Shown: positions 1 to 64,000 of the stretch, one piece after another
Layout of the letters: the number at the start of each line of letters is the position of its first letter
Position numbering within the stretch: position 1 is the first letter of the stretch
Program-made: the position numbers and the translations under genes
Notes under the pieces: generated by a model
The model's input: only the letters and a program-made list of their open reading frames with translations
What the model was told of the DNA's origin: nothing
Databases searched by the model: none
Assembly (NCBI GenBank): GCA_964413425.1
Contig: CAYPST010000003.1
Span: 15,336-79,335 of the forward strand
Reading direction: 5' to 3'
Length of the DNA: 64,000 nucleotides
Source of the DNA: an uncultured bacterium
Lineage (GTDB): Bacteria > Fidelibacterota > JAANXI01

Positions 1-2
1 CG

Positions 3-161
3 GTTGCCGCAGGGGCAAATGGGATCTTCATGGAGGTCCATGACAATGTGGATAGGGCAAAAAGCGATGCCGCAACCCAGTGGCCACTGGAAAAAACTCG
101 AAGTCTCATTCAACAACTACACCACATATATTCTGTGATCACTGAGATGGAGGAATTGTGA
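3..161 (+). CDS. kdsA: 2-dehydro-3-deoxyphosphooctonate aldolase (KDO-8-phosphate synthase), C-terminal fragment; the gene starts upstream of the window
   Basis: Frame 3 translates to VAAGANGIFMEVHDNVDRAKSDAATQWPLEKTRSLIQQLHHIYSVITEMEEL*, which matches the conserved KdsA C-terminus (GxxGxFxExHxxPdxAxsDgpxxxPL). The stop at 159-161 overlaps the kdsC start by 4 nt. KdsA-kdsC-kdsD synteny supports the call. Confidence 0.6.
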   Translation, partial: VAAGANGIFMEVHDNVDRAKSDAATQWPLEKTRSLIQQLHHIYSVITEMEEL

Positions 162-718
162 GCAACACCGAGACAATAAAAGCGACAGCAAAGAATATCT
201 CACTTCTGGTGTGTGATGTCGACGGCGTGTTTACCGACGGATCTATTTATGTGGGAACCACCGGTGAATTTAAACGATTCAGCGTTCGGGACGGGATGGG
301 CGTCGCACTGGCACGGCTCACACCGTTGCGCATTGTCTTACTGAGCGGACGCACTTCCGAGGCGACAACCATCCGGGCGCGTGAGCTGGAGCTGGGCGAT
401 TATGTCTATCAAGGGTATCTGAATAAAATTGTGGCGCTCAAGGAAATACTGGAGCGGTTTCAGGTCTCTCGGGAACAAACAGCGTATGTCGGAGACGATT
501 ACGTCGATATTCCGGTGATGAAATCGGTCGGTCTTTCGTTTGCGGTTCCGAATGCCCGTTCGCAGGTGAAGGCGATTGCGGATTACACCCTGGAGACACC
601 GGGAGGGGAGGGAGCGGTGACCGAAACGATTGAGATCATTCTGGAGGCCCGGGGAGAGTTGGAGGAAGCGTTGGCGGAAATGGAACGTGATATCTACATG
701 GTTGATGAAACTCTATGA
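158..718 (+). CDS. kdsC: 3-deoxy-D-manno-octulosonate 8-phosphate phosphatase (HAD superfamily)
   Basis: GTG start. Carries the HAD motif I DVDGVFTDG, is KdsC-sized (186 aa), and sits between kdsA and kdsD with 4-nt overlaps on both sides. Confidence 0.85.
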   Translation: MSNTETIKATAKNISLLVCDVDGVFTDGSIYVGTTGEFKRFSVRDGMGVALARLTPLRIVLLSGRTSEATTIRARELELGDYVYQGYLNKIVALKEILERFQVSREQTAYVGDDYVDIPVMKSVGLSFAVPNARSQVKAIADYTLETPGGEGAVTETIEIILEARGELEEALAEMERDIYMVDETL

Positions 719-1692
719 CCGATGAGAGTGTATTACAAGACGGAAAGCGAGTAATTCGAGCAGCGCGAGAGGCGCTGGAAACACTGGAAGGCCGTCTGGG
801 AAATGAGTTTGTGCAGGCCGTCAACCTCATCCATGAGAGGAAAGGTCGAGTCATTGTGACCGGTGTGGGGAAATCCGGAGTCATCGCACGCAAACTGGCC
901 GCAACGCTGGCCAGCACAGGTACTCCGTCGAATTATCTGCATGCTGCTGAAGGCATCCATGGAGATTTGGGGATGATCACCGGAGATGAGTGCATTGTCG
1001 CATTATCGCACAGCGGCGAAACCGAAGAACTCCTGAAGTTACTGCCAGCTTTTCAGCGATTGGGGAATCCTCTGATTGCCATTACCGGCAGGCCTGATTC
1101 GACCCTCGCCAACCACGCCAGTATCGTACTGGATACCAGTGTGACCGAACAGGCCTGTCCGATGGGATTGGCGCCGACCACCAGCACCACCGTTATGCTG
1201 ACCATGGGCGATGCACTGGCAATCGCCTTGCTGGAAAAACGGGGCTTCCGGGAAGAAGACTATGCTTTTCTGCATCCCGGCGGATCACTTGGAAATAAAC
1301 TTTTACTCATGGTCAGCGATTTGATGCATACCGGAAAAGCCATTCCGGTGATAGAGGAGAATACGCTCATGCGGGAAGCGCTTTTCGAAATCACTTCCAA
1401 AGGATTGGGGGTCACCGGTGTGGTCGACTCGGAGTCGAATCTGGTGGGTGTGATTACCGATGGCGATCTCCGCCGGGGACTCGAGCAAAACAGCCGGATG
1501 CTGGAACAACCGGCGTTCACTATTATGACACGTGATCCCAAATGGATTTCCCGGAACTCGCTTGCTCAGAAAGCCCTGCATATGATGGAACAGTTTTCCA
1601 TTACCCAGTTGTTCGTCTTTGAAGAAGCACAACACGGGCCACCGATTGGGATTATCCATATACACGATATATTGAAGGCAGGGATTGCCTGA
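715..1692 (+). CDS. kdsD: arabinose-5-phosphate isomerase (SIS domain plus tandem CBS domains)
   Basis: SIS-domain motif VIVTGVGKSGVIARKLAATLASTGTPS and SHSGET are followed by two CBS-like repeats at the C-terminus. It overlaps kdsC by 4 nt (ATGA). Confidence 0.9.
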   Translation: MTDESVLQDGKRVIRAAREALETLEGRLGNEFVQAVNLIHERKGRVIVTGVGKSGVIARKLAATLASTGTPSNYLHAAEGIHGDLGMITGDECIVALSHSGETEELLKLLPAFQRLGNPLIAITGRPDSTLANHASIVLDTSVTEQACPMGLAPTTSTTVMLTMGDALAIALLEKRGFREEDYAFLHPGGSLGNKLLLMVSDLMHTGKAIPVIEENTLMREALFEITSKGLGVTGVVDSESNLVGVITDGDLRRGLEQNSRMLEQPAFTIMTRDPKWISRNSLAQKALHMMEQFSITQLFVFEEAQHGPPIGIIHIHDILKAGIA

Positions 1693-2225
1693 TGAAACGA
1701 ATCGCCGTAATATTGTTTGCTCTGTTCCTGGGCTCGCCGTTATTTCACTGCACCGATCCCGAGATCGAGGAGCAGCCCACCATCGCGGACCGGCCGAGTC
1801 AGGAACTGTGGGATTCGGACATTTACTTTACAAAATTAGGCACCACCAGTGCCATCGTCCATGCCGGGCATCTGGCCAAATTCGATGACAGGAGCCTGAT
1901 CATACTCAACCAGCGGGTGAAAGCAGATTTTTTTCAGGAGAACAAACATACTTCTACCCTTTTTGCCGATAGCGCTGTAATTTTGGAGAGAGACGTAATG
2001 CAAGCGTACGGCAACGTAAGAGTTGAATCCGACAGTGGAGTCATCTTAACCACAGAACAGCTTGCATATACCCAGGAAACTGAGAAAATTACCTCAGATA
2101 CGTTCGTGACCCTCACTTCGGAAGTGGATACGCTGCACGGCAAGGGATTCATCTCTGATCCGGATTTAAGTAACTGGACTATCAATGAACCGCATGGGAT
2201 TACCCGGCGGGAACTCGAAAAATAA
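1692..2225 (+). CDS. LptC/LptA-like (OstA-fold) LPS-transport protein with an N-terminal anchor or signal
   Basis: A 177-aa protein with a hydrophobic N-terminus (MKRIAVILFALFLGSPLFHC) sits exactly where lptC/lptA lies between kdsD and lptB in the conserved kdsDC-lptCAB-rpoN locus. Its stop overlaps the kdsD stop region. I cannot separate LptC from LptA by eye. Confidence 0.5.
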   Translation: MKRIAVILFALFLGSPLFHCTDPEIEEQPTIADRPSQELWDSDIYFTKLGTTSAIVHAGHLAKFDDRSLIILNQRVKADFFQENKHTSTLFADSAVILERDVMQAYGNVRVESDSGVILTTEQLAYTQETEKITSDTFVTLTSEVDTLHGKGFISDPDLSNWTINEPHGITRRELEK

Positions 2226-2231
2226 GAATTA

Positions 2232-2960
2232 ATGGCTGAAGTATTAGAAAGTAAAGATCTGGTGAAGGTTTACGGACGGCGGACTGTCGTCAGGGATGTC
2301 TCATTTCATGTGCATCGTGGTGAAATTGTAGGACTATTGGGTCCGAATGGTGCCGGTAAAACGACGTCCTTTTATATGGTGACCGGCATGATCAGCCCGG
2401 AACGGGGACGAGTGCTCCTGGACGGCGAGGATATCACCGGAGTGCCGATGTACAGACGGGCACGGAAGGGGATTGGGTACCTGTCACAGGAGCCTTCGGT
2501 GTTTCGAAAATTAACGGTAGAGCAAAATATTTTACTGGTGATGGAAATGCTGGGGTACGAAAAAGACGAGCGTTGTCGGCGGCTTGAGGAATTGCTGGAC
2601 GACTTGAAAATCAAGCATCTGCGCAAAAATCGGGCCGATTCGCTCTCCGGAGGAGAGCGACGGCGCACAGAGATAACTCGAGCTTTAGTTTCCCATCCGA
2701 GTTTTTTACTTTTGGATGAACCATTTGCAGGGGTGGATCCCATTGCGGTGGAAGATATTCAGAATATTGTCAAAGATTTGAAAAAACGGGGAATCGGCGT
2801 ATTGATTACGGATCATAACGTACGGGAAACGTTGTCGATTACAGACCGGGCGTATCTGATGTTTGAAGGACAAATTTTAAAAACCGGCTCCTCGGATTTT
2901 TTAGCAAACGATGAAGAAGCAAGAAAACTGTATTTAGGGAGAAAATTCAGACTTGATTGA
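2232..2960 (+). CDS. lptB: LPS export ABC transporter ATP-binding protein
   Basis: Walker [10 protein letters not shown], signature LSGGERRR, Walker [12 protein letters not shown], 242 aa. Lies immediately upstream of rpoN as in most Gram-negatives. Confidence 0.9.
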
Positions 2961-4416
2961 TTTACGACAAACACAACATCAGGGATTAGAGCTGCGGCAG
3001 ACGCTCTCCCCACAGCAAATTCTGCTGTCTTCGCTTATTCAGCTGCCGATTGTGGCGCTGGAGCAGAAGATTAAAACCGAAATTGAGCAGAATCCGGTGT
3101 TAGAGATTGAGGAAGATATCACCGAGGAAGCCAAAGAGGAAACAGACGAGCTGGAAAGTGGTCCGGACGAAGCCGCCGGCAATGGAGAATCCGATGAGCC
3201 GCAGGAAGAAGAGGGAGATCTCGAAGCGGAGGAGATTGACTGGGATGAGATTTTAAATGATCCCGATGGGTTTGAGCCGCAGTATTCCGCATATAGCGGG
3301 CAAAAAGAGCATCCGGATCTCCCGAATCCGGAACGGCTGTCGTTGACCGATCACCTGCTGGAGCAAATCAACTTGCTGCAGTTCAACGAACTGGAACACG
3401 AAATCGCCGAGCAAATTATTTACAATATCGATGACGTCGGCTATCTCTCCTGTGATCTGGAAATTATTGCGGCAAACGTGAGTACGACGGTGGAACAAGT
3501 GGAGGAGGTGCTGAAAGAAATTCAGCATCTGGAGCCCCGGGGGATTGGAAGCCGGAATTTACGCGAATGCCTGCTCATTCAACTGGAAGATATGGTGGAA
3601 GAGAAGCCGGAAGCCGGCACCGCGTACGAAATCGTTGACAAATATTTTGAGGATTTCGCAAACAAACGATTTTCGAAGATCGAACAAAAAGGCGGATATT
3701 CCAGGGATCAACTGCGGCGTGCTCAGCAGGTGATTGAAAAATTAAATCCGAAACCCGGTGAAGGGCTCATCGATCCGGAAACCAATTATATTGTTCCGGA
3801 TCTCATTGTCGAACGCGTGGACGGCGAATTTATCATCAGCCTGAATGATGGGAATATCCCCAAGCTGCAACTGAGTAATTATTATCTCTCCCTCTATCAG
3901 AAAGGCAAAAAATCCGGGGACAAGGAGACCCGGGATTTCTTGAAGAAGAAGATTGACTCTGCCCGATGGTTTATCAACAGTATTCATCAGCGTCGCACTA
4001 CCATGCTTCGGGTGATGCAGGCCATCGTAAACCGGCAGTATGACTTCTTTGACAAGGGCAAAGAGTACCTGAAGCCCATGATTCTGAAAGACATTGCAGA
4101 AGATGTCGATATGGATATCTCCACTATCAGCAGGGTGACCAACGGGAAATACGTCCAGACGGAACGCGGGGTATTTGAATTAAAATACTTCTTCACGGAA
4201 AGTATAAAAACCGATAATGGCGAAGTCTCGAATCGGGTTATTAAAGACCGGATCAAAGAAATTATCGAAGAGGAAGATAAACAGAGCCCATTAAGTGATA
4301 GTAAGATTGCCAGGAAGTTACGGGAAGAAGATTACAACATCGCACGCCGCACCGTGGCAAAATACCGGGAACAAATGAATATTCCCGTCGCAAGATTACG
4401 GCGTGAATTGGAGTAA
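2953..4416 (+). CDS. rpoN: RNA polymerase sigma-54 factor
   Basis: The C-terminal RpoN box [10 protein letters not shown] is present. There is an acidic Glu/Asp-rich linker after the Gln/Leu-rich N-terminal activator-interaction region. TTG start overlaps the lptB stop. Confidence 0.9.
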
Positions 4417-4512
4417 TGGATTAACATTATCAGATTCACAGGGAAACTGCTGGCAGCAGGCAATCAAAGCGACACATCCTCATTTAGATTTTTCATTTTT
4501 GTTTACCCATTC

Positions 4513-4533
4513 CTTTCCCGAAGGGATTCTTCG
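4513..4533. repeat. short hairpin-forming repeat, copy A (ctttcccgaagggattcttcg)
   Basis: The 21-nt sequence recurs at 4644-4664 with one substitution. It contains the inverted repeat cgaag-ggatt-cttcg. A related motif (ccgaagg-gatg-ccttcgg) occurs inside the MITE-like elements. Confidence 0.45.
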
Positions 4534-4643
4534 AACTTACTTCAGTCAAAAATCGGCTGTATATTACATTTATTGCAAGATTCACGGGAATCCGATGATA
4601 AATCGAATGGTGTCAGGGCAATCTTGCAGGCAGGGAGAATTGA

Positions 4644-4664
4644 TCTTTCCCGAAGGGATTCGTC
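4644..4664. repeat. short hairpin-forming repeat, copy B (ctttcccgaagggattcgtcg)
   Basis: Direct repeat of 4513-4533, lying 16 nt upstream of the hslV start codon. Confidence 0.45.
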
Positions 4665-4679
4665 GGATAAGGAGCGATT

Positions 4680-5225
4680 ATGAATCGACAATATCATGGG
4701 ACGACAATTGTTGGTCTCAGAAAAAATGGCCAATCTGCCATTGGGGGAGACGGGCAGGTGACCATGAGGGACACGGCCACCAAGCATAAAGCTGTGAAAG
4801 TGCGGAGACTCTATAACGATAAGGTTCTGGCCGGATTTGCCGGTGCGTCGGCTGATGCCTTTACCCTGTTTGAAAAGTTTGAAGGCAGGCTGGAGCAGTA
4901 CAAAGGGAATCTGTACCGCGCGGCCGTTGAACTGGCAAAAGAATGGCGAACAGATAAATTTTTGCGGCGCCTGGAAGCCTTACTGGCCGTGATGAATACA
5001 GAGGCCGCGCTGATTATCTCCGGGAACGGCGATGTGATCGAGCCTGACGATAACATCGTGGCTATCGGCAGCGGCGGGAATTATGCACTTGCCGCGGCGC
5101 GGGCCTTTAACGAATGTCTGGACCTCACTGCCGAAGAGATCGTGCGCCGCAGCCTGGAAATCGCGGCTGATATTTGTGTGTATACTAACAAAAACATAAC
5201 GGTACTGACATTAAACAATGAATGA
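4680..5225 (+). CDS. hslV: ATP-dependent protease subunit HslV
   Basis: The N-terminal GTTIVG motif supplies the catalytic Thr after Met removal. The protein is 181 aa and is followed by hslU with an 8-nt overlap. Confidence 0.9.
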
Positions 5226-6588
5226 ACAATTACAATCTGAAGGACGAGAGTTAAGACCGGCTGAAATTGTAGCGGAACTGGACCGGTACATTGTGGGCCA
5301 GGAAAAGGCAAAGAAATCGGTGGCCATTGCGCTCCGCAACCGGTGGCGCCGGCAGCAGGTGAGAGGAGATCTGCGGGAAGAAATTCTTCCGAACAATATC
5401 ATTTTAATCGGACCGACTGGTGTAGGAAAAACCGAAATCGCCCGGCGGGTCTCGAATTTAGCGAATGCACCATTTCTGAAAGTCGAGGCGTCCAAGTTTA
5501 CGGAAGTGGGGTATGTGGGACGAGATGTGGAAAGTATGATCCGGGATCTGACCAATATTGCGGTGAACATGGTGAAATCGGAACACGAAAGTCGCGTGCA
5601 GGAACAAGCCGCCAGGCAAGCAAATGAGCGCATCCTGGACCTGTTAATTCCACCCGGACCGAGTCGAGGGAGCGATGAGGAAGAAGTATTGGATGAACGG
5701 AGACAGAAAACCAGAGAACGGTTTCGGGAACGCCTGAAAGCCGGCGATTTTGAAGATCGAATGGTCGAAATCAAAGTGCAGGATGACAGCACGCCGGTCA
5801 TGCAGATATTCGGTTCTACCGGGCTGGAAGAAATGGGCTTGAATCTCCAGGACATGCTCGGCAATATGATGCCTTCCAAAAAGAAAACCCGGAAAACCAC
5901 CGTATCGGAAGCGCGGGAGATCTTAACCCAGGAAGAAGCCGGCAAACTCATTGATATGGATAAAGTGATAAGTGAAGCCCTGCAGCGGGTGGAAAATTCC
6001 GGGATTATTTTCCTGGACGAGATCGATAAGATCGCCGGCGGCGAAGGCAGGAAGAGCGGACAGGCCGACGTCTCCCGGGAAGGGGTGCAACGGGATATCT
6101 TACCCATCGTGGAAGGGTCCACCGTTATGACGAAATATGGCATGGTCAAAACAGACCACATCCTTTTTATCGCCGCCGGGGCATTCCATATGACCAAGCC
6201 TGCGGACCTGATTCCTGAGCTGCAGGGGCGGTTTCCTATCCGGGTCGAGCTGAATAGCCTGACCACGGAAGATTTTGTGAAGATACTGACCCATCCTGAA
6301 AATGCTCTGCTGAAGCAGTATCATGCGCTGTTATCCACAGAAGGCTTCGAGCTGGAATTTTCCGAAGATGCTATCCAGGCGGTAGCGGAGATTGCGACCG
6401 AAGTGAATGAGACCACTGAAAATATCGGAGCACGGCGATTGCATACGGTTATGAATTTGCTGCTGGAAGACCTGCAATTTGATTTGCCAAACAGTGCGAT
6501 GGAGTCAATGCGGGTGACCGCCGAGTTTGTGTATGATAAACTCCGTGATGTTGTGGAAGATAAAGATCTGACGCGATATATACTCTGA
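5218..6588 (+). CDS. hslU: ATP-dependent protease ATPase subunit HslU
   Basis: Walker [14 protein letters not shown], the AAA+ I-domain and sensor motifs are present, and the protein is 456 aa. Confidence 0.9.
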
Positions 6589-6599
6589 ATGAAGCCGGA

Positions 6600-7580
6600 G
6601 TGGAGTCGGTACGATTGGATACCAGAGTAGATGAACTATCAAACGATGAGGGAAGGATCTTGAACAAGGATTTTCTGGCTATTACGGACTTAACCCGGGA
6701 AGAGATTCTGCAGATTTTCGATATTGCGAAAGTCCTGAAAGAGGAAATAAAACAGGGGGTGACTCATCACCGGCTGTCGGGACAAACGCTGGCAATGATC
6801 TTCGCGAAACCGTCTGCCCGTACCCGGGTCTCATTTGAAACCGGGATGTATCAGCTCGGCGGACATGCTCTCTATCTGTCACCTTCCGACATCGGCATTG
6901 GAGAACGCGAAGCCATCAAGGATGTGGCACAGGTGCTCTCACGGTACAATAACGGAATTATGGCCCGGTTATTCGATCATGCCCACATGGAAGCACTTGC
7001 CAGATATGCTGCTGTTCCGGTCATTAACGGCCTCACCGATTACAACCATCCCTGCCAGGTGATGGCCGATATTTTTACCGTGCTGGAAAGCCGGGGCCAT
7101 TTAAAGGAATTAACAGTGGCATTTGTCGGCGATGGGAACAATGTTGCCAATTCCTGGATCAATCTGGCAGCCCGGCTTCCGATGCACTTCATACTTGCCG
7201 CACCCTCCGGGTATGAACCCGACGAAGCGACAGTGGAAAATGCGCGGAAGGAGGGGCTGAGTACCATCGAAGTAATGCGGAATCCGAAAGAGGCAGTCAC
7301 CAATGCAGACATTATTTATACCGACGTGTGGGCAAGCATGGGCCAGGAATCAGAGAGGGTACAACGCCGGCAGGATTTGCTCCCGTTTCAGGTGAACGGA
7401 AAACTGCTCTCTTTTGCTAAGAAAACCTGCGTTGTAATGCATTGTCTGCCCGCACACCGGGGTGAGGAAATCACCGATGAGGTCATAGACGGTCCGCAAT
7501 CCATTGTGTTCAACCAGGCGGAAAACCGTATGCATATCCAAAAGGCTATTTTAGTCCGACTCATGGAGAAGAAGCACTAG
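6600..7580 (+). CDS. argF: ornithine carbamoyltransferase
   Basis: Carbamoyl-phosphate binding motif SARTR(VSFE) and ornithine-binding motif HCLPAHRGEE. The start is uncertain: GTG at 6600, or TTG at 6660 preceded by GAGGGAAGG. Confidence 0.8.
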   Translation: MESVRLDTRVDELSNDEGRILNKDFLAITDLTREEILQIFDIAKVLKEEIKQGVTHHRLSGQTLAMIFAKPSARTRVSFETGMYQLGGHALYLSPSDIGIGEREAIKDVAQVLSRYNNGIMARLFDHAHMEALARYAAVPVINGLTDYNHPCQVMADIFTVLESRGHLKELTVAFVGDGNNVANSWINLAARLPMHFILAAPSGYEPDEATVENARKEGLSTIEVMRNPKEAVTNADIIYTDVWASMGQESERVQRRQDLLPFQVNGKLLSFAKKTCVVMHCLPAHRGEEITDEVIDGPQSIVFNQAENRMHIQKAILVRLMEKKH

Positions 7581-8250
7581 CTCCGGGCTCTCCTTCCGAT
7601 GTTGAGATTTTGCGCAGGCCGTTCATGTATCTTTCACTCGAATGACCTTATGCTTCGTTATTTATACGTACAGAACAATCTCGAATTCCACCGGGAAAGG
7701 AGGGGGCGATATTTTTCGTTGATTGTGGCAGTGAGCCAACGGCATACATTTGACCGCCGATTCGATTCCGGGGTGTCTTTTTGGCTCCTCCCGATCCGGT
7801 CATAGCTAGTGTATATCCTCTACGGAAAGGGGCAGCTCATTTGCGGCAAAGACATGCAAGCAGTAACCAAAACCCCGGATATCTTGGCAATTTTTGAACG
7901 AATCTAGCATGGAATCTGAACATCATATCCACCTTCCCTTGTTGATGCGAGAATATGAGATAAAAAAAGTAAATGTTTTTTTCTCGCCGTCGATAATAAT
8001 AAAAAAATAAGCTGCTATTAGCCTATATTTGCGGTTAGCAACGCCGGTGTGGCAAGAGGGTATCGCATCAATTTTGCCTGCTGCTGGATGCTGTTCAGAA
8101 GTGCCGGATTGGTACCGGAGCTCATGTTTATTGAAATTATACAGTCTACACCTGCTGCAGTCAAATGGAGGATTGAATCCGTGAGTACACTAATAGTCAA
8201 TTTTCCTCTATCATGTCATATAATATCACAGCAATCGAGGATGAAGTGGC

Positions 8251-9144
8251 ATGGAAATCAGTGAAAAACACAAACAGGAGAGCATCGATGAAATAATAGA
8301 TTTGGTAAATAGTTCATATATCTCTTCCATCGAGAAGGTTGTCACAGAAATCATTCGGGTGATAAATGACTCGCGTTCCTCGGCGAAAGATCTGAAAGAA
8401 ATTATTGAAGTAGATCCCCCTCTGACCGGAAAAGTGCTCAGGAGAGCGAATTCCGCTTTTTATGCGAGGCGGCGCCGGATCAGTGAAATTCAGCAGGCTA
8501 TCATTCTTATCGGATTCGACACTGTGAAGGATTTGGCTCTCAGTCAGAAAGTGTATGAACTATTCACGAATGACATCACAATCTATGGATATTCCCGTAT
8601 TTCGTTGTGGAAGCATAGCGTGGCTGTAGCGCTGTTAGTGAAGATGATTTATCGGCGGGAATATGGTGAACGCGGCGATAATGCCTATGCGGCAGGCTTA
8701 CTTCACACCTTGGGAATTATCATAGAGGATCAATTTTTACATGACCGGTTTGTTGAGATATTAAAACTCAGTAAGACTGAAGAAAAAAATCTGGATGAGT
8801 TAGAAGATGAGATTTTTGGATTTAATAATGCTGAAATTGGCAGGGCTATTACGGATACCTGGGATTTGCCCGTGGAACTCGTCACAGCAATCGGGTACCA
8901 TCATCAGCCGGGGAGAGTGCATTCAAAATACGCGAAGATTACGAAAACACTCTTTATTGCAGACTATATCTGCCAGAGACTACAGTTGGGATATTCCCAT
9001 TCACCGTTTCACGAGGATTCTTCGTTTCAATCGTATCTTGAAGAAATGGATATCCGGGATAAGGCGCTGGAGTATATCATCAACGAAGTCCAACTCCAGG
9101 TGAAAAAAATGGAAAAAGAAGGTTGGTTCCAAAATGTTGCCTGA
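8251..9144 (+). CDS. HDOD domain signalling protein (stand-alone)
   Basis: HDOD-like pattern: PPLTGKVLRRANSAFY ... LWKHSVAVA ... GLLHTLGIII ... GYHHQ. It is 297 aa and paralogous (roughly 45% identity by eye) to 11004-11900. Confidence 0.8.
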   Translation: MEISEKHKQESIDEIIDLVNSSYISSIEKVVTEIIRVINDSRSSAKDLKEIIEVDPPLTGKVLRRANSAFYARRRRISEIQQAIILIGFDTVKDLALSQKVYELFTNDITIYGYSRISLWKHSVAVALLVKMIYRREYGERGDNAYAAGLLHTLGIIIEDQFLHDRFVEILKLSKTEEKNLDELEDEIFGFNNAEIGRAITDTWDLPVELVTAIGYHHQPGRVHSKYAKITKTLFIADYICQRLQLGYSHSPFHEDSSFQSYLEEMDIRDKALEYIINEVQLQVKKMEKEGWFQNVA

Positions 9145-10885
9145 GCAGCAAACCAAAGATCAGGTTATTGCAGAGTTGAGGGAACAGGTCGAAGATCTGC
9201 AAATTCAGGTGAAGCATTTGTCCAATGATCTTCGGTTGACCAAGACCGAATATGAAACCACTACCAGCAAATATTTTGAGATCTATTCGAAGATGGAGAA
9301 AATCGTCGAGGAACGAACCGAAGAGCTGCAGGAATCCCAGAAGATACTGGAGCAGAAGGGTCGTGAGCTGCAGATCATGCTGGATTCCTCTCCTGCCCTC
9401 ATCTATTACAAGGATACCCAACACCGGTTTATCCGGGTCAATAAAATGTTTGCGGATGTCCTCGGTGTACCCGTAACCGAGATTGTCGGGAAATCCTATA
9501 CCGAACTCTTCCCGCAGAAAGTTGATCATGGATTTCAGGATGATGTGGAGGTGATACGAAACGAAGAGCCGATTCTCAATAAGACCGATTTCCTGGAGAC
9601 GGCAACCGATACCCGCGAAATTCGGATTGATAAGATCCCCTATAAGGACACGAACGGAGAGGTCATCGGAATCATTGGCTTTGCATTGGATATCACTGAT
9701 TTAAAAAAGGCGGAATCTGAGAAGAAGGAGTTGGAGGAGCAGCTCAGTCAGGCACAAAAGCTGGAGTCTATCGGGGTATTGGCCGGGGGCATTGCGCATG
9801 ATTTTAATAATGTGATGGCGATTGTTTCAGGCGCTGCCCAAATGCTGGAGATGAAGGTTCAGGATCACTCGCTCCAGCCCTACCTGGACATGATCACTTC
9901 CAGTATCACCCGGGGGAAGTCCATTACTGACCGGTTGCTCACCTTCGCGCGCGCAGATTCCATGGAATTTCAAATCCTTTCAGCCAATAAATCGCTGGAG
10001 AGTACATTTGAAATCGCGACCCATACCTTATCCAAAGATATTGACATCCATGTGATTCCCTATGAGGGGAACGATTTAATCATTGGTGATCCTGCGTATC
10101 TCCAGCAAGTCCTTCTGAATATCTGTATAAACGCGGCAGACGCAATGCCGGAAGGCGGCGAACTGACCCTGGCCCTCGGCGAAGCCCCGGAATCTATGGT
10201 ACGGCAGTATCAGCCCGATTCGGAAAATGACTTTCTCTGCATAAGTGTGACTGATAACGGCCATGGCATCAGAGAAGAATCGTTGGAGCGAATCTTTGAA
10301 CCATTTTATACCACCAAAGAACCCGGGAAGGGAACCGGATTGGGACTCTCGGTGGCCTATAAAATTATGCAACGGCATCACGGCTGGATTGACGTCCAAA
10401 GCGAAATCAACCAGGGAACGACGGTGAATTTGGGCCTTCCCCGGGCGCCGGAGTCGGCACGAACAGAGGAAATTGGCGATTTCATCGAAAGTTCTCTGGG
10501 CAACGGCGAGAATATCTTGTTAGTCGACGATGAAGAATCCCTTCGGAATCTGCTCTGTGAGCGATTAAGAATGAATGGGTATCACATTAATGTTGCTGCC
10601 AACGGGGAAGATGCTCTCAAAATGTGTAAAGAGATGAATGGTGACCTCGATTTAATTATTACCGACATCAAAATGCCGAAAATTGGAGGAATTAGCTTAC
10701 AGAAACATCTGAAAAACCTGATGCCCCATGTTCCCACTGTGGCAATCACCGGGATCGTGGAACGGCACAAATTGGAAGAAGCCGGAGGGTTACAGTTTGA
10801 CGCTGTCCTTCAGAAACCACTGAATATCCGGGAATTGTTAGATACCATTCGACGCGTGCTAAAGCAGAACCGTAAGCAAGGTTAA
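9134..10885 (+). CDS. hybrid sensor histidine kinase / response regulator with PAS domain (cytoplasmic)
   Basis: An N-terminal coiled coil is followed by a PAS domain (SPALIYYKDTQHRFIRVN), HisKA (GGIAHDFNNVM, H-box), HATPase_c (N, G1, G2 boxes: DNGHGI, GTGLGL) and a C-terminal receiver (LLVDDE...DLIITDIKMPKIGG). No TM segment. Confidence 0.85.
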   Translation: MLPEQQTKDQVIAELREQVEDLQIQVKHLSNDLRLTKTEYETTTSKYFEIYSKMEKIVEERTEELQESQKILEQKGRELQIMLDSSPALIYYKDTQHRFIRVNKMFADVLGVPVTEIVGKSYTELFPQKVDHGFQDDVEVIRNEEPILNKTDFLETATDTREIRIDKIPYKDTNGEVIGIIGFALDITDLKKAESEKKELEEQLSQAQKLESIGVLAGGIAHDFNNVMAIVSGAAQMLEMKVQDHSLQPYLDMITSSITRGKSITDRLLTFARADSMEFQILSANKSLESTFEIATHTLSKDIDIHVIPYEGNDLIIGDPAYLQQVLLNICINAADAMPEGGELTLALGEAPESMVRQYQPDSENDFLCISVTDNGHGIREESLERIFEPFYTTKEPGKGTGLGLSVAYKIMQRHHGWIDVQSEINQGTTVNLGLPRAPESARTEEIGDFIESSLGNGENILLVDDEESLRNLLCERLRMNGYHINVAANGEDALKMCKEMNGDLDLIITDIKMPKIGGISLQKHLKNLMPHVPTVAITGIVERHKLEEAGGLQFDAVLQKPLNIRELLDTIRRVLKQNRKQG

Positions 10886-11003
10886 ATGTTGATAACGCAC
10901 AACCCTGCGGGGAGAGCATTTTCCGGGTGTTGCCTCTCTCAATGACAGGGAGGCAGAGGCGGCTGGAAACGTTAATTCAAGGGTGTGACTGGCAGTTGAA
11001 GGG

Positions 11004-11900
11004 TTGGTTTGTGAATTTATGAGTACTTATCAGAATGGTATTATGTCTCTGGAGGAGCTGGTGCGACATGTTCGGACCTCAGAAATTTCCTCAATCGAGC
11101 CAGTGATAACCAGAATCGTTGGGGTGATGAATGACGAGCATTCCACTGCCGAGGATCTCAAAAACATTATTGAGAAGGATCCTCCGTTAACAGCCAAAAT
11201 TCTCAAGTCCGCAAACTCGGTGTATTACCATCATCCTTCTTCCATCGGCGATCTCGAAGAAGCGATTATCTGGATAGGATTTGGAGCCGCCGCGGAACTG
11301 GCGTTGCAGCATAAGGTATCCGAACTTTTTCGGACACCTCTCTCGCTTGGCACATATACCCGGTTAGCTCTCTGGAAACATAGTGTCGCTGTAGCGAATT
11401 GTATGAAGTTGTTTTATCGAAAAGAATTTGGGAAAAAGTGTAAAAGTGCATATGTGGTCGGACTGCTCCATACCATAGGAATTATTATCGAAGACCAATT
11501 TTTACATGATCCGTTTAAACACATATTGAAAACCATTGAACAGGAGAAGGTGAATCTGTTAGAGGCAGAGCGGAAGGTCCTTGGATATCACCACGGGCAT
11601 CTCGGAGCAGCAGTACTCGAACAATGGCAATTCCCCTCGGAAATTGTGGAGGCGATCCGCGCGTATCAACTGTCACGAGAAGTAGAACCACCAACTATCA
11701 CCTTGACAAACACCCTCTACCTGGCAGATCAATTGTGCCAGCAGGGAGATATAGGATACCAGCACTCTCCGGGTCTGGGGGAGTCGGAATTCGTTGACTA
11801 TGCTCACAGACTCGGTATAAAAGAGAAAGCACTGGAATATATTTTACATGATGTGAAGGAGGAAATACAACGAATTGAAAAGCAAGGCTGGCTTTTCTGA
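11004..11900 (+). CDS. HDOD domain signalling protein (stand-alone), paralog of 8251-9144
   Basis: PPLTAKILKSANSVYY ... LWKHSVAVA ... GLLHTIGIIIEDQFLHD ... GYHHGHLG. An alternative ATG lies at 11019. Confidence 0.8.
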   Translation: MVCEFMSTYQNGIMSLEELVRHVRTSEISSIEPVITRIVGVMNDEHSTAEDLKNIIEKDPPLTAKILKSANSVYYHHPSSIGDLEEAIIWIGFGAAAELALQHKVSELFRTPLSLGTYTRLALWKHSVAVANCMKLFYRKEFGKKCKSAYVVGLLHTIGIIIEDQFLHDPFKHILKTIEQEKVNLLEAERKVLGYHHGHLGAAVLEQWQFPSEIVEAIRAYQLSREVEPPTITLTNTLYLADQLCQQGDIGYQHSPGLGESEFVDYAHRLGIKEKALEYILHDVKEEIQRIEKQGWLF

Positions 11901-12017
11901 AGTTCATCCGGAGTATGCAACAGACCGGCTCTGAAGCAGGAGGAGCGTCTGGCGCGTACTTCGTAATCTTCGGAAGATACTCAAGCGATGAAACCAAAAA
12001 TAGAATAGGATAAACAG

Positions 12018-13238
12018 TTGTCCACAGAAGTTTTTGTTGCCAGGCAGCCAATATTTGACGTGAACAAGAATCTGGTTGCGTACGAACTACTTTTTCGATC
12101 AAATCTGGAAAACTATTTTGATTTGATGGATGGGGATCAAGCCACGACAGACGTTATTAATACCAGTTTCTTTTTCATCGGCATTAAACAGTTAACCGGG
12201 GGCAAGCGTGCATCAATTAACTTTACGCAAAACCTCCTGCTCAATGGAGTGGCCTCCCTCTTTCCTGCCGATCAAATCATTATCGAAATTCTGGAAAGTG
12301 TCGAGCCGGAAGAGAAGGTCCTTTCGATGTGTGAGCAGTTGAAAAAACTGGGATATACCATCGCGCTCGATGATTTTATGCCCAGTAAACATCGGCATCC
12401 GTTTGTGCGGTATGCAGATATCGTAAAGGTGGACTTTGCTGATACCGCGGTCACTGAACAGCAGAGAATACCGGATGTCGTTGACGCTCCCCATGTGAAA
12501 TTTCTTGCCGAGAAAGTGGAAACAGTCGAGGAGTTTCAGCAGGCGCAAGAGTGGGGGTATTCACTGTTCCAAGGATATTTTTTCAGCAGACCCGTTATCA
12601 GTAAGGGCCACTCTATTCCCAGTGTTAAATTAAATTACCTCAATATGTTGCGGGAAATCCATAAGCCGGAAATCCAATTCGATGAAATGGAAGAGATTAT
12701 CAAACGTGACCTTGCCATGACATATAAATTGCTTCGGATGGTGAATTCCGCATTTATCGGGCTGACCGTTGAAGTCAAATCCATTAAGCAGGCGCTCGTC
12801 CTGTTGGGAATCAACGAGGTTAAGAAATGGGCATCACTGATTGCCCTTGAGAAACTGGCGGAAGAGCGCCCCCAGGAATTGATATATCGGTCGATTGTCC
12901 GGGCAAGATTCTGCGAAAATATTGCCCCGGAAGTTCACTTGGAAATGCAAGCCTCGGAATTATTCCTGACAGGGATGTTTACCACGCTTGATGCTATTAT
13001 CGACATGCCTATGGCAGACGTGTTAGAAGATCTCCCCCTCGCAACAGAGATTAAAAGTGCTCTATTGGGAGGCGATAATGCGTTTCGGCACGTGCTGGAT
13101 ATCGTTCTGGCATATGAATCCGGGGAGTGGGAACAGTTTACCCAAAGCGCCTCCGCCCTCGACCTGGGTGAACACAAAGTCCCTGGCCTGTTCGGGGAGT
13201 CGGTGGCCTGGGCCGATCAAATCCTCATGCGAGGCTGA
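12018..13238 (+). CDS. EAL-domain (degenerate motifs) plus C-terminal HDOD-domain protein; c-di-GMP phosphodiesterase-like or sensor
   Basis: An EAL-type start (VARQPIFD...AYELLFR) is present. The EAL motif is replaced by EIL (IIIEILES) and the DDFGTG motif reads DDFMPS. The C-terminal half is HDOD-like (MTYKLLRMVNSAFIG...KQALVLLGINEVKKW). TTG start. Confidence 0.7.
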   Translation: MSTEVFVARQPIFDVNKNLVAYELLFRSNLENYFDLMDGDQATTDVINTSFFFIGIKQLTGGKRASINFTQNLLLNGVASLFPADQIIIEILESVEPEEKVLSMCEQLKKLGYTIALDDFMPSKHRHPFVRYADIVKVDFADTAVTEQQRIPDVVDAPHVKFLAEKVETVEEFQQAQEWGYSLFQGYFFSRPVISKGHSIPSVKLNYLNMLREIHKPEIQFDEMEEIIKRDLAMTYKLLRMVNSAFIGLTVEVKSIKQALVLLGINEVKKWASLIALEKLAEERPQELIYRSIVRARFCENIAPEVHLEMQASELFLTGMFTTLDAIIDMPMADVLEDLPLATEIKSALLGGDNAFRHVLDIVLAYESGEWEQFTQSASALDLGEHKVPGLFGESVAWADQILMRG

Positions 13239-13500
13239 AATAATTTTTCTGTCCGCTTCCGTATAAAATCAGTAGATTCCGTTCTTCAGATTCCATACAC
13301 TAGACAAAGCAACCTTATTTTGCTGGAAGTCCGATGGGAATCTGAATGACGATGGTCAGCGGAGTAGCTGTCCGCGCCGGCATATGCTGCGACTGATGAA
13401 TATCGAATCACGAACTGCAGATGTCAGAAGGAGTCATTACATAGACCTCATCGTTAAGATTTCAGGCGGATACGAATTTATACAATGAAAGAATAATCAC

Positions 13501-14565
13501 ATGCAGGCAGAGCAGATCAGCGAAGAGGCATTATCGGACGGGAGGAAAGTTGCACTGTTTCGTCTCGCCAATTCCGCAGGATTTCAGACGGAGATCAGCA
13601 GTTTAGGCGGAGCTGTAGTTTCACTTTTCGCTCCCGACCGGGATGGAAAATTTGATGATGTGGTGTTAGGATTCGACAGCCTCCGGGAGTATCAGGAGAA
13701 TCCCCCCCATTTGGGGGTGATTGTCGGAAGATATGCCAATCGTATTGCTTCTGGAAAGTTCACTCTGAACGGGATAGAATATCGACTGGCGCAAAATCAC
13801 GGGGATCATCACCTCCATGGCGGGATTGAGGGATTCAGCAAAAAGATTTGGGCTGCCGAACAGTCCTCGGGAGAGGATGCGATCGGCTTGAAGCTCTCCT
13901 ATGGCAGTGAAGACGGGGAAGAAGGGTACCCCGGAAGACTGTCGGTGACCGTTACGTATCAGGTCACAGAGGAAAACGAATTAGTCATTAATTATTTTGC
14001 TGTGACTGATAAGAAAACGGTGCTCAACTTAACCAACCACAGTTATTTCAACCTCGCCGGTGCCGGATCGGGGGATATCCTGGAACACAGGGCGATGATT
14101 AATGCCGATGCCTTTACGCCGGTGGCCGACGAGAACGCTATTCCGACCGGTGAACTCAGGAGCGTGGAGGGCACCCCGCTCGATTTTCGAACACCCACTG
14201 CCATCGGCGAGAGGATCGACAGCGATTATGAGCAGATTCGATATGGATATGGCTATGATCATAATTATGTGTTGAATGACGGAGAAGGCGAGCTTGGGCT
14301 GGCCGGGCGGGTTACGGATCCTGCATCAGGAAGACGGCTCGAGGTCTATACCACAGAGCCCGGCGTGCAGTTTTATACGGCGAATCATCTGGATGGCACA
14401 CTCTCCGGGAAATATGGGGTGAAGTATCATCGCCGGCAAGGATTCTGTCTGGAAACCCAGCATTTTCCCGACTCACCGAATAAACCGAATTTTCCGTCCA
14501 CTGTGCTGGAGCCGGGTGAGGAGTTCCATTCCACGACAATCTATACATTTTCTCTGGAGGAGTGA
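13501..14565 (+). CDS. galM: aldose 1-epimerase (galactose mutarotase)
   Basis: GRYANRIA...F.LNG.EY.L..N.G.HHLHGG and the C-terminal FCLETQHFPDSPN motif are characteristic of the aldose-1-epimerase family. 354 aa. Confidence 0.85.
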   Translation: MQAEQISEEALSDGRKVALFRLANSAGFQTEISSLGGAVVSLFAPDRDGKFDDVVLGFDSLREYQENPPHLGVIVGRYANRIASGKFTLNGIEYRLAQNHGDHHLHGGIEGFSKKIWAAEQSSGEDAIGLKLSYGSEDGEEGYPGRLSVTVTYQVTEENELVINYFAVTDKKTVLNLTNHSYFNLAGAGSGDILEHRAMINADAFTPVADENAIPTGELRSVEGTPLDFRTPTAIGERIDSDYEQIRYGYGYDHNYVLNDGEGELGLAGRVTDPASGRRLEVYTTEPGVQFYTANHLDGTLSGKYGVKYHRRQGFCLETQHFPDSPNKPNFPSTVLEPGEEFHSTTIYTFSLEE

Positions 14566-14794
14566 GTTCGAGGGTGGGACGAATCCCATACCCTAAATGA
14601 AACACCGAAACACACTGAAACACACGGATAATGTGAAACTTGACAGGCACCTTTGTCCACTGCCCATCCCGACAAAGTATTCGGGATGACGAAGCGGGGC
14701 AGCCTATTGTCTTTATGCCCATTCAAAAACTTTATGGTTTCCACCTGTTTTTTAAACACTCTCAGAAAATGCAAGCAATGTGAGGAGCAAAATA

Positions 14795-15781
14795 ATGCGT
14801 AGAATCCAGTGGGGTGTTCTGAGTACGGCGAACATTGGGGTGAAAAAGGTGATCCCGGCCATGCAGCAGGGAGAATATTCTGAAATCACCGCGATTGCGT
14901 CCCGGAATACGGATAGGGCTCAACGGGTCGCAGAGCGGTTGGGCATTCCCAAGTCATATGGTACGTATGAGGAATTGCTGGCGGATCCGGATATCCAGGC
15001 TATTTATAATCCGTTACCCAACCATCTGCATGTCCCGTGGTCTGTTCGGTGTCTAAAAGCCGGAAAACATGTGCTCTGTGAGAAACCGATCGCACTAAAT
15101 GCCCGGGAAGCGCAAAACCTGGAGGACGAAGCAAAGAACTATCCGTCTCTGAAGATTATGGAAGCATTCATGTACCGGCATCATCCCCAGTGGCGGAAGG
15201 CGAAGCAGCTGGTGGAGGACGGGGAAATCGGCACATTGCGGACTGTTCAGTCATTCTTTTCCTATTATAATATTGATCCCGATAACATCCGGAATATGCC
15301 CGAAATCGGGGGCGGCGGTTTGATGGATATCGGATGTTATCCTGTTTCCCTTTCCCGGTTTATTTTCGACGCCGAACCTGATCGGGTATTCGGCGAGATG
15401 GAGTTTGATCCGAACTTGAAGATTGATCGGCTGGGTTCCGGGATTCTGGATTTCGGAACCGGGGTGTCAACTTTTACCTATGGAACACAACTCACCCCGT
15501 ATCAGCGCGTGAATATTTTTGGTACGGAAGGCCGCATTGAAATTGAGATCCCGTTCAATGCGCCACCGGACAAACCCTGCAAGATCCGGCACCAGACTGG
15601 TTCCGACACATGGGAAATTGTGTTGGAAGTAGTTGATCAATACACCATCCAGGGGGATCTTTTTTCCAGAGCCATCATTGAGGATACCGAAGTTCCCACT
15701 CCCATCAGCGATGCGGTGGCGAATATGAAGGTCATCGACGCGCTCGTTTGGAGCGCTGAAAATAATACCTGGGTACAGTGA
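14795..15781 (+). CDS. Gfo/Idh/MocA family NAD(P)-dependent oxidoreductase (cytoplasmic, no signal peptide)
   Basis: N-terminal Rossmann (IQWGVLSTANIG) and an EKP motif (CEKPIALN). ATG at 14795 is preferred: GAGGAG lies 7 nt upstream. The ORF also opens at GTG 14780. Confidence 0.8.
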   Translation: MRRIQWGVLSTANIGVKKVIPAMQQGEYSEITAIASRNTDRAQRVAERLGIPKSYGTYEELLADPDIQAIYNPLPNHLHVPWSVRCLKAGKHVLCEKPIALNAREAQNLEDEAKNYPSLKIMEAFMYRHHPQWRKAKQLVEDGEIGTLRTVQSFFSYYNIDPDNIRNMPEIGGGGLMDIGCYPVSLSRFIFDAEPDRVFGEMEFDPNLKIDRLGSGILDFGTGVSTFTYGTQLTPYQRVNIFGTEGRIEIEIPFNAPPDKPCKIRHQTGSDTWEIVLEVVDQYTIQGDLFSRAIIEDTEVPTPISDAVANMKVIDALVWSAENNTWVQ

Positions 15782-15809
15782 CCGGCTGCAGGTATCGGGC
15801 CGGCCGGAC

Positions 15810-16643
15810 TCAGCTGCCGGAACTAACCGGTTTGCGTCCGATGACCGTGATGCTGTACACACCTTTCTTCTCTGATTGGAACGTTGCGATTTCGTCTTCG
15901 GTTAGAAGCGATTGAAGCGTCCCTTCCGGCAGCGGAATGTACCGGGATTTCGTAATCTCCACAGATTCAAATCCTGTCGAGATAATTGTCTGAAGGTACT
16001 TGGCCTGTCGCATTGCTCCGGCAATGCAGCCGGTATAGAGTTCTATGGAATTCCGTATGATTTCGGGCAGATCCCCTCTGGTAACGATATCTGAAATGCA
16101 AAATCCGCCACCCGGTCGAAGCACCCGAAAGATTTCCGCATACGCTCTTCCTTTATCCGGAACCAGATTTAATACGCAGTTACTGATCACTCTGTCAACT
16201 GAGTTAGGCGCAAGCGGGAGATCCTCGATATCACCTGCCTGGAACTCGACGTTTTGGTAGCCCAATTTTTCGGCATTGTTTCGGGCTTTGGCGACCATGG
16301 CCGGTGTCATGTCAATCCCGATGATCCGGCCGGTTGGCCCCGTCTGAGAGCGCGCCACAAAAGCATCATTGCCTGCGCCTGACCCGAGATCCAGCACAGT
16401 GTCACCTTGCTGTATGCCGGCAGACTCAGTAGGCAGGCCGCATCCTAACCCTAGATCGGCCTCCGCCATATAGCCGGTTGTGGCGGAATAGTCTTCATTC
16501 ATCCGGCTATAGGCTGCAGACTGTTCCCCGGGAGCACAACACGAGGTTTCAGGGGCACAACAGGACGAATTTTCATCTGTTTTGTGGGCAATAGCCGAAT
16601 ACTTTTCACGTACTTTCTCCCTGAGTGATTGATTCTCTGCCAT
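15810..16643 (-). CDS. arsM: arsenite S-adenosylmethionine methyltransferase
   Basis: SAM-MTase motif I VLDLGSGAGND. Conserved ArsM cysteines are present: an N-terminal CC...CC cluster, CVLNL, and GC (LYTGCIAG). 277 aa. Immediately downstream of arsR on the minus strand. Confidence 0.8.
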   Translation of the reverse strand: MAENQSLREKVREKYSAIAHKTDENSSCCAPETSCCAPGEQSAAYSRMNEDYSATTGYMAEADLGLGCGLPTESAGIQQGDTVLDLGSGAGNDAFVARSQTGPTGRIIGIDMTPAMVAKARNNAEKLGYQNVEFQAGDIEDLPLAPNSVDRVISNCVLNLVPDKGRAYAEIFRVLRPGGGFCISDIVTRGDLPEIIRNSIELYTGCIAGAMRQAKYLQTIISTGFESVEITKSRYIPLPEGTLQSLLTEDEIATFQSEKKGVYSITVIGRKPVSSGS

Positions 16644-16649
16644 ATGATG

Positions 16650-16985
16650 TCACTCCTTCCTCATAGCGTTCATTTCTTTGGTGATGCCGGAGAAGAATTC
16701 CTCGAAGGTATGCCTGACAGTATTCAGCACCTCATAATCGACGCAATAGCACGTTCTTGGGCCCTCCAGGGTGCCCTGAATGAGGCCAGCCTCTTTGAGC
16801 ATTTTCAGATGTTGCGAAACGGTAGATTGAGAAAGCGGAAGCGCTTCAACGATATCCCCGCACATACAGGCGTTAGTTTCTGTGAGAAACTGCAGGATAC
16901 GCAAGCGAGCCGGGTGGGACAGCGCTTTCATGTATTCAGCCAGCAGGCCGATATCTTTCCGGAATTCTTTCGCTTTTGACTGCAT
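16650..16985 (-). CDS. arsR: ArsR/SmtB family metalloregulatory transcriptional repressor
   Basis: Winged-HTH [13 protein letters not shown] with the metal-site cysteines just N-terminal of the recognition helix ([12 protein letters not shown]). 111 aa. Its stop abuts the arsM start. Confidence 0.85.
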
Positions 16986-17010
16986 ACAGAATTCTCCACT
17001 TTTACGGCAT

Positions 17011-17039
17011 ATATCGTATATCGCAAATATACGATAAAT
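17011..17039. promoter_or_regulatory. candidate ArsR operator: 12-5-12 inverted repeat TATATCGTATAT-cgcaa-ATATACGATAaA
   Basis: An imperfect palindrome (23 of 24 positions) lies 26-54 nt upstream of the arsR start codon, inside the divergent arsR / selenoprotein promoter region. ArsR operators are typically 12-2/5-12 dyads overlapping the promoter. Confidence 0.4.
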
Positions 17040-17054
17040 ATTTTAAAATACCGA

Positions 17055-17157
17055 GAGTGTTTAGAAAACAGTAAGTCTCGACACACTGTTGCGCCCGGCA
17101 TCCCTTGTATGTTACCCCACATGATTCTTCGGGGCGAGGCGTTTTCTAAATAGACTC
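17055..17157. mobile_element. MITE-like non-autonomous element, copy 1 (103 bp), family with GAGTGTTTAGAAAAC ... GTTTTCTAAATAGACTC terminal inverted repeats
   Basis: The left end (gagagtgtttagaaaaca) and right end (gggcgaggcgttttctaaatagactca) are nearly identical to the ends of the 236-bp element at 46651-46886. The termini form a roughly 16-nt TIR with one mismatch and one indel. The internal sequence is shorter than in copy 2. No ORF. Confidence 0.55.
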
Positions 17158-17390
17158 ACTACCAGAAATTTCTTGAAGTCATGAATCTTTGCAGACAAGA
17201 CTCCTCAGGGAAACAGGAAAATTCCGGCGGACGTCGTCAGAGCAGAAAAATTTCTCTCCAGTTGAGAAATACTTTCAAGTATGATGGGAATTGTTATATA
17301 TTCAACAACTATCAGAGAAAAATTTGAGTGGGGTAGATTTCTCACTCTGGATACCAGTGTCCAGATATATTTATGGGGAGGAAGTACAGT

Positions 17391-17942
17391 ATGCCGCATA
17401 TTGAAATCAAGAATCCGCTGCCGGGCATTGCCGGACTGCTCCAGGATTTTCCGGAGACCGGTGAACCCATATCTGCATTGACGGAGGTCTTGCTCCGGGG
17501 ACCATCACCGCTGTCTGCCGGGGAGCGCGAATTAATTGCCGCGTATACGTCCTCTAAAAATGATTGCTTTTACTGAACGCAAATCCATGGCGCCATAGCA
17601 GAACACCTGCTGGGCGACAGTTCCGCAGTTGTGGAACAAGTATTAACGGATGTGGACACTGCACAAATTAGTGACAAATTGCGAGCACTTTTACACATTG
17701 CTGCCGGGGTGACCAGGTCGGGTACTGAGGTTTCCGGACAGTTGATCCACCAGGCACGCGAGGCCGGGGCGACGGACCGGGAGATTCACGACACAGTTCT
17801 GGTGGCAGCAGCATTCAATATGTTTAATCGCTATGTTGACGGACTGGGAACGTATGCTCCCACTGATCCGGAAATGTACAAGAAGCGCGGGAAGATCATT
17901 GCGGAGCAGGGATATCTCCGTGGGAAAAATGGTGAATCGTAA
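17391..17942 (+). CDS. AhpD-like / carboxymuconolactone-decarboxylase-family peroxidase-related selenoprotein (in-frame UGA = Sec at 17574-17576)
   Basis: Two ORFs in the same frame (17373-17576 and 17631-17942) are separated only by TGA. Read through, the product is ...ELIAAYTSSKNDCFY-U-TQIHGAIAEHLLGD..., which reproduces the family redox motif E...N.C.YC...H with the resolving Cys replaced by UGA, the signature of the known AhpD-like selenoprotein family. RBS GGGGAGGAAG lies 6 nt before ATG 17391. A 9-bp hairpin starts 13-20 nt after the UGA. Confidence 0.75.
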
Positions 17943-17950
17943 CCAGGAAT

Positions 17951-17983
17951 TTTGAGTCTGTTCAAGAACCACATAGACTCAAA
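17951..17983 (+). terminator. hairpin downstream of the selenoprotein gene (tttgagtct-N15-agactcaaa)
   Basis: A 9-bp perfect stem sits 9 nt after the stop codon. No clear U-tract. The 3' arm resembles the MITE terminus (atagactca). Confidence 0.35.
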
Positions 17984-18003
17984 TAAACACATTCTCTTGA
18001 ATT

Positions 18004-19812
18004 ATGAAGGATTTTTCCGAGAAATATCAACTCCCGATTAAACTTCTGGTGACGCTGTTCTTCGCAGGATTATTGATCGCACCACTAATTATCCAGCGGT
18101 ATGCCGCCTCCGGCACTTTTTCTCCCGGGGAGGATTCCAAAGAATTCGCGCTGCAGCACTTCGGATTCTATCTGGAGGATGTCGCCCTGGCCAGTGGGCT
18201 GGATTTCACGCATCAATCCCCCAGGCTTGATCCGAAGCTGAATCATATCCTTCCGCAGATTGCTTCCATGGGAGCGTCGGTGTCGATTGTGGATTTCAAC
18301 CGGGACGGATGGAATGACATCTATGTTACCAATAGTCGGTATGGGACAAAAAATGCCCTGTACCGCAATGAAGGTGATGGCACCTTCCGGGATGTCGCGG
18401 AGACGGTTGGCGTCGCGAACGTGAATCAGCCGGGCACCGGAGTATCCATGGGAGCCGTATGGGGCGACTACGATAATGACGGGTATGAAGATCTCTTTTT
18501 GTACAAGTGGGGAAAGCCGGAATTGTTTCATAATAATGGCGTGACCGGTTTCACCAGAGTAACGGAGCAGAGTGAATTTCCCGAGTGGGTGAATTCTAAC
18601 ACGGCGATCTGGTTGGATTACAATTCGGATGGCTATCTGGATATCTTCCTGGGCGGATATTATCCTGCAAAATTCGATCTCTGGAATCTGTCCACTACCA
18701 GGATTATGCCGGAAAGTTTTGAGTATGCGCAGAACGGCGGCCGTAACTATTTGTTCGAGAACCAGGGAGACGGCACATTTCGGGATGTCAGTGACCAGGC
18801 AGGATTGACCAGCACCCGCTGGACACTGGCTGCCGGAGCTGCTGACTTTCAGCGGGACGGCTACCCGGGTCTGTTCCTTGCCAACGATTTTGGAGTGGAT
18901 GAATTCTATTCGAATGAAAAGGGGAAACGGTTTCGCGAGGTCGGGATTGAGATGAAAACCGGATTTACACCGAAAAGCGGGATGAACGTGGCGTTTGGAG
19001 ATATCGCCAATCAGGGATTGTTTTCGATTTATGTAACCAATATCACCGAGGAAGGGGTTCTGATGCAGGGTAATAACCTGTGGATGCCCCGACAGAGCCG
19101 CGATAGGATTACGTACACCAATCTTGCGCGACAGATGGGAGTGGAGTTGGGAGGATGGAGTTACGGGGCGCAATTCGGTGATCTGAACAACGACGGGGCA
19201 GTGGATTTATATGTGGCGAACGGTTTTATCTCCGCACGGAAGGGGACCAGTTACTGGTACGATTATTCCAAGGTAACGGGGGGCAATTCGGCGATCATTT
19301 CCGATGCCCGTAACTGGCCTGACATGCGCGGACGAAGCCAGTCCGGATATCAGCGCAACCGGATCTGGCTGAATGATGGTGCCGGGCGGTTTCAGGAAGT
19401 TGCGGGATATGTAGGCGGAAATGATATCTTCGACAGCAGGGCAGTTGCGCTTGTCGATCTCTGGAACCGGGGAGTACTGGATGTGGTGGTCGCCAATCAG
19501 AATGACCGGTTGCTGGTATACAAAAATGAGGTGCTTCCCGGGAATAACTGGATTGGTTTTCAGCTGGAAGGCACCCGAAGCAACCGGAGTGCCGTTGGCG
19601 CTGCTGTTACCCTGCACTGGGACGGAAAGACGCAATCGCAGATTGTATCCGGAGGTATCGGGTATTGCTCGCAGAACCAGCGCCGGGTTCAGTTTGGACT
19701 GGGGAGCAGCGAGAGTGTCGAAAAAGCTGTTATTCACTGGCCTTCCGGGATCCGACAACAAGTTGAACTTCCCGAGGTTCGAAAAATGCATACGGTGCGA
19801 GAACCGGAATGA
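18004..19812 (+). CDS. CRTAC1-family protein: FG-GAP/VCBS-like repeats plus C-terminal ASPIC/UnbV domain, N-terminal membrane anchor
   Basis: Repeated D.N.DG..D.. calcium-binding-loop motifs (FNRDGWNDIYV, YDNDGYEDLFL, YNSDGYLDIFL, LNNDGAVDLYVANGF). C-terminal UnbV_ASPIC-type sequence (GGIGYCSQNQRRVQFGLG...HWPSG). One N-terminal TM helix. Confidence 0.8.
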   Translation: MKDFSEKYQLPIKLLVTLFFAGLLIAPLIIQRYAASGTFSPGEDSKEFALQHFGFYLEDVALASGLDFTHQSPRLDPKLNHILPQIASMGASVSIVDFNRDGWNDIYVTNSRYGTKNALYRNEGDGTFRDVAETVGVANVNQPGTGVSMGAVWGDYDNDGYEDLFLYKWGKPELFHNNGVTGFTRVTEQSEFPEWVNSNTAIWLDYNSDGYLDIFLGGYYPAKFDLWNLSTTRIMPESFEYAQNGGRNYLFENQGDGTFRDVSDQAGLTSTRWTLAAGAADFQRDGYPGLFLANDFGVDEFYSNEKGKRFREVGIEMKTGFTPKSGMNVAFGDIANQGLFSIYVTNITEEGVLMQGNNLWMPRQSRDRITYTNLARQMGVELGGWSYGAQFGDLNNDGAVDLYVANGFISARKGTSYWYDYSKVTGGNSAIISDARNWPDMRGRSQSGYQRNRIWLNDGAGRFQEVAGYVGGNDIFDSRAVALVDLWNRGVLDVVVANQNDRLLVYKNEVLPGNNWIGFQLEGTRSNRSAVGAAVTLHWDGKTQSQIVSGGIGYCSQNQRRVQFGLGSSESVEKAVIHWPSGIRQQVELPEVRKMHTVREPE

Positions 19813-20651
19813 GTTCCACGGAAACGTCAGTATCTCAGACGAATTCGACCACCACGGAAGCGACATTTTTTTCCTGGTTGAAACGGCTGGATTTCAGGTA
19901 TGCCCCTCCCCTTTTTATCACTTTAATTCTGCTGGTTGGTCATTGGTCCTTCGGAATACTGGAAAGCCATAAAACTGTGGTTCTGGCCGTCGCTGCCAGT
20001 ATGCTGACCGACCTGGCACTCGCCAGGTTGATGTGGGGCAAATGGCGTAATCTTTCCAGTGCCTATATCTCCGGAATCAGTGTGAGCATCCTGATCAGGT
20101 CGCCGATGTATTGGCCGTATGTCTTGTGCGCGATGATCTCCATAGCCACCAAATACGTGCTGAGATATCGGGGGCGGCATCTCTGGAATCCATCCAATTT
20201 CGGGGTGTCCTGGATGCTGTTCACCGCTCCCTTCAGCGTGGCGGGTCTGAGCATCCAATGGGGAAATAATCTGTGGCCCATGCTGATTATCTGGCTCCTG
20301 GGATGTGTTATCGTGTGGCGAGCCCGCCGGTTTCATGTCACTTTCACCTATGTGGTCGGCTTTATCGCATTTTCCTTGCTTCGCAGTGTGATTACCGGCG
20401 CGTCGTTTTTAGCGGAAGTTGCACCACTCACCGGGCCGATGTACCAGCTGTTTGTCCTGTTTATGATTACTGATCCGGTCACCACGGTGAGTTCCCGAAA
20501 GGGTCGCATTCTGGTTGCATTCCTCATTGCACTGGTCGAGTTCGTACTGCGATTGAATGAATTCATCTACGCGCCATTTTATGCGCTCTTCCTGGTGGGG
20601 CCTGCGGCCATGATGATTGACCTGTGGCGGACAAAGTCTGCCGGAGCCTGA
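19809..20651 (+). CDS. polytopic integral membrane protein (about 8 TM), possible UnbU-like partner of the ASPIC/UnbV protein
   Basis: Hydrophobic profile. Start ATGA overlaps the stop of the CRTAC1 gene, implying translational coupling. UnbV/UnbU-type gene pairing is a recurrent neighbourhood, but I cannot confirm family membership from sequence alone. Confidence 0.45.
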   Translation: MSSTETSVSQTNSTTTEATFFSWLKRLDFRYAPPLFITLILLVGHWSFGILESHKTVVLAVAASMLTDLALARLMWGKWRNLSSAYISGISVSILIRSPMYWPYVLCAMISIATKYVLRYRGRHLWNPSNFGVSWMLFTAPFSVAGLSIQWGNNLWPMLIIWLLGCVIVWRARRFHVTFTYVVGFIAFSLLRSVITGASFLAEVAPLTGPMYQLFVLFMITDPVTTVSSRKGRILVAFLIALVEFVLRLNEFIYAPFYALFLVGPAAMMIDLWRTKSAGA

Positions 20652-20789
20652 TGCATACTATAACCAATCCGGGAGCCTGAATCAGTCGGGACAGATTTTC
20701 CTCCCTTCCGTCGGATACGGCTTTCTTTCCATCCGAGATGTTTCCATATTATTGCTGGTGAGTAGATCATCAATCAGGGGGAGAATCAG

Positions 20790-21458
20790 ATGCCGGAGCC
20801 ACATCTTCGACCATACGAAGAATACCGGGAATATCCGGTGGAGACCATGCGTGATCGTGCCCGGGCGTTCTGCGAAGATCTCCGCAGGCGCCGGTCGGTC
20901 CGGGAGTTCTCGGATCGCCCGGTTCCGCCCGAGATTATCGAGGACTGTCTGCGTGCGGCGGTGAGTGCGCCCAGCGGAGCGAATATGCAGCCATGGCATT
21001 TTGTGGTTGTTCGAAATCCAGCAGTAAAACACGAGATTCGTCTTGCCGCGGAAGAGGAGGAGCGGAAGTTCTATGGGCAGCGCGCACCGGATGAGTGGCT
21101 GAATGCCCTCTCGCCTCTGGGTACGGATCCGGAGAAACCATTTCTGGATACGGCGCCATGCCTCATTGCCGTCTTTGCGGAATCGTATGGGATCAGTGCC
21201 GGTGGAGCACATGTGAAGCATTACTATGTGAAGGAATCAGTGGGGATTGCCACTGGAATGCTTATTACCGCCATACATCATGCGGGATTGGTGTGTTTGA
21301 CGCACACTCCGAGTCCCATGGGATTTTTAAATACGATTCTGAACCGTCCGGAAAATGAAAAACCGTTTCTTCTATTGGTGGTGGGCTATCCGGCTGATGA
21401 TGCTGAGGTCCCTGGTATCGTGAAGAAGCCATTTGACGAAATGGTAACCTTTCAATAA
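20790..21458 (+). CDS. nitroreductase-superfamily flavoprotein, iodotyrosine-deiodinase-like subgroup
   Basis: [39 protein letters not shown] is the FMN-binding nitroreductase/IYD-type N-terminal signature. 222 aa. Confidence 0.65.
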
Positions 21459-21724
21459 GTGGTATGAGCTGGGAGGAAATTCGGGAATGAGACCTCCTTG
21501 ATGGTTCTGAGCCGGAAAGGTTTTGGCATACAAGAGCACATCAAAGATTCATCTGTTCAGCATTGAAATGTTGCTATGCAGATAAGATTACAATAATTTG
21601 TATAATACAAGACATTGGTCTGGTTACAACCGGCATGCTGTTCTACTCTGTATAAAACCGGCCATTTATTGCGCCGGATTTCATAGAATGTAGACTATAA
21701 ATTGTTATGGAGAAGGAGAGCATT

Positions 21725-23275
21725 ATGTGCTGTCATTGTACCGGGCCATCCCACGAAATGAACAGACGAGAGTTTCTCAAAGTCTCAACAGCAAGTGTTG
21801 CCGCGGCTGGTATCGGAATGTCTTTGGGGCCGGGGTTGCTGGCCTCGATGAAAGATAATGGCTGGGATCCGAAGAAACCGTATCTGCAAATCGGTAAACC
21901 GCTTTCAGTCCAGCCGGTGTTAATGTACAGTCTGTCTGAACGCAGACCCCAAACCTCCTGGCGGCCCTGGGGCGGATTGCACACCGAACGGGATGTCGAC
22001 GGGGAAGTCGAGCGGATCACTGCAGAGCTCCGCCAGATGGAAAAGGATGCTGAGTTCCCATTGAAATGTGCGCCGGTGGTAAAGATCCGGAGTGAAGAAG
22101 AGGCGGTCAGCCTGCAGAAACAGAGTCAGAGTGATGTGTTTATCATCTATGCCGCCTCCGGTGGAACAAATGTGTTTGAAGCCCTCGTCTCCGAAGAGCG
22201 GAATAAGCTGGTATTTCTGCGACATCGCTCCGGGCCTGTGTATCTCTGGTATGAGATTGTGCATAATCGATTCTTGCGAAAAGGGGGAGATGGTTACGAT
22301 CTGGAGGAATTCCGGAATCCCGGTGGCGTTGATATTCATGATATCGTGGTGGATGAGCCCGGTGAATTACTCTGGAGGGTGCGCGCTCTGTATGGTTTAA
22401 AGAACACGATGGGTGCTCGTATCGTCACACTGGGCGGACCGGGAGGGTGGTGTGCGCCGTATGCTCCGGACAAGGCTCGGGAGCGGTTCGGCCTGGACTT
22501 CGTTGAGGTCAGTTATGATGAAATGGAGCGGCGCATTCAACAGGCAAAACATAACCGGGAAATGATATCCCTGGCCGAGGACTGGACGAATCGATATCTC
22601 TCGTTACCTCATATTTCTCTGGAAACAGACCGGGAATTTGTCCGGAACGCCTTTGTGTTATATGCCTTATTTAAGGAGTTGATGGAAGAAAATAACACTT
22701 ACGCCTTTACCATCCGGCAGTGTATGAGCACCATCATACCCATGGCGGAAACCACCGCCTGTCTGCCGCTGATGTTGTTAAACGATGAGGGCTATCTGGC
22801 CTTTTGCGAATCCGATTTTAATGTGATCCCCTCCGGAATTTTACTGCATTATATTTCCGGGAAACCGGTATTTCTGAATGATCCCACCTATCCACACGGT
22901 AATGTGGTCACCTGTGCTCACTGTACCGGCCCCAGCCGGATGAACGGGGACGATTACGAAACCACCCGGGTGCTCACGCACTTCGAATCCGATTACGGAG
23001 CGGCACCCAAAGTGGAGATGCCCCTGGGCAGAGAGGTGACCATCATCGATCCGGATTCCTATCAGCGGGAGTGGGTGGGTTTTAAAGGAACCATTGCCGC
23101 CAATCCGTTTCTGGATATCTGTCGGACGCAGTGGGATATCCGGTTTGAGGGTGATGAGGAAAAGTTAAATCAGGTGACCAAAGGTTTTCACTGGATGATT
23201 GCGGAAGGTGATTATCTCCGTGAGACGGAGTATGCCGCGCGCAAAGCGGGAATCGAATGGCTTGATCTTGCCTGA
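21725..23275 (+). CDS. twin-arginine-exported protein of unknown function with duplicated C-x-C-T-G-P-S motifs
   Basis: Tat motif NRREFLKVSTASVAAAGIG. Strong RBS GGAGAAGGAGAG before ATG 21725 (the ORF also opens at 21707). CCHCTGPS at residues 2-9 and CAHCTGPSRMNGDD near residue 395. Weak local resemblance of the C-terminal third to the FucI/AraA isomerase superfamily (GILLHYISG vs GIIHLINSG); that resemblance is not a call. Confidence 0.5.
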   Translation: MCCHCTGPSHEMNRREFLKVSTASVAAAGIGMSLGPGLLASMKDNGWDPKKPYLQIGKPLSVQPVLMYSLSERRPQTSWRPWGGLHTERDVDGEVERITAELRQMEKDAEFPLKCAPVVKIRSEEEAVSLQKQSQSDVFIIYAASGGTNVFEALVSEERNKLVFLRHRSGPVYLWYEIVHNRFLRKGGDGYDLEEFRNPGGVDIHDIVVDEPGELLWRVRALYGLKNTMGARIVTLGGPGGWCAPYAPDKARERFGLDFVEVSYDEMERRIQQAKHNREMISLAEDWTNRYLSLPHISLETDREFVRNAFVLYALFKELMEENNTYAFTIRQCMSTIIPMAETTACLPLMLLNDEGYLAFCESDFNVIPSGILLHYISGKPVFLNDPTYPHGNVVTCAHCTGPSRMNGDDYETTRVLTHFESDYGAAPKVEMPLGREVTIIDPDSYQREWVGFKGTIAANPFLDICRTQWDIRFEGDEEKLNQVTKGFHWMIAEGDYLRETEYAARKAGIEWLDLA

Positions 23276-23730
23276 GAGATCCCGGTGAGAAGAATCACCG
23301 GTATACAAACCGGATTTCCCTGAATTTCGGCGTTGCCTGTCTGGTTCAGTGCTAGATATTGTCAGCTACAATATGGGCTGTTTCCCATAATTAATTTCCC
23401 ATGGAACAACTCGGATGCACCTCCGATTATGAGTAAATCAGGCTGCCAGTTGAAGTACGGGCATCAGACGGAAGGACCGCGGTGCCGTTATATCATTAGT
23501 ACTTTTGTCGATGCGTTCATGCCTAACCGGTTGTTTTCAGAACAATGGTTTATTAATTTTCTGTAAAGAGGCAAGAACGAAAGCGAGTTCATGCTGATGC
23601 ATTCCTGAAAGGTACCGGAAATCAGGTGTTCTGGCAGCGGGTACGGATTGCACACTACAGGAGGGGATAGAATGTTTTATAGTACAACTGCTGTGGGAAT
23701 CTGTCTTACATAATAGAAGGAGTTCTCTTC

Positions 23731-25029
23731 ATGAAGTTGCAACAGTACACCACTCGTCGCGAATTTTTAAAGGATACGGTACGAGCTGCATTCGGTCTGT
23801 CTCTTGTCCCCTCACTTCTCACCAAACGGGCCGGTGCCAGTCAACCATCCCTGGCAGCGAATGACCGGATTACTCTGGGCTTTATCGGGACCGGAGGACA
23901 GGGGACACACAATATGCGCGCATTCTTAAATAACCCGGAGGCGCAGGTGGTGGCGGTATGCGATGTGGATCGCAGCCATCGGGACCGCGCCAAACGGATT
24001 GTGGATGACCACTATGGCTCTGATGACTGTGATTCCTACAACGATTTTCGGGAGTTGAATGCCCGGAATGATATCGATGGTGTGGTGGTTGGTACCCCCG
24101 ACCACTGGCATACCATCCCGGCATTGGATGCCGCCAGACAGGGGAAGGATATCTATCTCGAAAAACCTCTGACGCTCACCATTGATGAAGGAATTAAATT
24201 ACGGGAGGTCATTCATCGCTATGAGCGTATTTTGCAGACTGGCAGCCAGCAGCGGTCCGACCGGGATTTTCGCTTTGCGTGCGAGTTAGTGCGCAACGGA
24301 TATATCGGCGAGGTTCAGAAAGTGGAGGTGGTGATTCCGGGGAACAATCGGACGACCGGTCCCACCTGGGAACCGATGCCAGTGCCGGCCGGATTTGATT
24401 ACGACTTCTGGCTGGGCCCCGCTCCCTGGAAACCCTATACCGAGCAGCGTTGCCACTATCAATTCCGGTTTATCCTGGATTACTCCGGTGGTCAGGTTAC
24501 CAACTGGGGCGCTCACTTTCTGGATATTGCACAATGGGGGTTAGGCATGGATGACTCCGGACCTGTGGAGGTGTTTGGTGATGGGGAGTTTCCCGAAACA
24601 GGATTGTTCACCACAGCCACCCAGGTGGATTTTACGTGCATTTATGAGAACGGAGTGGAGATGACCTGTAAAACAGGTGGTACCGGTACCAAATTTATTG
24701 GCACGGAAGGGTCGGTTTTTGTGAGCAGAAGCAGGCTGGAGACCGAACCGGCTTCCTTGTTGGAAACCCGCATCAAGCCGGATGAGTTGCACTTATACGA
24801 AAGTAATGACCATCACCAGAACTTTCTGGACTCGATGCGTTCCCGCAGGAATCCGATTGCTGATGTCGAAATCGGTCATCGGTCTGCCACTATCTGTCAC
24901 CTCGGAAATATTGCCATGCTCACAAAGCGGCGCCACAGATGGGATCCGGCCGCGGAGAAGTTTATCGGCGATGATGCGGCGAATCGGATGACCGGACGAC
25001 CCTCCCGTGGTTCCTGGAGGATTGATTGA
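23731..25029 (+). CDS. Tat-exported Gfo/Idh/MocA-family oxidoreductase (GH109-like / glycoside-3-dehydrogenase-like), paralog 1
   Basis: Tat motif TRREFLKD. Rossmann GFIGTGGQGTHN, VVAVCDVD, PDHWH, LEKPL. 432 aa. Confidence 0.8.
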   Translation: MKLQQYTTRREFLKDTVRAAFGLSLVPSLLTKRAGASQPSLAANDRITLGFIGTGGQGTHNMRAFLNNPEAQVVAVCDVDRSHRDRAKRIVDDHYGSDDCDSYNDFRELNARNDIDGVVVGTPDHWHTIPALDAARQGKDIYLEKPLTLTIDEGIKLREVIHRYERILQTGSQQRSDRDFRFACELVRNGYIGEVQKVEVVIPGNNRTTGPTWEPMPVPAGFDYDFWLGPAPWKPYTEQRCHYQFRFILDYSGGQVTNWGAHFLDIAQWGLGMDDSGPVEVFGDGEFPETGLFTTATQVDFTCIYENGVEMTCKTGGTGTKFIGTEGSVFVSRSRLETEPASLLETRIKPDELHLYESNDHHQNFLDSMRSRRNPIADVEIGHRSATICHLGNIAMLTKRRHRWDPAAEKFIGDDAANRMTGRPSRGSWRID

Positions 25030-25402
25030 GGAGCGCAAAACGGCATTCATAGGGAGTGTAAGGTATATCCTGAAGAGAGAAATATAATTAATCGTTTGGA
25101 ATTCGTTGCAGAACCTGATAATATAGCAGAAACCGGTCACGAATCCATTATAACGAAGGAGCAGGAAGTTAACAATCGGGCAGCCGACGGGGATTTCCGA
25201 AGCAACCGGATGCCTCAGTCGTCTGGAATTATGGAAGTATCTGCCGGTTGGTGCGGGCAGGCGCGGCTTTGGCTCCAGAGGGGCCGGATGTTTCTAGAAA
25301 GCGGACATTCAAAATCCCCTCCGCTTCAGCCTGCCCGGCTGCCGACGGGCGGAGCGGAACATTCAACTGAGTGAAGTTCATAGTCATATATAGAAATATG
25401 GA

Positions 25403-26737
25403 GTGAGTGGAATGTCGAATGAAACGCAGATATCTCGCCGCCAGTTTCTTCGAACCGCCGTTGGTCTGACCGTCGGGGCCGCAGTTGCTCCGGTGGTCGT
25501 ACCCTCCTCGCTGGTTGGCAAGTCGGCCCAGGTTCCGCCCAGCGATCAGGTGGTGATGGGCTGCATCGGCGTGGGCTGGCAGGGCACCAGTAACATGGAG
25601 AGTTTCCTCAGAGAAGCAGATGTGCGGATCGTGGCGGTGTGCGATGTGGACGAGCATCATCTCCGGAACGCCAGGCAGATCGTCGATGAGCATTACGGCA
25701 ACACTGATTGTGCTGTCTACCATGATTTCCGGGACGTACTCGCGCGAGCGGACATTGATGCCGTGTCGCTGGGCTTGCCGGACCACTGGCATGCGGTCCC
25801 GGCGATTCAGGCGGCGGAGCAGGGCAAAGACATCTATGGGGAAAAGCCGGTCTCTCATACGCTCAGGGAGGGCCGGGCCATAGTGGAGGCGGTGGAACGA
25901 TACGGCCGGATCTGGCAGACCGGCAGCTGGCAGCGCTCGGAGTCGCAGTTTCGGGTTGCCGCCGAACTGGTGCGGAACGGCTACATTGGGAAAGTACACA
26001 CCGTGGAGGTCGGGTTACCGGCCGGCCACACCGATTTTGCCGGTACCAAAGGACAGGATGACATCCAGCCGCCACCCCCGGAACTGGAGTATGATTTCTG
26101 GCTGGGGCCGGCCCCCTATTCCCCGTACATTAAATCCCGGGTGCATAAGAATTGGCGCTGGTACTATGATTTCGGCGGCGGGCAATTGATGGATTGGGTC
26201 GGCCACCACGTGGATATTGCGCATTGGGGGCTGGGCACAGAATACACCGGGCCGGTGGAAATCAAGGGCACCGGTGAATTCCCCGGGGACGGGGTCTGGG
26301 ACACCGCCACCCGGTATCGGGTGGACACGGTGTATCCGAACGGCGTGCAATTGATTATGGCGGGCGGCCATGAGGAGGTCTGTTTCGGCAGAATGGGCAC
26401 CAAATGGATTGGCGAGGACGGCTGGGTCTGGGTGGACCGGAGCGGTATCGATGCGGAGCCCAAGCGTCTCCTGCAGGAAACCATCAGAGCGGACGCAATT
26501 CAGCTCTATCGCTCCCCCGGACACTGGCGGAATTTCATCGACTGTGTGAAATCCCGGCAGCAGACCATCACCCCGTGCGAAGTGGCGCATCGATCGGCTT
26601 CGCCTGGTCATCTGGGATTGATATCTATGTTGTTAGGACGCAAAATCCGGTTCAATCCGGAGACGGAAGAAATCCCGGACGATCCGACTGCCGCCAGGAT
26701 GCTGGGTAAATCCATGCGGAGCCCGTGGGCGGTATGA
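25403..26737 (+). CDS. Tat-exported Gfo/Idh/MocA-family oxidoreductase, paralog 2
   Basis: Tat motif SRRQFLRTAVG. GCIGVGWQGTSN, IVAVCDVD, PDHWH, GEKPV. 444 aa. Confidence 0.8.
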   Translation: MSGMSNETQISRRQFLRTAVGLTVGAAVAPVVVPSSLVGKSAQVPPSDQVVMGCIGVGWQGTSNMESFLREADVRIVAVCDVDEHHLRNARQIVDEHYGNTDCAVYHDFRDVLARADIDAVSLGLPDHWHAVPAIQAAEQGKDIYGEKPVSHTLREGRAIVEAVERYGRIWQTGSWQRSESQFRVAAELVRNGYIGKVHTVEVGLPAGHTDFAGTKGQDDIQPPPPELEYDFWLGPAPYSPYIKSRVHKNWRWYYDFGGGQLMDWVGHHVDIAHWGLGTEYTGPVEIKGTGEFPGDGVWDTATRYRVDTVYPNGVQLIMAGGHEEVCFGRMGTKWIGEDGWVWVDRSGIDAEPKRLLQETIRADAIQLYRSPGHWRNFIDCVKSRQQTITPCEVAHRSASPGHLGLISMLLGRKIRFNPETEEIPDDPTAARMLGKSMRSPWAV

Positions 26738-26963
26738 GCGGTGTGCCGGGGAATTGCCGAAAACAGAGTTTGTCACAGAATTGTCGATGGGGTATGATTA
26801 GAATACAGATAAGGACAATTCAGTGATATACTCCGTTGGGGAGCAGTTGCTATCCATATCCGATTCAAAAAAGCGAACGTTGCCTCAGATAATATAAGCT
26901 GTCAATGAGCAATAAAATGAGTAAGAGAGAAGTGTCAGATTTGGCATCAGGAAAGTGTAAGAT

Positions 26964-28259
26964 ATGAGCCATCTTCGAATGAGTCGACGGGAATTTTTAT
27001 CCGGCACGCTCACCCTCCTCGGTGGCACCCTTGCCGTGCCTGCTCTAATACCACATTCTGTATTCGCAGCAGCTCCCGGCGATCAGATCACCATGGGATT
27101 TATTGGGACGGGAAAACAGGGCACCTATTTGCTCCGGGCGTTTCTTAACGAAACGGGAACCCGGGTACTCGCTGTCTGCGACGCGGATCGACTGAAACTT
27201 GAACGCGCGCAGCGGGTGACGAATGAATACTACGCCCGGGAACAGACCACTGGCAGCTATCAAGGCTGTGATATGTATCCGGATTTTCGGGAGCTCCTGG
27301 GACGGGAGGACATCGATACGGTGGTGATCGCCACGCCGGATCACTGGCATGCTGTCGCGGTCGACGAATCGGCCTGCGCAGGCAAAGATATCTACTGCGA
27401 AAAACCGCTTTCCCAGACCATCGAAGAGGGGAAATCCATGGTCCGGGCAGTACGTCGGTACGGGCGTATATTTCAGACCGGCAGCATGCAGCGTTCCTAT
27501 CAGCAGTTCCGGTTTGCCTGTGAATTAGTGCGGAACGGCTATATCGGAGATATCCGGCATGTCACGGTCGACGTGGGCGGCCCGCCCGAACTGTGTACAT
27601 TGCCTCCTGAACCGGTTCCGGAGTATCTGGATTGGGACATGTGGCTTGGCCCGGCACTCCGCAGACCCTATAATTCGGATCTGTCTCCGCACATCAGCAA
27701 CGATATCTTTCCGCACTGGCGCAGCTATCGTGCGTTCGGTGGTGGCGGGATGACCGACTGGGGCGCGCATCATTTCGATATCGCCCAATGGGCCCTGGGG
27801 ATGGATCACAGCGGACCTGCAGAGATCCATCCGCCGGATGAAAGGGGCTATGATGTGCTGACATACAGATATGCCAATGGCATAACCATGAGCCGCAACA
27901 CCTTCGAAGAAGGACATGGCGTCCTCTTTGAGGGCAGTGATGGGAAAATTGTAGTGAACCGCAGCTATATCCAAACCTGGCCGGAAAAATTGGCAGAAGC
28001 GAAGATAAAGCCGAATGAAGTCCACCTGTACAGAAGCAATAATCATTACGCCGATTTTCTGCAAGCTGTCCGGGGTCGAAGTAAACCTATTTGCGATATC
28101 GAGATCGGCTACCGGTCCGTATCTGTCTGCCACCTCGGGAATATCGCGTATGAACTGAAGCGGCCGTTGCAGTGGGATCCTGCACAGGAAAACTTCGTGA
28201 ACGATCCGGATGCCCATCGGCTGCTCAGCCGGGCCTATCGTAATCCGTGGAAGTTATAA
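26964..28259 (+). CDS. Tat-exported Gfo/Idh/MocA-family oxidoreductase, paralog 3
   Basis: Tat motif SRREFLSGT. GFIGTGKQGT, VLAVCDAD, PDHWH, CEKPL. 431 aa. Confidence 0.8.
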   Translation: MSHLRMSRREFLSGTLTLLGGTLAVPALIPHSVFAAAPGDQITMGFIGTGKQGTYLLRAFLNETGTRVLAVCDADRLKLERAQRVTNEYYAREQTTGSYQGCDMYPDFRELLGREDIDTVVIATPDHWHAVAVDESACAGKDIYCEKPLSQTIEEGKSMVRAVRRYGRIFQTGSMQRSYQQFRFACELVRNGYIGDIRHVTVDVGGPPELCTLPPEPVPEYLDWDMWLGPALRRPYNSDLSPHISNDIFPHWRSYRAFGGGGMTDWGAHHFDIAQWALGMDHSGPAEIHPPDERGYDVLTYRYANGITMSRNTFEEGHGVLFEGSDGKIVVNRSYIQTWPEKLAEAKIKPNEVHLYRSNNHYADFLQAVRGRSKPICDIEIGYRSVSVCHLGNIAYELKRPLQWDPAQENFVNDPDAHRLLSRAYRNPWKL

Positions 28260-28289
28260 CATAATTGAGAGAAGAGAAGAAGAATCATC

Positions 28290-29645
28290 ATGACCAGACG
28301 TGAGTTTCTCCGGCGATCCGCCGGAATATTCATTGCGGCAGTGAGTGCACCGGCAGTAGTGCCGTCAACGATCTTTGGAAAGGCCGGGCAGATCCCCCCA
28401 AGTGAACGGATTGTCATGGGGTGTATCGGTGTTGGGGGCCAGGGCACCTATAACACCAGAGCGTTTCTCAATATCCCGGATGTCCAGGTGGTGGCGGTTT
28501 GTGATGTCGAGCGGGAAAGTGATCTCTATTACGGAGACACCGTTGCAGGCAGAGAGCCGGCCAGACGACTTGTGAATGCGTTTTATTCCAGGAATCGGGG
28601 AGCAGTCAATTACCAGGGGTGCGAGGTGTATACTGATTTTCGGGAGCTGCTGGCCCGGGATGACATTGATGCAGTTACCGTGTGCACTCCTGATCACTGG
28701 CACGGGTTGATTTCAGTCGCGGCGGCGGAAGCCGGTAAGGATATCTACTGCGAGAAACCTCTGACAAACACCATTGCCGAAGGTCGGGCGGTTGTGGATG
28801 CAGCCCGGAAATACGGCCGGATTCTGCAGACCGGCAGCCATGAACGCTCCAATGATAGCGTGCGGTATGCCTGCGAACTGGTTCGGAACGGATACATGGG
28901 CGAACTGCAGCGAATCCGGGTAAATATGCCCAACAGCGATCCCCACCACGACCTGATTCGCCAATCGGACCAGCCGCAGCCGGAAATGCCAATCCCGGAC
29001 GGATTCGATTATAATATGTGGCTGGGGCATACCCCCTGGAAACCTTACACGGAAAAGCGCTGCCATTTCTGGTGGCGGTTCATCCTGGATTACGGCGGTG
29101 GAGAAATGACGGACAGAGGTGCACATATTATCGATCTGGCACAGCTGGGCAACAACACCGACCATACCGGTCCGGTCCGCTTGCGAGCGAGGGGCAGTGC
29201 CCCGGATACCGGGCTTTATGATACGTTCCTCTCGTATGAGTTTGAATGTCAGTATGACAATGGTATTACCCTCCTTGGCAGCAGTCAGCAGCCGAGAGGG
29301 CTGAAATTCGAAGGGACCGACGGCTGGATATTTATCCACATCCACGGTGGACGACTGGAAGCCGAGCCAGCCTCCCTGCTGACGACACAGATCGGTCCCG
29401 GAGAAGTCCACCTGGGGCGCAGTCCCGGACATCATGAAAATTTTATCAATTCGGTAAAAATTAGGAAGCAGCCCGTGGCTCCGGCCGAAGTCGGGCATCA
29501 TACCGCAACCATCTGTCATCTTTTGAATATAGCCATGTTAACCGGTACTGAAGTGCACTGGGATCCCGAAAACGAGCAGATAACAAATAGTCCGGAAGCC
29601 AATAAAATGCTCTCCCGACCCATGCGGAGTCCATGGCATTTGTGA
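28290..29645 (+). CDS. Tat-exported Gfo/Idh/MocA-family oxidoreductase, paralog 4
   Basis: Tat motif MTRREFLRRSAG. GCIGVGGQGT, VVAVCDVE, PDHWH, CEKPL. 451 aa. Confidence 0.8.
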   Translation: MTRREFLRRSAGIFIAAVSAPAVVPSTIFGKAGQIPPSERIVMGCIGVGGQGTYNTRAFLNIPDVQVVAVCDVERESDLYYGDTVAGREPARRLVNAFYSRNRGAVNYQGCEVYTDFRELLARDDIDAVTVCTPDHWHGLISVAAAEAGKDIYCEKPLTNTIAEGRAVVDAARKYGRILQTGSHERSNDSVRYACELVRNGYMGELQRIRVNMPNSDPHHDLIRQSDQPQPEMPIPDGFDYNMWLGHTPWKPYTEKRCHFWWRFILDYGGGEMTDRGAHIIDLAQLGNNTDHTGPVRLRARGSAPDTGLYDTFLSYEFECQYDNGITLLGSSQQPRGLKFEGTDGWIFIHIHGGRLEAEPASLLTTQIGPGEVHLGRSPGHHENFINSVKIRKQPVAPAEVGHHTATICHLLNIAMLTGTEVHWDPENEQITNSPEANKMLSRPMRSPWHL

Positions 29646-29717
29646 GGTATTCGGATAAATGCACCACAAGGTAATCTGTAATTTCGTAAACACAACAAGC
29701 AAGAAAGGATAGGGGTT

Positions 29718-31112
29718 ATGACTGATAAGAATCAATCTCCTTCCAAAGGAAAGCAAGACATGTCCCGTCGGCAGTTTTTAGGGGCATCGGCACTGGCCGC
29801 AGCCGGATTAACGGTTGCGCCTCGACACATACTCGGGGGCGCAGGATACCAGGCTCCCAGTGATACACTGAACATCGCCTGCATCGGTGTGGGTGGCATG
29901 GGAAGAAACAATACCCGGGAACTGGCGGAATTGGGCGAAAATATCTATGCCCTCTGTGATGTGGATTTCGATTATGCCAGCGGGGTATTCGAGCAGTATC
30001 CCCGGGCGAAGAAGTACACGGATTTCCGGAAGATGTTAGAGAATGAACCGGAAATTGATGCCGTGATGGTGGCGACACCGGATAATACCCATGCTGCTAT
30101 CGCCATTACCGCCATGAAAAGGGGGAAGCACGCATTTGTTCAGAAACCACTGACTCGCACAATTTACGAGGCGCGTCGTTTGGCTGAGGTGGCGAAGGAA
30201 GAAGGCGTGGCCACCCAGATGGGGAATCAGGGGCATGGTATGGAAGGTACCTACCTGATACTGGAATGGATTCGCCAGGGAGCCATAGGGGACGTCACCA
30301 AAGTAGATACCTGGACCAACCGTCCCAGAGGATACTGGCCCCAGGGAGCTGACGTCCGTCGGCCGGCAGAAATTCCGGCGGTCCCCTCCACGCTGTCCTG
30401 GGATCTCTGGATCGGGCCGTCTCCGTATAGACCCTATCATCCCGCGTATCATCCCTTTGCATGGCGCGGATGGTGGGATTTCGGTTCCGGAGCACTGGGC
30501 GATATGGGCGCGCATATCATGGATCAGCCATACTGGGCGTTAGAACTCGGTATGCCTGAAACGGTCTATGCCAGTAACACACCGTATAACGATCAGTCCT
30601 TCCCGCTGGGATCCGTAGTTCACTATCAATTCCCGGCAAGAGGGAATAAGCCGCCGGTGAAGTTCACCTGGTACGATGGCGGATTACTGCCCCCGCGTCC
30701 CGACGATCTGGAACAGGGTCGTCAAATGGGCGCCAGCGGCGGCGGCATGATCTTCTATGGGACCGAAGGGAAACTGATGGCCAGCGTCTACGGAAACAAT
30801 CCCCGGCTGATTCCGGAATCGTTCATGCGCGAAGTGGGCCCGCCGAAGAAAACCCTGGAACGCTCACCTGGTATCCATGAGGAATGGGTGAACGAAGCCA
30901 AGGGGGGACCCAAAGCCAAGTCCAACTTCGAATATGCCGCTGCATTGACGGAAACGATGCTGCTGGGTAATGTGGCGATTCAATTCAGCGACACCAATAA
31001 ACGACTGGAATGGGATGCCGAAAATATGCAGGTCGCCAATCATCCGGAAGCAAACGAGTGGTTAGCGCAGGTCCACGATTTTCGTCCTGGCTGGGATGAG
31101 TTGATCGGATAA
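29718..31112 (+). CDS. Tat-exported Gfo/Idh/MocA-family oxidoreductase, paralog 5 (most GH109-like)
   Basis: Tat motif SRRQFLGASALAAAG. ACIGVGGMGRNN, YALCDVD, PDNTHA, VQKPLT. 464 aa. Confidence 0.8.
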   Translation: MTDKNQSPSKGKQDMSRRQFLGASALAAAGLTVAPRHILGGAGYQAPSDTLNIACIGVGGMGRNNTRELAELGENIYALCDVDFDYASGVFEQYPRAKKYTDFRKMLENEPEIDAVMVATPDNTHAAIAITAMKRGKHAFVQKPLTRTIYEARRLAEVAKEEGVATQMGNQGHGMEGTYLILEWIRQGAIGDVTKVDTWTNRPRGYWPQGADVRRPAEIPAVPSTLSWDLWIGPSPYRPYHPAYHPFAWRGWWDFGSGALGDMGAHIMDQPYWALELGMPETVYASNTPYNDQSFPLGSVVHYQFPARGNKPPVKFTWYDGGLLPPRPDDLEQGRQMGASGGGMIFYGTEGKLMASVYGNNPRLIPESFMREVGPPKKTLERSPGIHEEWVNEAKGGPKAKSNFEYAAALTETMLLGNVAIQFSDTNKRLEWDAENMQVANHPEANEWLAQVHDFRPGWDELIG

Positions 31113-31131
31113 GTGATTCTGTCAGAGACAC

Positions 31132-31170
31132 GGGCAGGTGGGTTCCATCTTTGCCTGCCCGTTTTCTGCT
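31132..31170 (+). terminator. intrinsic terminator (GGGCAGG-N15-CCTGCCC followed by GTTTTCTGCT)
   Basis: A 7-bp GC stem plus a U-rich tail lies 20 nt after the stop of the fifth oxidoreductase gene. Confidence 0.5.
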
Positions 31171-31226
31171 AACCAAGTACATTCGAAATCGCTGGACTAC
31201 GCGATAGCGAAAAGGAGAAGATTTCC

Positions 31227-32123
31227 ATGTTGAAAAACGGTATCGGAGTACCCGTGCTGATTCTCCTCTTCCTTACAGCGGTGATGATCGCCAGCTGTAG
31301 GAAGAAGCAGGAAGTTAGTTCGGTACCCTATAATCCGCAAACCGATGTATACAAAGGATGGCGGCTTGGCTGCCAGGCCTACTCATTCAACCGGTTTACC
31401 TTCTATGAAGCGGTGGATAAAACCGCGTCAGTGGGATTGGGATGGATTGAAGCATATCCCGGGCAGACACTGAGTCAGGAGCATCCGGACGTGCAATTCG
31501 GACCGGAGATGTCACCGGACATCCGGGCGGAAGTCAAACAGAAGCTGGCTGATGCCGGAATACAGCTGGTGAACTATGGAGTTACCCAGCTGCCCAATGA
31601 CGAGGCCGAATGCCGGACAGTGTTCGATTTCGCCGAAGATATGGGTATCGAGACCATCGTCTCCGAGCCCCCGGAAGAAGCCTTCGATCTGATCGATCGA
31701 TTGGCTCAGGAATACCAGATCAATGTCGCGATTCACAATCATCCGAGGCCGTCCCATTACTGGAATCCGGAAACAGTTCTGCGGGTGGTGGAAGGCCGGA
31801 GCAAGTATCTTGGTGCCTGCGCCGATACCGGCCACTGGATGCGGTCGGGTATCAATCCGCTGGAAGCCCTGCAGATGCTGGAAGGACGTATCATCTCTCT
31901 GCACTTCAAAGATCTGAACGAATTCGGAGTCCGGGAGGCCCATGACGTGCCCTGGGGCACCGGACAAGCAAATGTTGAAGCACTGCTCAAAGAGCTGGAT
32001 CGCCAGAACTTCCGGGGCGTCTTTTCTATTGAGTACGAACATAACTGGGAAAATTCGGTCCCGGACATCCAAAAATGTGTGGAGTATTTTAATGAAGTGG
32101 CGGGTGAATTAAGTGAGGTATAA
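31227..32123 (+). CDS. sugar phosphate isomerase/epimerase (xylose-isomerase-like TIM barrel) with lipoprotein-type signal peptide
   Basis: Signal peptide ending MIASC. Metal-binding TIM-barrel motifs typical of the AP endonuclease 2 / xylose-isomerase-like fold (IETIVSEP, AIHNHP, CADTGHW, LHFKD, IEYEHNWE). Confidence 0.75.
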   Translation: MLKNGIGVPVLILLFLTAVMIASCRKKQEVSSVPYNPQTDVYKGWRLGCQAYSFNRFTFYEAVDKTASVGLGWIEAYPGQTLSQEHPDVQFGPEMSPDIRAEVKQKLADAGIQLVNYGVTQLPNDEAECRTVFDFAEDMGIETIVSEPPEEAFDLIDRLAQEYQINVAIHNHPRPSHYWNPETVLRVVEGRSKYLGACADTGHWMRSGINPLEALQMLEGRIISLHFKDLNEFGVREAHDVPWGTGQANVEALLKELDRQNFRGVFSIEYEHNWENSVPDIQKCVEYFNEVAGELSEV

Positions 32124-32136
32124 AACAAGACCCAAA

Positions 32137-32166
32137 TTGAGCGATTTATTTCCATAAATCGCTCAA
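32137..32166 (+). terminator. strong hairpin (13-bp perfect stem ttgagcgatttat / ataaatcgctcaa, loop ttcc) just after the stop of 31227-32123
   Basis: Perfect inverted repeat 14 nt downstream of the stop. No U-tract follows, so it is either a U-less terminator or a structural repeat. Confidence 0.4.
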
Positions 32167-32237
32167 TCGACAAAGAAAATGTAAGTTTTCACCTCACCCA
32201 TTCGGTGAAAACAAACATTTTCTCAGTCGGGGTTATA

Positions 32238-32283
32238 CCTAAGTACAGCGATACTTCGCTGCACTCGTATCGCTCAACTTAGG
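32238..32283. repeat. imperfect-palindrome repeat element (family B), copy 1: cctaagtacagcgatacttcgctg / cactcgtatcgctcaacttagg
   Basis: The reverse complement is identical over both 22-nt arms to 46532-46599, where a 22-nt insert separates the arms. The arms are imperfect inverted repeats of each other (REP-like). Confidence 0.55.
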
Positions 32284-32332
32284 CAAGAATTATTTTCATG
32301 TATAGGGATGTTTGAATATTATCCCAGTAGTT

Positions 32333-32369
32333 AAAAAAAGGGGGGCTATATCGAGCCTCCCTTTTCTCT
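32333..32369. terminator. bidirectional intrinsic terminator (A7-GGGGGGC-loop-GCCUCCC-UUUUCUCUG)
   Basis: A-tract, 7-bp GC stem (one G.U pair), 8-nt loop and a U-rich tail. It lies about 210 nt from the nearest annotated gene end. Confidence 0.5.
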
Positions 32370-32534
32370 GCTGATAGAGGAGTTTATTAGGAAATTGGAA
32401 AACAGTTTTTGGGCAGTAAAATCAGGAACCTTAACACAGGTTGTTCAGTAAGGAATTGGACTTTCAACTGATATCTGCAGATACTCAGCAGATAAGTGAG
32501 TAGCATTAGCGATGGGAAGACATGTATATTTCTT

Positions 32535-32692
32535 GAGTCTATTTAAGAAAACGCTTCGCCCCGAAGGGATGCCTTCGGCAAAGAGGTCCCGTGACAACGG
32601 GACAAAGAAACTAGAACATATCCCTTGCCAAACCCTCGCAATACATGTTGAAGATGTGTTCTCTATAGAATAAAAATATATGGCTATTCAGC
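32535..32692. mobile_element. MITE-like element, copy 3 (reverse orientation, one end degenerate)
   Basis: gagtctatttaagaaaacgcttcgccccgaagggatgccttcggcaaagaggtcccgtgacaacgggacaaag... matches the reverse complement of 46886 back to about 46700, with point differences and without copy 2's internal duplication. The far TIR (ttctaaacactc) is not recognisable. Confidence 0.45.
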
Positions 32693-33389
32693 TTACTCAG
32701 TATTTGTGGAGATCAAGAGTTCCTGGAGACGCTCTGACCGAATGACCCCCTCTGGCTCCCCCTTAGTAAGGGGGAGAACGAGGAAAATGGGGTCAGGCCC
32801 GAAGGGCCCCCTATGGGGCAGCATTGAGGTAGGTGTTCATCTCCTGAGCCAAGTTAATAGTCATATTCATTAAAACTGAATTATCGAGGTAAATAACAGG
32901 AGTAAGTCATAATAGAACTAGTAGTTAGATTAATTAAAAAGGATTCTCTTAAGATAACTTCAGTACAGGATCGAGAAACTCCCGGGGAGTGTTCCTATGA
33001 AGCGTTAAGGAGTGAGTCTAGCCAGAGTGCTCAGCAGGCCGGATGTATCCACAAAGCCCTGATGCGCTGATTTTGGCCCCCAGGGGCTAGATATTTCTAG
33101 CAATGAGTCCCTCTCCCCCCTTCCGCGCCGGAGGAGCAGTACTGAGTTAAGCTGATAGTAAAATATGCATAATTAATATGATTAATCAGGAAAAAACATT
33201 GCTTTCATTAACAAACTACGTTATACTTATAGCAACATATGTATTTGACATCGCTTAGAACCTGACCCATAGATAAGAACTGTTTACTTTTGTTGTTCAT
33301 GTCGGTTTACTTTAAGCTTGGTTAGCAGAGGATAGGAAGCAGTATTTTGAGGCACTGTAATAAGGGGTTAAGAGAAAAGATATGGCGAT

Positions 33390-33425
33390 GCACACGTTTG
33401 CGAATACGTTTTCGCAAACGTGTGC
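33390..33425. promoter_or_regulatory. 36-bp near-perfect palindrome GCACACGTTTGCGAATAC|GTTTTCGCAAACGTGTGC (candidate operator or stable hairpin)
   Basis: 35 of 36 positions are self-complementary. It lies about 170 nt upstream of the TonB-dependent receptor start at 33598. Confidence 0.45.
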
Positions 33426-33597
33426 AAATGGCATCATCGTTAATATAATTTGTTTAAGGAATCGCAGATCGTTTCTGGGCAAGGCAGCATAATTAAAAGG
33501 CGTTTCGAAGGCTCTTCACTAGGTGGCTGATATGTCTGAATTTTTATTAAAGAATTGAATCACCATTAATATAATATAAACAGAAAGGAGAATTACC

Positions 33598-36500
33598 ATG
33601 CAGCGAACGTTACCATGGGATAGCCTGATCACAGGTATACTCGTGTGTTTGTTGATACCCTTTACCATCTTATTTGGCCAAACTAGTGGAAAGATTGCCG
33701 GTACAGTTACGGATGCTGAAACCGGTGAGCCTCTGCCAGGAGTTAATGTTATCCTAGAAGGGACTCAGCAGGGTGCAGCCACAGACCAAGAGGGATTCTA
33801 TACGATTCTGAATGTAACACCCGGTAGTTACTCAGTGACTGCATCTATGATTGGATATCAGGAAGTTACAAAGACCGGTGTTGAAGTGACTATAGACCAT
33901 ACCTCAACCATTGATTTTGAACTCCAAACAGCTGCCATCGCCGGAGAGGCGATTACTGTGGAAGCAGAGCGGGAAGTCGTAAAACTGGATATGTCTTCAA
34001 GCAGTGTAAGCACCACTCCGGACGAAATTGAAGGGACGCCAACTGTCACCAATGTGGGAGAGATGATTAACCTTCAGGCAGGAATTGATGGCATGTCCGT
34101 CCGCGGAGGTAGTGCGGATGAGACTGCTTTCATGTTGGACGGATTGATGGTGGTCGATAACCGGGCCAGCGAACCACTCTCCAACCTGGTGAATTTGAGT
34201 GCGGTACAGAGTTTGGAAGTCATTAAAGGTGGATTTAATGCAGAATACGGGAATGTACGATCAGGGGTGATCACCGTTGTGACCAAGGATGGCCGACCAG
34301 AGCGATATAGTGGTTCGCTCGAATTGCGTTACAGTCCGCCCCGCTTGAAACATTCCGGTCCGTCGGTTTTCAATTGGCAAAATTATTATTTACGGCCGTA
34401 TCTCGATCCCGATGTGAGGATGGATGGGACGAAAAGCGGTGCCTGGGATGAAGAGATGCGTGGGCAATATCCGGAATTCGAAGGATGGAAGGCGGTATCT
34501 GACCGAACACTGGCTGATGATTCCGATGCGAATGATCAGACACCAGAAGAAGCCATGCAATGGTTCATGTGGCAGCATCGGGCAGAAGGAAGCGCTGAAC
34601 TTGGACAGAAAGAAGCCAACTATGGCAAGATTCCGGATTATTTGGCTGATGTCAGTCTTGGTGGACCGGTTCCCTTCGCGAGTTCCTACTTGGGAGATTT
34701 GACCTTCTTTCTCTCACATAAATCGGATAACAGTGCCTTTGCTTTACCAGTGGTTCGTGATTATTATCACGAGAACAATACCCAGTTGAAACTGACAACT
34801 CGTCCCACCGATAATCTGAGGGTAACGGCTCAGGGAATCTATGGGATAATTAATTCGGTCGCCTCTCATGTCCGGGGTGCAGCCTGGAGCATGAATGATT
34901 ATCTGAGAAGCGGCGACGACTTCTATAACCCGGATACGGAAAGTCATAGCCTCTATTGGCCGGGTGGATGGAATCCCTTTGACGCCTATCGTTCTGTGGG
35001 AGGACTGAATATTGAACATACTTTAAGTTCCAGAACGTTCTATGAAGCGAATATCTCCTACACTCACACCCAGAATGATATGGATGGGCCGCAGAAGATT
35101 CGGGATACCACTCCCATTCGCTATTTTGGCAGCGTTCCTGCGGATGAACAGCCCTATGGTTGGATCTGGGCGACCGGGGAACCGGGAAGAAAGCGGAAAA
35201 CGATTGATGGATTCGGCATTGCAGATGAAGGTGCTGAGCCGCGAGACACCTCGTATGCCAGTACAGTGAACGCCTCGTTCGATATTACCAGTCAGGTACA
35301 TAGGAATCATATGGTGAAAGGTGGTATCGTATTCAATTACGATGAATTTCATGTATTTCGTGGCAGTCATCGTCCCAGAAGTTCAACAGAAGATACGAAA
35401 ATCATCTGGCATCAGTATCCCATCCGCCTGGGAGCTTACATTCAGGACAAATTTGAATTCGAAGGAATGATAGCAAATATAGGAGTGCGGCTGGACTATA
35501 ATGATCCCAAGACTGAATGGTATACCGTTGATCAATATTCGAAATATTTTACTGCCAAATATGAAGATCAGTTGACCACTGAAGCACCGACCGAGCCAGC
35601 GGAAGCCCATTTGCGGATCAGTCCCCGAGTGGGTATTTCTCACCCGGTCAGCGCGAACAGTAAATTCTATTTCAATTACGGCCACTTTTATTCCATGGTT
35701 CCCGCACAGCAGATGTTTGAAATTAATTACGGCAATGTGCCCTCAGGTGTGCAGTTCATTGGGAATCCGTCTGCTGATCCGGCTCGGACCGTCGCTTATG
35801 AACTGGGGGCGGAATACAGTCTGTTGAATCAATTTTTACTCCATGCATCCGGATATTACAAAAATGTGACCGGTGAGGCTGCCAGTGTTGGTTATACCGA
35901 TTTTACCGGGAGCGTTGATTACAACACGATTGAAAATAATGAATATTCGGATGTTAGGGGTTTCGAGTTCAAGATCGAAAAGCGATATGGCTGGATAACC
36001 GGCTGGCTGAATTATGACTACCGGGTCCGGACCCAGGGATATGTCGGTCGTCAGCACTATTTCGAAGATATCCGGCAGATGCGGACTTACGGTTTGCAGA
36101 ATCCTTATCAGGAACGACCACTCGCTCGTCCGGTGGCTCGTGCGCAATTACGATTCAGATCCCCGCAGGATTTTGGCCCCAGCTATGGCGGGTTTAGGCC
36201 ACTGGGCGGCTGGTCGTTATCCTTCCTGTATACCCATCAGGCAGGCCATTATGAAACCTGGGATCCCTTAACTACTTATGAGTTACAGGATAATATTCAG
36301 TGGGCCGATTACAATCGAGTGGATGCGAAAATCTCCTATGATGTTCTCGGCAGCAGCAGCCGAAGTATCAGGCTCTATCTGGATATCACCAATGTGTTCG
36401 ATATCAAGAACCTGACCACCATGGCCTTTTCTGACGCGAATGATCGCCGGGCCTATCTGGAATCCTTACACTTACCAATGTACGAAGGAAAAAAATATCA

Positions 36501-36642
36501 GGATGCAGGATATACTGCGGGGAGTGACGAGCCGGGGGATCTCAGCAGCGAAGATAAACCCTATATTAACGATCCGAACCGCCGGTTCCTCTACTATACA
36601 GATCCACGGTATGTGACATTCGGATTACGAGTGAATTTCTAG
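33598..36642 (+). CDS. TonB-dependent outer-membrane receptor with N-terminal carboxypeptidase-regulatory-like domain (SusC/RagA-like architecture)
   Basis: Signal peptide, then a CarbopepD_reg-like domain (GKIAGTVTDAETGEPLPGVNVILEG...GFYTI), a plug region, a long beta-barrel and a C-terminal aromatic residue (...GLRVNF). 1014 aa. RBS AAAGGAG. Confidence 0.85.
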   Translation: MQRTLPWDSLITGILVCLLIPFTILFGQTSGKIAGTVTDAETGEPLPGVNVILEGTQQGAATDQEGFYTILNVTPGSYSVTASMIGYQEVTKTGVEVTIDHTSTIDFELQTAAIAGEAITVEAEREVVKLDMSSSSVSTTPDEIEGTPTVTNVGEMINLQAGIDGMSVRGGSADETAFMLDGLMVVDNRASEPLSNLVNLSAVQSLEVIKGGFNAEYGNVRSGVITVVTKDGRPERYSGSLELRYSPPRLKHSGPSVFNWQNYYLRPYLDPDVRMDGTKSGAWDEEMRGQYPEFEGWKAVSDRTLADDSDANDQTPEEAMQWFMWQHRAEGSAELGQKEANYGKIPDYLADVSLGGPVPFASSYLGDLTFFLSHKSDNSAFALPVVRDYYHENNTQLKLTTRPTDNLRVTAQGIYGIINSVASHVRGAAWSMNDYLRSGDDFYNPDTESHSLYWPGGWNPFDAYRSVGGLNIEHTLSSRTFYEANISYTHTQNDMDGPQKIRDTTPIRYFGSVPADEQPYGWIWATGEPGRKRKTIDGFGIADEGAEPRDTSYASTVNASFDITSQVHRNHMVKGGIVFNYDEFHVFRGSHRPRSSTEDTKIIWHQYPIRLGAYIQDKFEFEGMIANIGVRLDYNDPKTEWYTVDQYSKYFTAKYEDQLTTEAPTEPAEAHLRISPRVGISHPVSANSKFYFNYGHFYSMVPAQQMFEINYGNVPSGVQFIGNPSADPARTVAYELGAEYSLLNQFLLHASGYYKNVTGEAASVGYTDFTGSVDYNTIENNEYSDVRGFEFKIEKRYGWITGWLNYDYRVRTQGYVGRQHYFEDIRQMRTYGLQNPYQERPLARPVARAQLRFRSPQDFGPSYGGFRPLGGWSLSFLYTHQAGHYETWDPLTTYELQDNIQWADYNRVDAKISYDVLGSSSRSIRLYLDITNVFDIKNLTTMAFSDANDRRAYLESLHLPMYEGKKYQDAGYTAGSDEPGDLSSEDKPYINDPNRRFLYYTDPRYVTFGLRVNF

Positions 36643-36715
36643 CGGCAGATAAAAGATAAGGACTGATAAAAAAAAAGACTGTCGGTACTGAAGTTATATA
36701 CAAGGAGAAGACGAA

Positions 36716-38854
36716 ATGAATCGACATAAGCTAATAATAAGTGTTGTATTGCTGGCCACTACCGTGTTGTGGGGGGCTGCCTTGGATGCCGGCAACACAA
36801 GACAGATGCGGGTTGGAAATATTCAGGATGCGGTTGACGCTGCGTTCTCTCAAACATTCCAGCATGATCCACACGCGTTTTACTATTTTGACGCATTTAG
36901 TCAATGGAACATAAATAGACGTGCCACCCATATCCTTGCCAGAGATTGGGTGGCTCCGGATGGTACGGAACTGTTGGTGAAAAAAACGTCGAATGCCATG
37001 TATTCGGATGAAACAGCCATCACAATGCCAGTCCCGGATGAAAATGACATCGATATACGTAAGTATTATCGCGACAAACCTCCGGAAATCTATGTGGATG
37101 GGATTCAGCTGCACCGGGAGTTCCCCTTGGATGGCGAGCACCTTGCGCCGGAAAAAATTCCTGGGACAGCGGATCGGATGATTGAATCGACTATTAACAC
37201 GGATATGGGATTAACTCTCACTAAAAGAGTGTTGGCATGGAGTCAGAAAAATCATGATGATTATTTGATCTATGATATTACGTTCACCAATACCGGCAAT
37301 GTGGACTTGGATGACGAAATCGAACTGCCGGATCAAACTCTTAAAGATGTATATGTGGCTCGAATGTCGGTAGACGGTTGGTACGGAACCTGGCCCAAAT
37401 GGCATGGTTACTATGGTCAGTATCCCGATGATTCCTTACGTATAGGCTATTCTTATCACAACTGGGTGACCGGTGATACCTGGGGAAGTGTAGGCACCGA
37501 ATACGATCGATACGGGAATCCTCACCGGGAGATTGGCTTTATTCAGGATCCGGAATGGGTTGGCGAAGCCCTCTTGCATGTCGACAAATCCACTACTGAT
37601 AATACCGATAATTGGGACAATCAACCTTGGGTCACCGGCATATTCTCTGCAGAAGATCCCATTTTTAAACAGGCGCAACCGATCACTCCGGAGAGGTTGT
37701 ATGGGATTATGAAGAATGGTTTTTCGCAGGATGATGGTTCACCAGAGCTTACGGGAACCAAGCCGGGACACCATAAAGTGCCCATGGAACTGATGGACAT
37801 CACTTATGGCTATGAAATTGATATGCCATATGACGAACCCGGAAATACATATGTTGTGGGGCCTTATACGGTGGGTCCAGGTGAGTCCTTCCGGATTGTG
37901 TTTGCCACAGTAATCGGTTCTATTTCTCCCCGGGTTGCCTGGGATGTTGGGAAGGATTGGCTGAATGGAACAGCGAGCTGGGATGGTCCGGATAAACTGC
38001 CGCCGCCGGCTGAGGATATTTATGCTGACCGGCCAGAATTTACAGAGAATGATATTGCTAAGGATCAATGGGTATCCACTGGCAAAGACTCTCTCTTTCG
38101 GAATGCGTCTGCGGCACAATGGGCAGTGCAGCACGATTACAATGTTCCTGTCCCTCCACCTGCTCCGTCGATAGAAGTACAGTCACTTCCGGATCGCATT
38201 CAAATCTCTTGGGGTGATGAATCAGAAGCAGCTTCGGATTTTGCGGGTTACCGAGTTTATCGAGCACTCGGGAATCCTGATCCGATTGTGCGCGAAAATA
38301 GACTGATTGGCGAATGGGAAATGATTTTCGAATGCGGAGAAGGAACAGAAAATGATCTGGCGTACACCTATGGTGACGACGAAGCCCAACGAGGAGAAGA
38401 ATACTATTACTATGTTGCGGCATTTGATAATGGAGTTGATAATGCCCCAGGCGTTTTCGGTAAAAAAGAACAGCTTGAAAGCGGTCGCTACATGAACATG
38501 ACGCAACGTGCAGCGTCTCTTACAAGACCTCCGGGTGATGAGTTGAGTGATATTCGGGTGGTACCGAATCCCTTTAATGTCAATGCCAGCGCGGTGCAGT
38601 TCCAGGGTGCACCAAACAAGATCGTTTTTATGGAATTGCCGCCGGAATGTACCATTTCCGTCTATACTGAAAGTGGTGATCTGGTAAAGGTGTTGGAACA
38701 TACCGATGGCTCTGGGGACGAACCATGGGGAGAAAACTGGCAGACATTTCAGGTATCCGAGACCGGACAGGTCGTTGTGAGCGGATTGTATATCGCACAT
38801 ATTGAAACTCCTGACGGCCGCAGCAAGAATGTCAAATTCGTCATTGTGCGGTGA
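36716..38854 (+). CDS. secreted protein of unknown function with C-terminal T9SS (Por) sorting domain; takes the place of a SusD partner
   Basis: Sec signal peptide. C-terminal roughly 90 aa fit the T9SS CTD pattern (VVPNPFN...TISVYTESGDLVKVL...SGLYIAHIET...VKFVIVR). An internal FN3-like segment (YRVYRALGNP...YYYYVAAFD). No SusD/TPR signature. Confidence 0.6.
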   Translation: MNRHKLIISVVLLATTVLWGAALDAGNTRQMRVGNIQDAVDAAFSQTFQHDPHAFYYFDAFSQWNINRRATHILARDWVAPDGTELLVKKTSNAMYSDETAITMPVPDENDIDIRKYYRDKPPEIYVDGIQLHREFPLDGEHLAPEKIPGTADRMIESTINTDMGLTLTKRVLAWSQKNHDDYLIYDITFTNTGNVDLDDEIELPDQTLKDVYVARMSVDGWYGTWPKWHGYYGQYPDDSLRIGYSYHNWVTGDTWGSVGTEYDRYGNPHREIGFIQDPEWVGEALLHVDKSTTDNTDNWDNQPWVTGIFSAEDPIFKQAQPITPERLYGIMKNGFSQDDGSPELTGTKPGHHKVPMELMDITYGYEIDMPYDEPGNTYVVGPYTVGPGESFRIVFATVIGSISPRVAWDVGKDWLNGTASWDGPDKLPPPAEDIYADRPEFTENDIAKDQWVSTGKDSLFRNASAAQWAVQHDYNVPVPPPAPSIEVQSLPDRIQISWGDESEAASDFAGYRVYRALGNPDPIVRENRLIGEWEMIFECGEGTENDLAYTYGDDEAQRGEEYYYYVAAFDNGVDNAPGVFGKKEQLESGRYMNMTQRAASLTRPPGDELSDIRVVPNPFNVNASAVQFQGAPNKIVFMELPPECTISVYTESGDLVKVLEHTDGSGDEPWGENWQTFQVSETGQVVVSGLYIAHIETPDGRSKNVKFVIVR

Positions 38855-38906
38855 TAAAAGGACACACTGATTCTGAGAATAGTAGACAGTATTTGAAAAT
38901 ATAAAT

Positions 38907-39914
38907 TTGGAGACTATGATGAAGAAAATAACTCAGCGATTGATTGTCATCTGCCTGATAGGGCTCCTGGGATTCCGAATGGGTGAAGCGAAGACAATTA
39001 AGAAAGTTGCCCAGACCGGTTTGCAGTTTTTGAAGGTGGATATGGTCTCCCGGGCGGCCGGAATGGGTGGGGCGTTTACTATGGCCGGACAGGGGACAGA
39101 GGCAATATTCTATAATCCGGCATCTGTTTCGGAAATGCAGAACGATATTGAATTCTTTGCAACCCGGGTGAATTGGATTGCAGATATTGCCTATAATGCG
39201 GCCGCTGTTGCCAAAGATTTAGGGAATGCAGGCGCACTCGGGCTCCATATCATCAGCAGCGATTATGGGGAGGTGTATGGTACTCGTGTAGCCTCCACCG
39301 AGAAAGGCTATATCAATACCGGGGAGGTGAATGTTAATGGATATGCCGCGGGCCTCTCCTATTCCCGGACCTTAACCAATAAGTTCCGGGTTGGCGGAAC
39401 AGTGAAATATGCCGAACAACACCTGGGAGCTAATATTCATGAGGTTGATGGACCCGAAATCGAAAATAAAGTATCGGGACTGGCTTATGATTTCGGAACC
39501 ATATTCTATCCTGGGTTAAAAAGCCTCCGGTTGGGGATCAGCTTCCGGAATTTTTCCCCGCAGTTTAAATATGAAGAAACCGCATTCGAATTGCCCCTGA
39601 CATTTCGTCTTGGCATCGCTGCTGATGTCCTTGACTTTATTGGAGGGTTTGAACAACACTCCCTGCTGGTGGATGTTGACGCACTTCACCCTCGTGATTA
39701 CACAGAGCGAGTACATGTGGGTGCAGAATATCTTTATAATAACTTGCTAGCTCTCCGTGCTGGATATAAGACCAATTACGATGAAGAATCACTAAGTCTG
39801 GGGTTTGGTCTCAATTATGATATAGGTGGAATCGGTCTCCGGGTTGATTATGCTTATTCACCGATGAATGTGTTTAATAATGTCCAGCGAATTACAATCG
39901 GTGGATCATTTTGA
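38907..39914 (+). CDS. outer-membrane beta-barrel protein with FadL/PorV-type N-terminal motif (possibly T9SS-associated, PorP/SprF-sized)
   Basis: Signal peptide. AGMGGAFTMAGQGTEAIFYNPASVS resembles the FadL/PorV N-terminal GRAFAG...DDAS.FYNPA motif. Alternating beta-strand pattern, and the C-terminal residue is F. 335 aa. Lies directly downstream of a T9SS cargo gene. Confidence 0.5.
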   Translation: METMMKKITQRLIVICLIGLLGFRMGEAKTIKKVAQTGLQFLKVDMVSRAAGMGGAFTMAGQGTEAIFYNPASVSEMQNDIEFFATRVNWIADIAYNAAAVAKDLGNAGALGLHIISSDYGEVYGTRVASTEKGYINTGEVNVNGYAAGLSYSRTLTNKFRVGGTVKYAEQHLGANIHEVDGPEIENKVSGLAYDFGTIFYPGLKSLRLGISFRNFSPQFKYEETAFELPLTFRLGIAADVLDFIGGFEQHSLLVDVDALHPRDYTERVHVGAEYLYNNLLALRAGYKTNYDEESLSLGFGLNYDIGGIGLRVDYAYSPMNVFNNVQRITIGGSF

Positions 39915-40135
39915 TCACATTAGAAGGATGAAGGAAGAGCCGGGTTTGGCAAATAAAGAAAACAAGTTAATGCTTTCCAATTTTCCAATTGTGGGAGGGA
40001 GGTGCTTTGTGCCCTCTCTTCCACACTGCTTTTTACCTGTACATGGCAATCTCTTGTATCCATCCTAAATATACCTGCAGATAGTAAATGGATTATCATT
40101 GACATTTTTATCTGAAGAATTTTTAAGGAGGTATT

Positions 40136-41533
40136 ATGAAATTATTTTCAATACGTATGGTGTTGCTGACTTTACTTTTAGTAGGAGTTGTGTTTGCTAT
40201 ATCACCGGTTGGCACGGCAAAGGCAGCAGATTTTCGCACAGAAACCGATCAAGAGCGCCGGGAACGAATGGAGTGGTGGCGGGAAGCGCGGTTCGGCATG
40301 TTCATTCACTGGGGACTTTATTCCCTGCCGGCCCGGCATGAATGGGTGAAAATGCGGGAGCGGATGACCAATGATGAATATCGGAAGTATTTTGAGTTAT
40401 TCAACCCGGATCTGTATAACCCGAAGGAATGGGCAAAAGCTGCGAAGATGGCCGGAATGAAATATGTAGTGATCACGTCTAAACACCATGAAGGGTTCTG
40501 TCTCTGGGATTCGGATTATACGGAGTATAAGGCAACCAATACCCCGTATGGAAAAGATTTGCTGAAACCGTTTGTCAAAGCGTTTCGTGAGGAGGGTTTG
40601 CGCGTTGGATTCTATTACTCCCTCATCGATTGGCACCATCCCGAATTTCCTATCGACCGGATTCATCCCTTGCGGGATAACGAAGAAATGCGCAAGACGA
40701 ACAAAGATCGGGACATGGAAGAATATGCGGAGTATCTGCATAATCAGGTGCGCGAATTAATGACCGAGTTCGGTCAGATTGACCACTTCTTCCCGGATTT
40801 TTCCTATCCCGGCCCGGACGGGAAAGGGGCCGAAGACTGGCACTCGGAGGAACTCCTGGAAATGGTCCGGGAACTGCAGCCGCAGGTGATCATAAATGAC
40901 CGGCTCGATTTGCTGGATCATCGCTGGGGCTGGGATTTTCGTACTCCGGAACAGTTCATGCCCCGGGAGTGGGTGACCATGGACGGTGAACGGGTGCCCT
41001 GGGAGACCTGCCAGACCTTTTCCGGTTCCTGGGGCTATCACCGGGACGAAAAAACCTGGAAAAGCGACCGGCAGCTGATCACGATGCTCATCGAAACTGT
41101 GAGTAAGGGTGGCAATTTACTGCTGAATGTCGGGCCGACTGCCCGGGGGACTTTCGATTATCGTTCCATGGAGAAATTACGCGCAATCGGAGAGTGGATG
41201 GATTTAAACAGCCGTTCCATCTATAATTGTACCGCAGCGCCGGAAGAATTCAAAAGTCCGGACAACTGCCTGTTGACCTTTAATCCCGAGAAGAACCGGA
41301 TCTATGTTCATGTACTGGAGTGGCCCATGGGTCAGCTGCATCTGGACGGATTCGGTGGCAAAGTAAAATATGCACAGTTACTGCATGATGCCTCGGAGAT
41401 ACAGTTTGAAGGCTCCCGGGGTGCCTGGATGTCAGGAGAGGGAGCCGGAGGCGAAGAGACGTTAAACCTGAACTTACCTATCGTGAAACCGGAGGTGGAG
41501 GTGCCGGTGATTGAACTCTTTTTAACCGAGTAG
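40136..41533 (+). CDS. alpha-L-fucosidase, GH29
   Basis: WWREARFGMFIHWGLYS ... KYVVITSKHHEGFCLWDS (catalytic nucleophile region) ... GGNLLLNVGP. Signal peptide. 465 aa. Confidence 0.85.
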   Translation: MKLFSIRMVLLTLLLVGVVFAISPVGTAKAADFRTETDQERRERMEWWREARFGMFIHWGLYSLPARHEWVKMRERMTNDEYRKYFELFNPDLYNPKEWAKAAKMAGMKYVVITSKHHEGFCLWDSDYTEYKATNTPYGKDLLKPFVKAFREEGLRVGFYYSLIDWHHPEFPIDRIHPLRDNEEMRKTNKDRDMEEYAEYLHNQVRELMTEFGQIDHFFPDFSYPGPDGKGAEDWHSEELLEMVRELQPQVIINDRLDLLDHRWGWDFRTPEQFMPREWVTMDGERVPWETCQTFSGSWGYHRDEKTWKSDRQLITMLIETVSKGGNLLLNVGPTARGTFDYRSMEKLRAIGEWMDLNSRSIYNCTAAPEEFKSPDNCLLTFNPEKNRIYVHVLEWPMGQLHLDGFGGKVKYAQLLHDASEIQFEGSRGAWMSGEGAGGEETLNLNLPIVKPEVEVPVIELFLTE

Positions 41534-41692
41534 TTACATCCACAGGCGGGAGTTGTCCGGAATCAATAGTCCGGAAGGATTGCCGGATGTATAAAAGCAA
41601 TTCAGAACATATGTATCCGCCCAGGGATGCAGACAGGGTTTCAGAGAATGGTTAACCCAATCTGAAGTGAACATCGAAGAGCGAGGCTTACC

Positions 41693-43081
41693 ATGACAAT
41701 GAACAGACGAAAATTTTTGGGAACAATGGCAGGATCTGCAGCAGGCTTCACCATATTGGGGTGCTCATCCGGAGGTCATTCCAATAAAAGTGTCAGCGGT
41801 TTACCGGCGGCTCAGCAGCGGAGGGCCATGCAGGAATGGTTTCAGGATGCGAAATTCGGGATGTTCATTCACTGGGGTGTGTATAGTGTGCTGGGCAGAG
41901 GAGAGTGGGTGATGCACAACGAAGAGATGACGGTGGATGAATACGAACAGCTGCCGTCACAGTTTAATCCCACCGGATACGATCCTGCTGAGTGGGTGGG
42001 CCTGGCGAAGGAAGCGGGGATGGAATATATGACCATCACCTCCAAGCATCATGACGGCTTTGCCATGTGGGATTCGGAGGCCAGCGATTATGATATCGTG
42101 GATCGAACCCCGTACGGAAAGGACGTGTTGAAAATGCTGGCCGATGAATGCCAGCGGCAAGGCGTAAAACTGTTCTTCTACCATTCTCACCTTGACTGGC
42201 ATCACCCCGACTATTACCCCCGGGGCCGAACCGGTCAGCATTCAAACCGGCCGGATGAAGGGGACTTCGACAGCTATCTGGAGTATATGAATACCCAGAT
42301 TCATGAGCTGGCTGACGGACGGTATGGTCAATTGGGCGGCTTCTGGTTTGACGGCTGGTGGGATCAGCGGATACGGGAGGAGGATGTGCCCGATAAAGCC
42401 TGCCATGTGAACTGGCAACTGCAGGAGACGTATGATTTAATCCAGCAGCTGCAGCCCCAGGCCCTCATTGGGAACAATCACCATGTTGCGCCCTTCCCGG
42501 GCGAAGGGTTCCAGATGTTTGAAAAAGACCTTCCGGGGCAGAATACCACTGGTTTCAGCGGAGATGCGGTCATCGGTCGTTTACCGCTGGAAACCTGTGA
42601 TACCATCAACCGTTCCTGGGGATATAATAAGAATGATACCAATTTTAAAAGCACACCGGAACTCATTGGCTATCTGGTGCGGGCAGCGGGACACAACGCG
42701 AATTTCCTATTGAATGTCGGGCCGACACCCCGGGGCACTATTCAGCCGGAATTTGTGGATCGCCTGCGCGACATCGGAGCCTGGATGTCCACGTACGCTC
42801 AAACGATCAAGGGCACCAGGGGCGGGCCCATGCCACCGCAGGATTGGGGCGTCACTACTCAAAAGGAATGGAAGATATTTGTGCATATCCTAGATCCAGA
42901 CTCCCCGGAACAATTGCCTATATTCAATACTTCGGATATCATTCTGGACGGCGCCCATTTGTATGGAAGTGATACCCCTGTAAATATTGCCCGTGATGCA
43001 GATTTAAATGTAGTAATTAATCTTCAGCACGTGCAGCGGAATCCGGTGGACACCATTGTGGTTCTGGAATTAACGAGTTAA
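41693..43081 (+). CDS. alpha-L-fucosidase, GH29 (Tat/lipoprotein signal)
   Basis: NRRKFLGTMAGSAAGFTILGCSSG signal. WFQDAKFGMFIHWGVYSV ... TITSKHHDGFAMWDS ... NFLLNVGP. 462 aa. Confidence 0.85.
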   Translation: MTMNRRKFLGTMAGSAAGFTILGCSSGGHSNKSVSGLPAAQQRRAMQEWFQDAKFGMFIHWGVYSVLGRGEWVMHNEEMTVDEYEQLPSQFNPTGYDPAEWVGLAKEAGMEYMTITSKHHDGFAMWDSEASDYDIVDRTPYGKDVLKMLADECQRQGVKLFFYHSHLDWHHPDYYPRGRTGQHSNRPDEGDFDSYLEYMNTQIHELADGRYGQLGGFWFDGWWDQRIREEDVPDKACHVNWQLQETYDLIQQLQPQALIGNNHHVAPFPGEGFQMFEKDLPGQNTTGFSGDAVIGRLPLETCDTINRSWGYNKNDTNFKSTPELIGYLVRAAGHNANFLLNVGPTPRGTIQPEFVDRLRDIGAWMSTYAQTIKGTRGGPMPPQDWGVTTQKEWKIFVHILDPDSPEQLPIFNTSDIILDGAHLYGSDTPVNIARDADLNVVINLQHVQRNPVDTIVVLELTS

Positions 43082-43377
43082 AGAGCAAAAAAGAACGTTG
43101 TTTGAGGAACAGAAGAAGAGGAATGGAAAAAGCCTGGATGTTCCCAACATGGGCAGTTACGGCCGAATGGATCTATTCCCACTTGAAGAAATCTGCGCTC
43201 TGATACGTTATTTGTAGCTCCAGACTTTCATTGGCATCAACTGGGAGCCGAAAGTGATCAAGATTATAGTGCATCGGAGCGTACGCATAGAGCACAAATC
43301 TAGACAACAATAAGGCCGAAAGAGGTCCGGGGAAATTCTGTTAACAACAAAATGATAAAAAAAGGAAGGAATATACA

Positions 43378-44853
43378 GTGATGCAATTAAGAAGCATTCT
43401 GGTAGCTCTTATATGCGCGTGGATGATACTCTATACACTGCAGGGAACAGTCAGTCCGGTTTATGGGCAGGAGGATGCAGAGAGACATTTCGAACCCACC
43501 ATCAGATCCCTCAGCAGCCATGAGCTCCCGGCATGGTATGACGATGCCAAACTGGGCATCTTTATCCATTGGGGGATCTACTCCGTCCCCGCCTGGGCCC
43601 CTACCACCGGAGAGCTGGGGTCGGTGGAGCGGGAACGATGGTTCAAGTATAACCCGTACGCCGAGTGGTATCTGAATTCCCTGCGCATCCCCGGATCGCC
43701 CACCCAGGAACACCATTATCAAACCTACGGCAGTGACTTCAATTATTATGACTTTGCCGAGACCTTAAACCAAGAGGTGCAGCAGTGGGATCCAGATGAA
43801 ATGGCCGGCCTGTTCCAGGATGTGCATGCCCGCTACGTCGTCCTGACGTCCAAACATCATGACGGATTCGTGCTCTGGCCCAGTAATTTCAGGAATCCGT
43901 ATCTCCCGTTCGACAAACAGCGGGCTACCAGGGATATCGTGGGAGAACTGACGGCGGCGGTCAGGGAGCAAGGCATGCGTATGGGACTATACTACAGCGG
44001 TGGCATCGACTGGAGCTTTCATCCGGTGGTTATCACCGGCAATCTGGACTGGAGCAAGATCACCCCCCGGAGTGATGAGTATAGAAGTTACGCCCGGAAC
44101 CACTGGGAAGAACTTATCGAGAAGTACCGGCCCGCTATTCTCTGGAATGATATCGCCTATCCTGACCGACAGGACGCCATGGAAATAATCGCCGACTATT
44201 ATAATGAGTATTCTAATGGCGTCATTAACAATCGGTGGAGTCTGTCCTTCCAGGACTTTACCACACCGGAATACGCCCAGTACGACCGATTGACTCCTCA
44301 GAAGTGGGAAGCGACTCGCGGAATCGCCTATTCATTCGGGTACAACCAGAATTCCGGTCCCGAGCAGATGCTCTCCGTGGATGAGCTGGTTGATATGTTC
44401 GTGGATATCGTCAGCAAGAACGGGAATCTGCTCCTGAATGTGGGCCCCAAACCCGACGGCACCATCCCCGAACTGCAGGTAGAGCGCCTCCGGAGACTCG
44501 GCCGCTGGCTGGATGTGAACGGGGAGGCCATCTTCGAGACTCGTCCCTGGGTGGTTGCGGAAGGTGCCCTGGTGAACGATGACGCCGAGATCCGATTCAC
44601 CCATAAACCCGGCGTGTTGTACGCCATTCTGCTGGACAGCCCGGACGAATATTCTATCGCTCTCAGAAATCTGGAGCTGGAGGAAGGAACTGCCGTGACG
44701 TTGCTTGGGCATAGCGAAGCGCTCCAATGGCGGCAGGAAGGTAACATGGTACGTATTAATCTGCCTAAAAAATTACCGGATAATCCGGCATATACCATCA
44801 AAATCACACCTGAACCCTGGCGGTTGATTCGGAAAGGTGAGACTGCAAATTGA
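43378..44853 (+). CDS. alpha-L-fucosidase, GH29
   Basis: WYDDAKLGIFIHWGIYSVPAW ... VVLTSKHHDGFVLWPS ... GNLLLNVGPKPDG. Signal peptide. 491 aa. Confidence 0.8.
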   Translation: MMQLRSILVALICAWMILYTLQGTVSPVYGQEDAERHFEPTIRSLSSHELPAWYDDAKLGIFIHWGIYSVPAWAPTTGELGSVERERWFKYNPYAEWYLNSLRIPGSPTQEHHYQTYGSDFNYYDFAETLNQEVQQWDPDEMAGLFQDVHARYVVLTSKHHDGFVLWPSNFRNPYLPFDKQRATRDIVGELTAAVREQGMRMGLYYSGGIDWSFHPVVITGNLDWSKITPRSDEYRSYARNHWEELIEKYRPAILWNDIAYPDRQDAMEIIADYYNEYSNGVINNRWSLSFQDFTTPEYAQYDRLTPQKWEATRGIAYSFGYNQNSGPEQMLSVDELVDMFVDIVSKNGNLLLNVGPKPDGTIPELQVERLRRLGRWLDVNGEAIFETRPWVVAEGALVNDDAEIRFTHKPGVLYAILLDSPDEYSIALRNLELEEGTAVTLLGHSEALQWRQEGNMVRINLPKKLPDNPAYTIKITPEPWRLIRKGETAN

Positions 44854-45018
44854 GATTTCTCCATATTTATTTTTGGTTTTGGGTGAAAATTAATCTAATT
44901 AGAGTTAAAACTATCTATAGGGCAATTTAACTCGTTACTTTTTTAACAGGAATTTAATAAACTAACAATCTAATATACAGGAGAAGACTTCTTTGGATTT
45001 TAAATAATTTAGCATTGA

Positions 45019-46083
45019 GTGAGTATGCCAGCTAAGAAGATTACGATTAAAGATCTGGCACGTATTCTGGGCCTTCACCATAGTACAGTATCCCGGGCCT
45101 TGCATGATCATCCGGATATCAGCCAGGAAACTAAAAATCTTGTTTTCTCTCTTGCTGAGGAACTCGATTACCAACCTGATGCCATTGCCCAGACATTTCG
45201 CAGCAGAAAAAGTAAGACGCTGGGGGTATTGGTGCCATCGGTCAATGACTTTTTTGCGGCGGTTATTCGGGGTATTGAGGATATCGCCTATTATAATGGA
45301 TATACAATATTGGTGTGCCAATCCAATGAGAGCTATGAACGCGAGGTGATTAATATCCGCAGTCTGATATCGAATCAGGTAGCCGGCGTGCTGGTATCAA
45401 TATCGGAGCATACTACGAGCAGTGAACATTTCCAGATCTTCAAAAATCGTGAGATCCCCTTGGTTCTCTTTGATCGTGTATTTAAAGGACAGGATTTTAA
45501 TACTGTGGTTGTTGATGATTTCAATGGCGCCTATAAAATAGTGAATCATATTATTCGCCGAGGATATAGAAGGGTTGCTCATTTTGCCGGTCCCAGAAAA
45601 GTGTCTGTAAGTAAAGATAGACTTGAAGGATATTTACAAGCTCTAAGTGATAATAATATTCCGATTAATCCAAAATGGATTATTTATGGAGGATTTTCAC
45701 CACAAGATGGCCAACGAGCATTTCGGGAGATGCAGACCTGGCAAGCCTATCCTGAGGCTATTTTTGCGGTAAATGATCCTGTAGCGATAGGGGTATATAC
45801 CCAACTGCGGAAGGCCGGAATAAAAATTCCAAGCGATATCGCATTGGCTGGTTTTGGGAACATAAGCGAGTCGGGAATAACCACACCTCCCATTACCACG
45901 GTGAATCAGAATCCATATGAAATTGGGAAGCTGGCTGCACTGTTCATCTTTGATCAGATCAAGAAGCCGGACCAGATTTCGAAGCCGCGTGAAGAAATTT
46001 TGCAGACGGAACTGATTATCAGACCTTCGACGGCCCCTAAAAAATTGAGTGATAGCCGGTCGTTTCATAGACACGCTGAGTAG
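45019..46083 (+). CDS. LacI/GalR-family transcriptional regulator
   Basis: N-terminal HTH ITIKDLARILGLHHSTVSRAL followed by a periplasmic-binding-protein-like sugar-binding domain. GTG 45019 or ATG 45025. 354 aa. Confidence 0.85.
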   Translation: MSMPAKKITIKDLARILGLHHSTVSRALHDHPDISQETKNLVFSLAEELDYQPDAIAQTFRSRKSKTLGVLVPSVNDFFAAVIRGIEDIAYYNGYTILVCQSNESYEREVINIRSLISNQVAGVLVSISEHTTSSEHFQIFKNREIPLVLFDRVFKGQDFNTVVVDDFNGAYKIVNHIIRRGYRRVAHFAGPRKVSVSKDRLEGYLQALSDNNIPINPKWIIYGGFSPQDGQRAFREMQTWQAYPEAIFAVNDPVAIGVYTQLRKAGIKIPSDIALAGFGNISESGITTPPITTVNQNPYEIGKLAALFIFDQIKKPDQISKPREEILQTELIIRPSTAPKKLSDSRSFHRHAE

Positions 46084-46128
46084 TGGGGGAATTCGTTCTG
46101 ACAGGAGGAGTTCTGGATTATTGTTGTG
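46084..46128 (+). terminator. hairpin after the LacI-family gene (acaggaggag-N22-cttcctcctgt)
   Basis: A 10-11 bp stem with a long loop begins about 20 nt after the stop. Confidence 0.3.
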
Positions 46129-46531
46129 ATTTCTTCCTCCTGTATGTATGGATAGAGGCTACATTTATGTGAATATTTTGAATATATTGAAGTGGAAATA
46201 ATGAATACCTTCCCTGATAGATGGTTTTCTTTATATTCTGAGACGAGGATAATAAAAATCGGTTTGATCTATGCATAGAATTTAAAGGAAAGGTCTCATT
46301 ATTAGATGCACACATGTGCAATGCTGGTTGTGAACGGAGGATCCGGAAGGGATTTATATGAACTGGAGCCGGCTGTATTTTAAAAGATTTATAAGGAAGC
46401 TGCAATGAGACTGGTAGAGTGACAACGAGTCACAACCATATATGGCGCAGGGGGCTACCTCCTCCTCCACCCCTTGTGCCATATAAAAATTCGTGGTGAA
46501 TGAGGGAGGGCTGGTTCTAATCTTATATTCA

Positions 46532-46599
46532 CCTAAGTTGAGCGATACGAGTGCCCCACTGGGGTCCCTCTGGGACAGCGAAGTATCGCTGTACTTAGG
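46532..46599. repeat. imperfect-palindrome repeat element (family B), copy 2 (inverted relative to copy 1, with 22-nt internal insertion)
   Basis: cctaagttgagcgatacgagtg-[ccccactggggtccctctggga]-cagcgaagtatcgctgtacttagg. The arms are identical to the reverse complement of 32238-32283. Confidence 0.55.
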
Positions 46600-46650
46600 G
46601 AAATTTGGGATTCATATTCTGCAGAAATGATAATAATTTAGCATTCATGA

Positions 46651-46886
46651 GAGTGTTTAGAAAACATGGTTCTGATGCAAGTTGGTGAACTTGGCTTCTG
46701 TTTAGTATGGAGAGAAGATATAAGCACAATGTATTACGCTATTTGGACGGATATATTCTATATTTTCTTTGTCCCAGAGGGATCTCTTCGAGGCGTTCTT
46801 TGCGGCCTCTGCGAACTTTGTCCCGTCCTGACGGGATCTCTTTGCCGAAGGCATCCCTTCGGGCGAGGCGTTTTCTAAATAGACTC
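46651..46886. mobile_element. MITE-like element, copy 2 (236 bp, most complete), TIR GAGTGTTTAGAAAAC / GTTTTCTAAATAGACTC
   Basis: Both termini are shared with copy 1 (17055-17157). There is an internal tandem duplication of a roughly 45-nt module (ctttgtccc...gggatctct..cgaggcgttctttg). It contains the hairpins cccgtc-ct-gacggg and ccgaagg-catc-ccttcgg. Possible ATTCAT flanking duplication. No ORF. Confidence 0.55.
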
Positions 46887-46915
46887 ATTCATAATTCATC
46901 CGGAAGGGATCTGCT

Positions 46916-48079
46916 ATGGAATTGAGCCGACGAAAATTTCTTGGAGCATTAGCCGGTACGATATCAGCTGCCGGAATATATCAAATCGCTCAACCCAGCC
47001 CTGCCTATATACAGCATGTTCCATCGTATTTGAGTGAATATAATAAGACTTATTCACAGGAACCCCGGGAAGCAGCGCTCCAATGGTTCCAGGACGCGAA
47101 ATTCGGACTCTTTATGCATTACGGAATTTATAGCATCGTGGGCTTGGGGGAATGGGTGCAGCTCCGCCAAAAAATCCCGGTAGCTGAATACGCCAAACTT
47201 AAAGATCGGTTTACCGCCCAGAGTTTTGATCCCGATTTTATCACGGACCTGGCCCTGGCTGCCGGTATGAAATATGTAAATATCACCTCCCGGCATCATG
47301 ATAGTTTCTGCCTGTTTAGTACGAAGCAGACCGATTTTAATAGCGTCAACTCTCCGGCCGAGAGAGATTTGGTGGGAGAACTGGTAGAAGCCTGTCAGAA
47401 GAAGGGTTTGGGCCTGTTCCTGTATTACTCCTATGCACTGGATTGGCGGCATCCATACTTTTATTCCAGAGAAGCCACCACACAGGGAGAGGTGCAATGG
47501 GGAGCGGCCCGGCCCGACTATGACCATCCGCAACCGGAATATAAGTTCGAGAAGGACGCCGATTTTCAGCACTATATCGAATTCGTCCATGCTCAGTTGA
47601 AGGAATTATTGACCCAATATGGACCTCTTGCCGGTATCTGGCTGGATCCGATTATGGGGTATTACAGCCGGCCCGACCTGTTCCCGATTGATGAGACCTA
47701 TGCCTTAATTCGTTCGCTCCAACCGCAGGTGTTAATCTGTTTCAAGCAGGGCGCCAACGGTGACGAGGATTTCGTTGCTCCCGAAAGAGATCCCCGGGCG
47801 CATCCACGGGGTGGGACTGTGGCCCGGATGGCCTGGGAGCGCAATAAAGGGAAGCCCATTGAAATCTGCAATACGTTACAACCACGTACCTGGGGCTACG
47901 ATATGCGTAACGCCCAGGAGCACCGCACTGCGGATGACGTGATGCAGATGCTGGCCCATGCGAATAAGGTAAACGCCAACCTGGTGTTGAATACCGGTCC
48001 GTACTATGACGGGTCGATTCATCCGGAGGATGCTCAGACGCTGCGGAATGTTGGTCAGAGGTTGGAAAAGAAGAAATGA
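46916..48079 (+). CDS. alpha-L-fucosidase, GH29 (Tat signal)
   Basis: SRRKFLGALAGTISAAG signal. WFQDAKFGLFMHYGIYSI ... NITSRHHDSFCLFST. 387 aa. Confidence 0.8.
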   Translation: MELSRRKFLGALAGTISAAGIYQIAQPSPAYIQHVPSYLSEYNKTYSQEPREAALQWFQDAKFGLFMHYGIYSIVGLGEWVQLRQKIPVAEYAKLKDRFTAQSFDPDFITDLALAAGMKYVNITSRHHDSFCLFSTKQTDFNSVNSPAERDLVGELVEACQKKGLGLFLYYSYALDWRHPYFYSREATTQGEVQWGAARPDYDHPQPEYKFEKDADFQHYIEFVHAQLKELLTQYGPLAGIWLDPIMGYYSRPDLFPIDETYALIRSLQPQVLICFKQGANGDEDFVAPERDPRAHPRGGTVARMAWERNKGKPIEICNTLQPRTWGYDMRNAQEHRTADDVMQMLAHANKVNANLVLNTGPYYDGSIHPEDAQTLRNVGQRLEKKK

Positions 48080-48147
48080 TAATTCCCTTGCAGAGAAAAT
48101 AGAACTGAGAACTACTGCTCTATGATGGAAGCAAGAAAGGAGACAGA

Positions 48148-48582
48148 ATGCTCATCGGGATATCCCCTTTGTTCAGCCCGGAGTTGCTGGCGGCAATTTA
48201 CCGGATGGGCCACGGAGATGAACTGGTGCTGGCGGATGCGCATTTTCCGGGGGAATCAACAAATGATTATATTATCAGGGCGGATGGCCATCGAATCACA
48301 GATTTGCTGGACGCAATCCTCCCGCTGTTTGCGCTGGATACCTACGTTGACTCTCCGATCCTCATGATGGAGGCGGTCCCGGGCGATACGCTTGATCCTG
48401 CAGTGGAAGAGAGCTATCGTGCGGTTATCGAAAGCCACTGGCCAAATGTCCCGGCAGTGAAGCGTCTCGAACGCTATGCCTTTTATGAAAGAGCCAGCGA
48501 CGCATTTGCAGTGGTGATGACCGGGGAAACAGCAAAATACGGGAATATCATTCTCAAAAAGGGTGTTACTCCCATCGAATAG
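48148..48582 (+). CDS. fucU: L-fucose mutarotase (RbsD/FucU family)
   Basis: [34 protein letters not shown] matches the FucU N-terminus (MLKGI.PLLSPELL..L..MGHGDEIV.ADANFP). 144 aa. Confidence 0.85.
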
Positions 48583-48682
48583 CGCAAAGTGCAAAGAATA
48601 ATCTCCGGAGATGTACAAATTCTGTTTGTTCATGCAGATAACAGGAAAATATATGGAATACAAACACAAAAGGAGCTCGTGA

Positions 48683-50503
48683 ATGGCTACTACTGATGAT
48701 TTGACGATGAATGAACCGCAGAAGCGTTTACACGGTACACTGCCCAAGATTGGTATCCGTCCGGCCATCGATGGAAGGCGGGGCGGAGTACGGGAGTCAT
48801 TGGAAGATCAGACCATGGACATGGCAAAATCTGCAGCGCGTTTTCTGGAGGACAACTTACGACATCCCAATGGGATGCCGGTGGAATGCGTGATCGCCGA
48901 TACCTGCATCGGCGGGGTTGCGGAGGCTGCCATGGCTGCTGAGAAATTCGAACGCGAAGGGGTCGGCGTCTCACTAACAGTCACTCCCTGCTGGTGCTAT
49001 GGCTCTGAGACCATGGATATGAATCCGTTACTGCCGAAAGCTGTCTGGGGATTTAACGGGACCGAACGTCCCGGAGCTGTGTATCTGGCGGCGGTACTGG
49101 CTGCGCATAATCAGAAGGGATTACCTGCGTTCAGTATTTACGGAAGGGATGTTCAGGATGCCGGGGATACCTCCATTCCGGAAGATGTCCGGGAAAAATT
49201 ACTGCACTTTGCGAAAGCCGGGTTAGCGGTCGCGGAAATGCGCGGGAAATCCTATCTCTCCATGGGATCCGTCTCTATGGGGATTGCAGGCTCCATGGTG
49301 AATGAGGACTTCTTTGAGGATTATCTGGGTATGCGAAATGAATATGTGGATATGTCCGAGCTGACCCGCAGGATTGAGGAAGAAATTTACGATAAGGACG
49401 AATTTGAAAAGGCACTGGAATGGGTGAAGGCAAACTGCAAAGAGTTCCAGGATCCGAATCCTCGGGAGAAACAGTTCTCCAGAGAAGAAAAGGATGACAT
49501 CTGGGAAACGGTGGTGAAAATGGCGCTGATTGCCCGGGATCTCATGGTGGGGAATCCGCGGTTGACTGAATTGGGATACCAGGAAGAGGCGCTGGGGCAT
49601 AACGCTCTAATTGCCGGATTCCAGGGACAGCGACAGTGGACGGATTATTTTCCCAATGGTGATTTCATGGAAACCATTCTGAATACCTCTTTTGACTGGA
49701 ACGGGATTCGGGAACCCTACTTGCTGGCCACTGAAAATGATACCTTGAACGGCGTTTCCATGATGTTCGGCCATCTGCTGACCGATACCGCGCAGATATT
49801 TGCAGATGTCAGAACATTCTGGAGTCCGGAAGCGGTGAAACGGGTGACCGGGAAAAAGTTGAAAGGGCAGGCGGAACACGGGATTATTCATTTAATCAAT
49901 TCCGGATCCGCCACGCTGGATGGAACCGGGAAGCAAGCCAGAAACGGAGATCCGGTAATGAAACCCTGGTGGGAGATCACCCCGGAAGAGGCCAGAAAAT
50001 GTCTGAATGCCACCGAATGGGCGCCGGCCATCAATGAATATTTTCGCGGGGGCGGGTTCTCGTCGTTGTTTCTTACTGAAGGCGGGATGCCGGTGACCAT
50101 GTTCCGGATTAATCTGATTAAAGGGCTGGGACCTGCATTGCAGCTGGCGGAAGGATACACTGTGGCATTACCTGAGGAAGTCCATGATACGTTAAACCAG
50201 CGCACTGATCCGACGTGGCCTACCACCTGGTTCGCACCGGTTCTCACAGACCAGGAGCCATTTAAAGACGTCTATTCGGTCATGTACAATTGGGGTGCAA
50301 ATCATGGGGCCATCAGCTACGGCCATATTGGCGACCAGCTGATTACATTGGCATCTATGCTCCGGATTCCTGTGAATATGCATAATGTACCTGAAGACCG
50401 GATCTTCAGACCAAGTGCCTGGGGTATGTTCGGGGCGATGGATCATCAGGGCGCCGATTACCGGGCCTGTGAGAATTTTGGCCCCCTTTATGGGAAACAA
50501 TAA
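48683..50503 (+). CDS. fucI: L-fucose isomerase
   Basis: 606 aa, collinear with FucI throughout ([20 protein letters not shown] ... [16 protein letters not shown] ... TWPTTWFAP ... [12 protein letters not shown] ... [14 protein letters not shown] ... [11 protein letters not shown]). RBS AAAGGAG. Confidence 0.9.
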
Positions 50504-50654
50504 GCGGGCGAATTGGTGTGGCACCGGGAGATATACTCGGGGCGGCGCTCGTCGCATAGATTAAAATCAGGGAGAATTTCTCTTCGGGTGTTGAGCGGGG
50601 GTGTAGCCTGCCCGCGAAAGAACATGTATTTTCAGCCGGAGCACCTGAATATGA

Positions 50655-52016
50655 TTGAAAACCCACGGGGAGCAATTTATGAAAATCAAATTTGTCTCTA
50701 AGATGGCCGGGATGTTGTTTCTGAGCCTCTCATTGCTTTTGTGTCCCCTGCTGGCGCAGGAGGGTAATAAACCTGAACGCCTGGAATGGTTTCAGGATCT
50801 GGGCCTCGGGCTGTTCATTCATTGGAGTGTAGACAGCCAGATTGGATCCGTCATCAGCCATTCTCTGGTCGGCGCTTCGGATCAGTACGTGAAAAAGTTC
50901 ATAAATGAATTGCCCGGCAGCTTTAATCCCACTGAATTTCATCCGGATGAATGGGCCCGGCTGGCGAAACTGGCCGGGATGAAATATGTGGTGTTTACCG
51001 CCAAGCACCATTCGGGGTTCTGTATGTTCGATACCGAGACCACGGATTTCAATATCATGCATACGCCCTATGGCAAAGATATTACTGCGGAATTGGTTAA
51101 GGCGTTTCGAGCCCGGGGAATTGCCATAGGGTTCTACTTTTCACCGGATGATTTTCATTTCCTCTACAAACAGGGCACCACCATCAGCAGGCGTCGTCCG
51201 GAAGTATTTCCTGTGAACAATCCGGAGCTCATGCAGCATGATAAAGCCCAGATAAAAGAGTTACTTACCAACTATGGCCCGGTGGATATTATATTTATTG
51301 ACGGGCCGGCCGAAGGGTTGCGCGAATGGTGCTGGGAACTCACTCCCGATATTGTGGTCACGCGTGGTGCGATGGAAACGCCGGAAATCAGCGCATCCAC
51401 GGGACAACAGCTGCCCGGGGAAACGAGTATTGATCCGTGGGAGGCGTGCTACACCATGGGCACTTCCTGGCAGTGGAAACCCACCAATGAACGGTATCGC
51501 AGCGGCACGGATTTAATTGAACAACTGATTGAAGCCCGGGCAAAGGGGGGTAATATGCTGCTGAACATCGGGCCCAAACCAAACGGAGAAATACCGATGG
51601 AGCAGGAAGAACGGCTCCGGGAGATGACGCTCTGGAATCTGGTGAACGGAGAGGCTATTTATAATGTTCGTCCATGGATACTGACCAATGAAAAAAATAT
51701 CTGGTTTACCAGAAGCAAAGAGGATAATACAGTCTATGCTATCATTACCCAACCGGATTGGGAGTGGGGTGAAGAAAAAACGGTAACGCTGAAATCAGTG
51801 GGGGTGCATGATAATTCCAATATCACTGTCCTTGGACAGAGCGGAAAAGTCCTGGAATATAATCCTGATGTGACACCCGAAACCACATGGATTGCCGGTG
51901 AGGCCGGATTATATATTACCGCGACTCGCGCCCAGCGGCTGTATAATGATCGCACCTGGCCGAATCCGGTGGTGTTGAAAATCACGAATGCGGAGCCAGC
52001 TGAGCGATATAAATGA
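50655..52016 (+). CDS. alpha-L-fucosidase, GH29 (second subfamily; paralog of 55138-56535)
   Basis: Signal peptide. ERLEWFQDLGLGLFIHWSVDSQIGSVISHSL ... KYVVFTAKHHSGFCMFDT ... GGNMLLNIGP. 453 aa. Confidence 0.85.
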   Translation: MKTHGEQFMKIKFVSKMAGMLFLSLSLLLCPLLAQEGNKPERLEWFQDLGLGLFIHWSVDSQIGSVISHSLVGASDQYVKKFINELPGSFNPTEFHPDEWARLAKLAGMKYVVFTAKHHSGFCMFDTETTDFNIMHTPYGKDITAELVKAFRARGIAIGFYFSPDDFHFLYKQGTTISRRRPEVFPVNNPELMQHDKAQIKELLTNYGPVDIIFIDGPAEGLREWCWELTPDIVVTRGAMETPEISASTGQQLPGETSIDPWEACYTMGTSWQWKPTNERYRSGTDLIEQLIEARAKGGNMLLNIGPKPNGEIPMEQEERLREMTLWNLVNGEAIYNVRPWILTNEKNIWFTRSKEDNTVYAIITQPDWEWGEEKTVTLKSVGVHDNSNITVLGQSGKVLEYNPDVTPETTWIAGEAGLYITATRAQRLYNDRTWPNPVVLKITNAEPAERYK

Positions 52017-52128
52017 TATGTCTGAGTTATATCAATGGATGACCGGTGACCGGAAAATATGCCATTACCTTACGACTACCGAAAGAGACTGTCAATAAGC
52101 AATTAGATTCAGGAGAAGAGATTCTGCT

Positions 52129-53391
52129 ATGACATCAAAAAAGTTGACTGCGTTCAAAGCACCGTTGGTTCCGTTTGCGCTCATCACAAGTTTGTTCTTC
52201 ATGTGGGGACTGGCCAACAATATGACTGATACCCTGCTGGCGGCTTTTAAGCGGATTATGAGTTTAACCGATTTTCAGACGTCATGGATTCAGATGGCAT
52301 TCTATGGGGCGTACTTCTGTCTTGCGCTTCCCGCTGCGATTTTCATCAAGCGATTTACGTACAAAGCAGGAGTATTACTTGGGCTCGGCCTCTTCATTAT
52401 TGGGGCATTGTTGTTTTACCCATCAAGCCTGACCATGACTTATTTCCATTTTCTGGCTGCGCTGTATATTCTCGCGGGTGGCTTATCCATTCTTGAAACC
52501 ACCTCGAATCCGTATATTATCGCTATGGGGCCGGCCGAGACCGGGACGCAACGGTTAAACCTGGCACAATCATTCAACCCCATCGGTTCGATTACCGGAG
52601 TGATCCTCAGTAAGTATTTCATTCTCTCCCACCTGAATACGGCTTCAGCTGAAGAACGGGCGATGATGAGCCCTGAACAGTTACAATCTGTGCAGGCCCA
52701 GGAATTAAATGCGGTCATGGGACCGTATGTGGGTGTAGCGCTTCTGCTGGTGGTGCTCTGGATGATTATTGCCGTTCGGGATATGCCGGCAGTTTCGGAG
52801 AAAAAAGTAAAAATCGATCTCCTGCCGACTCTCAAACGGCTGCTCAAGCGAAAACAATATGTATGGGGAGTGGTGTCGCAATTTTTCTATGTGGGCGCAC
52901 AGATTGGTGTCTGGTCGTTCACTATTCGCTACGTTATGCAGGAGTTGCACATTCTGGAAGCAGCAGCGTCCAGTTACTATCTGGCTGCTCTGGTTCTGTT
53001 CGCCCTTTTCCGGTTTGTGAACACCGCGCTGATGAAATTCATTACCCCGGGTATTCTTCTCACGAGTTCGGCGCTCCTCGGAGGTGTGGCTACTCTGATT
53101 GTGATATTCGGAGGTGGCATGGCGGGCGTGATAGCACTGGTTTCCGTCTCCGCATTCATGTCGCTGATGTTCCCGACAATCTATGGTCTGGCAGTAGAGG
53201 GATTGGATTATGGCGACACGAAAATTGCCGGCTCGGGTCTGATAATGGCGATTCTCGGCGGGGCAGTGTTGACGGCCATCCAGGGGAAAATCTCGGATGC
53301 CACCGGCAGTATTCATCTGGCATATTTTGTCCCGTTCGTGTGCTTTGTGATTATTTCGTTCTATGGAAGGTTGGGGTTTAAAAAATCCTGA
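52129..53391 (+). CDS. fucP: L-fucose:H+ symporter permease (MFS)
   Basis: LVPFALITSLFFMWGLANNMTDTLLAAFKRIMSLTDFQTSWIQMAFYGAYFCLALPAAIFIKRF matches the conserved FucP N-terminal region. 12 TM. 420 aa. Confidence 0.85.
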   Translation: MTSKKLTAFKAPLVPFALITSLFFMWGLANNMTDTLLAAFKRIMSLTDFQTSWIQMAFYGAYFCLALPAAIFIKRFTYKAGVLLGLGLFIIGALLFYPSSLTMTYFHFLAALYILAGGLSILETTSNPYIIAMGPAETGTQRLNLAQSFNPIGSITGVILSKYFILSHLNTASAEERAMMSPEQLQSVQAQELNAVMGPYVGVALLLVVLWMIIAVRDMPAVSEKKVKIDLLPTLKRLLKRKQYVWGVVSQFFYVGAQIGVWSFTIRYVMQELHILEAAASSYYLAALVLFALFRFVNTALMKFITPGILLTSSALLGGVATLIVIFGGGMAGVIALVSVSAFMSLMFPTIYGLAVEGLDYGDTKIAGSGLIMAILGGAVLTAIQGKISDATGSIHLAYFVPFVCFVIISFYGRLGFKKS

Positions 53392-53466
53392 TATAACCAG
53401 GCTATGTGTGGAAATTTCGTGGTTACAGTAACATCAAAATAAAAGCATCTTGAACCAACAGAAGGA

Positions 53467-54903
53467 GTGAGAGCTATGCGAAGATATTTTTCAAAGAACA
53501 GAGGAGGAAGACATTTGTTAATATTGCTGCTGGTGGGGTTGATGATTACAGGTTCGGGGGTGAGGAACTCAGTCTCGGCCGAACAACCTGCCCAGCAGAA
53601 TTATCTCGATGAAACCAAACTGGAACGCGATATGCGCATGGACTGGTGGCGGGACGCCCGGTTCGGCATGTTTATTCACTGGGGGTTGTATGCAGTTCCG
53701 GCCGGCGTCTGGAAGGGCGAACAAATTTCCGGCATCGGCGAATGGATTATGGCCAGTGCGAATATCCCGGTGAACGAATACGAGAAACTGGCTGATAAAT
53801 TCAACCCGGTCAAATTCAATGCTGCCGAGTGGGTCAGGCTGGCCAAAGAAGCAGGGATGAAGTATATCGTCATCACATCAAAACACCATGACGGATTTGC
53901 TCTCTGGGATTCCGGGGTGTCGGATTATGATGTGGTGGATCTCAGCCCCTATCAAAAGGATATCCTGGCGGAGTTAACCAGGGAGTGCGAACAGCAGGGT
54001 ATCGAGATGTGCTTCTATCATTCCATTCTGGACTGGCATCATCGGGCCCAGTATGTGGATCCGGACGCGGAGAATCCCCGTGCAGGGCACGCGAGTAACA
54101 AGATCCACGCCGACCGGAAGCACGAATACGTGCGGTATATGAAGGAGCAGCTGAAAGAGTTGATTACCCGGTTTGACCCCGGCGTGCTCTGGTTTGATGG
54201 TGAATGGACCGATTGGTGGACCCGGGAAGACGGGATCGAACTGTATAATTATATTCGAACGCTGAAAGAGGATCTCATTGTGAATAACCGGATTGGATCC
54301 GGACGACAGGGTATGCAGGGCATGGATCGCGGCGAAGGCTATGCCGGCGATTTCGGGACACCCGAACAGGAAATACCCGATACCGGTCTGCCGGGCGTGG
54401 ACTGGGAAACCTGCATGACCATGAACGATACCTGGGGATACAAATCCTGGGATGAGAACTGGAAATCCACCGAAACCCTGATTCGGAACCTGGTGGATAT
54501 CGCTTCCAAAGGCGGTAATTATCTGCTGAATGTTGGTCCGAAAGCCGATGGCACCATCCCGGCTGAGAGTGTGCAGCGACTGAAAGAAATTGGCGAATGG
54601 ATGAACGTGAATGCCGAATCTATCTACGAAACCACAGCCAGCCCGTTCGAACAGCCGGACTGGGGACGGTATACCAAGAAAGCCGATGTCTTATATGCGC
54701 ATGTCTTTGAATGGCCGGGAAGCGGACAGTTACGGATTCCCGCCATACAGCAGGAAATTGCCGCAGTGTCACTGCTCACTGGAGATGGCGAGAAAGCACT
54801 ACAGTTTAACCAGTCCGGGTCCGGTGTGACCGTTTCATTACCCCGGATAGCACCGGATAATATCGATTCGGTGGTGAAGTTGCAAATGGAAGAATTATGG
54901 TAA
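53467..54903 (+). CDS. alpha-L-fucosidase, GH29
   Basis: Signal peptide. WWRDARFGMFIHWGLYAVPAG ... KYIVITSKHHDGFALWDS ... GGNYLLNVGP. 478 aa. Confidence 0.85.
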   Translation: MRAMRRYFSKNRGGRHLLILLLVGLMITGSGVRNSVSAEQPAQQNYLDETKLERDMRMDWWRDARFGMFIHWGLYAVPAGVWKGEQISGIGEWIMASANIPVNEYEKLADKFNPVKFNAAEWVRLAKEAGMKYIVITSKHHDGFALWDSGVSDYDVVDLSPYQKDILAELTRECEQQGIEMCFYHSILDWHHRAQYVDPDAENPRAGHASNKIHADRKHEYVRYMKEQLKELITRFDPGVLWFDGEWTDWWTREDGIELYNYIRTLKEDLIVNNRIGSGRQGMQGMDRGEGYAGDFGTPEQEIPDTGLPGVDWETCMTMNDTWGYKSWDENWKSTETLIRNLVDIASKGGNYLLNVGPKADGTIPAESVQRLKEIGEWMNVNAESIYETTASPFEQPDWGRYTKKADVLYAHVFEWPGSGQLRIPAIQQEIAAVSLLTGDGEKALQFNQSGSGVTVSLPRIAPDNIDSVVKLQMEELW

Positions 54904-55137
54904 AATAGATTCCCGGGCTTTCCAGTTGAAAAATACAGCGGATCGGGGGTATCTGAAGCTAACCGGGTCCGCTATATTCCTTCATATGGTGATAACACTC
55001 ATATCCTGATAATACAAAGGATTAGGTGGAGTGAGAATTCCTCCTTTTTGTTTAGCTATTCCGAATAATTAAGCGCAGATAAAAGCCAGCAGAAAAGTAT
55101 TGCGCCAAAGTATCAATAGAAAAAGGGTCGTGAGAAA

Positions 55138-56535
55138 ATGTTTGATAAGCACTGCCGCTTCATAAAATATATTCTCTTACTCAGCATTGTGTTTTCTTCT
55201 ACAATTATGTCCGTATCGTATGGGCAGGAAATTCATATTGATCGGAACAAGCCGGAGCGTAAAGAATGGTTCCAGTCTCTGGGATTTGGGATGTTTATCC
55301 ACTGGAGTCTCGATGTCCAGCTGGGAGCTATTATCAGCCATAATGTTGCCGTGGCATCGGATGAGTACATGGATCGATATTTTCAGGAGCTGCCGAAATC
55401 TTTTAATCCGAAACAGTTTGATCCCGAGGAGTGGGCATCCCTGGCAAAGCTTGCCGGGATGAAATATGTTGTATTTACTGCCAAACATCACAATGGATTC
55501 TGTATGTGGGATTCAAAGACCACGGATTTCGATGTTATGGAGTCCGGGTATGGAAAGGATATACTGAACCAGGTCATTTCAGCGTTCCGTGACCAGGGGT
55601 TGGGTATAGGGTTGTATTATTCCCCGGATGATTTTCACGTGCTCTATAAGCAGGGATATCCTCCAAGCAGAAGGACACCTGAGTCAGCCCCGGCTAATAA
55701 CCAAAAGCTGTGGGAAACTATTCAGGCACAGCTGAAAGAGTTGCTTGTGGAATACGGTCCCATAGACATTTTATTTCTGGACGAAAAATCCGACTGGGTG
55801 AATACCATGGTGGCTGACTACTGCTGGGATCTTGATCCGAATGTTGTAATCACAAGAGGCGGAATGGAGACTCCGGAGCAACGCCTGCCGAATCAGCCAA
55901 TTTCCGGTCCCTGGGAGGCATGTTTTACTATCGGATGGCACTGGCAGTATGTTGCAGGGGAACCCTATAAAGATCCTGCTGAAATTATCAATATGCTCAT
56001 CGAAACCCGGGCCAAAGGGGGGAATTTACTTCTGAATGTCGGCCCGAACGCCCAGGGGGTGATCCCGAAAAGACAGGAAGCCACCTTAAGAGAAATCGCT
56101 TTATGGTATTTTACCAATCATGAGGCGGTTGATAATATTCAACCATGGGAAGTCATCAGAGAAACCAAAACGCCGGATACGCGTGCTTCCCGACAGGTGA
56201 AGGAAATCGAGCGGATCTGGTTTACCAAAGATTCTGACAGGGAGGTGGTATATGCGTTTATCCCGGGAAAGAATTGGGCCTGGAGGGAACGGAAGGAATT
56301 CTTAATCCGATCGGTTACAGGCGGACCTGATACTGAGGTATCGGTGCTCGGACAGAATCAACAAGTGCTGGAATATGAGATTCAGAAGGATCCTGAAATT
56401 CACGCGGTACCCACGGATGAAGGGTTATATGTCAGTATCATTAAAGCACAGCGTTTGAATAAAACCTGGGACAATCCTCTGGTGCTCAAAATGGAGAATG
56501 TATCTTATCGAAAGCAAAGCCAATCCCGGGATTAG
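55138..56535 (+). CDS. alpha-L-fucosidase, GH29 (second subfamily)
   Basis: Signal peptide. ERKEWFQSLGFGMFIHWSLDVQLGAIISHNV ... KYVVFTAKHHNGFCMWDS ... GGNLLLNVGP. 465 aa. Confidence 0.85.
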   Translation: MFDKHCRFIKYILLLSIVFSSTIMSVSYGQEIHIDRNKPERKEWFQSLGFGMFIHWSLDVQLGAIISHNVAVASDEYMDRYFQELPKSFNPKQFDPEEWASLAKLAGMKYVVFTAKHHNGFCMWDSKTTDFDVMESGYGKDILNQVISAFRDQGLGIGLYYSPDDFHVLYKQGYPPSRRTPESAPANNQKLWETIQAQLKELLVEYGPIDILFLDEKSDWVNTMVADYCWDLDPNVVITRGGMETPEQRLPNQPISGPWEACFTIGWHWQYVAGEPYKDPAEIINMLIETRAKGGNLLLNVGPNAQGVIPKRQEATLREIALWYFTNHEAVDNIQPWEVIRETKTPDTRASRQVKEIERIWFTKDSDREVVYAFIPGKNWAWRERKEFLIRSVTGGPDTEVSVLGQNQQVLEYEIQKDPEIHAVPTDEGLYVSIIKAQRLNKTWDNPLVLKMENVSYRKQSQSRD

Positions 56536-56642
56536 CCATAATATTGCCTCAGGATTTGTAGCAATCCATAATTACACCGGCGCATATATGCAAAGAAAAA
56601 TATCGCAAATACCATAGGTTTTACATAAGTGGGAGGGAAAAA

Positions 56643-58097
56643 ATGAACCTATCGACAGGACGTGATATAACTTTTTCTCTATTGATGCTTTTTTATCTGA
56701 TTACTGTTATGGGTTGTGGTGTGCCTGAGCAACAGACAGAATACGAGTCATCCTGGGAATCCTTGACGCAGCACCGGGTACCGGACTGGTTTGACGATGC
56801 CAAATTCGGGATTTTTATCCACTGGGGAGTATATTCGGTCCCGGCGTACGATACTGAATGGTATCCCAGACATATGTACAGGAAAGGCTCGGATATTTTC
56901 CAATACCATGTGGAGAATTACGGTCACCCCTCCGAATTCGGATACAAGGATTTCATTCCCGAGTTCACCGCTGAAAACTGGGATCCGGAGGAGTGGGCGG
57001 AGTTGTTTCAGCAGGCCGGCGCCCGGTATGTGGTGCCGACGGCCGAGCATCACGACGGCTTCGCCATGTGGGACAGCGATCTGACCGAGTGGGATGCCAT
57101 GGACAAAGGCCCGCACCGCGACATCATCGGAGAGCTGGAGCAGGCCGTGCGGGCAAGGGGCATGAAATACGCTCCTTCTTACCACCGGGCATTTAACTGG
57201 TATTACTACACCTGTGCGGATGACTATGATACCTGTGATCCGCAGTATTCCGGCCTCTATTCCACGCCACATCCGGACCAGGAACATCCCACTGACGAGT
57301 GGCTCCGGAACTGGAAAGCGCGATGGGAGGAAATCCGTGATCGATACCAGCCTGATTTTCTGTGGTTCGATTTCGGATGGGGGGAAACGGCATTCCATCC
57401 ATACGCGAAAGAGATCATTGCCGAGTATTACAACCTTGCGCAGGAATGGGGCAAGGAGGTTGCAGTGGTGAATAAAACCATCCGGCGTCCGCCGATGATT
57501 CCAGAAGAGGTGGGCGATTTCATCGAACTGGACCATATGCGCATGGATACTATCAGCCTGCGAAAATGGGAATCTCCCACCTATATCGGCGGCGGATCCT
57601 GGGCGTATAATCAGGCGGCTTCTCCCGAAGAATACAAGAGCACCAATGAACTCGTCGATATGCTGGTGGATATTGTGAGTAAAAACGGGAACCTGCTCCT
57701 GGATGTCGGCCCCAAAGCAGATGGCACCATTATTGACATCGAAAGAGACCGGCTCCTAAAAATCGGACAATGGCTGGATGTCAACGGCGAGGCCATCTTT
57801 GACACCGATTACTGGACAACCTATGGCGAGGAGAATGTCCGGTTCACCAGAAAAGGAAGAGACGTCTTATACGCTATTGCGCTGGAGTGGCCTGGGGAAT
57901 CGCTTACACTCTCCACTCTGAAATCCTTGGCAGCTGAAGATGTGCGGTCAGTGGAGCTGCTGGGGAACGATGAATTACTGGAGTGGTCCATGACATCTGA
58001 TGGGATACAAATTATGGTACCGGAGGAAAAACCCTGCAACCATGCTTTCAGCTTTAAGATCACACTCGAGATACCGGTTCTGGATATTGAATTATAG
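56643..58097 (+). CDS. alpha-L-fucosidase, GH29 (lipoprotein signal)
   Basis: LITVMGCG lipobox. VPDWFDDAKFGIFIHWGVYSVPAY ... YVVPTAEHHDGFAMWDS ... GNLLLDVGPKADG. 484 aa. Confidence 0.85.
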   Translation: MNLSTGRDITFSLLMLFYLITVMGCGVPEQQTEYESSWESLTQHRVPDWFDDAKFGIFIHWGVYSVPAYDTEWYPRHMYRKGSDIFQYHVENYGHPSEFGYKDFIPEFTAENWDPEEWAELFQQAGARYVVPTAEHHDGFAMWDSDLTEWDAMDKGPHRDIIGELEQAVRARGMKYAPSYHRAFNWYYYTCADDYDTCDPQYSGLYSTPHPDQEHPTDEWLRNWKARWEEIRDRYQPDFLWFDFGWGETAFHPYAKEIIAEYYNLAQEWGKEVAVVNKTIRRPPMIPEEVGDFIELDHMRMDTISLRKWESPTYIGGGSWAYNQAASPEEYKSTNELVDMLVDIVSKNGNLLLDVGPKADGTIIDIERDRLLKIGQWLDVNGEAIFDTDYWTTYGEENVRFTRKGRDVLYAIALEWPGESLTLSTLKSLAAEDVRSVELLGNDELLEWSMTSDGIQIMVPEEKPCNHAFSFKITLEIPVLDIEL

Positions 58098-58191
58098 CAT
58101 GGGATTGGGGGAGAAGGTGTAATAGACTAATTTAAAATTATATATTTTTAGTAGATAGTCCGCGAATGCTAGTAAACTACCGGAGAGTACT

Positions 58192-59682
58192 ATGGCTGCC
58201 AAAAAACGATTTATCGCTTTTGATCTGGGTGCGGAAAGCGGTCGATGTGTGGTCGGCGAACTGAGTGACCGAAAACTCCGGTTGCACGAAGTCCACCGGT
58301 TTACCACCCCTTCCATTGAGTGTATGGGGCATTTTTACTGGAATGTGTTAGGCATTTACCAGGAGCTGGAGAAGGGATTAAGTAATGCGGTCAGTGAATT
58401 CGGAGATACATTTGACGGCGTGAGCCTCGACACCTGGGGAGTCGACTATGTGTTACTGGATCCCGATGGGCGTCTGCTGGGCTACCCCTACCATTATCGC
58501 GACAGCAGAACAGATGATATGATCCGGAAGGCCTCTGAAACCCTGCCCAGAGCAGAAATCTATCACCATACCGGGATCCAGTTTATGCAGTTTAATACCC
58601 TGTTTCAATTTGTGGCGGAGCAACAGCAGCAGTTGAATCTTCTGGAAATTGCAGATCGGTTCCTGCCGGTTCCGAATTATCTGTTATACCTGTTGTCCGG
58701 GGAGATGAAGGCGGAATATACGCATGCGTCCACCTCCCAGATGTGCAATCCGCGCACCCGGGATTGGTCCTGGGAGTTGATTGAGGCATTCGGGTTTCCG
58801 GGCGCAATTTTCCCGGAGATGGTTGAGCCGGGAACTCAGATTGGTACCATTCATCCCCCGCTTGCGGAGAAAACCGGCATCTCCCCTGACACGCCCGTGA
58901 TAGCCACTGCCACGCATGATACGGCCGCAGCGGTGGTGTCAATGCCGGCCCCAGGTGATCACTGGGCGTATTTGAGCTCCGGTACCTGGTCGTTAATGGG
59001 AGTGGAACTGGAGGCGCCGTTGATCACTGAGAATTCATTGCAATATAATTATACCAATGAAGGCGGAGCGGAAGGAACCACCCGGTTCCTGAAAAATATT
59101 ATGGGATTATGGCCCCTCCAGGAAACTAAACGGTATTGGGAGGAACAGGGGAAAGAGTATACCTACGACGAATTACAATCTCTGGCCGCTGAAACCGATC
59201 CCGCTGAGGCCTGGGTTGACGTGAATGATAATCGCTTTTTGAAACCGGGAAATATGCCGGAGAAAATCCTCACCTTTCTCGAAGAAACCGGCCAGAGTTA
59301 TCGGGAGGAAGACGATTGGATTGTCCGGTGTATTCTGGAAAGTCTGGCAATCAAATATCGTCAGACGGTGAAGGAATTGGAAGAGCTGACCGGCCACACC
59401 ATTCAGCGGCTGCATGCTGTGGGAGGCGGGATTCAGAACGAATTGCTCAATCAGTTGACCGCGGATGCCATTGGTCGGCCTGTGATTGCGGGACCGGTGG
59501 AAGGAACGGCGGCGGGGAATATCGGAGTGCAGGCTATCGCATCGGGCGCCATCGAGGATCTGGCCGCATTCAGAGAGGTGGTCGCACACTCCTTTCCCAC
59601 CAGTACATATCGTCCGAAAAATGCCGAGTACTGGGACAGGCAGGAGGAGAATTTTTTCGCCCTCCTGCAGAAGAACGCATGA
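58192..59682 (+). CDS. FGGY-family sugar kinase, rhamnulokinase-type (probable L-fuculokinase of this locus)
   Basis: IAFDLGAESGRCVVGEL...LHEVHRF closely follows the RhaB N-terminus (vAvDlGAsSGRvml...l.eihRF). FGGY C-terminal domain (HAVGGGIQNELLNQLTADA.GRPV.AGP.E). 496 aa. E. coli FucK is a different FGGY branch. Bacteroidota fuc loci use this RhaB-like type. Confidence 0.75.
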   Translation: MAAKKRFIAFDLGAESGRCVVGELSDRKLRLHEVHRFTTPSIECMGHFYWNVLGIYQELEKGLSNAVSEFGDTFDGVSLDTWGVDYVLLDPDGRLLGYPYHYRDSRTDDMIRKASETLPRAEIYHHTGIQFMQFNTLFQFVAEQQQQLNLLEIADRFLPVPNYLLYLLSGEMKAEYTHASTSQMCNPRTRDWSWELIEAFGFPGAIFPEMVEPGTQIGTIHPPLAEKTGISPDTPVIATATHDTAAAVVSMPAPGDHWAYLSSGTWSLMGVELEAPLITENSLQYNYTNEGGAEGTTRFLKNIMGLWPLQETKRYWEEQGKEYTYDELQSLAAETDPAEAWVDVNDNRFLKPGNMPEKILTFLEETGQSYREEDDWIVRCILESLAIKYRQTVKELEELTGHTIQRLHAVGGGIQNELLNQLTADAIGRPVIAGPVEGTAAGNIGVQAIASGAIEDLAAFREVVAHSFPTSTYRPKNAEYWDRQEENFFALLQKNA

Positions 59683-59768
59683 AAACCGGGAAGGGAGCTG
59701 AACTCGGAGACCTTCTCTGATATAGCCCTGAAGTTGGTTGTGGTGACATCCGGAAGTACATTAAATCA

Positions 59769-62252
59769 ATGCGGATAACCAATGGAGTTGCCAGAATGAA
59801 CCGGATTACATCAATTTCTCATCTGGGATGGTTGCTGCTGGTAGGGGTAATTCTGTGGCCGCATCCCTTTGCGGGTGCGTCAGAATCTCTGAAATTATGG
59901 TACGATGAGCCGGCGGAGGAGTGGGTGGAAGCCCTGCCGCTCGGGAATGGCCGCATCGGTGCCATGGTGTTCGGCGGCGTCCGGCAGGAGTGCATCCGCT
60001 TGAACGAGGAAAGTTTGTGGGCGGGAGTGCCGGTCGATACCCATCCGCCCGAGTTTCGGGAACACCTTCCGGAGATACAACAGGCGCTGCTTCAGGGGGA
60101 GTATCAGCGAGCCTATACTTTGCTGGAACGATATGGAACACAAAGGCCTACCTCCTACCGTTCGTATGAACCACTGGGCGATTTACTCTTTTCCACAGAT
60201 GACATCGAAGAAATAGACCGATACCGGCGTGCGCTGGATTTAAACACCGGCATTGCCCGAGTGTCCTTCGCATCAGAGGGAGTCACTCATCAGCGCGAAA
60301 TATTTATCTCTGCCACCGATGACGTGCTCGCTGCCCGGTTGTGGACATCCGAACCCCGGGCGCTCTCGGTCGGGATTGGATTGAAACGCTCTGAAGATGC
60401 TCGAACCATCGTTGAAGATTCTCGCACGGTGATTTTACGTGGACAGGTCATCGATGAAGCGCCGCCAACAGACCCCGAACCGAACCCCGGGGGATCGGGT
60501 CCGCTGGGAGCACATATGCGGTTCGCGGCGGCACTGCGCATCATTCCGGAGGGGGGCACCGTTACTGTCGGTGACTCGATGCTCTATGTTGAAGATGCAG
60601 ATGCTGTGACCCTCCTTCTGTCCGCGGCAACCGATTATGATCTCACTACCATGGATTTTGACCGTCAGAGGGAGCCGGAGCGGGCGGCGAAGAGATTAGT
60701 CAGCAAGGCAGCGAGGAAGCCATATTCGGTATTGCGGCGCCATCATATCGCCGAGCATCAGGAGATGTTTCAACGGGTCCGGCTGGATTTGGGCGGAGAT
60801 GATCGATCACACCTCACCACGGATGATCGACTGGAGGCTGTGAAGAATGGTCTGGAGGATCACGGACTCGTATCGCTGTATTTTGACTACGGCCGGTACC
60901 TGCTGATGGGTAGTTCCCGGTACCCGGCCCGTCTCCCGGCCAATTTGCAGGGGATCTGGAATGGCGAAATGTGGGCGCCCTGGGAGTCCGATTATCACCT
61001 GAATATCAATCTTCAGATGAATTACTGGCCGGAGAGTGCGGGGAATCTGCCCGAAACGATCATTCCGTATGTAAACTTTGTTGCCGCCCTGGCGGAACAC
61101 GGGAAGGAAACCGCCCGCAGAATGTATGGAGCAGATGGGTGGGTAGCGCATCACTGCACCAACATCTTCGGACGAACCACGCCCGGCGGTTCCACGCTGG
61201 AATCACAAATAAACAATGGATATTTTCCCCTCGCCGGCGCCTGGACGGTCCTGCCACTCTGGCGGCATTACCAGTTCTATGGAGATCGGGCCTTACTGGC
61301 AGAACGGATATACCCCTTGATGTGCGGTGCAGCGGAATTTGTGCTCAATTTTCTCATCGAAGATCCACAGGGCAGACTGGTCACCGCACCGTCGCACTCC
61401 CCGGAAAATATGTTTCTCGATCCCGAAACCGGCGAACCGCAGCGACTCACTGTGGCAGCGGCCATGGATATCGAAATTATCCATGAATTATTCACCGCCT
61501 GTATTGAAGCGGCAGACATCCTCGAAGTTGATCAGCAATTTCAGGATCAGCTGAGATCGGCACTTCGGAAATTGCCACCGCTTCAGATAAGCGCTGATGG
61601 AACCCTGCAAGAATGGATAGAAGATTATAAAGAAGAAGATCCCGGCCATCGGCATATTTCACACCTGTTCGGATTGTATCCCGGCGCCATGATTACGCCG
61701 GAGAAACCGGAGTTGATTGAAGCGGCAGGGAAAACACTTGAAAGACGGCTGGCACACGGCGGGGGACACACCGGCTGGAGCCGGGCCTGGATTATCAGCC
61801 TGTTTGCACGCCTCCACCAATCCGAACGCGCTTATGAGAATGTACTGGCGCTTCTGCGTCAATCAACACTGCCAAATTTATTTGATACCCACCCCCCGTT
61901 TCAGATCGATGGGAATTTCGGCGGGACGGCCGGAATAGCGGAAATGCTGCTGCAAAGCCATCGAGGAGAACTACAATTTCTCCCTGCACTGCCACAGGCC
62001 TGGGCAGACGGCGAAGTCACCGGTTTACGGGCACGGGGCGGATTCGAGGTGGATCTTCTCTGGGAAGATGGCCGACTGACAGAGGCCATACTGCAATCCC
62101 ATAACGGCGGTTCATGCCGTGTTCGTTCTCCGGTCATACTCCGGGTGGTTTCGAACGGACGGGTCGTAGAGTCTGCCACTCCGGAATCCGGGCTATATCA
62201 GTTCCCCACAAGGAAGGGCGAAAAATATATCCTTCGTCCTGCAGGTCAATGA
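59769..62252 (+). CDS. alpha-1,2-L-fucosidase, GH95
   Basis: Signal peptide. [30 protein letters not shown]...[11 protein letters not shown] is the GH95 N-terminal signature. 827 aa with the (alpha/alpha)6 catalytic region ([12 protein letters not shown]..., GHTGWSRAW). Confidence 0.85.
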
Positions 62253-62694
62253 TTTTTTTGCGGAGGATTGATTCACTCAGCAGTGTTTCGTTTATTTACA
62301 GTCTGATGCTGTTGCGCTATAACCGCTGGGATTTCTCCCAAGGTTCGATTTCGTGATGCACGCAGAATCCTGTGCACTACTCGAGGACAGAAACCCTGCT
62401 ACTCTGTCTGCTGAGGTCCGGCTCCCGTATCCACTCTCCCCCATGTCATCCCGAATCCCTGTTCTTCAGGGGTGAGGGATCTCTGTCGGTGATAGGAAGG
62501 AACGGTTCCCCGACTCCCAGGGGAGATGCAATGACGGTTCACGTCATTCCCTGTTCTGGCGTTCTTTGTCCCGTCGTCACGGCATCTCTTCGAGGTAAAT
62601 CTGTGGCTTTTATCCTCGTCTCAAAGAATCATCTTGCATTCGTACATATAAGGAAATACATTCTAAGTACATTCGAAAGAACATCGAAATTATA

Positions 62695-63456
62695 ATGACA
62701 ATAATTGATAACCTCTCCGAAAGGCGCCGTCAAGTTCTCAGCATGTTAGCCGAGGATATTGGGATTTCGGTTGCCGAGATGAGTAACCGGCTGGATGTTT
62801 CCGAAGTCACCATTCGCAATGATTTGAAGAGCCTGGAAGAACGCGGGTATGTGATGCGGACCGGTGGCGGAGTCCTCCCGACCCTGCATCAGAATGTATT
62901 CGAACGGCTGAAGACACAAACCGACCAAAAAAACCGGATCGCGAAAGCTGCTGCTGGATTGGTGGAGGACGGGGATACCATTATGATTGAGGCCGGGACG
63001 ACCACGGCTCTGGTGGCGAAATATCTGCTGGGGAAACGGGATGTCCATGTGGTGACGACGTCCACCCTGATCATTCCGTATGCCCGGATTAATCCGGGAT
63101 TGCATCTCACCGTAACGGGGGGTGATTTTCGTCCACTGACGGAATCGTTTGTCGGTCCTATTGCTCTGAGTCAACTGGAGCAATTTCATGTCAGAATGGC
63201 GTTTGTGGGGACTGATGGCTTCACAATCGAAAAAGGTCTCACCACCCATTTGATTGAAGGCGCCGAAATTGTGCGGAAAATGGCGGTGCAGGCCCGGGAA
63301 ACCATTCTGGTTGCCGATTCCGGCAAATATGGGAAAACCGGTTTTGTGAAAGTCCTCCCCGTTGATGGAGTCTCCCGGATGATAACTGATACCGAGCTGG
63401 ACAGCGATCAAATTGAACGCATCCGGGCACTGGGTGTGGCTGTCCAGGTGACATAA
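62695..63456 (+). CDS. DeoR/GlpR-family transcriptional regulator (FucR-like)
   Basis: N-terminal HTH RRRQVLSMLAEDIGISVAEMSNRLDVSEVTIRNDLKSLEERGYVMRTGGG, C-terminal DeoR sugar-phosphate-binding domain. 253 aa. E. coli FucR belongs to this family. Confidence 0.8.
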   Translation: MTIIDNLSERRRQVLSMLAEDIGISVAEMSNRLDVSEVTIRNDLKSLEERGYVMRTGGGVLPTLHQNVFERLKTQTDQKNRIAKAAAGLVEDGDTIMIEAGTTTALVAKYLLGKRDVHVVTTSTLIIPYARINPGLHLTVTGGDFRPLTESFVGPIALSQLEQFHVRMAFVGTDGFTIEKGLTTHLIEGAEIVRKMAVQARETILVADSGKYGKTGFVKVLPVDGVSRMITDTELDSDQIERIRALGVAVQVT

Positions 63457-63474
63457 ACAGGAGGAACACGAATT

Positions 63475-64000
63475 ATGGCGGAAGAAATACTCATGCCTCG
63501 TCAGGGGAATACGGTGGAATCCTGTATTCTCCTGGAGTGGAGAATAAAAGAAGGGGAAGAGGTAAGCGCCGGTGATATAGTGTGCGAGGTTGAGACCGAT
63601 AAAGCGGCCTTCGAGGTCGAATCGGATTTCAGCGGGACCGTGCTGAAATTGTTGCATGAGGAAGGTGAGGATGTCCCGGTGTTGGAACCTATCGCGGTCA
63701 TTGGTGAACCGGGTGAAGATATCAGCGAGTATGATGTTAAGAGTACAGCCACTTCCCCTGAAGCAGCGGAAGCAGCACCCGTAAAAGAACCGGAGGAGGA
63801 ACCAGCGGCCCCTGCACCCCGGCAACCGGAAGTTACAAGGGCTACCGGGGGAGATGGTGGCATTCTGGCGATATCTCCCCGGGCGAAAAATCTGGCGGAA
63901 GTCAAGGGAGTGGATTTTTCAGCCATTCAGGGAAGCGGGCCTGGCGGCAGAATCATTGAGAGAGATATACAGCGGGTATTGGGAGAAAGCGAACCGTTGA
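63475..64000 (+). CDS. 2-oxoacid dehydrogenase complex E2 component (dihydrolipoamide acyltransferase), N-terminal part; continues beyond the window
   Basis: Lipoyl domain (VCEVETDKAAFEVESDFSGTV, lipoyl-Lys in ETDKA). An Ala/Pro/Glu linker. Peripheral-subunit-binding domain (ISPRAKNLAEVKGVDFSAIQGSGPGGRIIERDI). RBS AGGAGG. Confidence 0.8.
   Translation, partial: MAEEILMPRQGNTVESCILLEWRIKEGEEVSAGDIVCEVETDKAAFEVESDFSGTVLKLLHEEGEDVPVLEPIAVIGEPGEDISEYDVKSTATSPEAAEAAPVKEPEEEPAAPAPRQPEVTRATGGDGGILAISPRAKNLAEVKGVDFSAIQGSGPGGRIIERDIQRVLGESEPL

Follow-up and report, generated by a model that had tools for sequence, protein, structure and literature searches.

MITE-like repeats with inverted termini in intergenic DNA of an uncultured FCB-group bacterium

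The window analysed here, a stretch of 64,000 nucleotides, carries a family of short repeats that probably represents a non-autonomous DNA transposon bounded by terminal inverted repeats (TIRs), that is, a bacterial MITE. Two complete copies, one one-ended copy and two relics lie in the 64-kb window, and three more complete copies are found in a sister species, bringing the documented total to five complete copies, one one-ended copy and several relics. The complete copies measure 105-238 nt, below the size limit of ~500 bp for MITEs, and contain no gene-like ORF. The case is made of the repeats, their TIRs, duplications in the flanks, the scatter of the copies over non-orthologous sites in the two species and a solo terminus specific to one lineage; what we infer is mobilisation in trans, the identity of the transposase behind it and any effect on gene regulation. 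All seven sites are intergenic and adjoin unrelated genes (arsR, GH29, a TonB-dependent receptor, a thrA-like gene, a member of the isopropylmalate/isocitrate dehydrogenase family and a radical SAM gene), with inconsistent element orientation and distance relative to these genes and no orientation rule. The family is previously undescribed, but as a MITE it is conventional; literature searches with the terminal sequences and with MITE plus Marinimicrobia (one full-text query) found no paper.

Copies, relics and termini in two species

The termini of copies 1 and 2 (Table 1) are GAGAGTGTTTAGAAAAC at the left and GTTTTCTAAATAGACTC at the right, which are complementary at 14 of 17 positions; an inverted-repeat search of the two copies delimits TIRs of 17-19 nt with 82-84% complementarity. 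A preliminary description of this DNA had proposed a repeat family with inverted termini, and both ends are indeed present in copies 1 and 2, whereas copy 3 has the right terminus only. The TIR begins 2 nt earlier than had been placed there, which gives the boundaries in Table 1. At up to three mismatches, the right-end 17-mer and its near-complement match the window five times against 0.09 expected, and the matches in copies 1 and 2 fall exactly at the ends. A search with nhmmer, using a model built from six copies, finds no additional copy in the window.

Table 1. Copies, flanking repeats and relics of the family in the window
Feature	Position	Strand	Remarks
Copy 1 left flank repeat, AATACC	17047-17052	.	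5/6 match to ACTACC
Copy 1, complete, 105 nt	17053-17157	+	TIRs 17053-17069 and 17141-17157; nhmmer E 1e-17
Copy 1 right flank repeat, ACTACC	17158-17163	.	
Copy 2 left target-site duplication, ATTCAT	46643-46648	.	
Copy 2, longest complete element, 238 nt	46649-46886	+	TIRs 46649-46665 and 46870-46886; nhmmer E 4e-53
Copy 2 right target-site duplication, ATTCAT	46887-46892	.	6/6 match
Copy 3, one-ended	32535-~32700	-	Right terminus plus two hairpin modules
Solo left terminus of a decayed copy, GAGAGTGTTTAaAAAACAG	14745-14763	-	18/19, 1 mismatch
Isolated hairpin-module fragment, 39 nt, TTCTTTG-TCCCGTCGTCACGGCA-TCTCTT	62552-62590	+	34/39 identical to copy 3

The interior of copy 2 consists of a conserved block, TTACGCTATTTGGA, followed by an array of TCTTTG-flanked GC hairpins (TCCC-AGA-GGGA, TCCCGT-CCTG-ACGGGA and CCGAAGG-CATC-CCTTCGG), which Tandem Repeats Finder does not call as an array. 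The landmarks common to all complete copies are block TTACRCTATTTGGA, an ATATTTTCTTTG junction and then a variable number of TCTTTG-spaced GC hairpins, ~0-4 per copy, whose sequences differ between the two species. The core CTATTTRGA of block TTACRCTATTTGGA repeats the core of the terminus. At the right end, every copy has a small hairpin and then GCGTTTTCT. Two hairpin modules had been described as common to the three window copies. Copies 2 and 3 do share both, in 48 nt that are 92% identical, whereas the diverged interior of copy 1 has neither intact and retains the 3' half of one.

Copy 3 ends in a right terminus, GTTTTCTTAAATAGACTC, that carries a 1-nt insertion. It is ~92% identical to copy 2 over 32535-32608, its similarity then fades toward ~32700, where the left end has degenerated or been truncated: the nhmmer alignment is limited to model positions 53-194, and neither a recognisable left TIR nor a clear flank repeat is present. 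The earlier reading that the elements encode no protein is borne out, as no ORF of at least 35 aa resembling a gene occurs in or around copy 3, and the 1.5-kb non-coding island in which it lies is free of any decayed transposase ORF. The two relics are also in spacers. The solo terminus sits between the aldose-epimerase and Gfo-Idh-MocA genes, ~15 nt upstream of the RBS region of the next gene, and the hairpin-module fragment lies upstream of the gene for a DeoR regulator. A further terminus, "atagactca" (ATAGACTCA, 17975-17983), had been described as related to the family; it lies in the hairpin after the CMD-family gene. This 9-mer is expected ~0.5 times in 128 kb of two-strand sequence; the match is at chance level and therefore no evidence of relatedness.

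The host can be placed by its genes. The window encodes KpsF, LptB, RpoN, HslVU and OTCase, followed by a large fucose-utilisation locus. The closest named homologues of its RpoN come from 'Candidatus Marinimicrobia bacterium' (81-84% amino-acid identity), with KSB1 and Calditrichaeota next at ~52-55%, and a relative has T9SS proteins with Por_Secre_tail domains; together these point to an uncultured FCB-group bacterium. The sister species is represented by the MAG SMAG_U9204 (GCA_035267465.1), whose RpoN is 96% identical and whose orthologous coding DNA is ~83% identical over 5.4 kb.

Copies outside the window were sought by exact-match scans of genome, metagenome and viral contig collections with the right terminus; the genome collection covers the sister species and not the window's own genome. 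In the genome contigs, the scan finds two real copies in SMAG_U9204 and one chance match in coding DNA (L001). The metagenome contigs return both SMAG_U9204 copies again, from the metagenome that yielded this MAG, together with a third copy, L005, and a 20-mer match beside a LapD-like gene (L008) that is due to chance. The viral contigs have no match to the right terminus, and a left-terminus match in a giant-virus MAG (L015) is again a chance match.

All three sister-species copies (L002, L003 and L005) are complete, with lengths of 168-179 nt and both termini. The left terminus, which was absent from the search key, is matched at 19 of 19 positions in L003 and L005 and at 15 of 19 in L002; window copy 1 agrees with the L003/L005 form at 18 of 19. 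The termini are identical or nearly identical to those of the window copies and the interiors ~70% identical. Over the whole element, identity between the genomes is 67-80%, and ~70-74% for the longest window copy. Within a genome it is higher, with 90% between L003 and L005 (both 168 nt and gap-free) and 81% between window copies 2 and 3, against ~70% across genomes. The flanks of the sister copies have no match in the window, and the sites are non-orthologous; the neighbours are a thrA-like aspartokinase/homoserine dehydrogenase gene, an isopropylmalate/isocitrate dehydrogenase family gene and a radical SAM gene, in varying orientation. The sequence is thus not unique to the loci first described, since three more complete copies occupy unrelated intergenic sites in the sister species.

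The family seems confined to a narrow lineage, that of an uncultured FCB-group bacterium for which the closest named relatives carry the label 'Candidatus Marinimicrobia'. The nhmmer profile detects no copy in ~76 kb from four more distant relatives, and copy 2 has no match among 72,556 plasmids (BLASTN in blastn mode, distant setting). Exact-protein look-ups with the GH29 and RpoN proteins of the window likewise return no match. Directly to the left of the full copy in L002, an inverted, TIR-less array of CGCAAAG-type modules (L002 ~700-770, equivalent to L006 ~7225-7295) is probably the relic of another insertion, making a nested or adjacent pair.

In both genomes the TIRs lie exactly at the ends of the complete copies. 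Complementarity of 14/17 is found in four of the five (window copies 1 and 2, L003 and L005); the left end of L002 is diverged and less complementary, and the inverted-repeat search reports none for this copy. Apart from the diverged left end of L002, the mismatches occupy the same positions, 4, 5 and 7, in the complete copies of both genomes. The three non-complementary positions comprise two mismatches and one G-T, which are conserved and not compensated, and the changes in the left terminus of L002 have no compensating changes at its right end. The shared mismatch positions point to a constraint on sequence rather than on pairing.

Flanking repeats and insertion

Direct repeats flank four of the five complete copies; they span 6 bp at three of these sites and 9 bp at the fourth. 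The pairs are ATTCAT/ATTCAT for copy 2, where the repeat is present on both sides as had been noted, AATACC/ACTACC for copy 1, AATTGT/AATCGT for L002 and ATTAATTTT/ATTAATTTT for L003 (9 bp). One 6-bp pair and the 9-bp pair are perfect, and the other two 6-bp pairs match at 5 of 6 positions. The repeats directly abut the GAGAG...GACTC ends. Random site pairs from the same sequences reach the criterion 0.9% of the time; the flank repeats, in four of five copies, are therefore far beyond chance. The fifth complete copy, L005, has no flank repeat. This and the non-uniform lengths of the repeats (6, 6, 6 and 9 bp) count against the MITE reading. The exact boundary can be drawn in two ways that differ by one base: the elements could equally have TG...CA ends with a 4-bp (7-bp) duplication, in an IS3/IS481-like manner, or GAG...CTC ends with a 6-bp duplication.

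The solo terminus offers a comparison between lineages. Its spacer measures 214 nt in the window. Two relatives lack the terminus, and their spacers are shorter, with 78 nt in L012 (the sister species) and 132 nt in L017 (more distantly related). These spacers, 136 and 82 nt shorter than that of the window, are too diverged to define the exact empty site; the enlarged window spacer fits a lineage-specific insertion. Searches for an exact empty site to pair with an intact copy gave none, which also counts against the MITE reading. For copy 2, the empty-site search went through the neighbouring LacI, whose best non-self homologue is only 66% identical, and no close orthologue of the LacI-GH29 locus is present in the databases; the only match of an exact-protein look-up with LacI is a Logan contig of 1.6 kb, which stops short of the element. 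For copy 1, approached from the aldose epimerase, the sister contig L012 stops inside a methyltransferase gene, before arsR is reached.

Flank repeats at four of five copies and a lineage-specific solo terminus fit transposition. Furthermore, the MITE interpretation of the preliminary description is supported by the ends, which align in all complete copies, and by the frequency of the flank repeats relative to background. As for the mechanism, the ~17-19-nt termini, and possibly also the internal, subterminal copy of the CTATTTRGA core, would serve as binding sites for a transposase whose gene lies elsewhere in the genome. The element would then be excised or copied and inserted by staggered cleavage into AT-rich intergenic DNA, where a short target duplication, mostly of 6 bp and once of 9 bp, would arise as the staggered cut is repaired. 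Subsequent decay would account for copy 1, as a variant with an internal deletion, for the one-ended copy 3, for the solo terminus at 14.7 kb and for the module fragment at 62.6 kb.

Origin of the elements

Could the copies be small structured RNA genes or portable cis-regulatory cassettes, kept for an RNA function, with the inverted ends forming a closing stem? This seems unlikely. Copy 2 does fold better than shuffled sequences on both strands (z -3.2 and -2.7) with its termini paired, an excess that any TIR element would show. GC hairpins recur with different sequences across copies, and the hairpin and GCGTTTTCT that precede every right end coincide in copy 1 with a weak terminator-like prediction (17127-17139). 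In addition, the GH29 start codon (46916) is 29 nt downstream of the right end of copy 2, so the transcript or promoter of this gene must involve the element. However, the TIR mismatches are conserved and uncompensated, including the one-sided changes of L002, and orientation and distance to the genes are inconsistent, next to neighbours that are functionally unrelated. Flanking direct repeats are unexpected for RNA genes. Rfam has no match at the gathering threshold across the window and no relevant match in two spacers even at E <=1, where only hairpin-like miRNA noise appears. Sigma-70 promoter scans predict none inside the element, and Bacteroidetes-type -33/-7 motifs (TTTG and TAnnTTTG) can be fitted loosely by eye, on which basis no promoter is claimed. 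A role as a CsrA sponge, through GGA in the hairpins, was considered and not retained. An RNA function competes with transposition only if mobility is denied, since a MITE could have a regulatory side-effect without contradicting the main reading.

Alternatively, each short element might be the remnant of a full-length IS that suffered its deletion in situ, the short forms themselves never having transposed. The TIRs and target duplications could then be inherited from the parental IS insertions, and decayed one-ended copies and solo termini do exist. Nevertheless, L003 and L005 lie at unrelated loci and are both 168 nt long, collinear, gap-free and 90% identical, and copy 2 shares with them the internal landmarks TTACRCTATTTGGA and GCGTTCTTTGCGGCCTYYGCGA. 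Independent deletions would not yield the same junctions, and none of the interior segments resembles coding sequence, which makes this origin improbable.

The small number of documented copies and the outcome of the transposase search count against the MITE interpretation. Some 30 ORFs of the window are all metabolic or regulatory and include no transposase. The parent was sought by exact-match scans keyed on the right terminus only in the genome and metagenome collections and on both ends in the viral collection; these return only short elements or chance matches, and no longer element with these termini. Neither an autonomous element nor a transposase with these TIRs is found in the window, the 19 fetched loci or the scans. 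The only IS seen in a relative is an IS3-family element (L019 16640-17420+; HTH_Tnp_1 OrfA, then OrfB). This relative has 83% RpoN identity, and the IS lies downstream of its OTCase gene, at a position that is IS-free in the window. The element was checked as a parent because the MITE can be read as TG...CA-ended, and its ends are unrelated to the MITE termini.

In this respect the family differs from MITEs with known parents. A parent IS with matching TIRs is known for RUP of Streptococcus pneumoniae (IS630-Spn1) and for Nezha of cyanobacteria (ISNpu3-like). The window family resembles these in its conserved termini, variable interior, lack of an ORF and presumed mobilisation in trans by a genomic transposase, whereas for the window family the scans, the window and the fetched loci yield no parent IS. 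A likeness to the Correia elements (NEMIS) of Neisseria may also be drawn. These are MITEs of ~100-160 bp with 26-nt TIRs and a TA duplication, present in hundreds of copies in a proteobacterial host. Both are non-coding intergenic repeats with TIRs, a target duplication, length variants that arise by internal deletion and insertion close to genes. In contrast to Correia elements, with which there is no sequence similarity, the family described here has 17-19-nt TIRs, a duplication of 6 bp (9 bp once), a handful of documented copies and an FCB-group host.

REP and REPIN sequences are imperfect palindromes of 20-40 nt, often in inverted pairs, which depend on RAYT and have neither a TIR-bounded body nor a target duplication. 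The present family shares with REP/BIME/REPIN sequences short extragenic repeats that form hairpins, including isolated hairpin modules, but its units are 105-238 nt long, with TIRs and flank repeats, and fall outside the definition of REP. That the copies are REP/REPIN-like or recombination-generated palindromes, spread not by a DDE transposase but through gene conversion or an enzyme of the RAYT type (IS200/IS605-like), is very improbable: the copies are intergenic and hairpin-rich, one hairpin module stands alone at 62552-62590 and a second, unrelated palindromic mini-repeat occupies the same spacers, yet the bodies of 168-238 nt have defined 17-nt TIRs and flank repeats, and no Y1 transposase or RAYT gene is seen in the window.

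Neighbouring genes and other repeats

The gene contexts given in the preliminary description stand: copy 1 lies between the ArsR gene and a CMD/AhpD-like ORF with an in-frame TGA, copy 2 between LacI and GH29 genes and copy 3 between a TIM-barrel gene and that of a TonB-dependent receptor. Correia elements frequently sit a short way upstream of a gene and can there contribute promoters, terminators or RNA-processing hairpins. For the MITE described here, the GC hairpins and the right-end hairpin with GCGTTTTCT mean that an insertion could affect transcription or mRNA stability of a neighbour, and a regulatory side-effect of this kind is plausible. The sites at which it could be felt are the GH29 operon downstream of copy 2 and the divergent arsR/selenoprotein region. 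A more far-reaching proposal is that the element is more than a passive MITE. The hairpin array of its interior would be expandable, and the module, which is found alone at 62552-62590, might be a second-order mobile or duplicating unit. Alternatively, the whole element might be a portable cassette with terminator, insulator or RNA-stability function, recruited in this lineage to control polysaccharide-utilisation and stress operons; in the GH29-FucU-FucI operon, for example, it might form the promoter or 5' leader. We consider this unlikely.

The family opens no new mechanistic question. With it, recent activity of a DNA transposon is documented for an uncultured lineage of the FCB group, from which no described MITEs were found. 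Annotation of the element explains odd non-coding "islands", and the repeats may break metagenome assemblies. Furthermore, two insertions are flagged as possibly altering regulation, the one 29 nt upstream of the fucosidase operon and the one between arsR, with its probable operator, and the candidate selenoprotein gene.

The operator in question is a perfect 10-bp inverted repeat, TATCGTATAT-N5-ATATACGATA (17012-17036), between the arsR start codon and copy 1 and 16 nt from the left end of the latter; it is probably the ArsR operator. On the other side of copy 1, the in-frame TGA of the CMD/AhpD-like ORF (17391-17942) occupies 17574-17576. Its surroundings read C-F-Y-U-T-Q-I-H, the CxxCxxxH motif of the family with the second Cys replaced, and the part downstream of the TGA matches Pfam CMD. 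The ORF is a candidate AhpD-like selenoprotein gene.

A second mini-repeat, unrelated to the MITE, is found in the window. It is a 46-nt palindrome, CCTAAGT...ACTTAGG, at 32238-32283 and 46532-46599, with arms 100% identical between the two sites and in opposite orientation; the 46532-46599 copy contains a 21-22-nt GC hairpin in its loop. The palindromes share their spacers with MITE copies 3 and 2, respectively, give DNA folds with z -5.6 and -4.3 and occur in none of the 19 fetched loci. A perfect 14-bp hairpin, TTGAGCGATTTAT-N4-ATAAATCGCTCAA (32137-32167), lies 14 nt after the stop codon of the TIM-barrel gene and has the TTGAGCGAT arm in common with this mini-repeat; it could be a terminator or else belong to the palindromic family as its third member. 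In the same region, ~170 nt upstream of the gene for the 1014-aa TonB-dependent receptor, lies a perfect 16-bp inverted repeat, GCACACGTTTGCGAA...TTCGCAAACGTGTGC (33389-33427), for which Rfam gives only a spurious miRNA match and which is possibly an operator or an RNA hairpin.

The fucose-utilisation locus around copy 2 (40136-62252) contains about nine GH29 alpha-L-fucosidase paralogues, with 60-83% nucleotide identity in conserved blocks, together with GH95, FucU, FucI, an FGGY kinase, an MFS transporter and LacI and DeoR regulators. Four or five Gfo/Idh/MocA paralogues stand in tandem upstream of it (23.7-31.1 kb).

Follow-up and report, generated by a model that had tools for sequence, protein, structure and literature searches.

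Does the single in-frame TGA at positions 17574-17576 of this DNA terminate translation, or is it read through as selenocysteine (Sec) within one intact enzyme? In the window, by which is meant the whole 64-kb stretch of DNA that was analysed, this TGA is flanked by open segments on both sides. Such an arrangement, taken alone, is uninformative, as ORFs split by one TGA are frequent by chance: 32 such pairs are present in the window when all frames are counted. The split considered here is nevertheless set apart from random ones because homology spans the stop, with residues 25-154 of the read-through protein aligning to a single family model (TIGR01926) and the UGA falling on an invariant cysteine (Cys) column. 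The reading developed below is that 17391-17942 very probably represents one gene for a 183-residue AhpD-like thiol/selenol oxidoreductase, in which UGA62 would be decoded as Sec via a downstream SECIS.

Gene limits and reading frame

The two ORFs share one frame and are separated only by this TGA, as an earlier note on this DNA had stated, and translation across the stop reproduces exactly the read-through sequence given there, ...ELIAAYTSSKNDCFY*TQIHGAIAEH..., in which the asterisk marks the UGA. The read-through peptide of the region 17373-17942 is ...AAYTSSKNDCFY*TQIHGAIAEH.... The beginning of the gene, on the other hand, requires correction. While it had been placed at ATG 17373, the true start is ATG 17391 (MPHIEIK), located 18 nt further downstream, since the N-terminus M-[PA]-[HY]-[IV] is common to all homologs and orthologs, a GGAGG sequence is suitably placed ahead of this codon, and the ortholog designated L001 carries an in-frame TAG just 5' of the equivalent ATG. 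The stop codon is TAA, at 17940-17942. The resulting gene is delimited as follows:

17377-17381, + strand: Shine-Dalgarno-like GGAGG, read from the sequence, 9 nt 5' of the start codon.
17391-17942, + strand: complete CDS of the predicted AhpD-like selenoprotein, 183 codons plus TAA, with the putative Sec at codon 62; supported by HMMs, a collinear alignment with 23 homologs and an AlphaFold model.

Gene calls by JGI, ENA, NCBI and Logan split every ortholog of this gene into pieces of 61 aa and 99-118 aa, and the fragments of Sec genes that gene callers produce yield either no domain hits or weak ones. Reading the UGA as Sec would replace two annotated fragments, of 61 and roughly 100 residues, with one intact redox enzyme. 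These same public gene calls are what favors the view that the locus comprises two small genes, one encoding a peptide of 61 residues terminated by the TGA and the other a 103-residue protein initiated at GTG 17631. Such an organization is highly improbable, as the split would cut through the active-site motif of a protein that folds as a single domain, and homologs are single proteins of 180-190 residues. Furthermore, conservation at the protein level extends over the 18 codons that separate the TGA from the GTG, the catalytic His included, and GTG 17631 is not only devoid of a Shine-Dalgarno sequence but is located inside H2, one of two RNA hairpins described below.

Family, fold and active site

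With residue 62 substituted by Cys, the protein scores 96.1 bits against TIGR01926 ('peroxidase-related enzyme'; cutoff 81.8 bits), with residues 25-154 aligned to model positions 44-173 of 178 and the N-terminus of the model uncovered, and 48.4 bits against the Pfam CMD model PF02627 (cutoff 23). Sequence matches in the PDB, with E-values of 1e-16 to 1e-13, are 2pfx, 3c1l, 2prr and 2oyo, all of which are structural-genomics 'peroxidase-related' proteins with an AhpD core. An AlphaFold2 model derived from 24 sequences (pLDDT 91.6, pTM 0.89) is all-helical, and its top Foldseek matches are the same four entries together with 6k40 (TM 0.69-0.75, probability 1.00; TM 0.74 to 2pfx). Within this model the C-F-Y-U motif is located in the loop just ahead of helix 64-86. 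From the model and the profile scores, the gene product is confidently predicted to be a small AhpD-like enzyme with an all-alpha AhpD-like fold, belonging to TIGR01926/COG2128 and the CMD family, and the original assignment of the locus to the AhpD-like/CMD family stands.

More than 8000 homologs were obtained in a protein search, and the best 120 of these are full-length (176-226 residues) and share 54-61% identity with the window protein. An alignment of the window protein with 23 full-length Cys homologs (A1) is collinear from end to end, in agreement with the claim that neither half of the gene is damaged and that both are collinear with other family members. The UGA column of this alignment is an invariant Cys, found in 23/23 homologs and corresponding to the second Cys of C59-x-x-C62-x3-H66, which is where the earlier note had placed it in proposing that the UGA occupies the second Cys position of a CxxC motif. 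Upstream of the redox motif, R46 and E47 are likewise invariant. The codons of the active site are:

17529-17531, + strand: Glu47 codon, equivalent of the proton-relay Glu (PA0269 Glu36, Mtb AhpD Glu118); invariant in A1.
17565-17567, + strand: Cys59 codon TGC, which opens the C-F-Y-U redox motif; invariant in A1 and in the seven Sec lineages.
17574-17576, + strand: UGA codon 62, the presumed Sec codon, on the invariant second Cys; also TGA in L001/L010, L005, L006/L007, L131, L133 and L134.
17586-17588, + strand: His66 codon, four residues after the presumed Sec, equivalent of Mtb AhpD His137; invariant in A1 and in all Sec lineages.

The proton relay of Pseudomonas aeruginosa PA0269 is composed of Glu36, Cys48, Tyr50, Cys51 and His55, and that of Mycobacterium tuberculosis AhpD of Glu118, Cys130, His132, Cys133 and His137 (PMC3141380). 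In the window gene the set is complete, consisting of E47, C59, Y61, codon 62 and H66, with UGA in place of the second Cys, and the distance of 12 residues between Glu47 and the first Cys is the same as in PA0269. The window protein thus shares with M. tuberculosis AhpD (1knc/1gu9) and PA0269 (2o4d/2ijc) both the all-helical AhpD fold and the Glu/Cys/x/Cys/His set, and differs from them in that Sec would replace the second Cys. The relationship to M. tuberculosis AhpD is a distant one (TM about 0.5-0.57, 11-14% identity), and no ahpC gene is adjacent to the Sec gene in the window.

Conservation of the UGA codon

A scan of reference genomes revealed an ortholog in the MAG 'bacterium SMAG_U9204' (L001) that is 84% identical to the window protein, has TGA at the same codon, and is followed by the same downstream neighbor. 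When the post-UGA fragment was used as query, many 'proteins' of 99-122 residues were matched, and the DNA of these fragment matches led to further TGA orthologs, namely L005, L006/L007, L010, L131, L133 and L134, of which L010 is the same sequence as L001. TGA is therefore present at codon 62 in seven lineages (the window and six others) that display 58-90% pairwise amino-acid identity and are mostly syntenic; the most divergent of these Sec lineages is L131, with the motif N-N-C-Y-Y-U-M. Over the 121 codons 3' of the TGA, the window and L001 differ by 44 synonymous vs. 20 nonsynonymous changes, and 55/76 nucleotide differences in this part are at third positions. Since the changes are mostly synonymous, the downstream part is translated in the read-through frame.

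These data bear directly on the possibility that the gene is dead, i.e., that a TGC or TGT codon for Cys has mutated to TGA. A single base change would suffice for such an event, and decay within the family does occur, as exemplified by a frameshifted Cys form (L008/L009). It is very hard, however, to reconcile a pseudogene with the occurrence of the same TGA in seven lineages down to 58% identity, with the strong preponderance of synonymous changes in the part that follows this codon, or with the preservation of His66 and of the whole C-terminal domain, collinear with the family; moreover, a spread of 58-90% rules out that the orthologs are copies of one recent pseudogene. The preference for a Sec codon over a pseudogene that had been expressed from the window alone is borne out by the TGA in seven lineages, by the purifying selection downstream of it, and by the conserved stem-loops described below. 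The chance that the stop is a sequencing or assembly error is negligible, as assemblies made independently from no fewer than seven different samples or sources contain the identical TGA. Lastly, TGA is the commonest ordinary stop codon in the window, where it ends 26/43 genes, and genome-wide reassignment of UGA (codes 4 and 25) is therefore ruled out in favor of site-specific recoding.

Three additional sequences were considered as Sec forms. P0185/L132 was rejected, as it carries an upstream TAG in a different context, and the short 'fragments' L008/L009 were rejected as a frameshifted Cys form (CFFC). P0178, judged from its protein sequence, looks like another Sec form. The CFFC homolog (L008 9762-10309 and L009 2670-3217) is called as overlapping products of 96 and 102 residues owing to the frameshift, and it adjoins three CMD-family paralogs and an MFS transporter. 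Be it a genuine pseudogene or an assembly error, this frameshifted gene is a contrast case to the Sec forms.

RNA structure downstream of the UGA

Folding of the window RNA reveals two adjacent hairpins directly 3' of the UGA:

17591-17616, + strand: hairpin H1, the candidate SECIS by position, with a CGCC/GGCG lower stem, an internal loop, a GCAG/CUGC upper stem and an AACAC loop.
17620-17637, + strand: hairpin H2, a second SECIS candidate or accessory element, GUUCCGC-AGUU-GUGGAAC, with the AGUU loop from 50 nt after the UGA.

The apical loop of H1 starts 25 nt after the UGA, and the H1 fold is stable (z -2.7, energy about -16 kcal/mol). An independent RNAalifold prediction from the seven lineages yields the same two hairpins. 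All of the core pairs of H1 (8/8) are kept in 7/7 lineages, the changes found at three core pairs (four cells) all preserving pairing via G-U wobble, while the H2 core of 5-6 bp and its AGUU loop are invariant in the seven lineages, even at four-fold degenerate sites. In H2, one G-U pair has changed to A-U, coincident with an Ala-to-Thr substitution. Compensatory double changes were found at no base pair of the seven-lineage alignment, and support for the RNA structure consequently consists of conservation, wobble-preserving changes and synonymous constraint, as opposed to covariation. With regard to the last of these, 5/10 amino-acid-invariant degenerate codons among codons +1 to +21 are identical across the seven lineages, compared to 3/68 elsewhere (Fisher p = 5.6e-4). 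The same 70 nt in four Cys-form homologs have no excess stability (z = +0.4, +0.9, +1.1 and -0.8), and the Cys forms satisfy only 7-10/15 of the pairs, whereas the Sec forms satisfy 14-15/15 with z down to -3.4.

The consensus for bacterial SECIS elements calls for a loop of 3-9 nt, an upper stem of 4-16 bp, a G in the first two loop positions, a spacing of 16-37 nt from the UGA, and an energy that does not exceed -7.5 kcal/mol (PMC13188914). Compared with this consensus (Zhang and Gladyshev, PMC13188914), H1 fits with respect to its 25-nt spacing, 5-nt loop, upper stem of 4-6 bp and energy, but its AACAC loop in the window has no G, and A stands for G in L005 as well. The position in question is a synonymous GAA/GAG site, and G is found in the first two loop positions in 5/7 lineages. 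In H2, conversely, the AGUU loop is canonical, whereas its distance of 50 nt from the UGA exceeds the range of 16-37 nt. H1 is also placed just where other CFYUT genes have their canonical SECIS hairpins, which are found at 24-25 nt or 17 nt and have loops such as CGUGC, CGGGAA, GGUCU and GUU. As judged by position, we lean toward H1 as the SelB-binding hairpin, in which case H2 would be an accessory element or co-determinant.

A less probable arrangement, to which we would assign perhaps a modest minority share of belief, is that this clade uses a non-canonical two-hairpin SECIS, in which SelB would bind the AGUU loop of H2 and H1 would form a compact side branch. Such a side branch would shorten the path from the UGA to H2 to about 24 nt (14 + 3 + 7), an effective distance equal to the spacing of canonical SECIS elements in related genes. 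If true, this arrangement would represent a class missed by the current consensus model of a single hairpin at 16-37 nt, and would explain why the loop G of H1 varies while the degenerate sites in H2 are frozen. Returning to H1 as the favored SECIS, the two frozen hairpins, neither of which fully fits the consensus in the window, provide a useful test case for SECIS predictors, and the two-hairpin post-UGA structure is the sole feature of this locus that goes beyond the routine.

Identity of the residue at codon 62

The comparisons above speak to read-through of the UGA and not to the residue inserted, and one may envision that the codon is read site-specifically with a residue other than Sec, such as Cys, delivered by a variant of Sec-like tRNA and SelB, or a near-cognate Trp or Cys whose insertion would be favored by the RNA structure 3' of the codon. 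The lack of Sec machinery within the 64-kb window and of a canonical loop G in the H1 of the window could be taken in the same sense. Still, we consider this unlikely. The codon occupies the site of a redox Cys, CxxU members of this family have been documented by the hundreds, a plain TGY codon would be expected in the orthologs if the product contained Cys, and a hairpin is found exactly where related Sec genes have a canonical SECIS. Judged by these sequence comparisons, UGA62 is almost certainly read as selenocysteine; both the actual insertion of Sec and the identity of the hairpin bound by SelB are matters that we infer from them. The gene would mark this uncultured bacterium and its relatives as selenium users.

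Searches with ARAGORN, Rfam and Pfam covering all 43 genes of the 64-kb window detected no selA, selB, selD or tRNA-Sec, which the earlier note predicts to be encoded elsewhere in this genome; the window contains no tRNA at all according to ARAGORN and no Rfam match. Nor does the window contain a second selenoprotein gene among its in-frame TGA codons with open flanks, every one of which was listed. The only plausible other candidate, an in-frame TGA at 25027, was rejected as an ordinary stop followed by non-coding-looking sequence.

Relationship to known AhpD-like selenoproteins

AhpD-like selenoproteins have been known as a family since 2005. AhpD-like (COG2128/YciW) proteins with a CxxU motif were first reported as a new selenoprotein family in Sargasso Sea data, where 27 sequences were found (PMC1088965), and with 299 genes 'AhpD-like 1' took fourth place in abundance among the selenoprotein families of GOS (PMC2398784). 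Most recently, a 2026 review lists both an 'AhpD-like protein, TIGR01926, CxxU' and an 'AhpD-related protein, NF041238, CxxU' (PMC13188914). The premise of the earlier note that AhpD-like proteins are an established bacterial selenoprotein family is thus well documented (PMC1088965, PMC2398784, PMC13188914).

A metagenome scan with a DNA pattern encoding N-D-C-F-Y-UGA-T gave at least 120 matches, and about 100 of the 120 matches listed are read-through genes of the CMD family with coding sequence intact on both sides of the UGA. The short CFYUT forms among these metagenomic genes are core members of TIGR01926, scoring 124-160 bits over the full model, while the long forms belong to NF041238 (342 bits for L044). 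The window gene has in common with the AhpD-like CxxU family a TIGR01926 score above cutoff, CxxU followed by x3-H, the local sequence N-D-C-F-Y-U-T, and a stem-loop whose apical loop is located some 25 nt 3' of the UGA. It differs from the core Sec forms in several respects. Firstly, members of the window clade score 85-105 bits and cover model positions of about 40-173, as compared to 124-160 bits over the full model. Secondly, they are devoid of about 20-40 N-terminal residues. Thirdly, they possess two conserved post-UGA hairpins, with a non-canonical loop in H1. The closest relatives of the clade, among the best 120 of more than 8000 homologs, are Cys forms with 55-61% identity, and in an NJ tree, which is indicative only, the seven Sec lineages form one clade that is sister to Cys forms and apart from the core Sec forms. 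By these sequence criteria the window clade is a peripheral branch of the TIGR01926 family.

Membership in NF041238 ('AhpD_rel_CFYUT', the Sargasso Sea 'hypothetical protein 1') was considered as well, as proteins of this family share with the window protein the C-F-Y-U-T motif and a CMD-type C-terminal domain. NF041238 proteins are, however, about 350 residues long (a 357-residue architecture) and have a long N-terminal extension, in comparison to the 183 residues of the window protein. Membership is ruled out by a score of 46.6 bits against a cutoff of 175, obtained over model positions 218-346 only, whereas L044 is a true member by its score. Taken as a whole, the call made for this locus is correct and of an ordinary kind: the gene is a new member of a well-known selenoprotein family, within one of its peripheral subclades. 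What it adds is an extension of the AhpD-like CxxU family into a peripheral, mostly Cys-containing branch with conserved neighbors.

As a side observation, the approximately 100 CFYUT genes among the matches listed (L011-L130) fall into discrete SECIS spacing classes, with loops mostly at 24-25 nt. One short-form subgroup among these matches has its loops at 17 nt, formed by GGC, GGA or GUU triloops, and within the same set the spacing class tracks the protein subfamily.

Proposed mechanism

In selenoenzymes, Sec is normally found at the attacking position. According to the mechanism proposed here, the ribosome would hold the UGA in its A site while a bacterial SECIS, formed by H1 and possibly also by H2, recruits SelB-GTP-Sec-tRNA(Sec), such that Sec would be inserted in place of termination. 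The resulting Sec62 would be situated at the N-terminal end of a helix within the motif C59-F-Y-U62-x3-H66, with Glu47 completing an AhpD-type proton relay. The chemistry and the physiological substrate that we infer for the enzyme derive from its better known relatives. The disulfide with Cys61 of AhpC is formed in M. tuberculosis AhpD by Cys133, which is the second Cys, while Cys130 is partly buried (PMC6626918). By analogy with Cys133, the selenolate of Sec62 would be the attacking nucleophile, directed at an oxidized partner that may be a peroxiredoxin sulfenate or disulfide, or else a hydroperoxide. Cys59 would then resolve the adduct, giving rise to an intramolecular selenenylsulfide that would be re-reduced by a cellular reductant.

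Sec62 is thus probably located at the attacking and not the resolving position, an assignment made by analogy only because in Burkholderia thailandensis AhpD it is the first Cys that matters more (PMC6626918). The description of the UGA as standing at the 'resolving-cysteine position', as given in the earlier note, is probably reversed, seeing that the second Cys of the M. tuberculosis enzyme is the one that attacks AhpC (PMC6626918).

Gene neighborhood

The order of genes across 17391-21458 of the window is conserved in L001, L005, L006 and L134, among lineages that share only about 62-66% identity. Downstream of the AhpD-like gene the order is:

18004-19812: FG-GAP/UnbV_ASPIC protein, next after the AhpD-like (Sec) gene.
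19809-20651: RnfD-like membrane protein, with a 4-nt overlap with the FG-GAP/UnbV_ASPIC gene.
20790-21458: nitroreductase, after the RnfD-like gene.

Conservation of this order suggests that the AhpD-like (Sec), FG-GAP/UnbV_ASPIC, RnfD-like and nitroreductase genes constitute a putative functional unit. On the other side of the Sec gene, two genes are divergent from it:

16650-16985, - strand: ArsR-family regulator.
15810-16643, - strand: SAM methyltransferase with a Cys-rich N-terminus.

By its sequence, the methyltransferase looks like an arsenite methyltransferase. Selenoproteins in which an arsenite methyltransferase is fused to an AhpD domain are known (PMC13188914), and because such fusions are listed, the adjacency of the ArsR/methyltransferase pair to the Sec gene may have functional meaning. 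At the syntenic loci L005 and L006 this pair is missing.

The intergenic region that separates arsR from the AhpD-like gene contains, 26 nt 5' of the start of the latter, an inverted repeat with 8-bp arms (TCTGGATACCAGTGTCCAGA, 17346-17365). The repeat was flagged by a terminator scan, though no + strand gene is located upstream of it, and it could be a candidate operator site.

At the L005 locus, a sulfatase gene also contains an in-frame TGA (19345-19347), within G-Y-*-T-G-F-V-G-K-F-G and in the context TAT TGA ACC. This TGA does not correspond to a Cys or to a redox position, and the 2026 review of selenoproteins makes no mention of sulfatases (PMC13188914); a nonsense mutation or an assembly error is the probable explanation.

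Other features of the window

Beyond the conserved gene cluster, positions 23731-31112 encode five tandem paralogs of the GFO/IDH/MocA oxidoreductase family, each about 430-465 residues in length, and behind them a TIM-barrel protein resembling xylose isomerase. Next, a low-GC stretch of 1.4 kb (32123-33598; about 0.42 vs. about 0.50 elsewhere), in which there is no ORF of more than 56 residues and no Rfam match, is located 5' of a SusC-like gene. This gene stands at the head of a large fucose-utilization locus that occupies 33598-62252:

33598-36642: SusC-like TonB-dependent receptor, in the fucose-utilization locus.

The locus further encodes a PorP/SprF-like protein, nine paralogous GH29 alpha-L-fucosidases, L-fucose isomerase, an FGGY kinase, a GH95 enzyme, an MFS transporter and LacI/DeoR regulators, a complement that suggests an FCB-group-like polysaccharide degrader.

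Follow-up and report, generated by a model that had tools for sequence, protein, structure and literature searches.

Organization of the gene cluster

A stretch of DNA of 64 kb, in the following called the window, was analyzed. It harbors on its forward strand five consecutive genes encoding Gfo/Idh/MocA oxidoreductases with Tat signals and, directly downstream, a gene encoding a TIM-barrel protein. P1 (23731-25029, 432 aa), P2 (25403-26737, 444 aa, GTG start), P3 (26964-28259, 431 aa), and P4 (28290-29645, 451 aa) belong to a sister family of AL3. P5 (29718-31112, 464 aa) is a full-length homologue of the glycoside 3-dehydrogenase AL3/BT2158, and P6 (31227-32123, 298 aa) is a lipoprotein with a xylose-isomerase-like TIM barrel of the 3P6L family. 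The positions of these genes are exactly those of the original prediction. The spacers are uneven, with 455 bp upstream of P1 followed by 373, 226, 30, 72, and 114 bp; therefore, a single operon is not certain.

The spacer between P5 and P6 contains a GC-rich hairpin with a short T run (31130-31171, forward strand), a candidate intrinsic terminator or attenuator. The hairpin (31130-31162) has a 13 bp stem with 7 G-C pairs, is followed by TTTTCTGCT, and is the best terminator-like site of the region. The minimal free energy of the spacer is -38.7 kcal/mol, and it folds better than shuffled sequences (z -2.8). A terminator closing the whole unit had been proposed at 31132-31170. A hairpin is indeed present there, but it is located between P5 and P6 and thus separates the TIM barrel from the dehydrogenase series. 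This position, together with the long spacers splitting P1, P2, and P3, leaves co-expression unproven.

P1 to P4 share 40-47% identity with each other, whereas identity of P5 to P1-P4 is only 26-34%. Hence, the five genes described as tandem paralogs are consecutive and homologous, but they are not equal and group as 4 + 1.

All five oxidoreductases matched the Pfam families GFO_IDH_MocA and GFO_IDH_MocA_C2. The predicted GxGxxG Rossmann motif and PD(H/N)(W/T)H motif were found in each of them, as was an (E/Q)KP motif. Twin-arginine signals, also predicted, are present in all five as [ST]RRxFL at residues 2-16; among 43 family members, RR-x-FL shows little or no variation. When Tat-signal HMMs were applied, only P2 and P5 came near the thresholds, and both exceeded the TIGR01409 cut-off. 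With their GxGxxG motif and fold, P1-P5 may hold a tightly bound, non-exchanging NAD like AL3.

P5 resembles the glycoside 3-dehydrogenase AL3/BT2158

P5 matched the NCBIfam model NF058561 (BT_2158_fam, "glycoside 3-dehydrogenase") with 529.6 bits over model positions 1-436 of 487. The equivalog cut-off of 750 bits was not reached and the last ~50 model positions are without a match; judged by its sequence, P5 is a homologue of AL3/BT2158 and not an equivalog by the NCBI standard. The proteins are 46% identical over 412 aa, and the PDB entries 8tdf and 8tdh were found with E-values from 1e-108 to 1e-111 (3e-111 for 8tdf). The active-site residues of AL3 were taken from a preprint (10.1101/2024.03.25.586180); a single numbering offset of +29 puts all six residues named there on the right amino acid types in 8tdf. 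P5 keeps all six of them, namely Gln161, Arg192, Trp195, Asp248, His252, and Tyr349, and furthermore the EKP lysine of AL3, located in the (E/Q)KP motif. P5 is predicted to be the first enzyme of the pathway described below.

P1 to P4 are divergent, putative sister dehydrogenases

P1-P4 matched NF058561 with 139-154 bits and over the N-terminal ~260 positions only. From the catalytic and active-site set of AL3 they keep only the lysine, His252, and Asp248, the latter being Asp in P2-P4 and Asn in P1. Comparison of the active-site residues revealed that Arg192, Trp195, and Tyr349 are absent from all four; consequently, their substrates could be non-glycosides. The position of Gln161 is occupied by Gln in P1, Trp in P2, Met in P3, and His in P4. 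Trp again occupies this position in 12 of 22 P2-type homologues from other phyla, and Met does so in all nine P3-type homologues (57-68% identity); an ortholog of P3 with 60% identity is part of an array in Planctomycetes. The family of P1-P4 comprises at least 8000 homologues. AL3 was the top structural match of a P1 model, followed by DgpA1. P1-P4 combine the same fold and catalytic Lys, His, and Asp/Asn with four different sugar pockets. Most likely, their redox chemistry is unchanged but directed at sugars of other configurations or at other linkages.

Enzymes of families GH109 and GH4 catalyze transient C3 oxidation and E1cB elimination, with a single enzyme responsible for all steps. P1-P4, possibly also P5, might be self-contained NAD-dependent glycosidases of this type, with oxidation, elimination, addition of water, and reduction in one active site and the TIM barrel being unrelated. 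GH109 members are likewise Tat-exported Gfo/Idh/MocA proteins of similar length, and their export was cited in the original prediction; however, the closest relatives in sequence and structure are not GH109 enzymes, the proteins are not GH109 members, and GH109 structures rank well behind AL3. We consider such one-enzyme cleavage quite improbable here.

P6 belongs to a TIM-barrel family linked to DUF1080

The signal peptide of P6 ends in the lipobox I-A-S-C. P6 matched Pfam AP_endonuc_2 (E 4e-22), as anticipated, and gave near full-length alignments with PDB 3p6l (E 2e-82) and 4KW2 (E 4e-47), two entries from structural genomics that are labelled "sugar phosphate isomerase/epimerase", belong to the same family, and have no described function. 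A profile of 27 P6 homologues found 3p6l with E 4e-99, but 8tcs and 8tcd/8tcr (AL1/BT1) only with E 0.03. In view of this marginal value, membership of P6 in the AL1/BT2156 lyase family was rejected; AP_endonuc_2 is shared, but the subfamily is different. By sequence, P6 is a member of the functionally uncharacterized 3P6L family.

Residues H170-N-H172, D200, H203, W204, H226, E269, and E271 are invariant in P6. AL1 has a metal site consisting of His178/His180, Asp211, and His237, and a catalytic Glu. Compared by distance along the chain, the H170-D200-H226 spacings in P6 (30 and 26) resemble those in AL1 (33 and 26), which makes these residues a candidate metal site. P6 is predicted to be a metal-dependent 3-keto-glycoside lyase and/or glycal hydratase.

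Among 5532 P6 homologues, the closest ones (62-74% identity) are mostly fusions of ~485 aa consisting of AP_endonuc_2 and PF06439 (3keto-disac_hyd). Orthologs were surveyed in 80 species-representative genomes. In 52 of the 80 species they carry, as a fusion, the DUF1080 domain known as "3-keto-disaccharide hydrolase"; a P5-type gene is located directly upstream in 45 genomes and within 10 kb in 54, and P1-4-type genes are found nearby in 24. Fusions and gene order suggest a function for the 3P6L/4KW2 family. Signal peptides, lipoboxes, or Tat signals were recognizable by a crude test in at least 58 of the 80 orthologs. A cytoplasmic sugar-phosphate epimerase whose orthologs are devoid of signal peptides would have contradicted the original prediction; this check did not refute it.

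Alternatively, the array could encode periplasmic dehydrogenases of free sugars or cyclitols, similar to the Zymomonas glucose-fructose oxidoreductase or inositol dehydrogenases, with P6 as an IolE/IolI-like inosose or keto-sugar isomerase/dehydratase and no glycosidic cleavage. IolE and IolI were found with the P6 profile (E 1e-3), P1-P4 are without three of the sugar-binding residues of AL3, and weak NCBIfam matches were obtained with IolG (P1-P5, 71-82 bits) and IolE (P6, 29 bits). These scores are 4-10 fold below the cut-offs of 355 (TIGR04380) and 290 (TIGR04379), and membership in myo-inositol catabolism was rejected. Placement of the paralogs in an inositol or sugar-nucleotide clade, which would likewise have spoken against the original prediction, was not found; their scores are 4-5 fold below the NCBIfam cut-offs. 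Furthermore, AL3 is closer in both sequence and fold than glucose-fructose oxidoreductase and the inositol dehydrogenases, known inositol catabolism is cytoplasmic, and the fusion of P6 orthologs to a 3-keto-disaccharide hydrolase domain points to 3-keto-glycosides. An array acting on free sugars or cyclitols thus appears unlikely.

The gene cassette is conserved

A cassette of P2/P3/P4-type genes followed by a P5-type gene and a TIM-barrel gene recurs in locus L004, in a KSB1 MAG (L019), and in loci L042/L044. P1-type genes adjoin DUF1080 or TIM-barrel genes in three of four neighborhoods examined. The array is not the local fivefold expansion originally assumed; its paralogs diverged anciently and form a conserved cassette. 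The upstream Tat protein and the IYD-like nitroreductase, suggested as possible members of the same unit, and the adjacent fucoside locus are not conserved neighbors. The longest open reading frame of the upstream gene starts at 21707; the deposited 516-aa product fits the start at 21725 given earlier. A tblastn search of the window with two DUF1080 domains found no such domain (best E 0.18), and none of the 40 ORFs scanned against Pfam matched PF06439.

Proposed pathway and known systems

The cluster probably encodes a non-Koshland system that cleaves glycosides stepwise in the periplasm, similar to those characterized in Alistipes and B. thetaiotaomicron (AL1-4, BT2156-2159). Because many P6 orthologs are fused to DUF1080 or preceded by a P5-type gene, we read it as a variant of the pathway that proceeds through oxidation, elimination, hydration, and reduction. 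The core of the original prediction, i.e. periplasmic C3 oxidation by an NAD-bound enzyme followed by elimination by a xylose-isomerase-fold protein, is supported by the homology of P5 and its six residues, the AL3 match of the P1 model, the fusions and gene order of P6 orthologs, and the results on clade placement and export signals.

What we observed are homologies, conserved residues, export signals, fused domains, and a conserved gene order; from these, we infer activities and substrates as follows. P5 would fold around NAD in the cytoplasm and be exported by Tat. In the periplasm, it would act on an oligosaccharide or glycoside and oxidize its non-reducing-end sugar at the 3-OH, giving a 3-keto-glycoside. 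Membrane-anchored P6, using a divalent metal and a carboxylate base, would remove H-2 and eliminate the aglycone, yielding a 2-hydroxy-3-keto-glycal. The window is without a DUF1080 domain, and P6 may also hydrate this glycal. Finally, the NADH form of the dehydrogenase would reduce the 3-keto-sugar and recycle the trapped cofactor, the net reaction being hydrolysis.

The system had been called uncharacterized; its kind is already known from the stepwise glycoside-cleaving operons AL1-AL4 of Alistipes and BT2156-BT2160 of B. thetaiotaomicron (Liou 2020; Liu 2021, PMC8121099; Nasseri 2024, 10.1101/2024.03.25.586180). There, periplasmic C3 oxidation, elimination, and hydration are followed by a reduction that recycles trapped NAD (Liu 2021, PMC8121099; Nasseri 2024, 10.1101/2024.03.25.586180), a mechanism which explains both Tat export and cofactor recycling. 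The present cluster shares the periplasmic location and pathway logic, here predicted from genes, and the combination of a Tat-exported dehydrogenase with an AL3-type active site (P5) and a secreted xylose-isomerase-like TIM barrel. It differs in that P5 is below the equivalog cut-off, P6 is of the 3P6L type, and four additional Tat-exported dehydrogenases with altered pockets (P1-P4) are present. A cytosolic BT2159-type partner is missing from the cluster (22 bits for the 14780 gene), regulators of the SusR or DUF6377 type are absent from its surroundings, and there is no DUF1080 protein, which in the known system (AL2/BT2157, PF06439) supplies the alpha-lyase and the efficient hydratase.

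The Gram-positive glucuronide-cleaving cluster P2B11 likewise combines several oxidoreductases and TIM-barrel "isomerases" without a DUF1080 protein (Nasseri 2024, 10.1101/2024.03.25.586180); hence, the pathway works with varied architectures. Its Oxido1 (8tdi) is distant (E 1.5e-7 to P1, 1.7e-8 to P5), and its Gram-positive host has no periplasm. The same chemistry, carried out by Gfo/Idh/MocA enzymes or a flavin oxidase together with xylose-isomerase-fold lyases/hydratases, is known from C-/O-glycoside deglycosylation, i.e. the O-glycoside beta-eliminase and 2-hydroxy-3-keto-glucal hydratase of Agrobacterium and the DgpA/DgpBC and CarA/CarBC systems (PMC10628242), and from the levoglucosan pathway (PMC7676230). 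In contrast to the present cluster, these systems operate mainly in the cytoplasm and with O2 or exchangeable cofactors; P6 has no significant E-value to the TIM-barrel proteins of the deglycosylation systems.

In genomes of Planctomycetota, KSB1, Bacteroidota, and Verrucomicrobia-like bacteria, the large numbers of proteins annotated as "Gfo/Idh/MocA oxidoreductases" with Tat signals and as secreted "sugar phosphate isomerases" have long been puzzling. The P5-type anchor gene and the TIM-DUF1080 fusion tie such proteins to oxidative glycoside cleavage and lead to testable predictions of function for the P1-P4 family, the 3P6L structural-genomics family, and multi-paralog cassettes. We tentatively put forward a broader proposal, which is possible rather than probable: the P1-P4 family would consist of Tat-exported NAD-bound glycoside 3-dehydrogenases whose Gln, Trp, Met, and His subtypes each serve sugar configurations that AL3/BT2158 cannot handle (e.g. 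galacto-, fuco-), the cassette of KSB1, Planctomycetota, and relatives would serve as a general-purpose battery for exo-deglycosylation, and the 3P6L-type TIM barrel would be a second independent 3-keto-glycoside lyase family able to work without DUF1080. If the paralogs do cover different sugars, glycans in sediments and oceans would be turned over by such cassettes along a route that is invisible to CAZy.

Related loci with cytochrome genes

In related loci, Gfo/Idh/MocA genes adjoin genes for a multihaem cytochrome c and a cytochrome b (L005-L007) or for ThuA-HEAT proteins. Cytochromes have been raised as possible re-oxidants (Nasseri preprint, 10.1101/2024.03.25.586180). Both would fit dehydrogenases that pass electrons from periplasmic sugar oxidation to the respiratory chain, resulting in net oxidation for energy and not in redox-neutral hydrolysis. 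However, genes for a cytochrome, ThuA, or a quinone reductase are lacking around the array in the window, and the Gfo/Idh/MocA genes linked to cytochromes have C3/C domains and belong to neither the P1-4 nor the P5 type, which makes respiratory oxidation by P1-P5 very unlikely. Locus L007 also encodes a homologue of the 8ro4 hydratase.

Organization of the gene array

Six consecutive genes had been predicted, and ORF calling confirmed them with exact coordinates, all on the + strand. The five oxidoreductase genes P1 (23731-25029), P2 (25403-26737, GTG start), P3 (26964-28259), P4 (28290-29645) and P5 (29718-31112) each encode the Pfam domains GFO_IDH_MocA, which covers the Rossmann domain, and GFO_IDH_MocA_C2. 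They are followed by P6 (31227-32123), encoding an AP_endonuc_2 domain (xylose-isomerase-like TIM barrel). A spacer of 455 bp lies upstream of P1, the following ones comprise 373, 226, 30, 72, and 114 bp. The strongest terminator-like site of the region is a hairpin at 31130-31162, and folding of the P5-P6 spacer exceeded that of shuffled sequences (z -2.8). The hairpin expected to close the series is thus real, but it is located between P5 and P6. In view of this position and the uneven spacers, a single operon of P1-P6 is uncertain, though possible.

A loosely conserved repeat of about 130 nt is present in three intergenic copies (about 25250-25390, 32730-32866, and 33050-33164), one of which makes up much of the long P1-P2 spacer. 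All three copies end in CTGAGnnAAGTTnATAGTCATAT (3 matches versus 0 expected), and in at least two of them TTTCTAG follows a small GC hairpin. An Rfam scan of the window, including this repeat, revealed no family at gathering score.

P5 resembles a known glycoside 3-dehydrogenase

P1-P5 all carry the twin-arginine motif [ST]RRxFL within the first 16 residues, together with GxGxxG, PD(H/N)(W/T)H, and (E/Q)KP; comparison of 43 homologues revealed that RR-x-FL is invariant or nearly so. P1-P4 share 40-47% mutual identity over their full length, whereas P5 is only 26-34% identical to them. P5 matched the NCBIfam model NF058561 "BT_2158_fam glycoside 3-dehydrogenase" with 529.6 bits over model positions 1-436 of 487, which is below the equivalog cut-off of 750 bits. 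Furthermore, P5 matched the Alistipes glucoside 3-dehydrogenase AL3 (structures 8tdf and 8tdh) with E 1e-108 to 1e-111 and 46% identity over 412 residues. The pocket residues of AL3 were named by its authors as Gln161, Arg192, Trp195, Asp248, His252, and Tyr349 (preprint 10.1101/2024.03.25.586180); shifting the numbering by a single offset of +29 brings all six onto the correct residue types in 8tdf. P5 retains all of them as well as the lysine of (E/Q)KP, and the majority of 60 P5-type homologues encoded in other genomes keep the same set.

P1-P4 matched NF058561 and the AL3 structures over the N-terminal 230-260 residues only (139-154 bits, E about 1e-29). When P1 was modelled with AlphaFold (pLDDT 83, pTM 0.82), AL3 was clearly its nearest match in structure, with Foldseek TM values of 0.75/0.72 and all other entries at ≤0.61. 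The original prediction had invoked GH109, and self-contained GH109-like glycosidases would be one explanation for exported proteins of this superfamily. Membership of P1-P5 in GH109 was ruled out by both sequence and fold ranking, and this explanation is less well supported. Free-sugar or cyclitol dehydrogenases are likewise less well supported. Placement of the paralogs in a biosynthetic clade would have spoken against the original prediction, and this test did not refute it: the scores of P1-P5 against inositol and sugar-nucleotide dehydrogenases remained far below the cut-offs.

P1-P4 represent distinct subtypes

P1-P4 retain the lysine, His252, and Asp248 (Asn in P1) and lack Arg192, Trp195, and Tyr349. 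At AL3 position 161 they carry Gln (P1), Trp (P2), Met (P3), and His (P4). Met was found at this position in all nine P3-type homologues, which belong to other phyla and are 57-68% identical, Trp in 12 of 22 P2-type homologues, and Gln together with Asn in 7 of 13 P1-type homologues. A Planctomycetes array contains orthologs of P1 (59% identity) and P3 (60%). The differences at position 161 are thus more than local noise, and P1-P4 are subtypes that diverged anciently and are conserved separately; the proposed fivefold tandem expansion, at least as a recent event, is not borne out.

The family of P1-P4 is large: a cut-off of E < 1e-20 yields at least 8000 homologues, and its members are named in the source databases only as "Gfo/Idh/MocA family oxidoreductase" or "predicted dehydrogenase". 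The named homologues of P1-P4 belong to candidate division KSB1 and Planctomycetes; for the window proteins as a whole, the closest named ones fall within KSB1 and Planctomycetota. The window also encodes a PorV/PorQ-type protein of type IX secretion, and its putative source is a KSB1-like bacterium of the FCB group.

P6 is a TIM-barrel protein of a different subfamily with an export signal

P6 begins with a signal peptide whose last part is the lipobox I-A-S-C; its orthologs likewise bear a signal peptide, a lipobox or a Tat signal. A cytoplasmic epimerase lacking such signals in its orthologs would have counted against the original prediction, and this second test did not refute it either. 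The nearest structures, 3p6l (E 2e-82) and 4kw2 (E 4e-47), are structural-genomics entries without a described function. A profile of 27 P6 homologues matched the known lyases AL1/BT1 (8tcs, 8tcd/8tcr) with an E-value of 0.03 only; therefore, by sequence P6 is assigned to a different subfamily of the superfamily and Pfam family that it shares with the known lyase. Residues H170-N-H172, D200, H203, W204, H226, and E269/E271 are invariant in P6-type proteins, and the spacing of these motifs suggests a resemblance to the metal-binding and catalytic residues of AL1.

Among 5532 homologues of P6, most of the closest ones (62-74% identity) are fusions of about 485 aa, in which the TIM barrel is joined to PF06439, the DUF1080 "3-keto-disaccharide hydrolase" domain. 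The presence of PF06439 in one such homologue, P0125, was confirmed by a separate domain scan (E 4e-42).

Gene neighbourhoods in related genomes

The neighbourhoods of P6-type genes were surveyed in 80 species-representative genomes; all counts are lower bounds, because ORFs were called crudely and many loci are cut off by the edge of the contig. The P6-type gene is fused to DUF1080 in 52 species. A P5-type gene is located directly upstream on the same strand in 45 of the 80 cases and within 10 kb in 54. Genes of the P1-4 type are present in 24 of these loci, 13 of which contain two or more. The same arrangement as in the window, in which a P5-type gene precedes an unfused TIM barrel and DUF1080 is missing from the surroundings, is shared by seven or more species (L011, L014, L028, L049, L064, L083, L087). 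Two independent lines, DUF1080 fusions and the P5-type neighbourhood, tie P6 to the pathway.

Locus L004 encodes P0126, which is 72% identical to P6. Its gene order is five Gfo/Idh/MocA-C2 genes, a ThuA-HEAT gene, a gene for a 470-aa Tat-signal Gfo/Idh/MocA protein occupying the slot of P5-type genes elsewhere, and the P6-type TIM barrel. The first C2 gene is truncated at the border of the locus, and the remaining four have P4, P2, P3, and P4 as their respective best matches. The KSB1 MAG locus L019 contains P3-, P2-, and P4-type genes, and its TIM-DUF1080 fusion gene is immediately preceded by a P5-type gene. Additionally, of four neighbourhoods of P1-type genes, three (L001, L092, L093) have a DUF1080 or TIM-barrel gene next to the P1-type gene, whereas L091 does not.

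[quoted passage not shown] Its homology to this hydratase is further evidence that related arrays may process 3-keto sugars. A 332-aa TIM barrel occupies the matching array place in L001 (12927-13925), the likeness to the L007 protein being in size and N-terminus.

The array as a probable variant of a known system

Oxidation by the Tat-exported Bacteroides thetaiotaomicron protein BT2158 with tightly bound cofactor was proposed by Liu et al. (PMC8121099). AL3/BT2158 was described to oxidise C3 with a non-exchanging NAD and to be re-oxidised by the 3-keto-glucose product; the TIM barrel AL1/BT2156, which has His, Asp, His and catalytic Glu residues, is a Co2+-dependent 3-keto-beta-glucoside 1,2-lyase, the lipoprotein AL2/BT2157 with its DUF1080 domain acts both as 3-keto-alpha-glucoside lyase and as the efficient 2-hydroxy-3-keto-glucal hydratase, and AL4/BT2159, a cytosolic protein, is not required in vitro (Nasseri et al., 10.1101/2024.03.25.586180). 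These authors also predicted other operons of varied architecture, some lacking DUF1080 (10.1101/2024.03.25.586180). The kind of system, originally called uncharacterised, was described between 2020 and 2024, and the array in the window is probably a variant of it. P5 would correspond to the AL3-type dehydrogenase. In contrast to the system of Alistipes and B. thetaiotaomicron, P6 belongs to another subfamily than AL1/BT1, and the window is devoid of DUF1080, of which no intact or decayed copy was found either in the 1474-bp AT-rich spacer following P6 or elsewhere in the window. The small ORFs of this spacer are unremarkable. A cytoplasmic Gfo/Idh/MocA gene at 14780 was rejected as BT2159-type partner (22 bits versus a cut-off of 650).

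The core of the original prediction, periplasmic oxidation and elimination, is supported by homology, residue conservation, export signals, fusions, and gene order, from which we also infer activities and substrates. The best-supported reading is a periplasmic system of oxidation, elimination, hydration, and reduction. P5 would act as AL3-type dehydrogenase, P6 as a metal-dependent lyase that might also hydrate slowly, and P1-P4 as dehydrogenases of the same chemistry with other specificities. For the P1-P4 family, the 3P6L family containing P6, and conserved cassettes of uncultured phyla, this reading predicts functions that can be tested.

Respiratory coupling of the dehydrogenases is less well supported. 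A Gfo/Idh/MocA gene with multihaem cytochrome c and cytochrome b is located beside the arrays in L005-L007 (e.g., L007 14013-18095), and ThuA-HEAT fusion proteins accompany those in L001, L004, and L093; in these related loci they could serve as electron outlet for periplasmic NAD-bound dehydrogenases. The window contains no multihaem cytochrome c, cytochrome b, or ThuA-HEAT genes.

Genes adjacent to the array

The Tat-signal protein T0 (21707 or 21725-23275, + strand) and the IYD-like nitroreductase (20790-21458) had been suggested as parts of the unit, which the neighbourhoods do not bear out: T0 is present in 1 of 80 P6 loci, three of its homologues lie in three unrelated neighbourhoods, and the nitroreductase was found in 1 of 90 loci. 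T0 has no Pfam domain and about 4600 homologues (1883 clusters at 50% identity). Its AlphaFold model (pLDDT 82) shows the L-arabinose/L-fucose isomerase fold (TM about 0.65, 12-15% identity). The known AraA and FucI enzymes are cytoplasmic; export of proteins with this fold is thus unexpected. A Cys-rich MCCxC just ahead of the twin-arginine motif (21725-21760), present in about 18 of 24 homologues, echoes the internal invariant segment CAHCTGPS of the same protein.

An FG-GAP/ASPIC (UnbV) gene (18004-19812) overlaps by 4 nt the gene of a 280-aa NQR2/RnfD-like membrane protein (19809-20651); the arrays of L004 and L005 likewise have FG-GAP/ASPIC genes in their vicinity.

The large fucoside locus noted beside the array is real and lies beyond the 1474-bp spacer that follows P6, but its adjacency is not conserved: GH29 genes occur near P6-type genes in 2 of 90 loci, GH95 and FucI genes in none of the 90. 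According to domain scans the locus (33598-62252) encodes eight GH29 fucosidases, one GH95 protein, FucI, a FucP-type transporter, an FGGY-family sugar kinase, a TonB-dependent receptor with a CarboxypepD_reg domain, LacI and DeoR regulators, a 712-aa unknown protein, and a PorV/PorQ-family (type IX secretion) protein. About 170 bp upstream of the receptor gene (33598), a palindrome of 19+19 nt with 95% complementarity (TGCACACGTTTGCGAATAC / GTTTTCGCAAACGTGTGCA) is located at 33389-33426; as a candidate operator, it might serve the LacI-family regulator encoded at 45019-46083.

Follow-up and report, generated by a model that had tools for sequence, protein, structure and literature searches.

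A conserved trio of a TonB-dependent transporter, a secreted protein with a T9SS-like tail and a PorV/PorQ-like barrel that probably replaces the SusC/SusD pair in uncultured relatives of Bacteroidota

Within the 64-kb stretch of DNA analysed here (the window), we identified a cassette of three adjacent genes encoding a TonB-dependent transporter, a 712-aa secreted protein and an outer-membrane beta-barrel of the PorV/PorQ family. This trio is conserved across hundreds of uncultured Bacteroidota relatives, in which it probably replaces the SusC/SusD pair for sugar capture; no earlier description of such a transporter/712-aa/PorV-like cassette was found in the literature. All three open reading frames of the initial annotation were borne out on the + strand (33598-36642, 36716-38854 and 38907/38916-39914), with intergenic gaps of 73 bp between the transporter and the 712-aa gene and of 61 bp between the latter and the barrel. 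The cassette and the genes 3' of it are as follows:

33598-36642, + strand: TonB-dependent transporter (1014 aa)
36716-38854, + strand: secreted protein with a T9SS-like tail (712 aa)
38907-39914, + strand: PorV/PorQ-family barrel ORF (335 aa from TTG)
40136-62252, + strand: co-directional fucoside utilisation genes (eight GH29, regulator, isomerase, permease, kinase, GH95)
45019-46083, + strand: LacI regulator
48683-50503, + strand: L-fucose isomerase
52129-53391, + strand: MFS permease
58192-59682, + strand: FGGY kinase
59769-62252, + strand: GH95 (single copy)

A gene scan agreed with the initial annotation on eight GH29 genes and one GH95 gene downstream, the GH29 alpha-L-fucosidase genes numbering exactly eight (at 40136, 41693, 43378, 46916, 50655, 53467, 55138 and 56643). 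A DeoR regulator is also encoded in the window. Every glycosidase among the fucoside utilisation genes carries a Sec, TAT or lipoprotein signal, and none carries a T9SS-type C-terminal domain (CTD). Among the window ORFs of 200 aa or more that were scanned against Pfam, no SusD family member was found, nor were T9SS core genes found within the 64 kb. A possible regulatory element precedes the cassette:

33389-33426: near-perfect palindrome, TGCACACGTTTGCGAATAC/GTTTTCGCAAACGTGTGCA (38 nt, ~170 bp 5' of the transporter start)

The palindrome, whose core TGCGAATACGTTTTCGCA is shaped like a LacI-family operator, occurs once in the window, where 0.21 core matches are expected by chance (at ≤2 mismatches), and was not found in related loci. 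As a candidate operator, it may be bound by the LacI regulator listed above.

Conservation of the cassette was assessed from a synteny sample of 77 non-redundant related loci, with counts restricted to those possessing enough flank. The transporter was found immediately upstream of the 712-aa homologue in 51/51 loci, and a PorV-like gene immediately downstream in 55/56, the lone exception being locus L059. Cassette genes share a strand, with short or overlapping junctions, and their order is kept while protein identity ranges over 35-87 %, in metagenomes of many separate samples, with MAG labels comprising KSB1, Calditrichota, Neomarinimicrobiota and Kryptoniota. Neighbouring genes vary by locus (GH20/GH109/galactokinase, GH63/GH2, GH95, LacI regulators, 3-keto-disaccharide hydrolases), and because different sugar genes adjoin different loci, the cassette appears to be a generic uptake module. 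Paralogous cassettes, for example at several loci from one metagenome, each possess their own PorV-like gene; at locus L052, which contains tandem cassettes, the first has its own PorV-like gene and the second runs off the locus end. A whole-protein profile search recovered 523 clusters (50 % identity) of the 712-aa protein family at E ≤ 1e-30, suggesting a large and old family. Given that all evidence for the trio is comparative, the three might be chance or operonic neighbours, outer-membrane proteins co-transcribed with the fucose regulon and lacking physical interaction. However, such a coincidence is strongly disfavoured and, in our judgement, highly improbable, in view of the number of family clusters and of a gene order retained at nearly all loci, in many samples and beside unrelated downstream genes.

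Distances for the CTD of the 712-aa protein correlate best with those of the PorV-like protein (r = 0.87), and those for its N-terminal domain (N-domain) with the transporter (r = 0.90), although all distance correlations are high (0.81-0.90), as expected of co-inherited genes, and differences among them are suggestive only. Near-universal synteny and correlated divergence lend support to the earlier proposal that the secreted protein cooperates with the transporter.

The transporter comprises a signal peptide, an N-terminal extension, a plug and a barrel that is large and divergent; it has a putative TonB box (EAITVEA) and ends in Phe. Two of its domains were recognised by Pfam models:

33694-33927, + strand: CarboxypepD_reg (PF13620) extension, residues 33-110 (E 6e-22)
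33997-34257, + strand: Plug (PF07715), residues 134-220 (E 3e-7)

The carboxypeptidase-regulatory N-terminus of SusC type, noted in the initial annotation, was therefore confirmed, though the SusC model itself failed: the protein scores 65.2 bits on the SusC/RagA model TIGR04056 (cut-off 368.25), and this match is confined to the N-terminal 400 residues. Searching the PDB with the transporter family profile gave a weak match to 9hfj, a "SusC homolog" represented by its N-terminal domain alone (E 2e-4), and none to SusC or RagA over full length. Since TIGR04056 failed and the PDB yielded no full-length SusC or RagA, the transporter is, on sequence grounds, a member of a TonB-dependent transporter family separate from SusC.

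The second gene encodes a protein with an N-domain, a fibronectin type III (FN3) domain and a CTD:

36716-36790, + strand: Sec (SPI) signal peptide, MNRHKLIISVVLLATTVLWGAALDA followed by G (no lipobox)
36791-38149, + strand: N-terminal domain, ~450 aa, largely of beta-sandwich structure (helical insert: residues 405-472)
38150-38455, + strand: FN3 domain, residues ~479-580
38549-38851, + strand: C-terminal beta-sandwich domain, residues ~612-712, a divergent T9SS type-A-like CTD

As initially described, this protein carries a signal peptide, ends in VVPNPFN...KFVIVR and is not a SusD-like lipoprotein. Its cleavage site (ALDA/G) lacks a lipobox Cys, and a lipobox-like string occurs in 2/116 full-length homologues, at the cleavage site in neither. 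The family matched no Pfam entry and is unannotated. Beta structure dominates the AF2 model (pLDDT 88.7), in which helices are confined to residues 405-472. The possibility of a diverged SusD was rejected on the basis of this beta-rich model, the missing lipobox and the SusD Pfam families PF07980, PF12741, PF12771 and PF14322, which were matched by 0/50 members at E ≤ 1.

The N-domain, modelled mostly at pLDDT >90, includes a DUF11/DUF7507-like stretch (residues 166-208, motif NTGNVDLDDEIELP) and, across the family, abundant invariant acidic and aromatic residues. Comparison with PDB structures identified no close fold (best TM ~0.2-0.25, rmsd ~13 Å) and no recognised ligand-binding fold; the best matches, all weak, were to N-terminal regions of GH94/GH65-type enzymes (TM ~0.25). 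We propose that the N-domain may be a ligand-capture module facing the transporter, an enzymatic role being equally open because no ligand-binding fold was recognised. Assignment of the FN3 domain is based on a sequence match to the Fn3-like protein 3mpc (E 0.013) and structural matches to FN3 tandems (probability 1.0), and we propose that it acts as a spacer between N-domain and CTD. At locus L058, a second, divergent transporter is followed by a 1154-aa protein sharing the FN3 and CTD parts only, suggesting that these two form a portable module.

The CTD bears the motifs PNPFN ... SGLYIA ... KFVIVR, and the initial annotation had proposed checking it against the T9SS CTD model. Formally this check fails, as TIGR04183 gives 13.5 bits (curated cut-off 23), and none of the 50 family members scanned reached the threshold of PF18962 (Por_Secre_tail). 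The assignment is nonetheless upheld by homologues and by profile comparison: TIGR04183 is weakly matched by 34/50 homologues (E ≤ 1; best 2.4e-5), the CTD part of the PorZ model by 21/50 (best E 1.4e-9) and that of PorU by 8/50, and hhalign aligned the family CTD with 24 canonical T9SS CTDs, taken from the same contigs as cassettes, over 80 columns (95.9 % probability, E 5.5e-9). The family possesses two inserts that canonical CTDs lack, and an HMM derived from the canonical CTDs of neighbouring proteins does not detect it at E ≤ 1e-3. Judged from these alignments, the CTD is a homologue of the type A CTDs of the T9SS and constitutes a distinct subclass with inserts. It is also better conserved than any other part of the protein (mean pairwise identity 57 %, versus 43.5 % for the N-domain), PNP and SGxY being invariant, and the linker preceding it is likewise more conserved than the rest. 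Further, 110/116 homologues have Lys at position -6; in solved substrate-translocon complexes, PorV is contacted by a Lys that is highly conserved close to the end of type A CTDs (PMC10994853), and the Lys identified here may be its counterpart.

Homology to type A CTDs, which are normally cleaved (PMC10994853, PMC10202324), could also indicate ordinary T9SS cargo, in which a PorU-type sortase cuts the CTD, the 712-aa enzyme or binding protein is released or LPS-linked, and the barrel is a transient, substrate-specific shuttle from the translocon. The weak resemblance of the N-domain to parts of carbohydrate-active enzymes and its many invariant acidic residues would fit such cargo. Against this, the conservation of CTD and linker is unexpected for a disposable signal, the CTD contact surface having been described as poorly conserved (PMC10994853), and the closest HMM matches are to the CTDs of PorZ and PorU, which are uncleaved. 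Moreover, every cassette with a downstream flank except L059 has its own PorV paralogue, which a general shuttle would not need. We therefore consider cleavage and release unlikely, while allowing it more room than the other alternatives discussed here.

The third gene encodes the following product:

38916-39914, + strand: outer-membrane beta-barrel of the PorV/PorQ family (332 aa, counted from ATG 38916), with a signal peptide and Phe as last residue

Translation more likely starts at ATG 38916 or 38919 than at TTG 38907, and an identical 331-aa database protein (P0241) begins at 38919. The initial annotation had left the barrel as FadL/PorV-like or PorP/SprF-like. Of these options PorV/PorQ stood (NF033709, 195.2 bits; cut-off 90; matched by 44/44 homologues), and FadL/OMPP1/TodX was rejected (PF03349, 16.5 bits; cut-off 29.7). 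The PorP/SprF match is marginal (PF11751, 23.9 bits versus 22.3), far below the PorV/PorQ score, and TIGR03519 is matched by 4/44 homologues (E ≤ 1e-5). The sole PDB sequence match was F. johnsoniae PorV (E 2e-9), and Foldseek comparison of an AF2 model (pLDDT 84) ranked PorV structures highest (8gl6_F, E 1.4e-14, TM 0.68; 6h3i_F, TM 0.70), FadL sharing only the general fold (TM ~0.55). Equivalog cut-offs were not reached for either PorV (NF033710, 72.5 versus 250 bits) or PorQ (NF033711, 72.8 versus 220), and by these scores the barrel is a separate subfamily within the PorV/PorQ family. We propose that its dedicated task is to carry and anchor the CTD protein encoded next to it.

The presence of 24 distinct canonical T9SS CTD proteins ≤8 kb from cassettes at related loci implies that the hosts have T9SS cargo, and on this indirect evidence they almost certainly possess a T9SS. 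The frequency of such proteins in the immediate flanks bears on a further alternative, namely a T9SS-independent two-partner module whose T9SS likeness reflects ancestry only. Here the barrel or transporter would export or insert the 712-aa protein, or the protein would stay periplasmic, bound to the periplasmic face of either. The distinctness of the CTD subclass, missed by the canonical-CTD HMM, would be consistent with such a module, as would the service of FadL/PorV-like barrels outside the T9SS, exemplified by the BAM complex of Bacteroidota, where BamG holds BamH, a surface lipoprotein (PMC12578637). With canonical CTD proteins so frequent nearby, however, we regard T9SS independence as decidedly unlikely. 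Barrels of ~14 strands that are occluded like FadL or PorV are not known to pass folded proteins of 70 kDa.

Like the SusC/SusD (RagA/RagB) pairs in polysaccharide utilisation loci of Bacteroidota, the cassette pairs a transporter of ~1000 aa bearing a carboxypeptidase-regulatory extension with a following gene for a large secreted partner, occurs in several paralogous copies amid genes for glycoside hydrolases, regulators and the catabolism of sugars, and is proposed to capture glycans at the surface for import. Conversely, its transporter falls below the SusC model (65 versus 368 bits) with no full-length PDB SusC match, its partner is beta-rich and not a lipoprotein whereas SusD is an alpha-helical TPR protein, a PorV/PorQ barrel is its obligatory third gene, and the MAG labels of its hosts lie outside Bacteroidota. 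With PorZ-PorQ and PorU-PorV, subcomplexes of the T9SS attachment complex in P. gingivalis, it would share a cargo that keeps a type-A-like CTD and is held 1:1 on the surface by a PorV-family barrel, and the cassette barrel scores about equally on the PorQ and PorV models; unlike them, the barrel lies below both equivalog cut-offs, the 712-aa cargo has neither the beta-propeller of PorZ nor the sortase domain of PorU, and the pair shares its operon with a TonB-dependent transporter, exists in many copies and adjoins catabolic genes. This operon, copy number and neighbourhood suggest that the pair is a nutrient-uptake accessory and not secretion machinery.

Clustering of cargo with a dedicated FadL/PorV-like barrel gene is also seen for type B CTD cargo and PorP/SprF-like barrels (SprB/SprF; PG1035/PorP), where the CTD is thought to be uncleaved and the barrel to anchor cargo on the surface (PMC10202324, PMC10994853). 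In contrast, the CTD of the 712-aa family aligns with type A (CHU_C is matched by 1/50 members, E 0.044), the cassette barrel belongs to PorV/PorQ and matches PorP/SprF at most marginally (TIGR03519, 4/44), and the known type B cases lack a transporter. A further parallel is BamG-BamH, in which extracellular loops of a FadL/PorV-like barrel hold a surface protein beside a large beta-barrel machine (PMC12578637). That system differs in having BamA as its partner barrel and a lipoprotein, BamH, as the surface protein; the barrel fold alone is shared with the cassette barrel (9hiv_F, TM 0.50), without sequence relationship.

Taken together, we lean towards the trio being one outer-membrane nutrient-capture module, in which the 712-aa protein is exported by the T9SS and, with its CTD docked on the cognate barrel, feeds the transporter. 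This reading builds on what the analysis shows of gene content, family membership, CTD homology, predicted folds and synteny; T9SS dependence, CTD retention, barrel docking, surface anchoring, transporter contact, and the ligand and its binding are all steps that we infer. In this module, Sec would deliver the 712-aa protein to the periplasm, where the T9SS would recognise its CTD and carry it across the outer membrane. The CTD, unlike that of ordinary type A cargo, would be left uncleaved and stay on extracellular loops of the PorV/PorQ-like barrel, much as PorZ and PorU, the two T9SS proteins known for retaining their CTD, are held by PorQ and PorV (PMC5562754; PMC10202324). This would hold the protein at the cell surface with no need of a lipid anchor. 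The FN3 domain would act as spacer, and the N-domain would lie over or beside the TonB-dependent transporter, where it would capture, or possibly trim, substrate and pass it on. In the window the likely substrate would be a fucosylated oligosaccharide, to be degraded by periplasmic GH29 and GH95 enzymes before catabolism of the fucose. The 712-aa protein may thereby fill the role played in Bacteroidota by SusD or surface glycan-binding lipoproteins.

The three ORFs named in the initial annotation were found on the plus strand, where they form a compact trio (hereafter the cassette):

33598-36642, plus strand: TonB-dependent transporter (ORF, 1014 aa)
36716-38854, plus strand: 712-aa protein (ORF)
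38907-39914, plus strand: PorV/PorQ-family barrel (ORF, 335 aa from a TTG)

The genes are spaced by 73 and 61 bp, and a gap of 221 bp separates the barrel gene from the first of eight GH29 alpha-L-fucosidase genes. An ATG at 38916 or 38919 is a likelier start for the barrel than the TTG, since a database protein of 331 aa, identical in sequence, has its start at 38919. Pfam scanning of window ORFs of at least 200 aa identified, 3' of the trio, a fucose regulon comprising the eight GH29 genes, a LacI regulator, L-fucose isomerase, an MFS permease, an FGGY kinase and a GH95 gene, the last followed by a DeoR regulator. The glycosidases of this regulon all carry Sec, TAT or lipoprotein signals, and a C-terminal sorting domain is absent from every one of them. 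Neither a SusD-like gene nor a T9SS core gene was identified within the 64-kb window; Rfam and tRNA scans of the window returned no matches, and a promoter and terminator scan gave a result at or below chance.

Closer inspection of the eight GH29 paralogues (40136-58097) revealed mixed export signals, with TAT-like RRKFLG motifs in the second and fourth members (GH29_2 and GH29_4), a lipobox-like Cys in GH29_2 and in the eighth (GH29_8), and the remainder Sec-type in appearance. The fucosidase cluster is interrupted by two long intergenic gaps (46084-46915, 832 bp; 48080-48682, 603 bp), and, at 387 aa, the GH29 encoded at 46916-48079 is short and has no C-terminal domain. Sulfatases are missing from the window, an absence that speaks against a sulfated fucoidan substrate. 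On the other side of the cassette, a 1.47-kb stretch (32124-33597) between a xylose-isomerase-like gene and the transporter has no ORF of 60 aa or more and no Rfam or tRNA match; a 2-kb composition window covering most of it (32001-34000) has a G+C of 0.42. Inverted repeats were identified in this stretch at 32136-32167, 32168-32229 and 32749-32783, together with a 38-nt palindrome upstream of the transporter (33389-33426) that is not conserved across related loci.

The transporter possesses an N-terminal carboxypeptidase-regulatory-like extension (PF13620, E 6e-22) of the kind typical of SusC-type transporters, a plug domain (PF07715, E 3e-7), a TonB-box-like EAITVEA between the two and a C-terminal Phe. 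Membership of the SusC/RagA family was considered and rejected: the transporter scores 65 bits against TIGR04056, for which the cut-off is 368, and the match spans only the N-terminal third. A profile of 38 orthologues, searched against the PDB, matched only N-terminal-extension domains, the plugs of FepA, PqqU and YncD, and part of the PhuR barrel; full-length SusC and RagA were not among its matches. The transporter belongs to a family of its own, made up of large TonB-dependent transporters that bear a SusC-style extension.

The downstream gene encodes a protein with a Sec signal peptide (ALDA|G) and no Pfam or NCBIfam model at threshold, and no family exists for it in the 2025 copy of Pfam or the 2026 copy of NCBIfam. 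Even so, the family has many members and good conservation. A word-indexed search identified 346 homologues, every one annotated hypothetical, and an exhaustive profile search identified 523 clusters at 50 % identity at E<=1e-30 and 2792 at E<=1e-10. Where a source is named, it is a MAG of candidate division KSB1, Calditrichota/Calditrichaeota, Neomarinimicrobiota or Kryptoniota or, in some cases, an evidently mislabelled bin; the genome-contig scan matched only a 4.9-kb contig of a relative with 87 % identity. From 50 sequences, AlphaFold2 gave a confident model (pLDDT 88.7, pTM 0.86) with four parts:

About 450 residues, with a helical insert at 405-472: beta-rich N-domain
Residues ~479-580: FN3 domain
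Between the FN3 and the C-terminal beta domain: conserved linker
Residues ~612-712: C-terminal beta domain (CTD)

Could this protein be a diverged SusD? No SusD Pfam model matches any of 50 family members, the model is beta-rich, and a genuine lipobox is lacking among all 116 full-length homologues; the 712-aa protein is clearly not a diverged SusD, in agreement with the initial annotation. Foldseek comparison of its C-terminal half with the PDB recovered FN3 tandems and PorZ (5m11), and the whole-protein profile of the family matched FN3 alone. The initial annotation had also looked to structure prediction for a carbohydrate-binding fold, and here the confident beta-rich model stands beside an N-domain whose PDB matches are all weak (TM 0.2-0.25, rmsd ~13 A; N-terminal regions of GH94 and GH65 phosphorylases, and one GH2) and which therefore has no close solved relative. 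Residues 166-208 (...NTGNVDLDDEIELP) resemble DUF11/DUF7507 surface-protein sandwiches.

Assignment of the CTD depends on comparison across the family. The window protein scores 13.5 bits against TIGR04183, below the cut-off of 23, and the HMM test by which the earlier T9SS claim was to be judged, taken literally, therefore fails. The same model is nonetheless matched by 34 of 50 homologues (best E 2.4e-5), while the last ~95 positions of the PorZ model are matched by 21 of 50 (best E 1.4e-9) and the C-terminal part of the PorU model by eight of 50. When the family-CTD profile was compared with a profile of 24 distinct canonical T9SS CTDs, drawn from the flanks of the same loci, 80 columns aligned at 95.9 % probability (E 5.5e-9), with the PNPFN, SG-Y and K-x-x-x-x motifs in register; the family CTD is set apart by an insertion of ~11 residues after PNPFN and by a GSGD insert. 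When run against all ORFs of 87 loci and the window, a family-CTD HMM found only the 712-aa family and three other proteins, always at the C-terminus, a region that Pfam assigns to Por_Secre_tail/FlgD_ig in the two of these three others that were scanned. The CTD profile matched one T9SS substrate CTD in the PDB at a non-significant level (8glk_D, E 7.7), and a database search with it gave short fragments for the most part and revealed no informative architecture. From the homologue matches, the profile-profile comparison and the shared motifs, the CTD is thus a divergent subclass of type A CTD, and the original T9SS call holds at the level of homology.

Two features of conservation bear on CTD function. 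Lys occupies position -6 in 110 of 116 homologues, and 112 of the 116 end in Arg. In solved substrate-translocon complexes, the one conserved contact of type A CTDs with PorV is made by a highly conserved Lys close to the C-terminus (PMC10994853), and we set the family Lys beside it as a candidate equivalent position. Measured by mean pairwise identity across 46 complete triads, the CTD (57 %) is the most conserved part of the protein, ahead of FN3 (52.5 %), the linker (49 %) and the N-domain (43.5 %); typical CTDs are not the most conserved part of theirs.

The third component had been described as FadL/PorV-like and of PorP/SprF size, a description that can be narrowed to its PorV element. 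The barrel scores 195 bits against NF033709 (PorV/PorQ family; cut-off 90), a model matched by 44 of 44 aligned homologues, and its relatives are labelled 'PorV/PorQ family protein' by NCBI. As a FadL it reaches 16.5 against a cut-off of 29.7; as a PorP/SprF it is marginal in Pfam (23.9 versus 22.3), TIGR03519 being matched in four of 44 members. By sequence, its only PDB match is Flavobacterium johnsoniae PorV (E 2e-9), and its AlphaFold2 model (pLDDT 84) lies nearest to PorV of translocon complexes (8gl6_F, E 1.4e-14, TM 0.68; 6h3i_F, TM 0.70), ahead of FadL (TM ~0.55). Scores far below the equivalog cut-offs for PorV (72.5 versus 250) and PorQ (72.8 versus 220) accompany these matches, and the barrel is a distinct PorV/PorQ subfamily. 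Three database proteins (P0241, P0250 and P0361), namely a PorV-like protein identical to this one, a paralogue with 64 % identity and a member of the 712-aa cluster, are each recorded on NCBI contigs of 112,047 bp, which suggests a second cassette on the source contig beyond the 64-kb window.

Genomic context indicates that the cassette is not confined to fucose loci. Three distant homologues show the same trio beside differing neighbours, namely GH20/GH109/galactokinase, a tagatose-type cluster and GH63-like/GH2. Scanning metagenomes with the 712-aa family alignment yielded 80 loci, or 77 after duplicate removal; among those with enough flank, the transporter lies directly upstream in 51 of 51 and a PorV-like gene directly downstream in 55 of 56, the lone exception (L059) lying near a contig end. 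One metagenome yields several distinct cassettes, and in one locus (L052) two lie in tandem. The 88 flanking ORFs surveyed include LacI regulators, GFO/IDH/MocA oxidoreductases, 3-keto-disaccharide hydrolases and xylose-isomerase-like TIM barrels, as well as GH95, GH109 and GH63-like enzymes, SGL/SSL-type propellers and canonical Por_Secre_tail proteins. With the trio conserved amid varied sugar genes, the cassette is therefore a generic uptake module, mobile within genomes and tied to carbohydrate catabolism, rather than a peculiarity of the fucose locus.

Some loci show further organization. In L025 (3555-4796 and 11164-13418), and similarly in L024, L026-L028 and L037-L041, whose cassettes mostly share ~43 % identity with the window protein, the cassette is preceded by a ~410-aa protein with TIG and strictosidine-synthase-like/SMP-30 propeller domains and followed by a ~370-aa protein with a canonical Por_Secre_tail CTD and then a LacI regulator, hinting at a five- to six-gene unit. 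Another locus (L058, 3988-10506) has a second, divergent TonB-dependent transporter (224 bits to that of the window) right after a complete cassette, followed by a 1154-aa protein sharing only FN3 and CTD with the 712-aa family (41 bits); its N-terminal 1000 residues have no Pfam match, and the contig stops before any possible barrel gene. In the window itself, 23731-32123 holds five tandem GFO/IDH/MocA oxidoreductases with TAT-type signal peptides and then a lipoprotein-like xylose-isomerase-type TIM barrel (AP_endonuc_2). These families recur with 3-keto-disaccharide hydrolases beside related cassettes, and the array may represent a periplasmic oxidative (3-keto-glycoside) route of glycan breakdown. 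Upstream of it lie an FG-GAP/ASPIC-UnbV repeat protein (18004-19812) and a 522-aa protein with a TAT signal and no recognisable domain (21707-23275). HDOD signalling proteins are unusually concentrated at 8251-13238, where three of them, one with an EAL domain, surround a PAS hybrid histidine kinase/response regulator.

Precedents for a cargo protein held by a barrel exist in known systems. PorU and PorZ are T9SS cargo that retain their CTDs and are held at the surface 1:1 by PorV and PorQ (PMC5562754), and their CTDs are the nearest HMM relatives of the family CTD. Type B cargo exits the translocon on adjacently encoded cognate PorP/SprF-like barrels, which serve as anchors (PMC10994853, PMC10202324); protection of the CTD from cleavage by cognate PorV-like barrels is an explicit proposal of a review (PMC10202324); and in the Bacteroidota BAM complex the FadL/PorV-like BamG holds a surface protein via its loops (PMC12578637). 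Among the 46 triads, pairwise-identity matrices correlate most closely for N-domain and transporter (r = 0.90) and for CTD and barrel (r = 0.87), against 0.81-0.84 for other pairs; all are high, as expected of co-inherited genes, and the two leading values fit the contacts proposed below.

Given these precedents, the kinship and conservation of the CTD, the synteny and the correlations, we favour a model in which the 712-aa protein would be exported by Sec and then translocated by the T9SS, its CTD would be retained on the cognate barrel, and its N-domain, as a binding or possibly a cleaving module, would act in putative substrate capture for the transporter. The protein would then do the work of SusD or of surface lipoproteins that bind glycans, but would dispense with a lipid anchor. 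For the window, the cargo is likely a fucosylated oligosaccharide, to be broken down by periplasmic GH29 and GH95 enzymes.

SusC/SusD pairs are the defining feature of polysaccharide utilisation loci (PULs), serve as the marker for predicting glycan use in metagenomes and are largely confined to Bacteroidota. The cassette would work alike, but its transporter falls outside SusC/RagA and its 712-aa protein outside SusD. It would borrow the anchoring logic of PorZ-PorQ but is not part of the attachment complex, and it resembles type B cargo and PorP/SprF in gene clustering but uses a type-A-like CTD and a PorV/PorQ barrel. A full-text literature search found no published description of the three-gene cassette, and a current T9SS review restricts CTD proteins to Bacteroidota (PMC10202324); the cassette occurs in many metagenomes and in MAGs labelled KSB1, Calditrichota and Neomarinimicrobiota.

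A more far-reaching reading, which we advance tentatively and to which we give slightly less than even weight, is that the cassette may represent a third, undescribed architecture of TonB-dependent glycan import. Here an unannotated family of at least 500 clusters at 50 % identity would replace SusD in Bacteroidota-related candidate phyla (MAGs of KSB1, Calditrichota, Neomarinimicrobiota and Kryptoniota), with the protein kept at the surface not by lipidation but by a retained T9SS-type CTD docked permanently and non-covalently on a dedicated PorV paralogue, which would form a stable three-component complex with the transporter. If true, nutrient importers would count T9SS parts among their structural subunits, and sorting by T9SS-type CTDs would also operate outside Bacteroidota.

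The cassette is relevant to outer-membrane glycan import, to the T9SS and to PUL prediction in uncultured Bacteroidota-related phyla, where SusD-based prediction would overlook it, since neither Pfam nor NCBIfam has a family for its middle protein. The cassettes also amount to a large and well-conserved natural collection of cognate CTD-barrel pairs in which CTD recognition by PorV-like proteins can be studied. If the favoured model is right, the trio would offer a simple marker, three genes long, by which to recognise substrate-uptake loci in these uncultured groups, and a lipid-independent route to a surface-exposed transporter lid or binding protein, and the role of PorV-family barrels and retained CTDs would extend from secretion machinery to nutrient acquisition.
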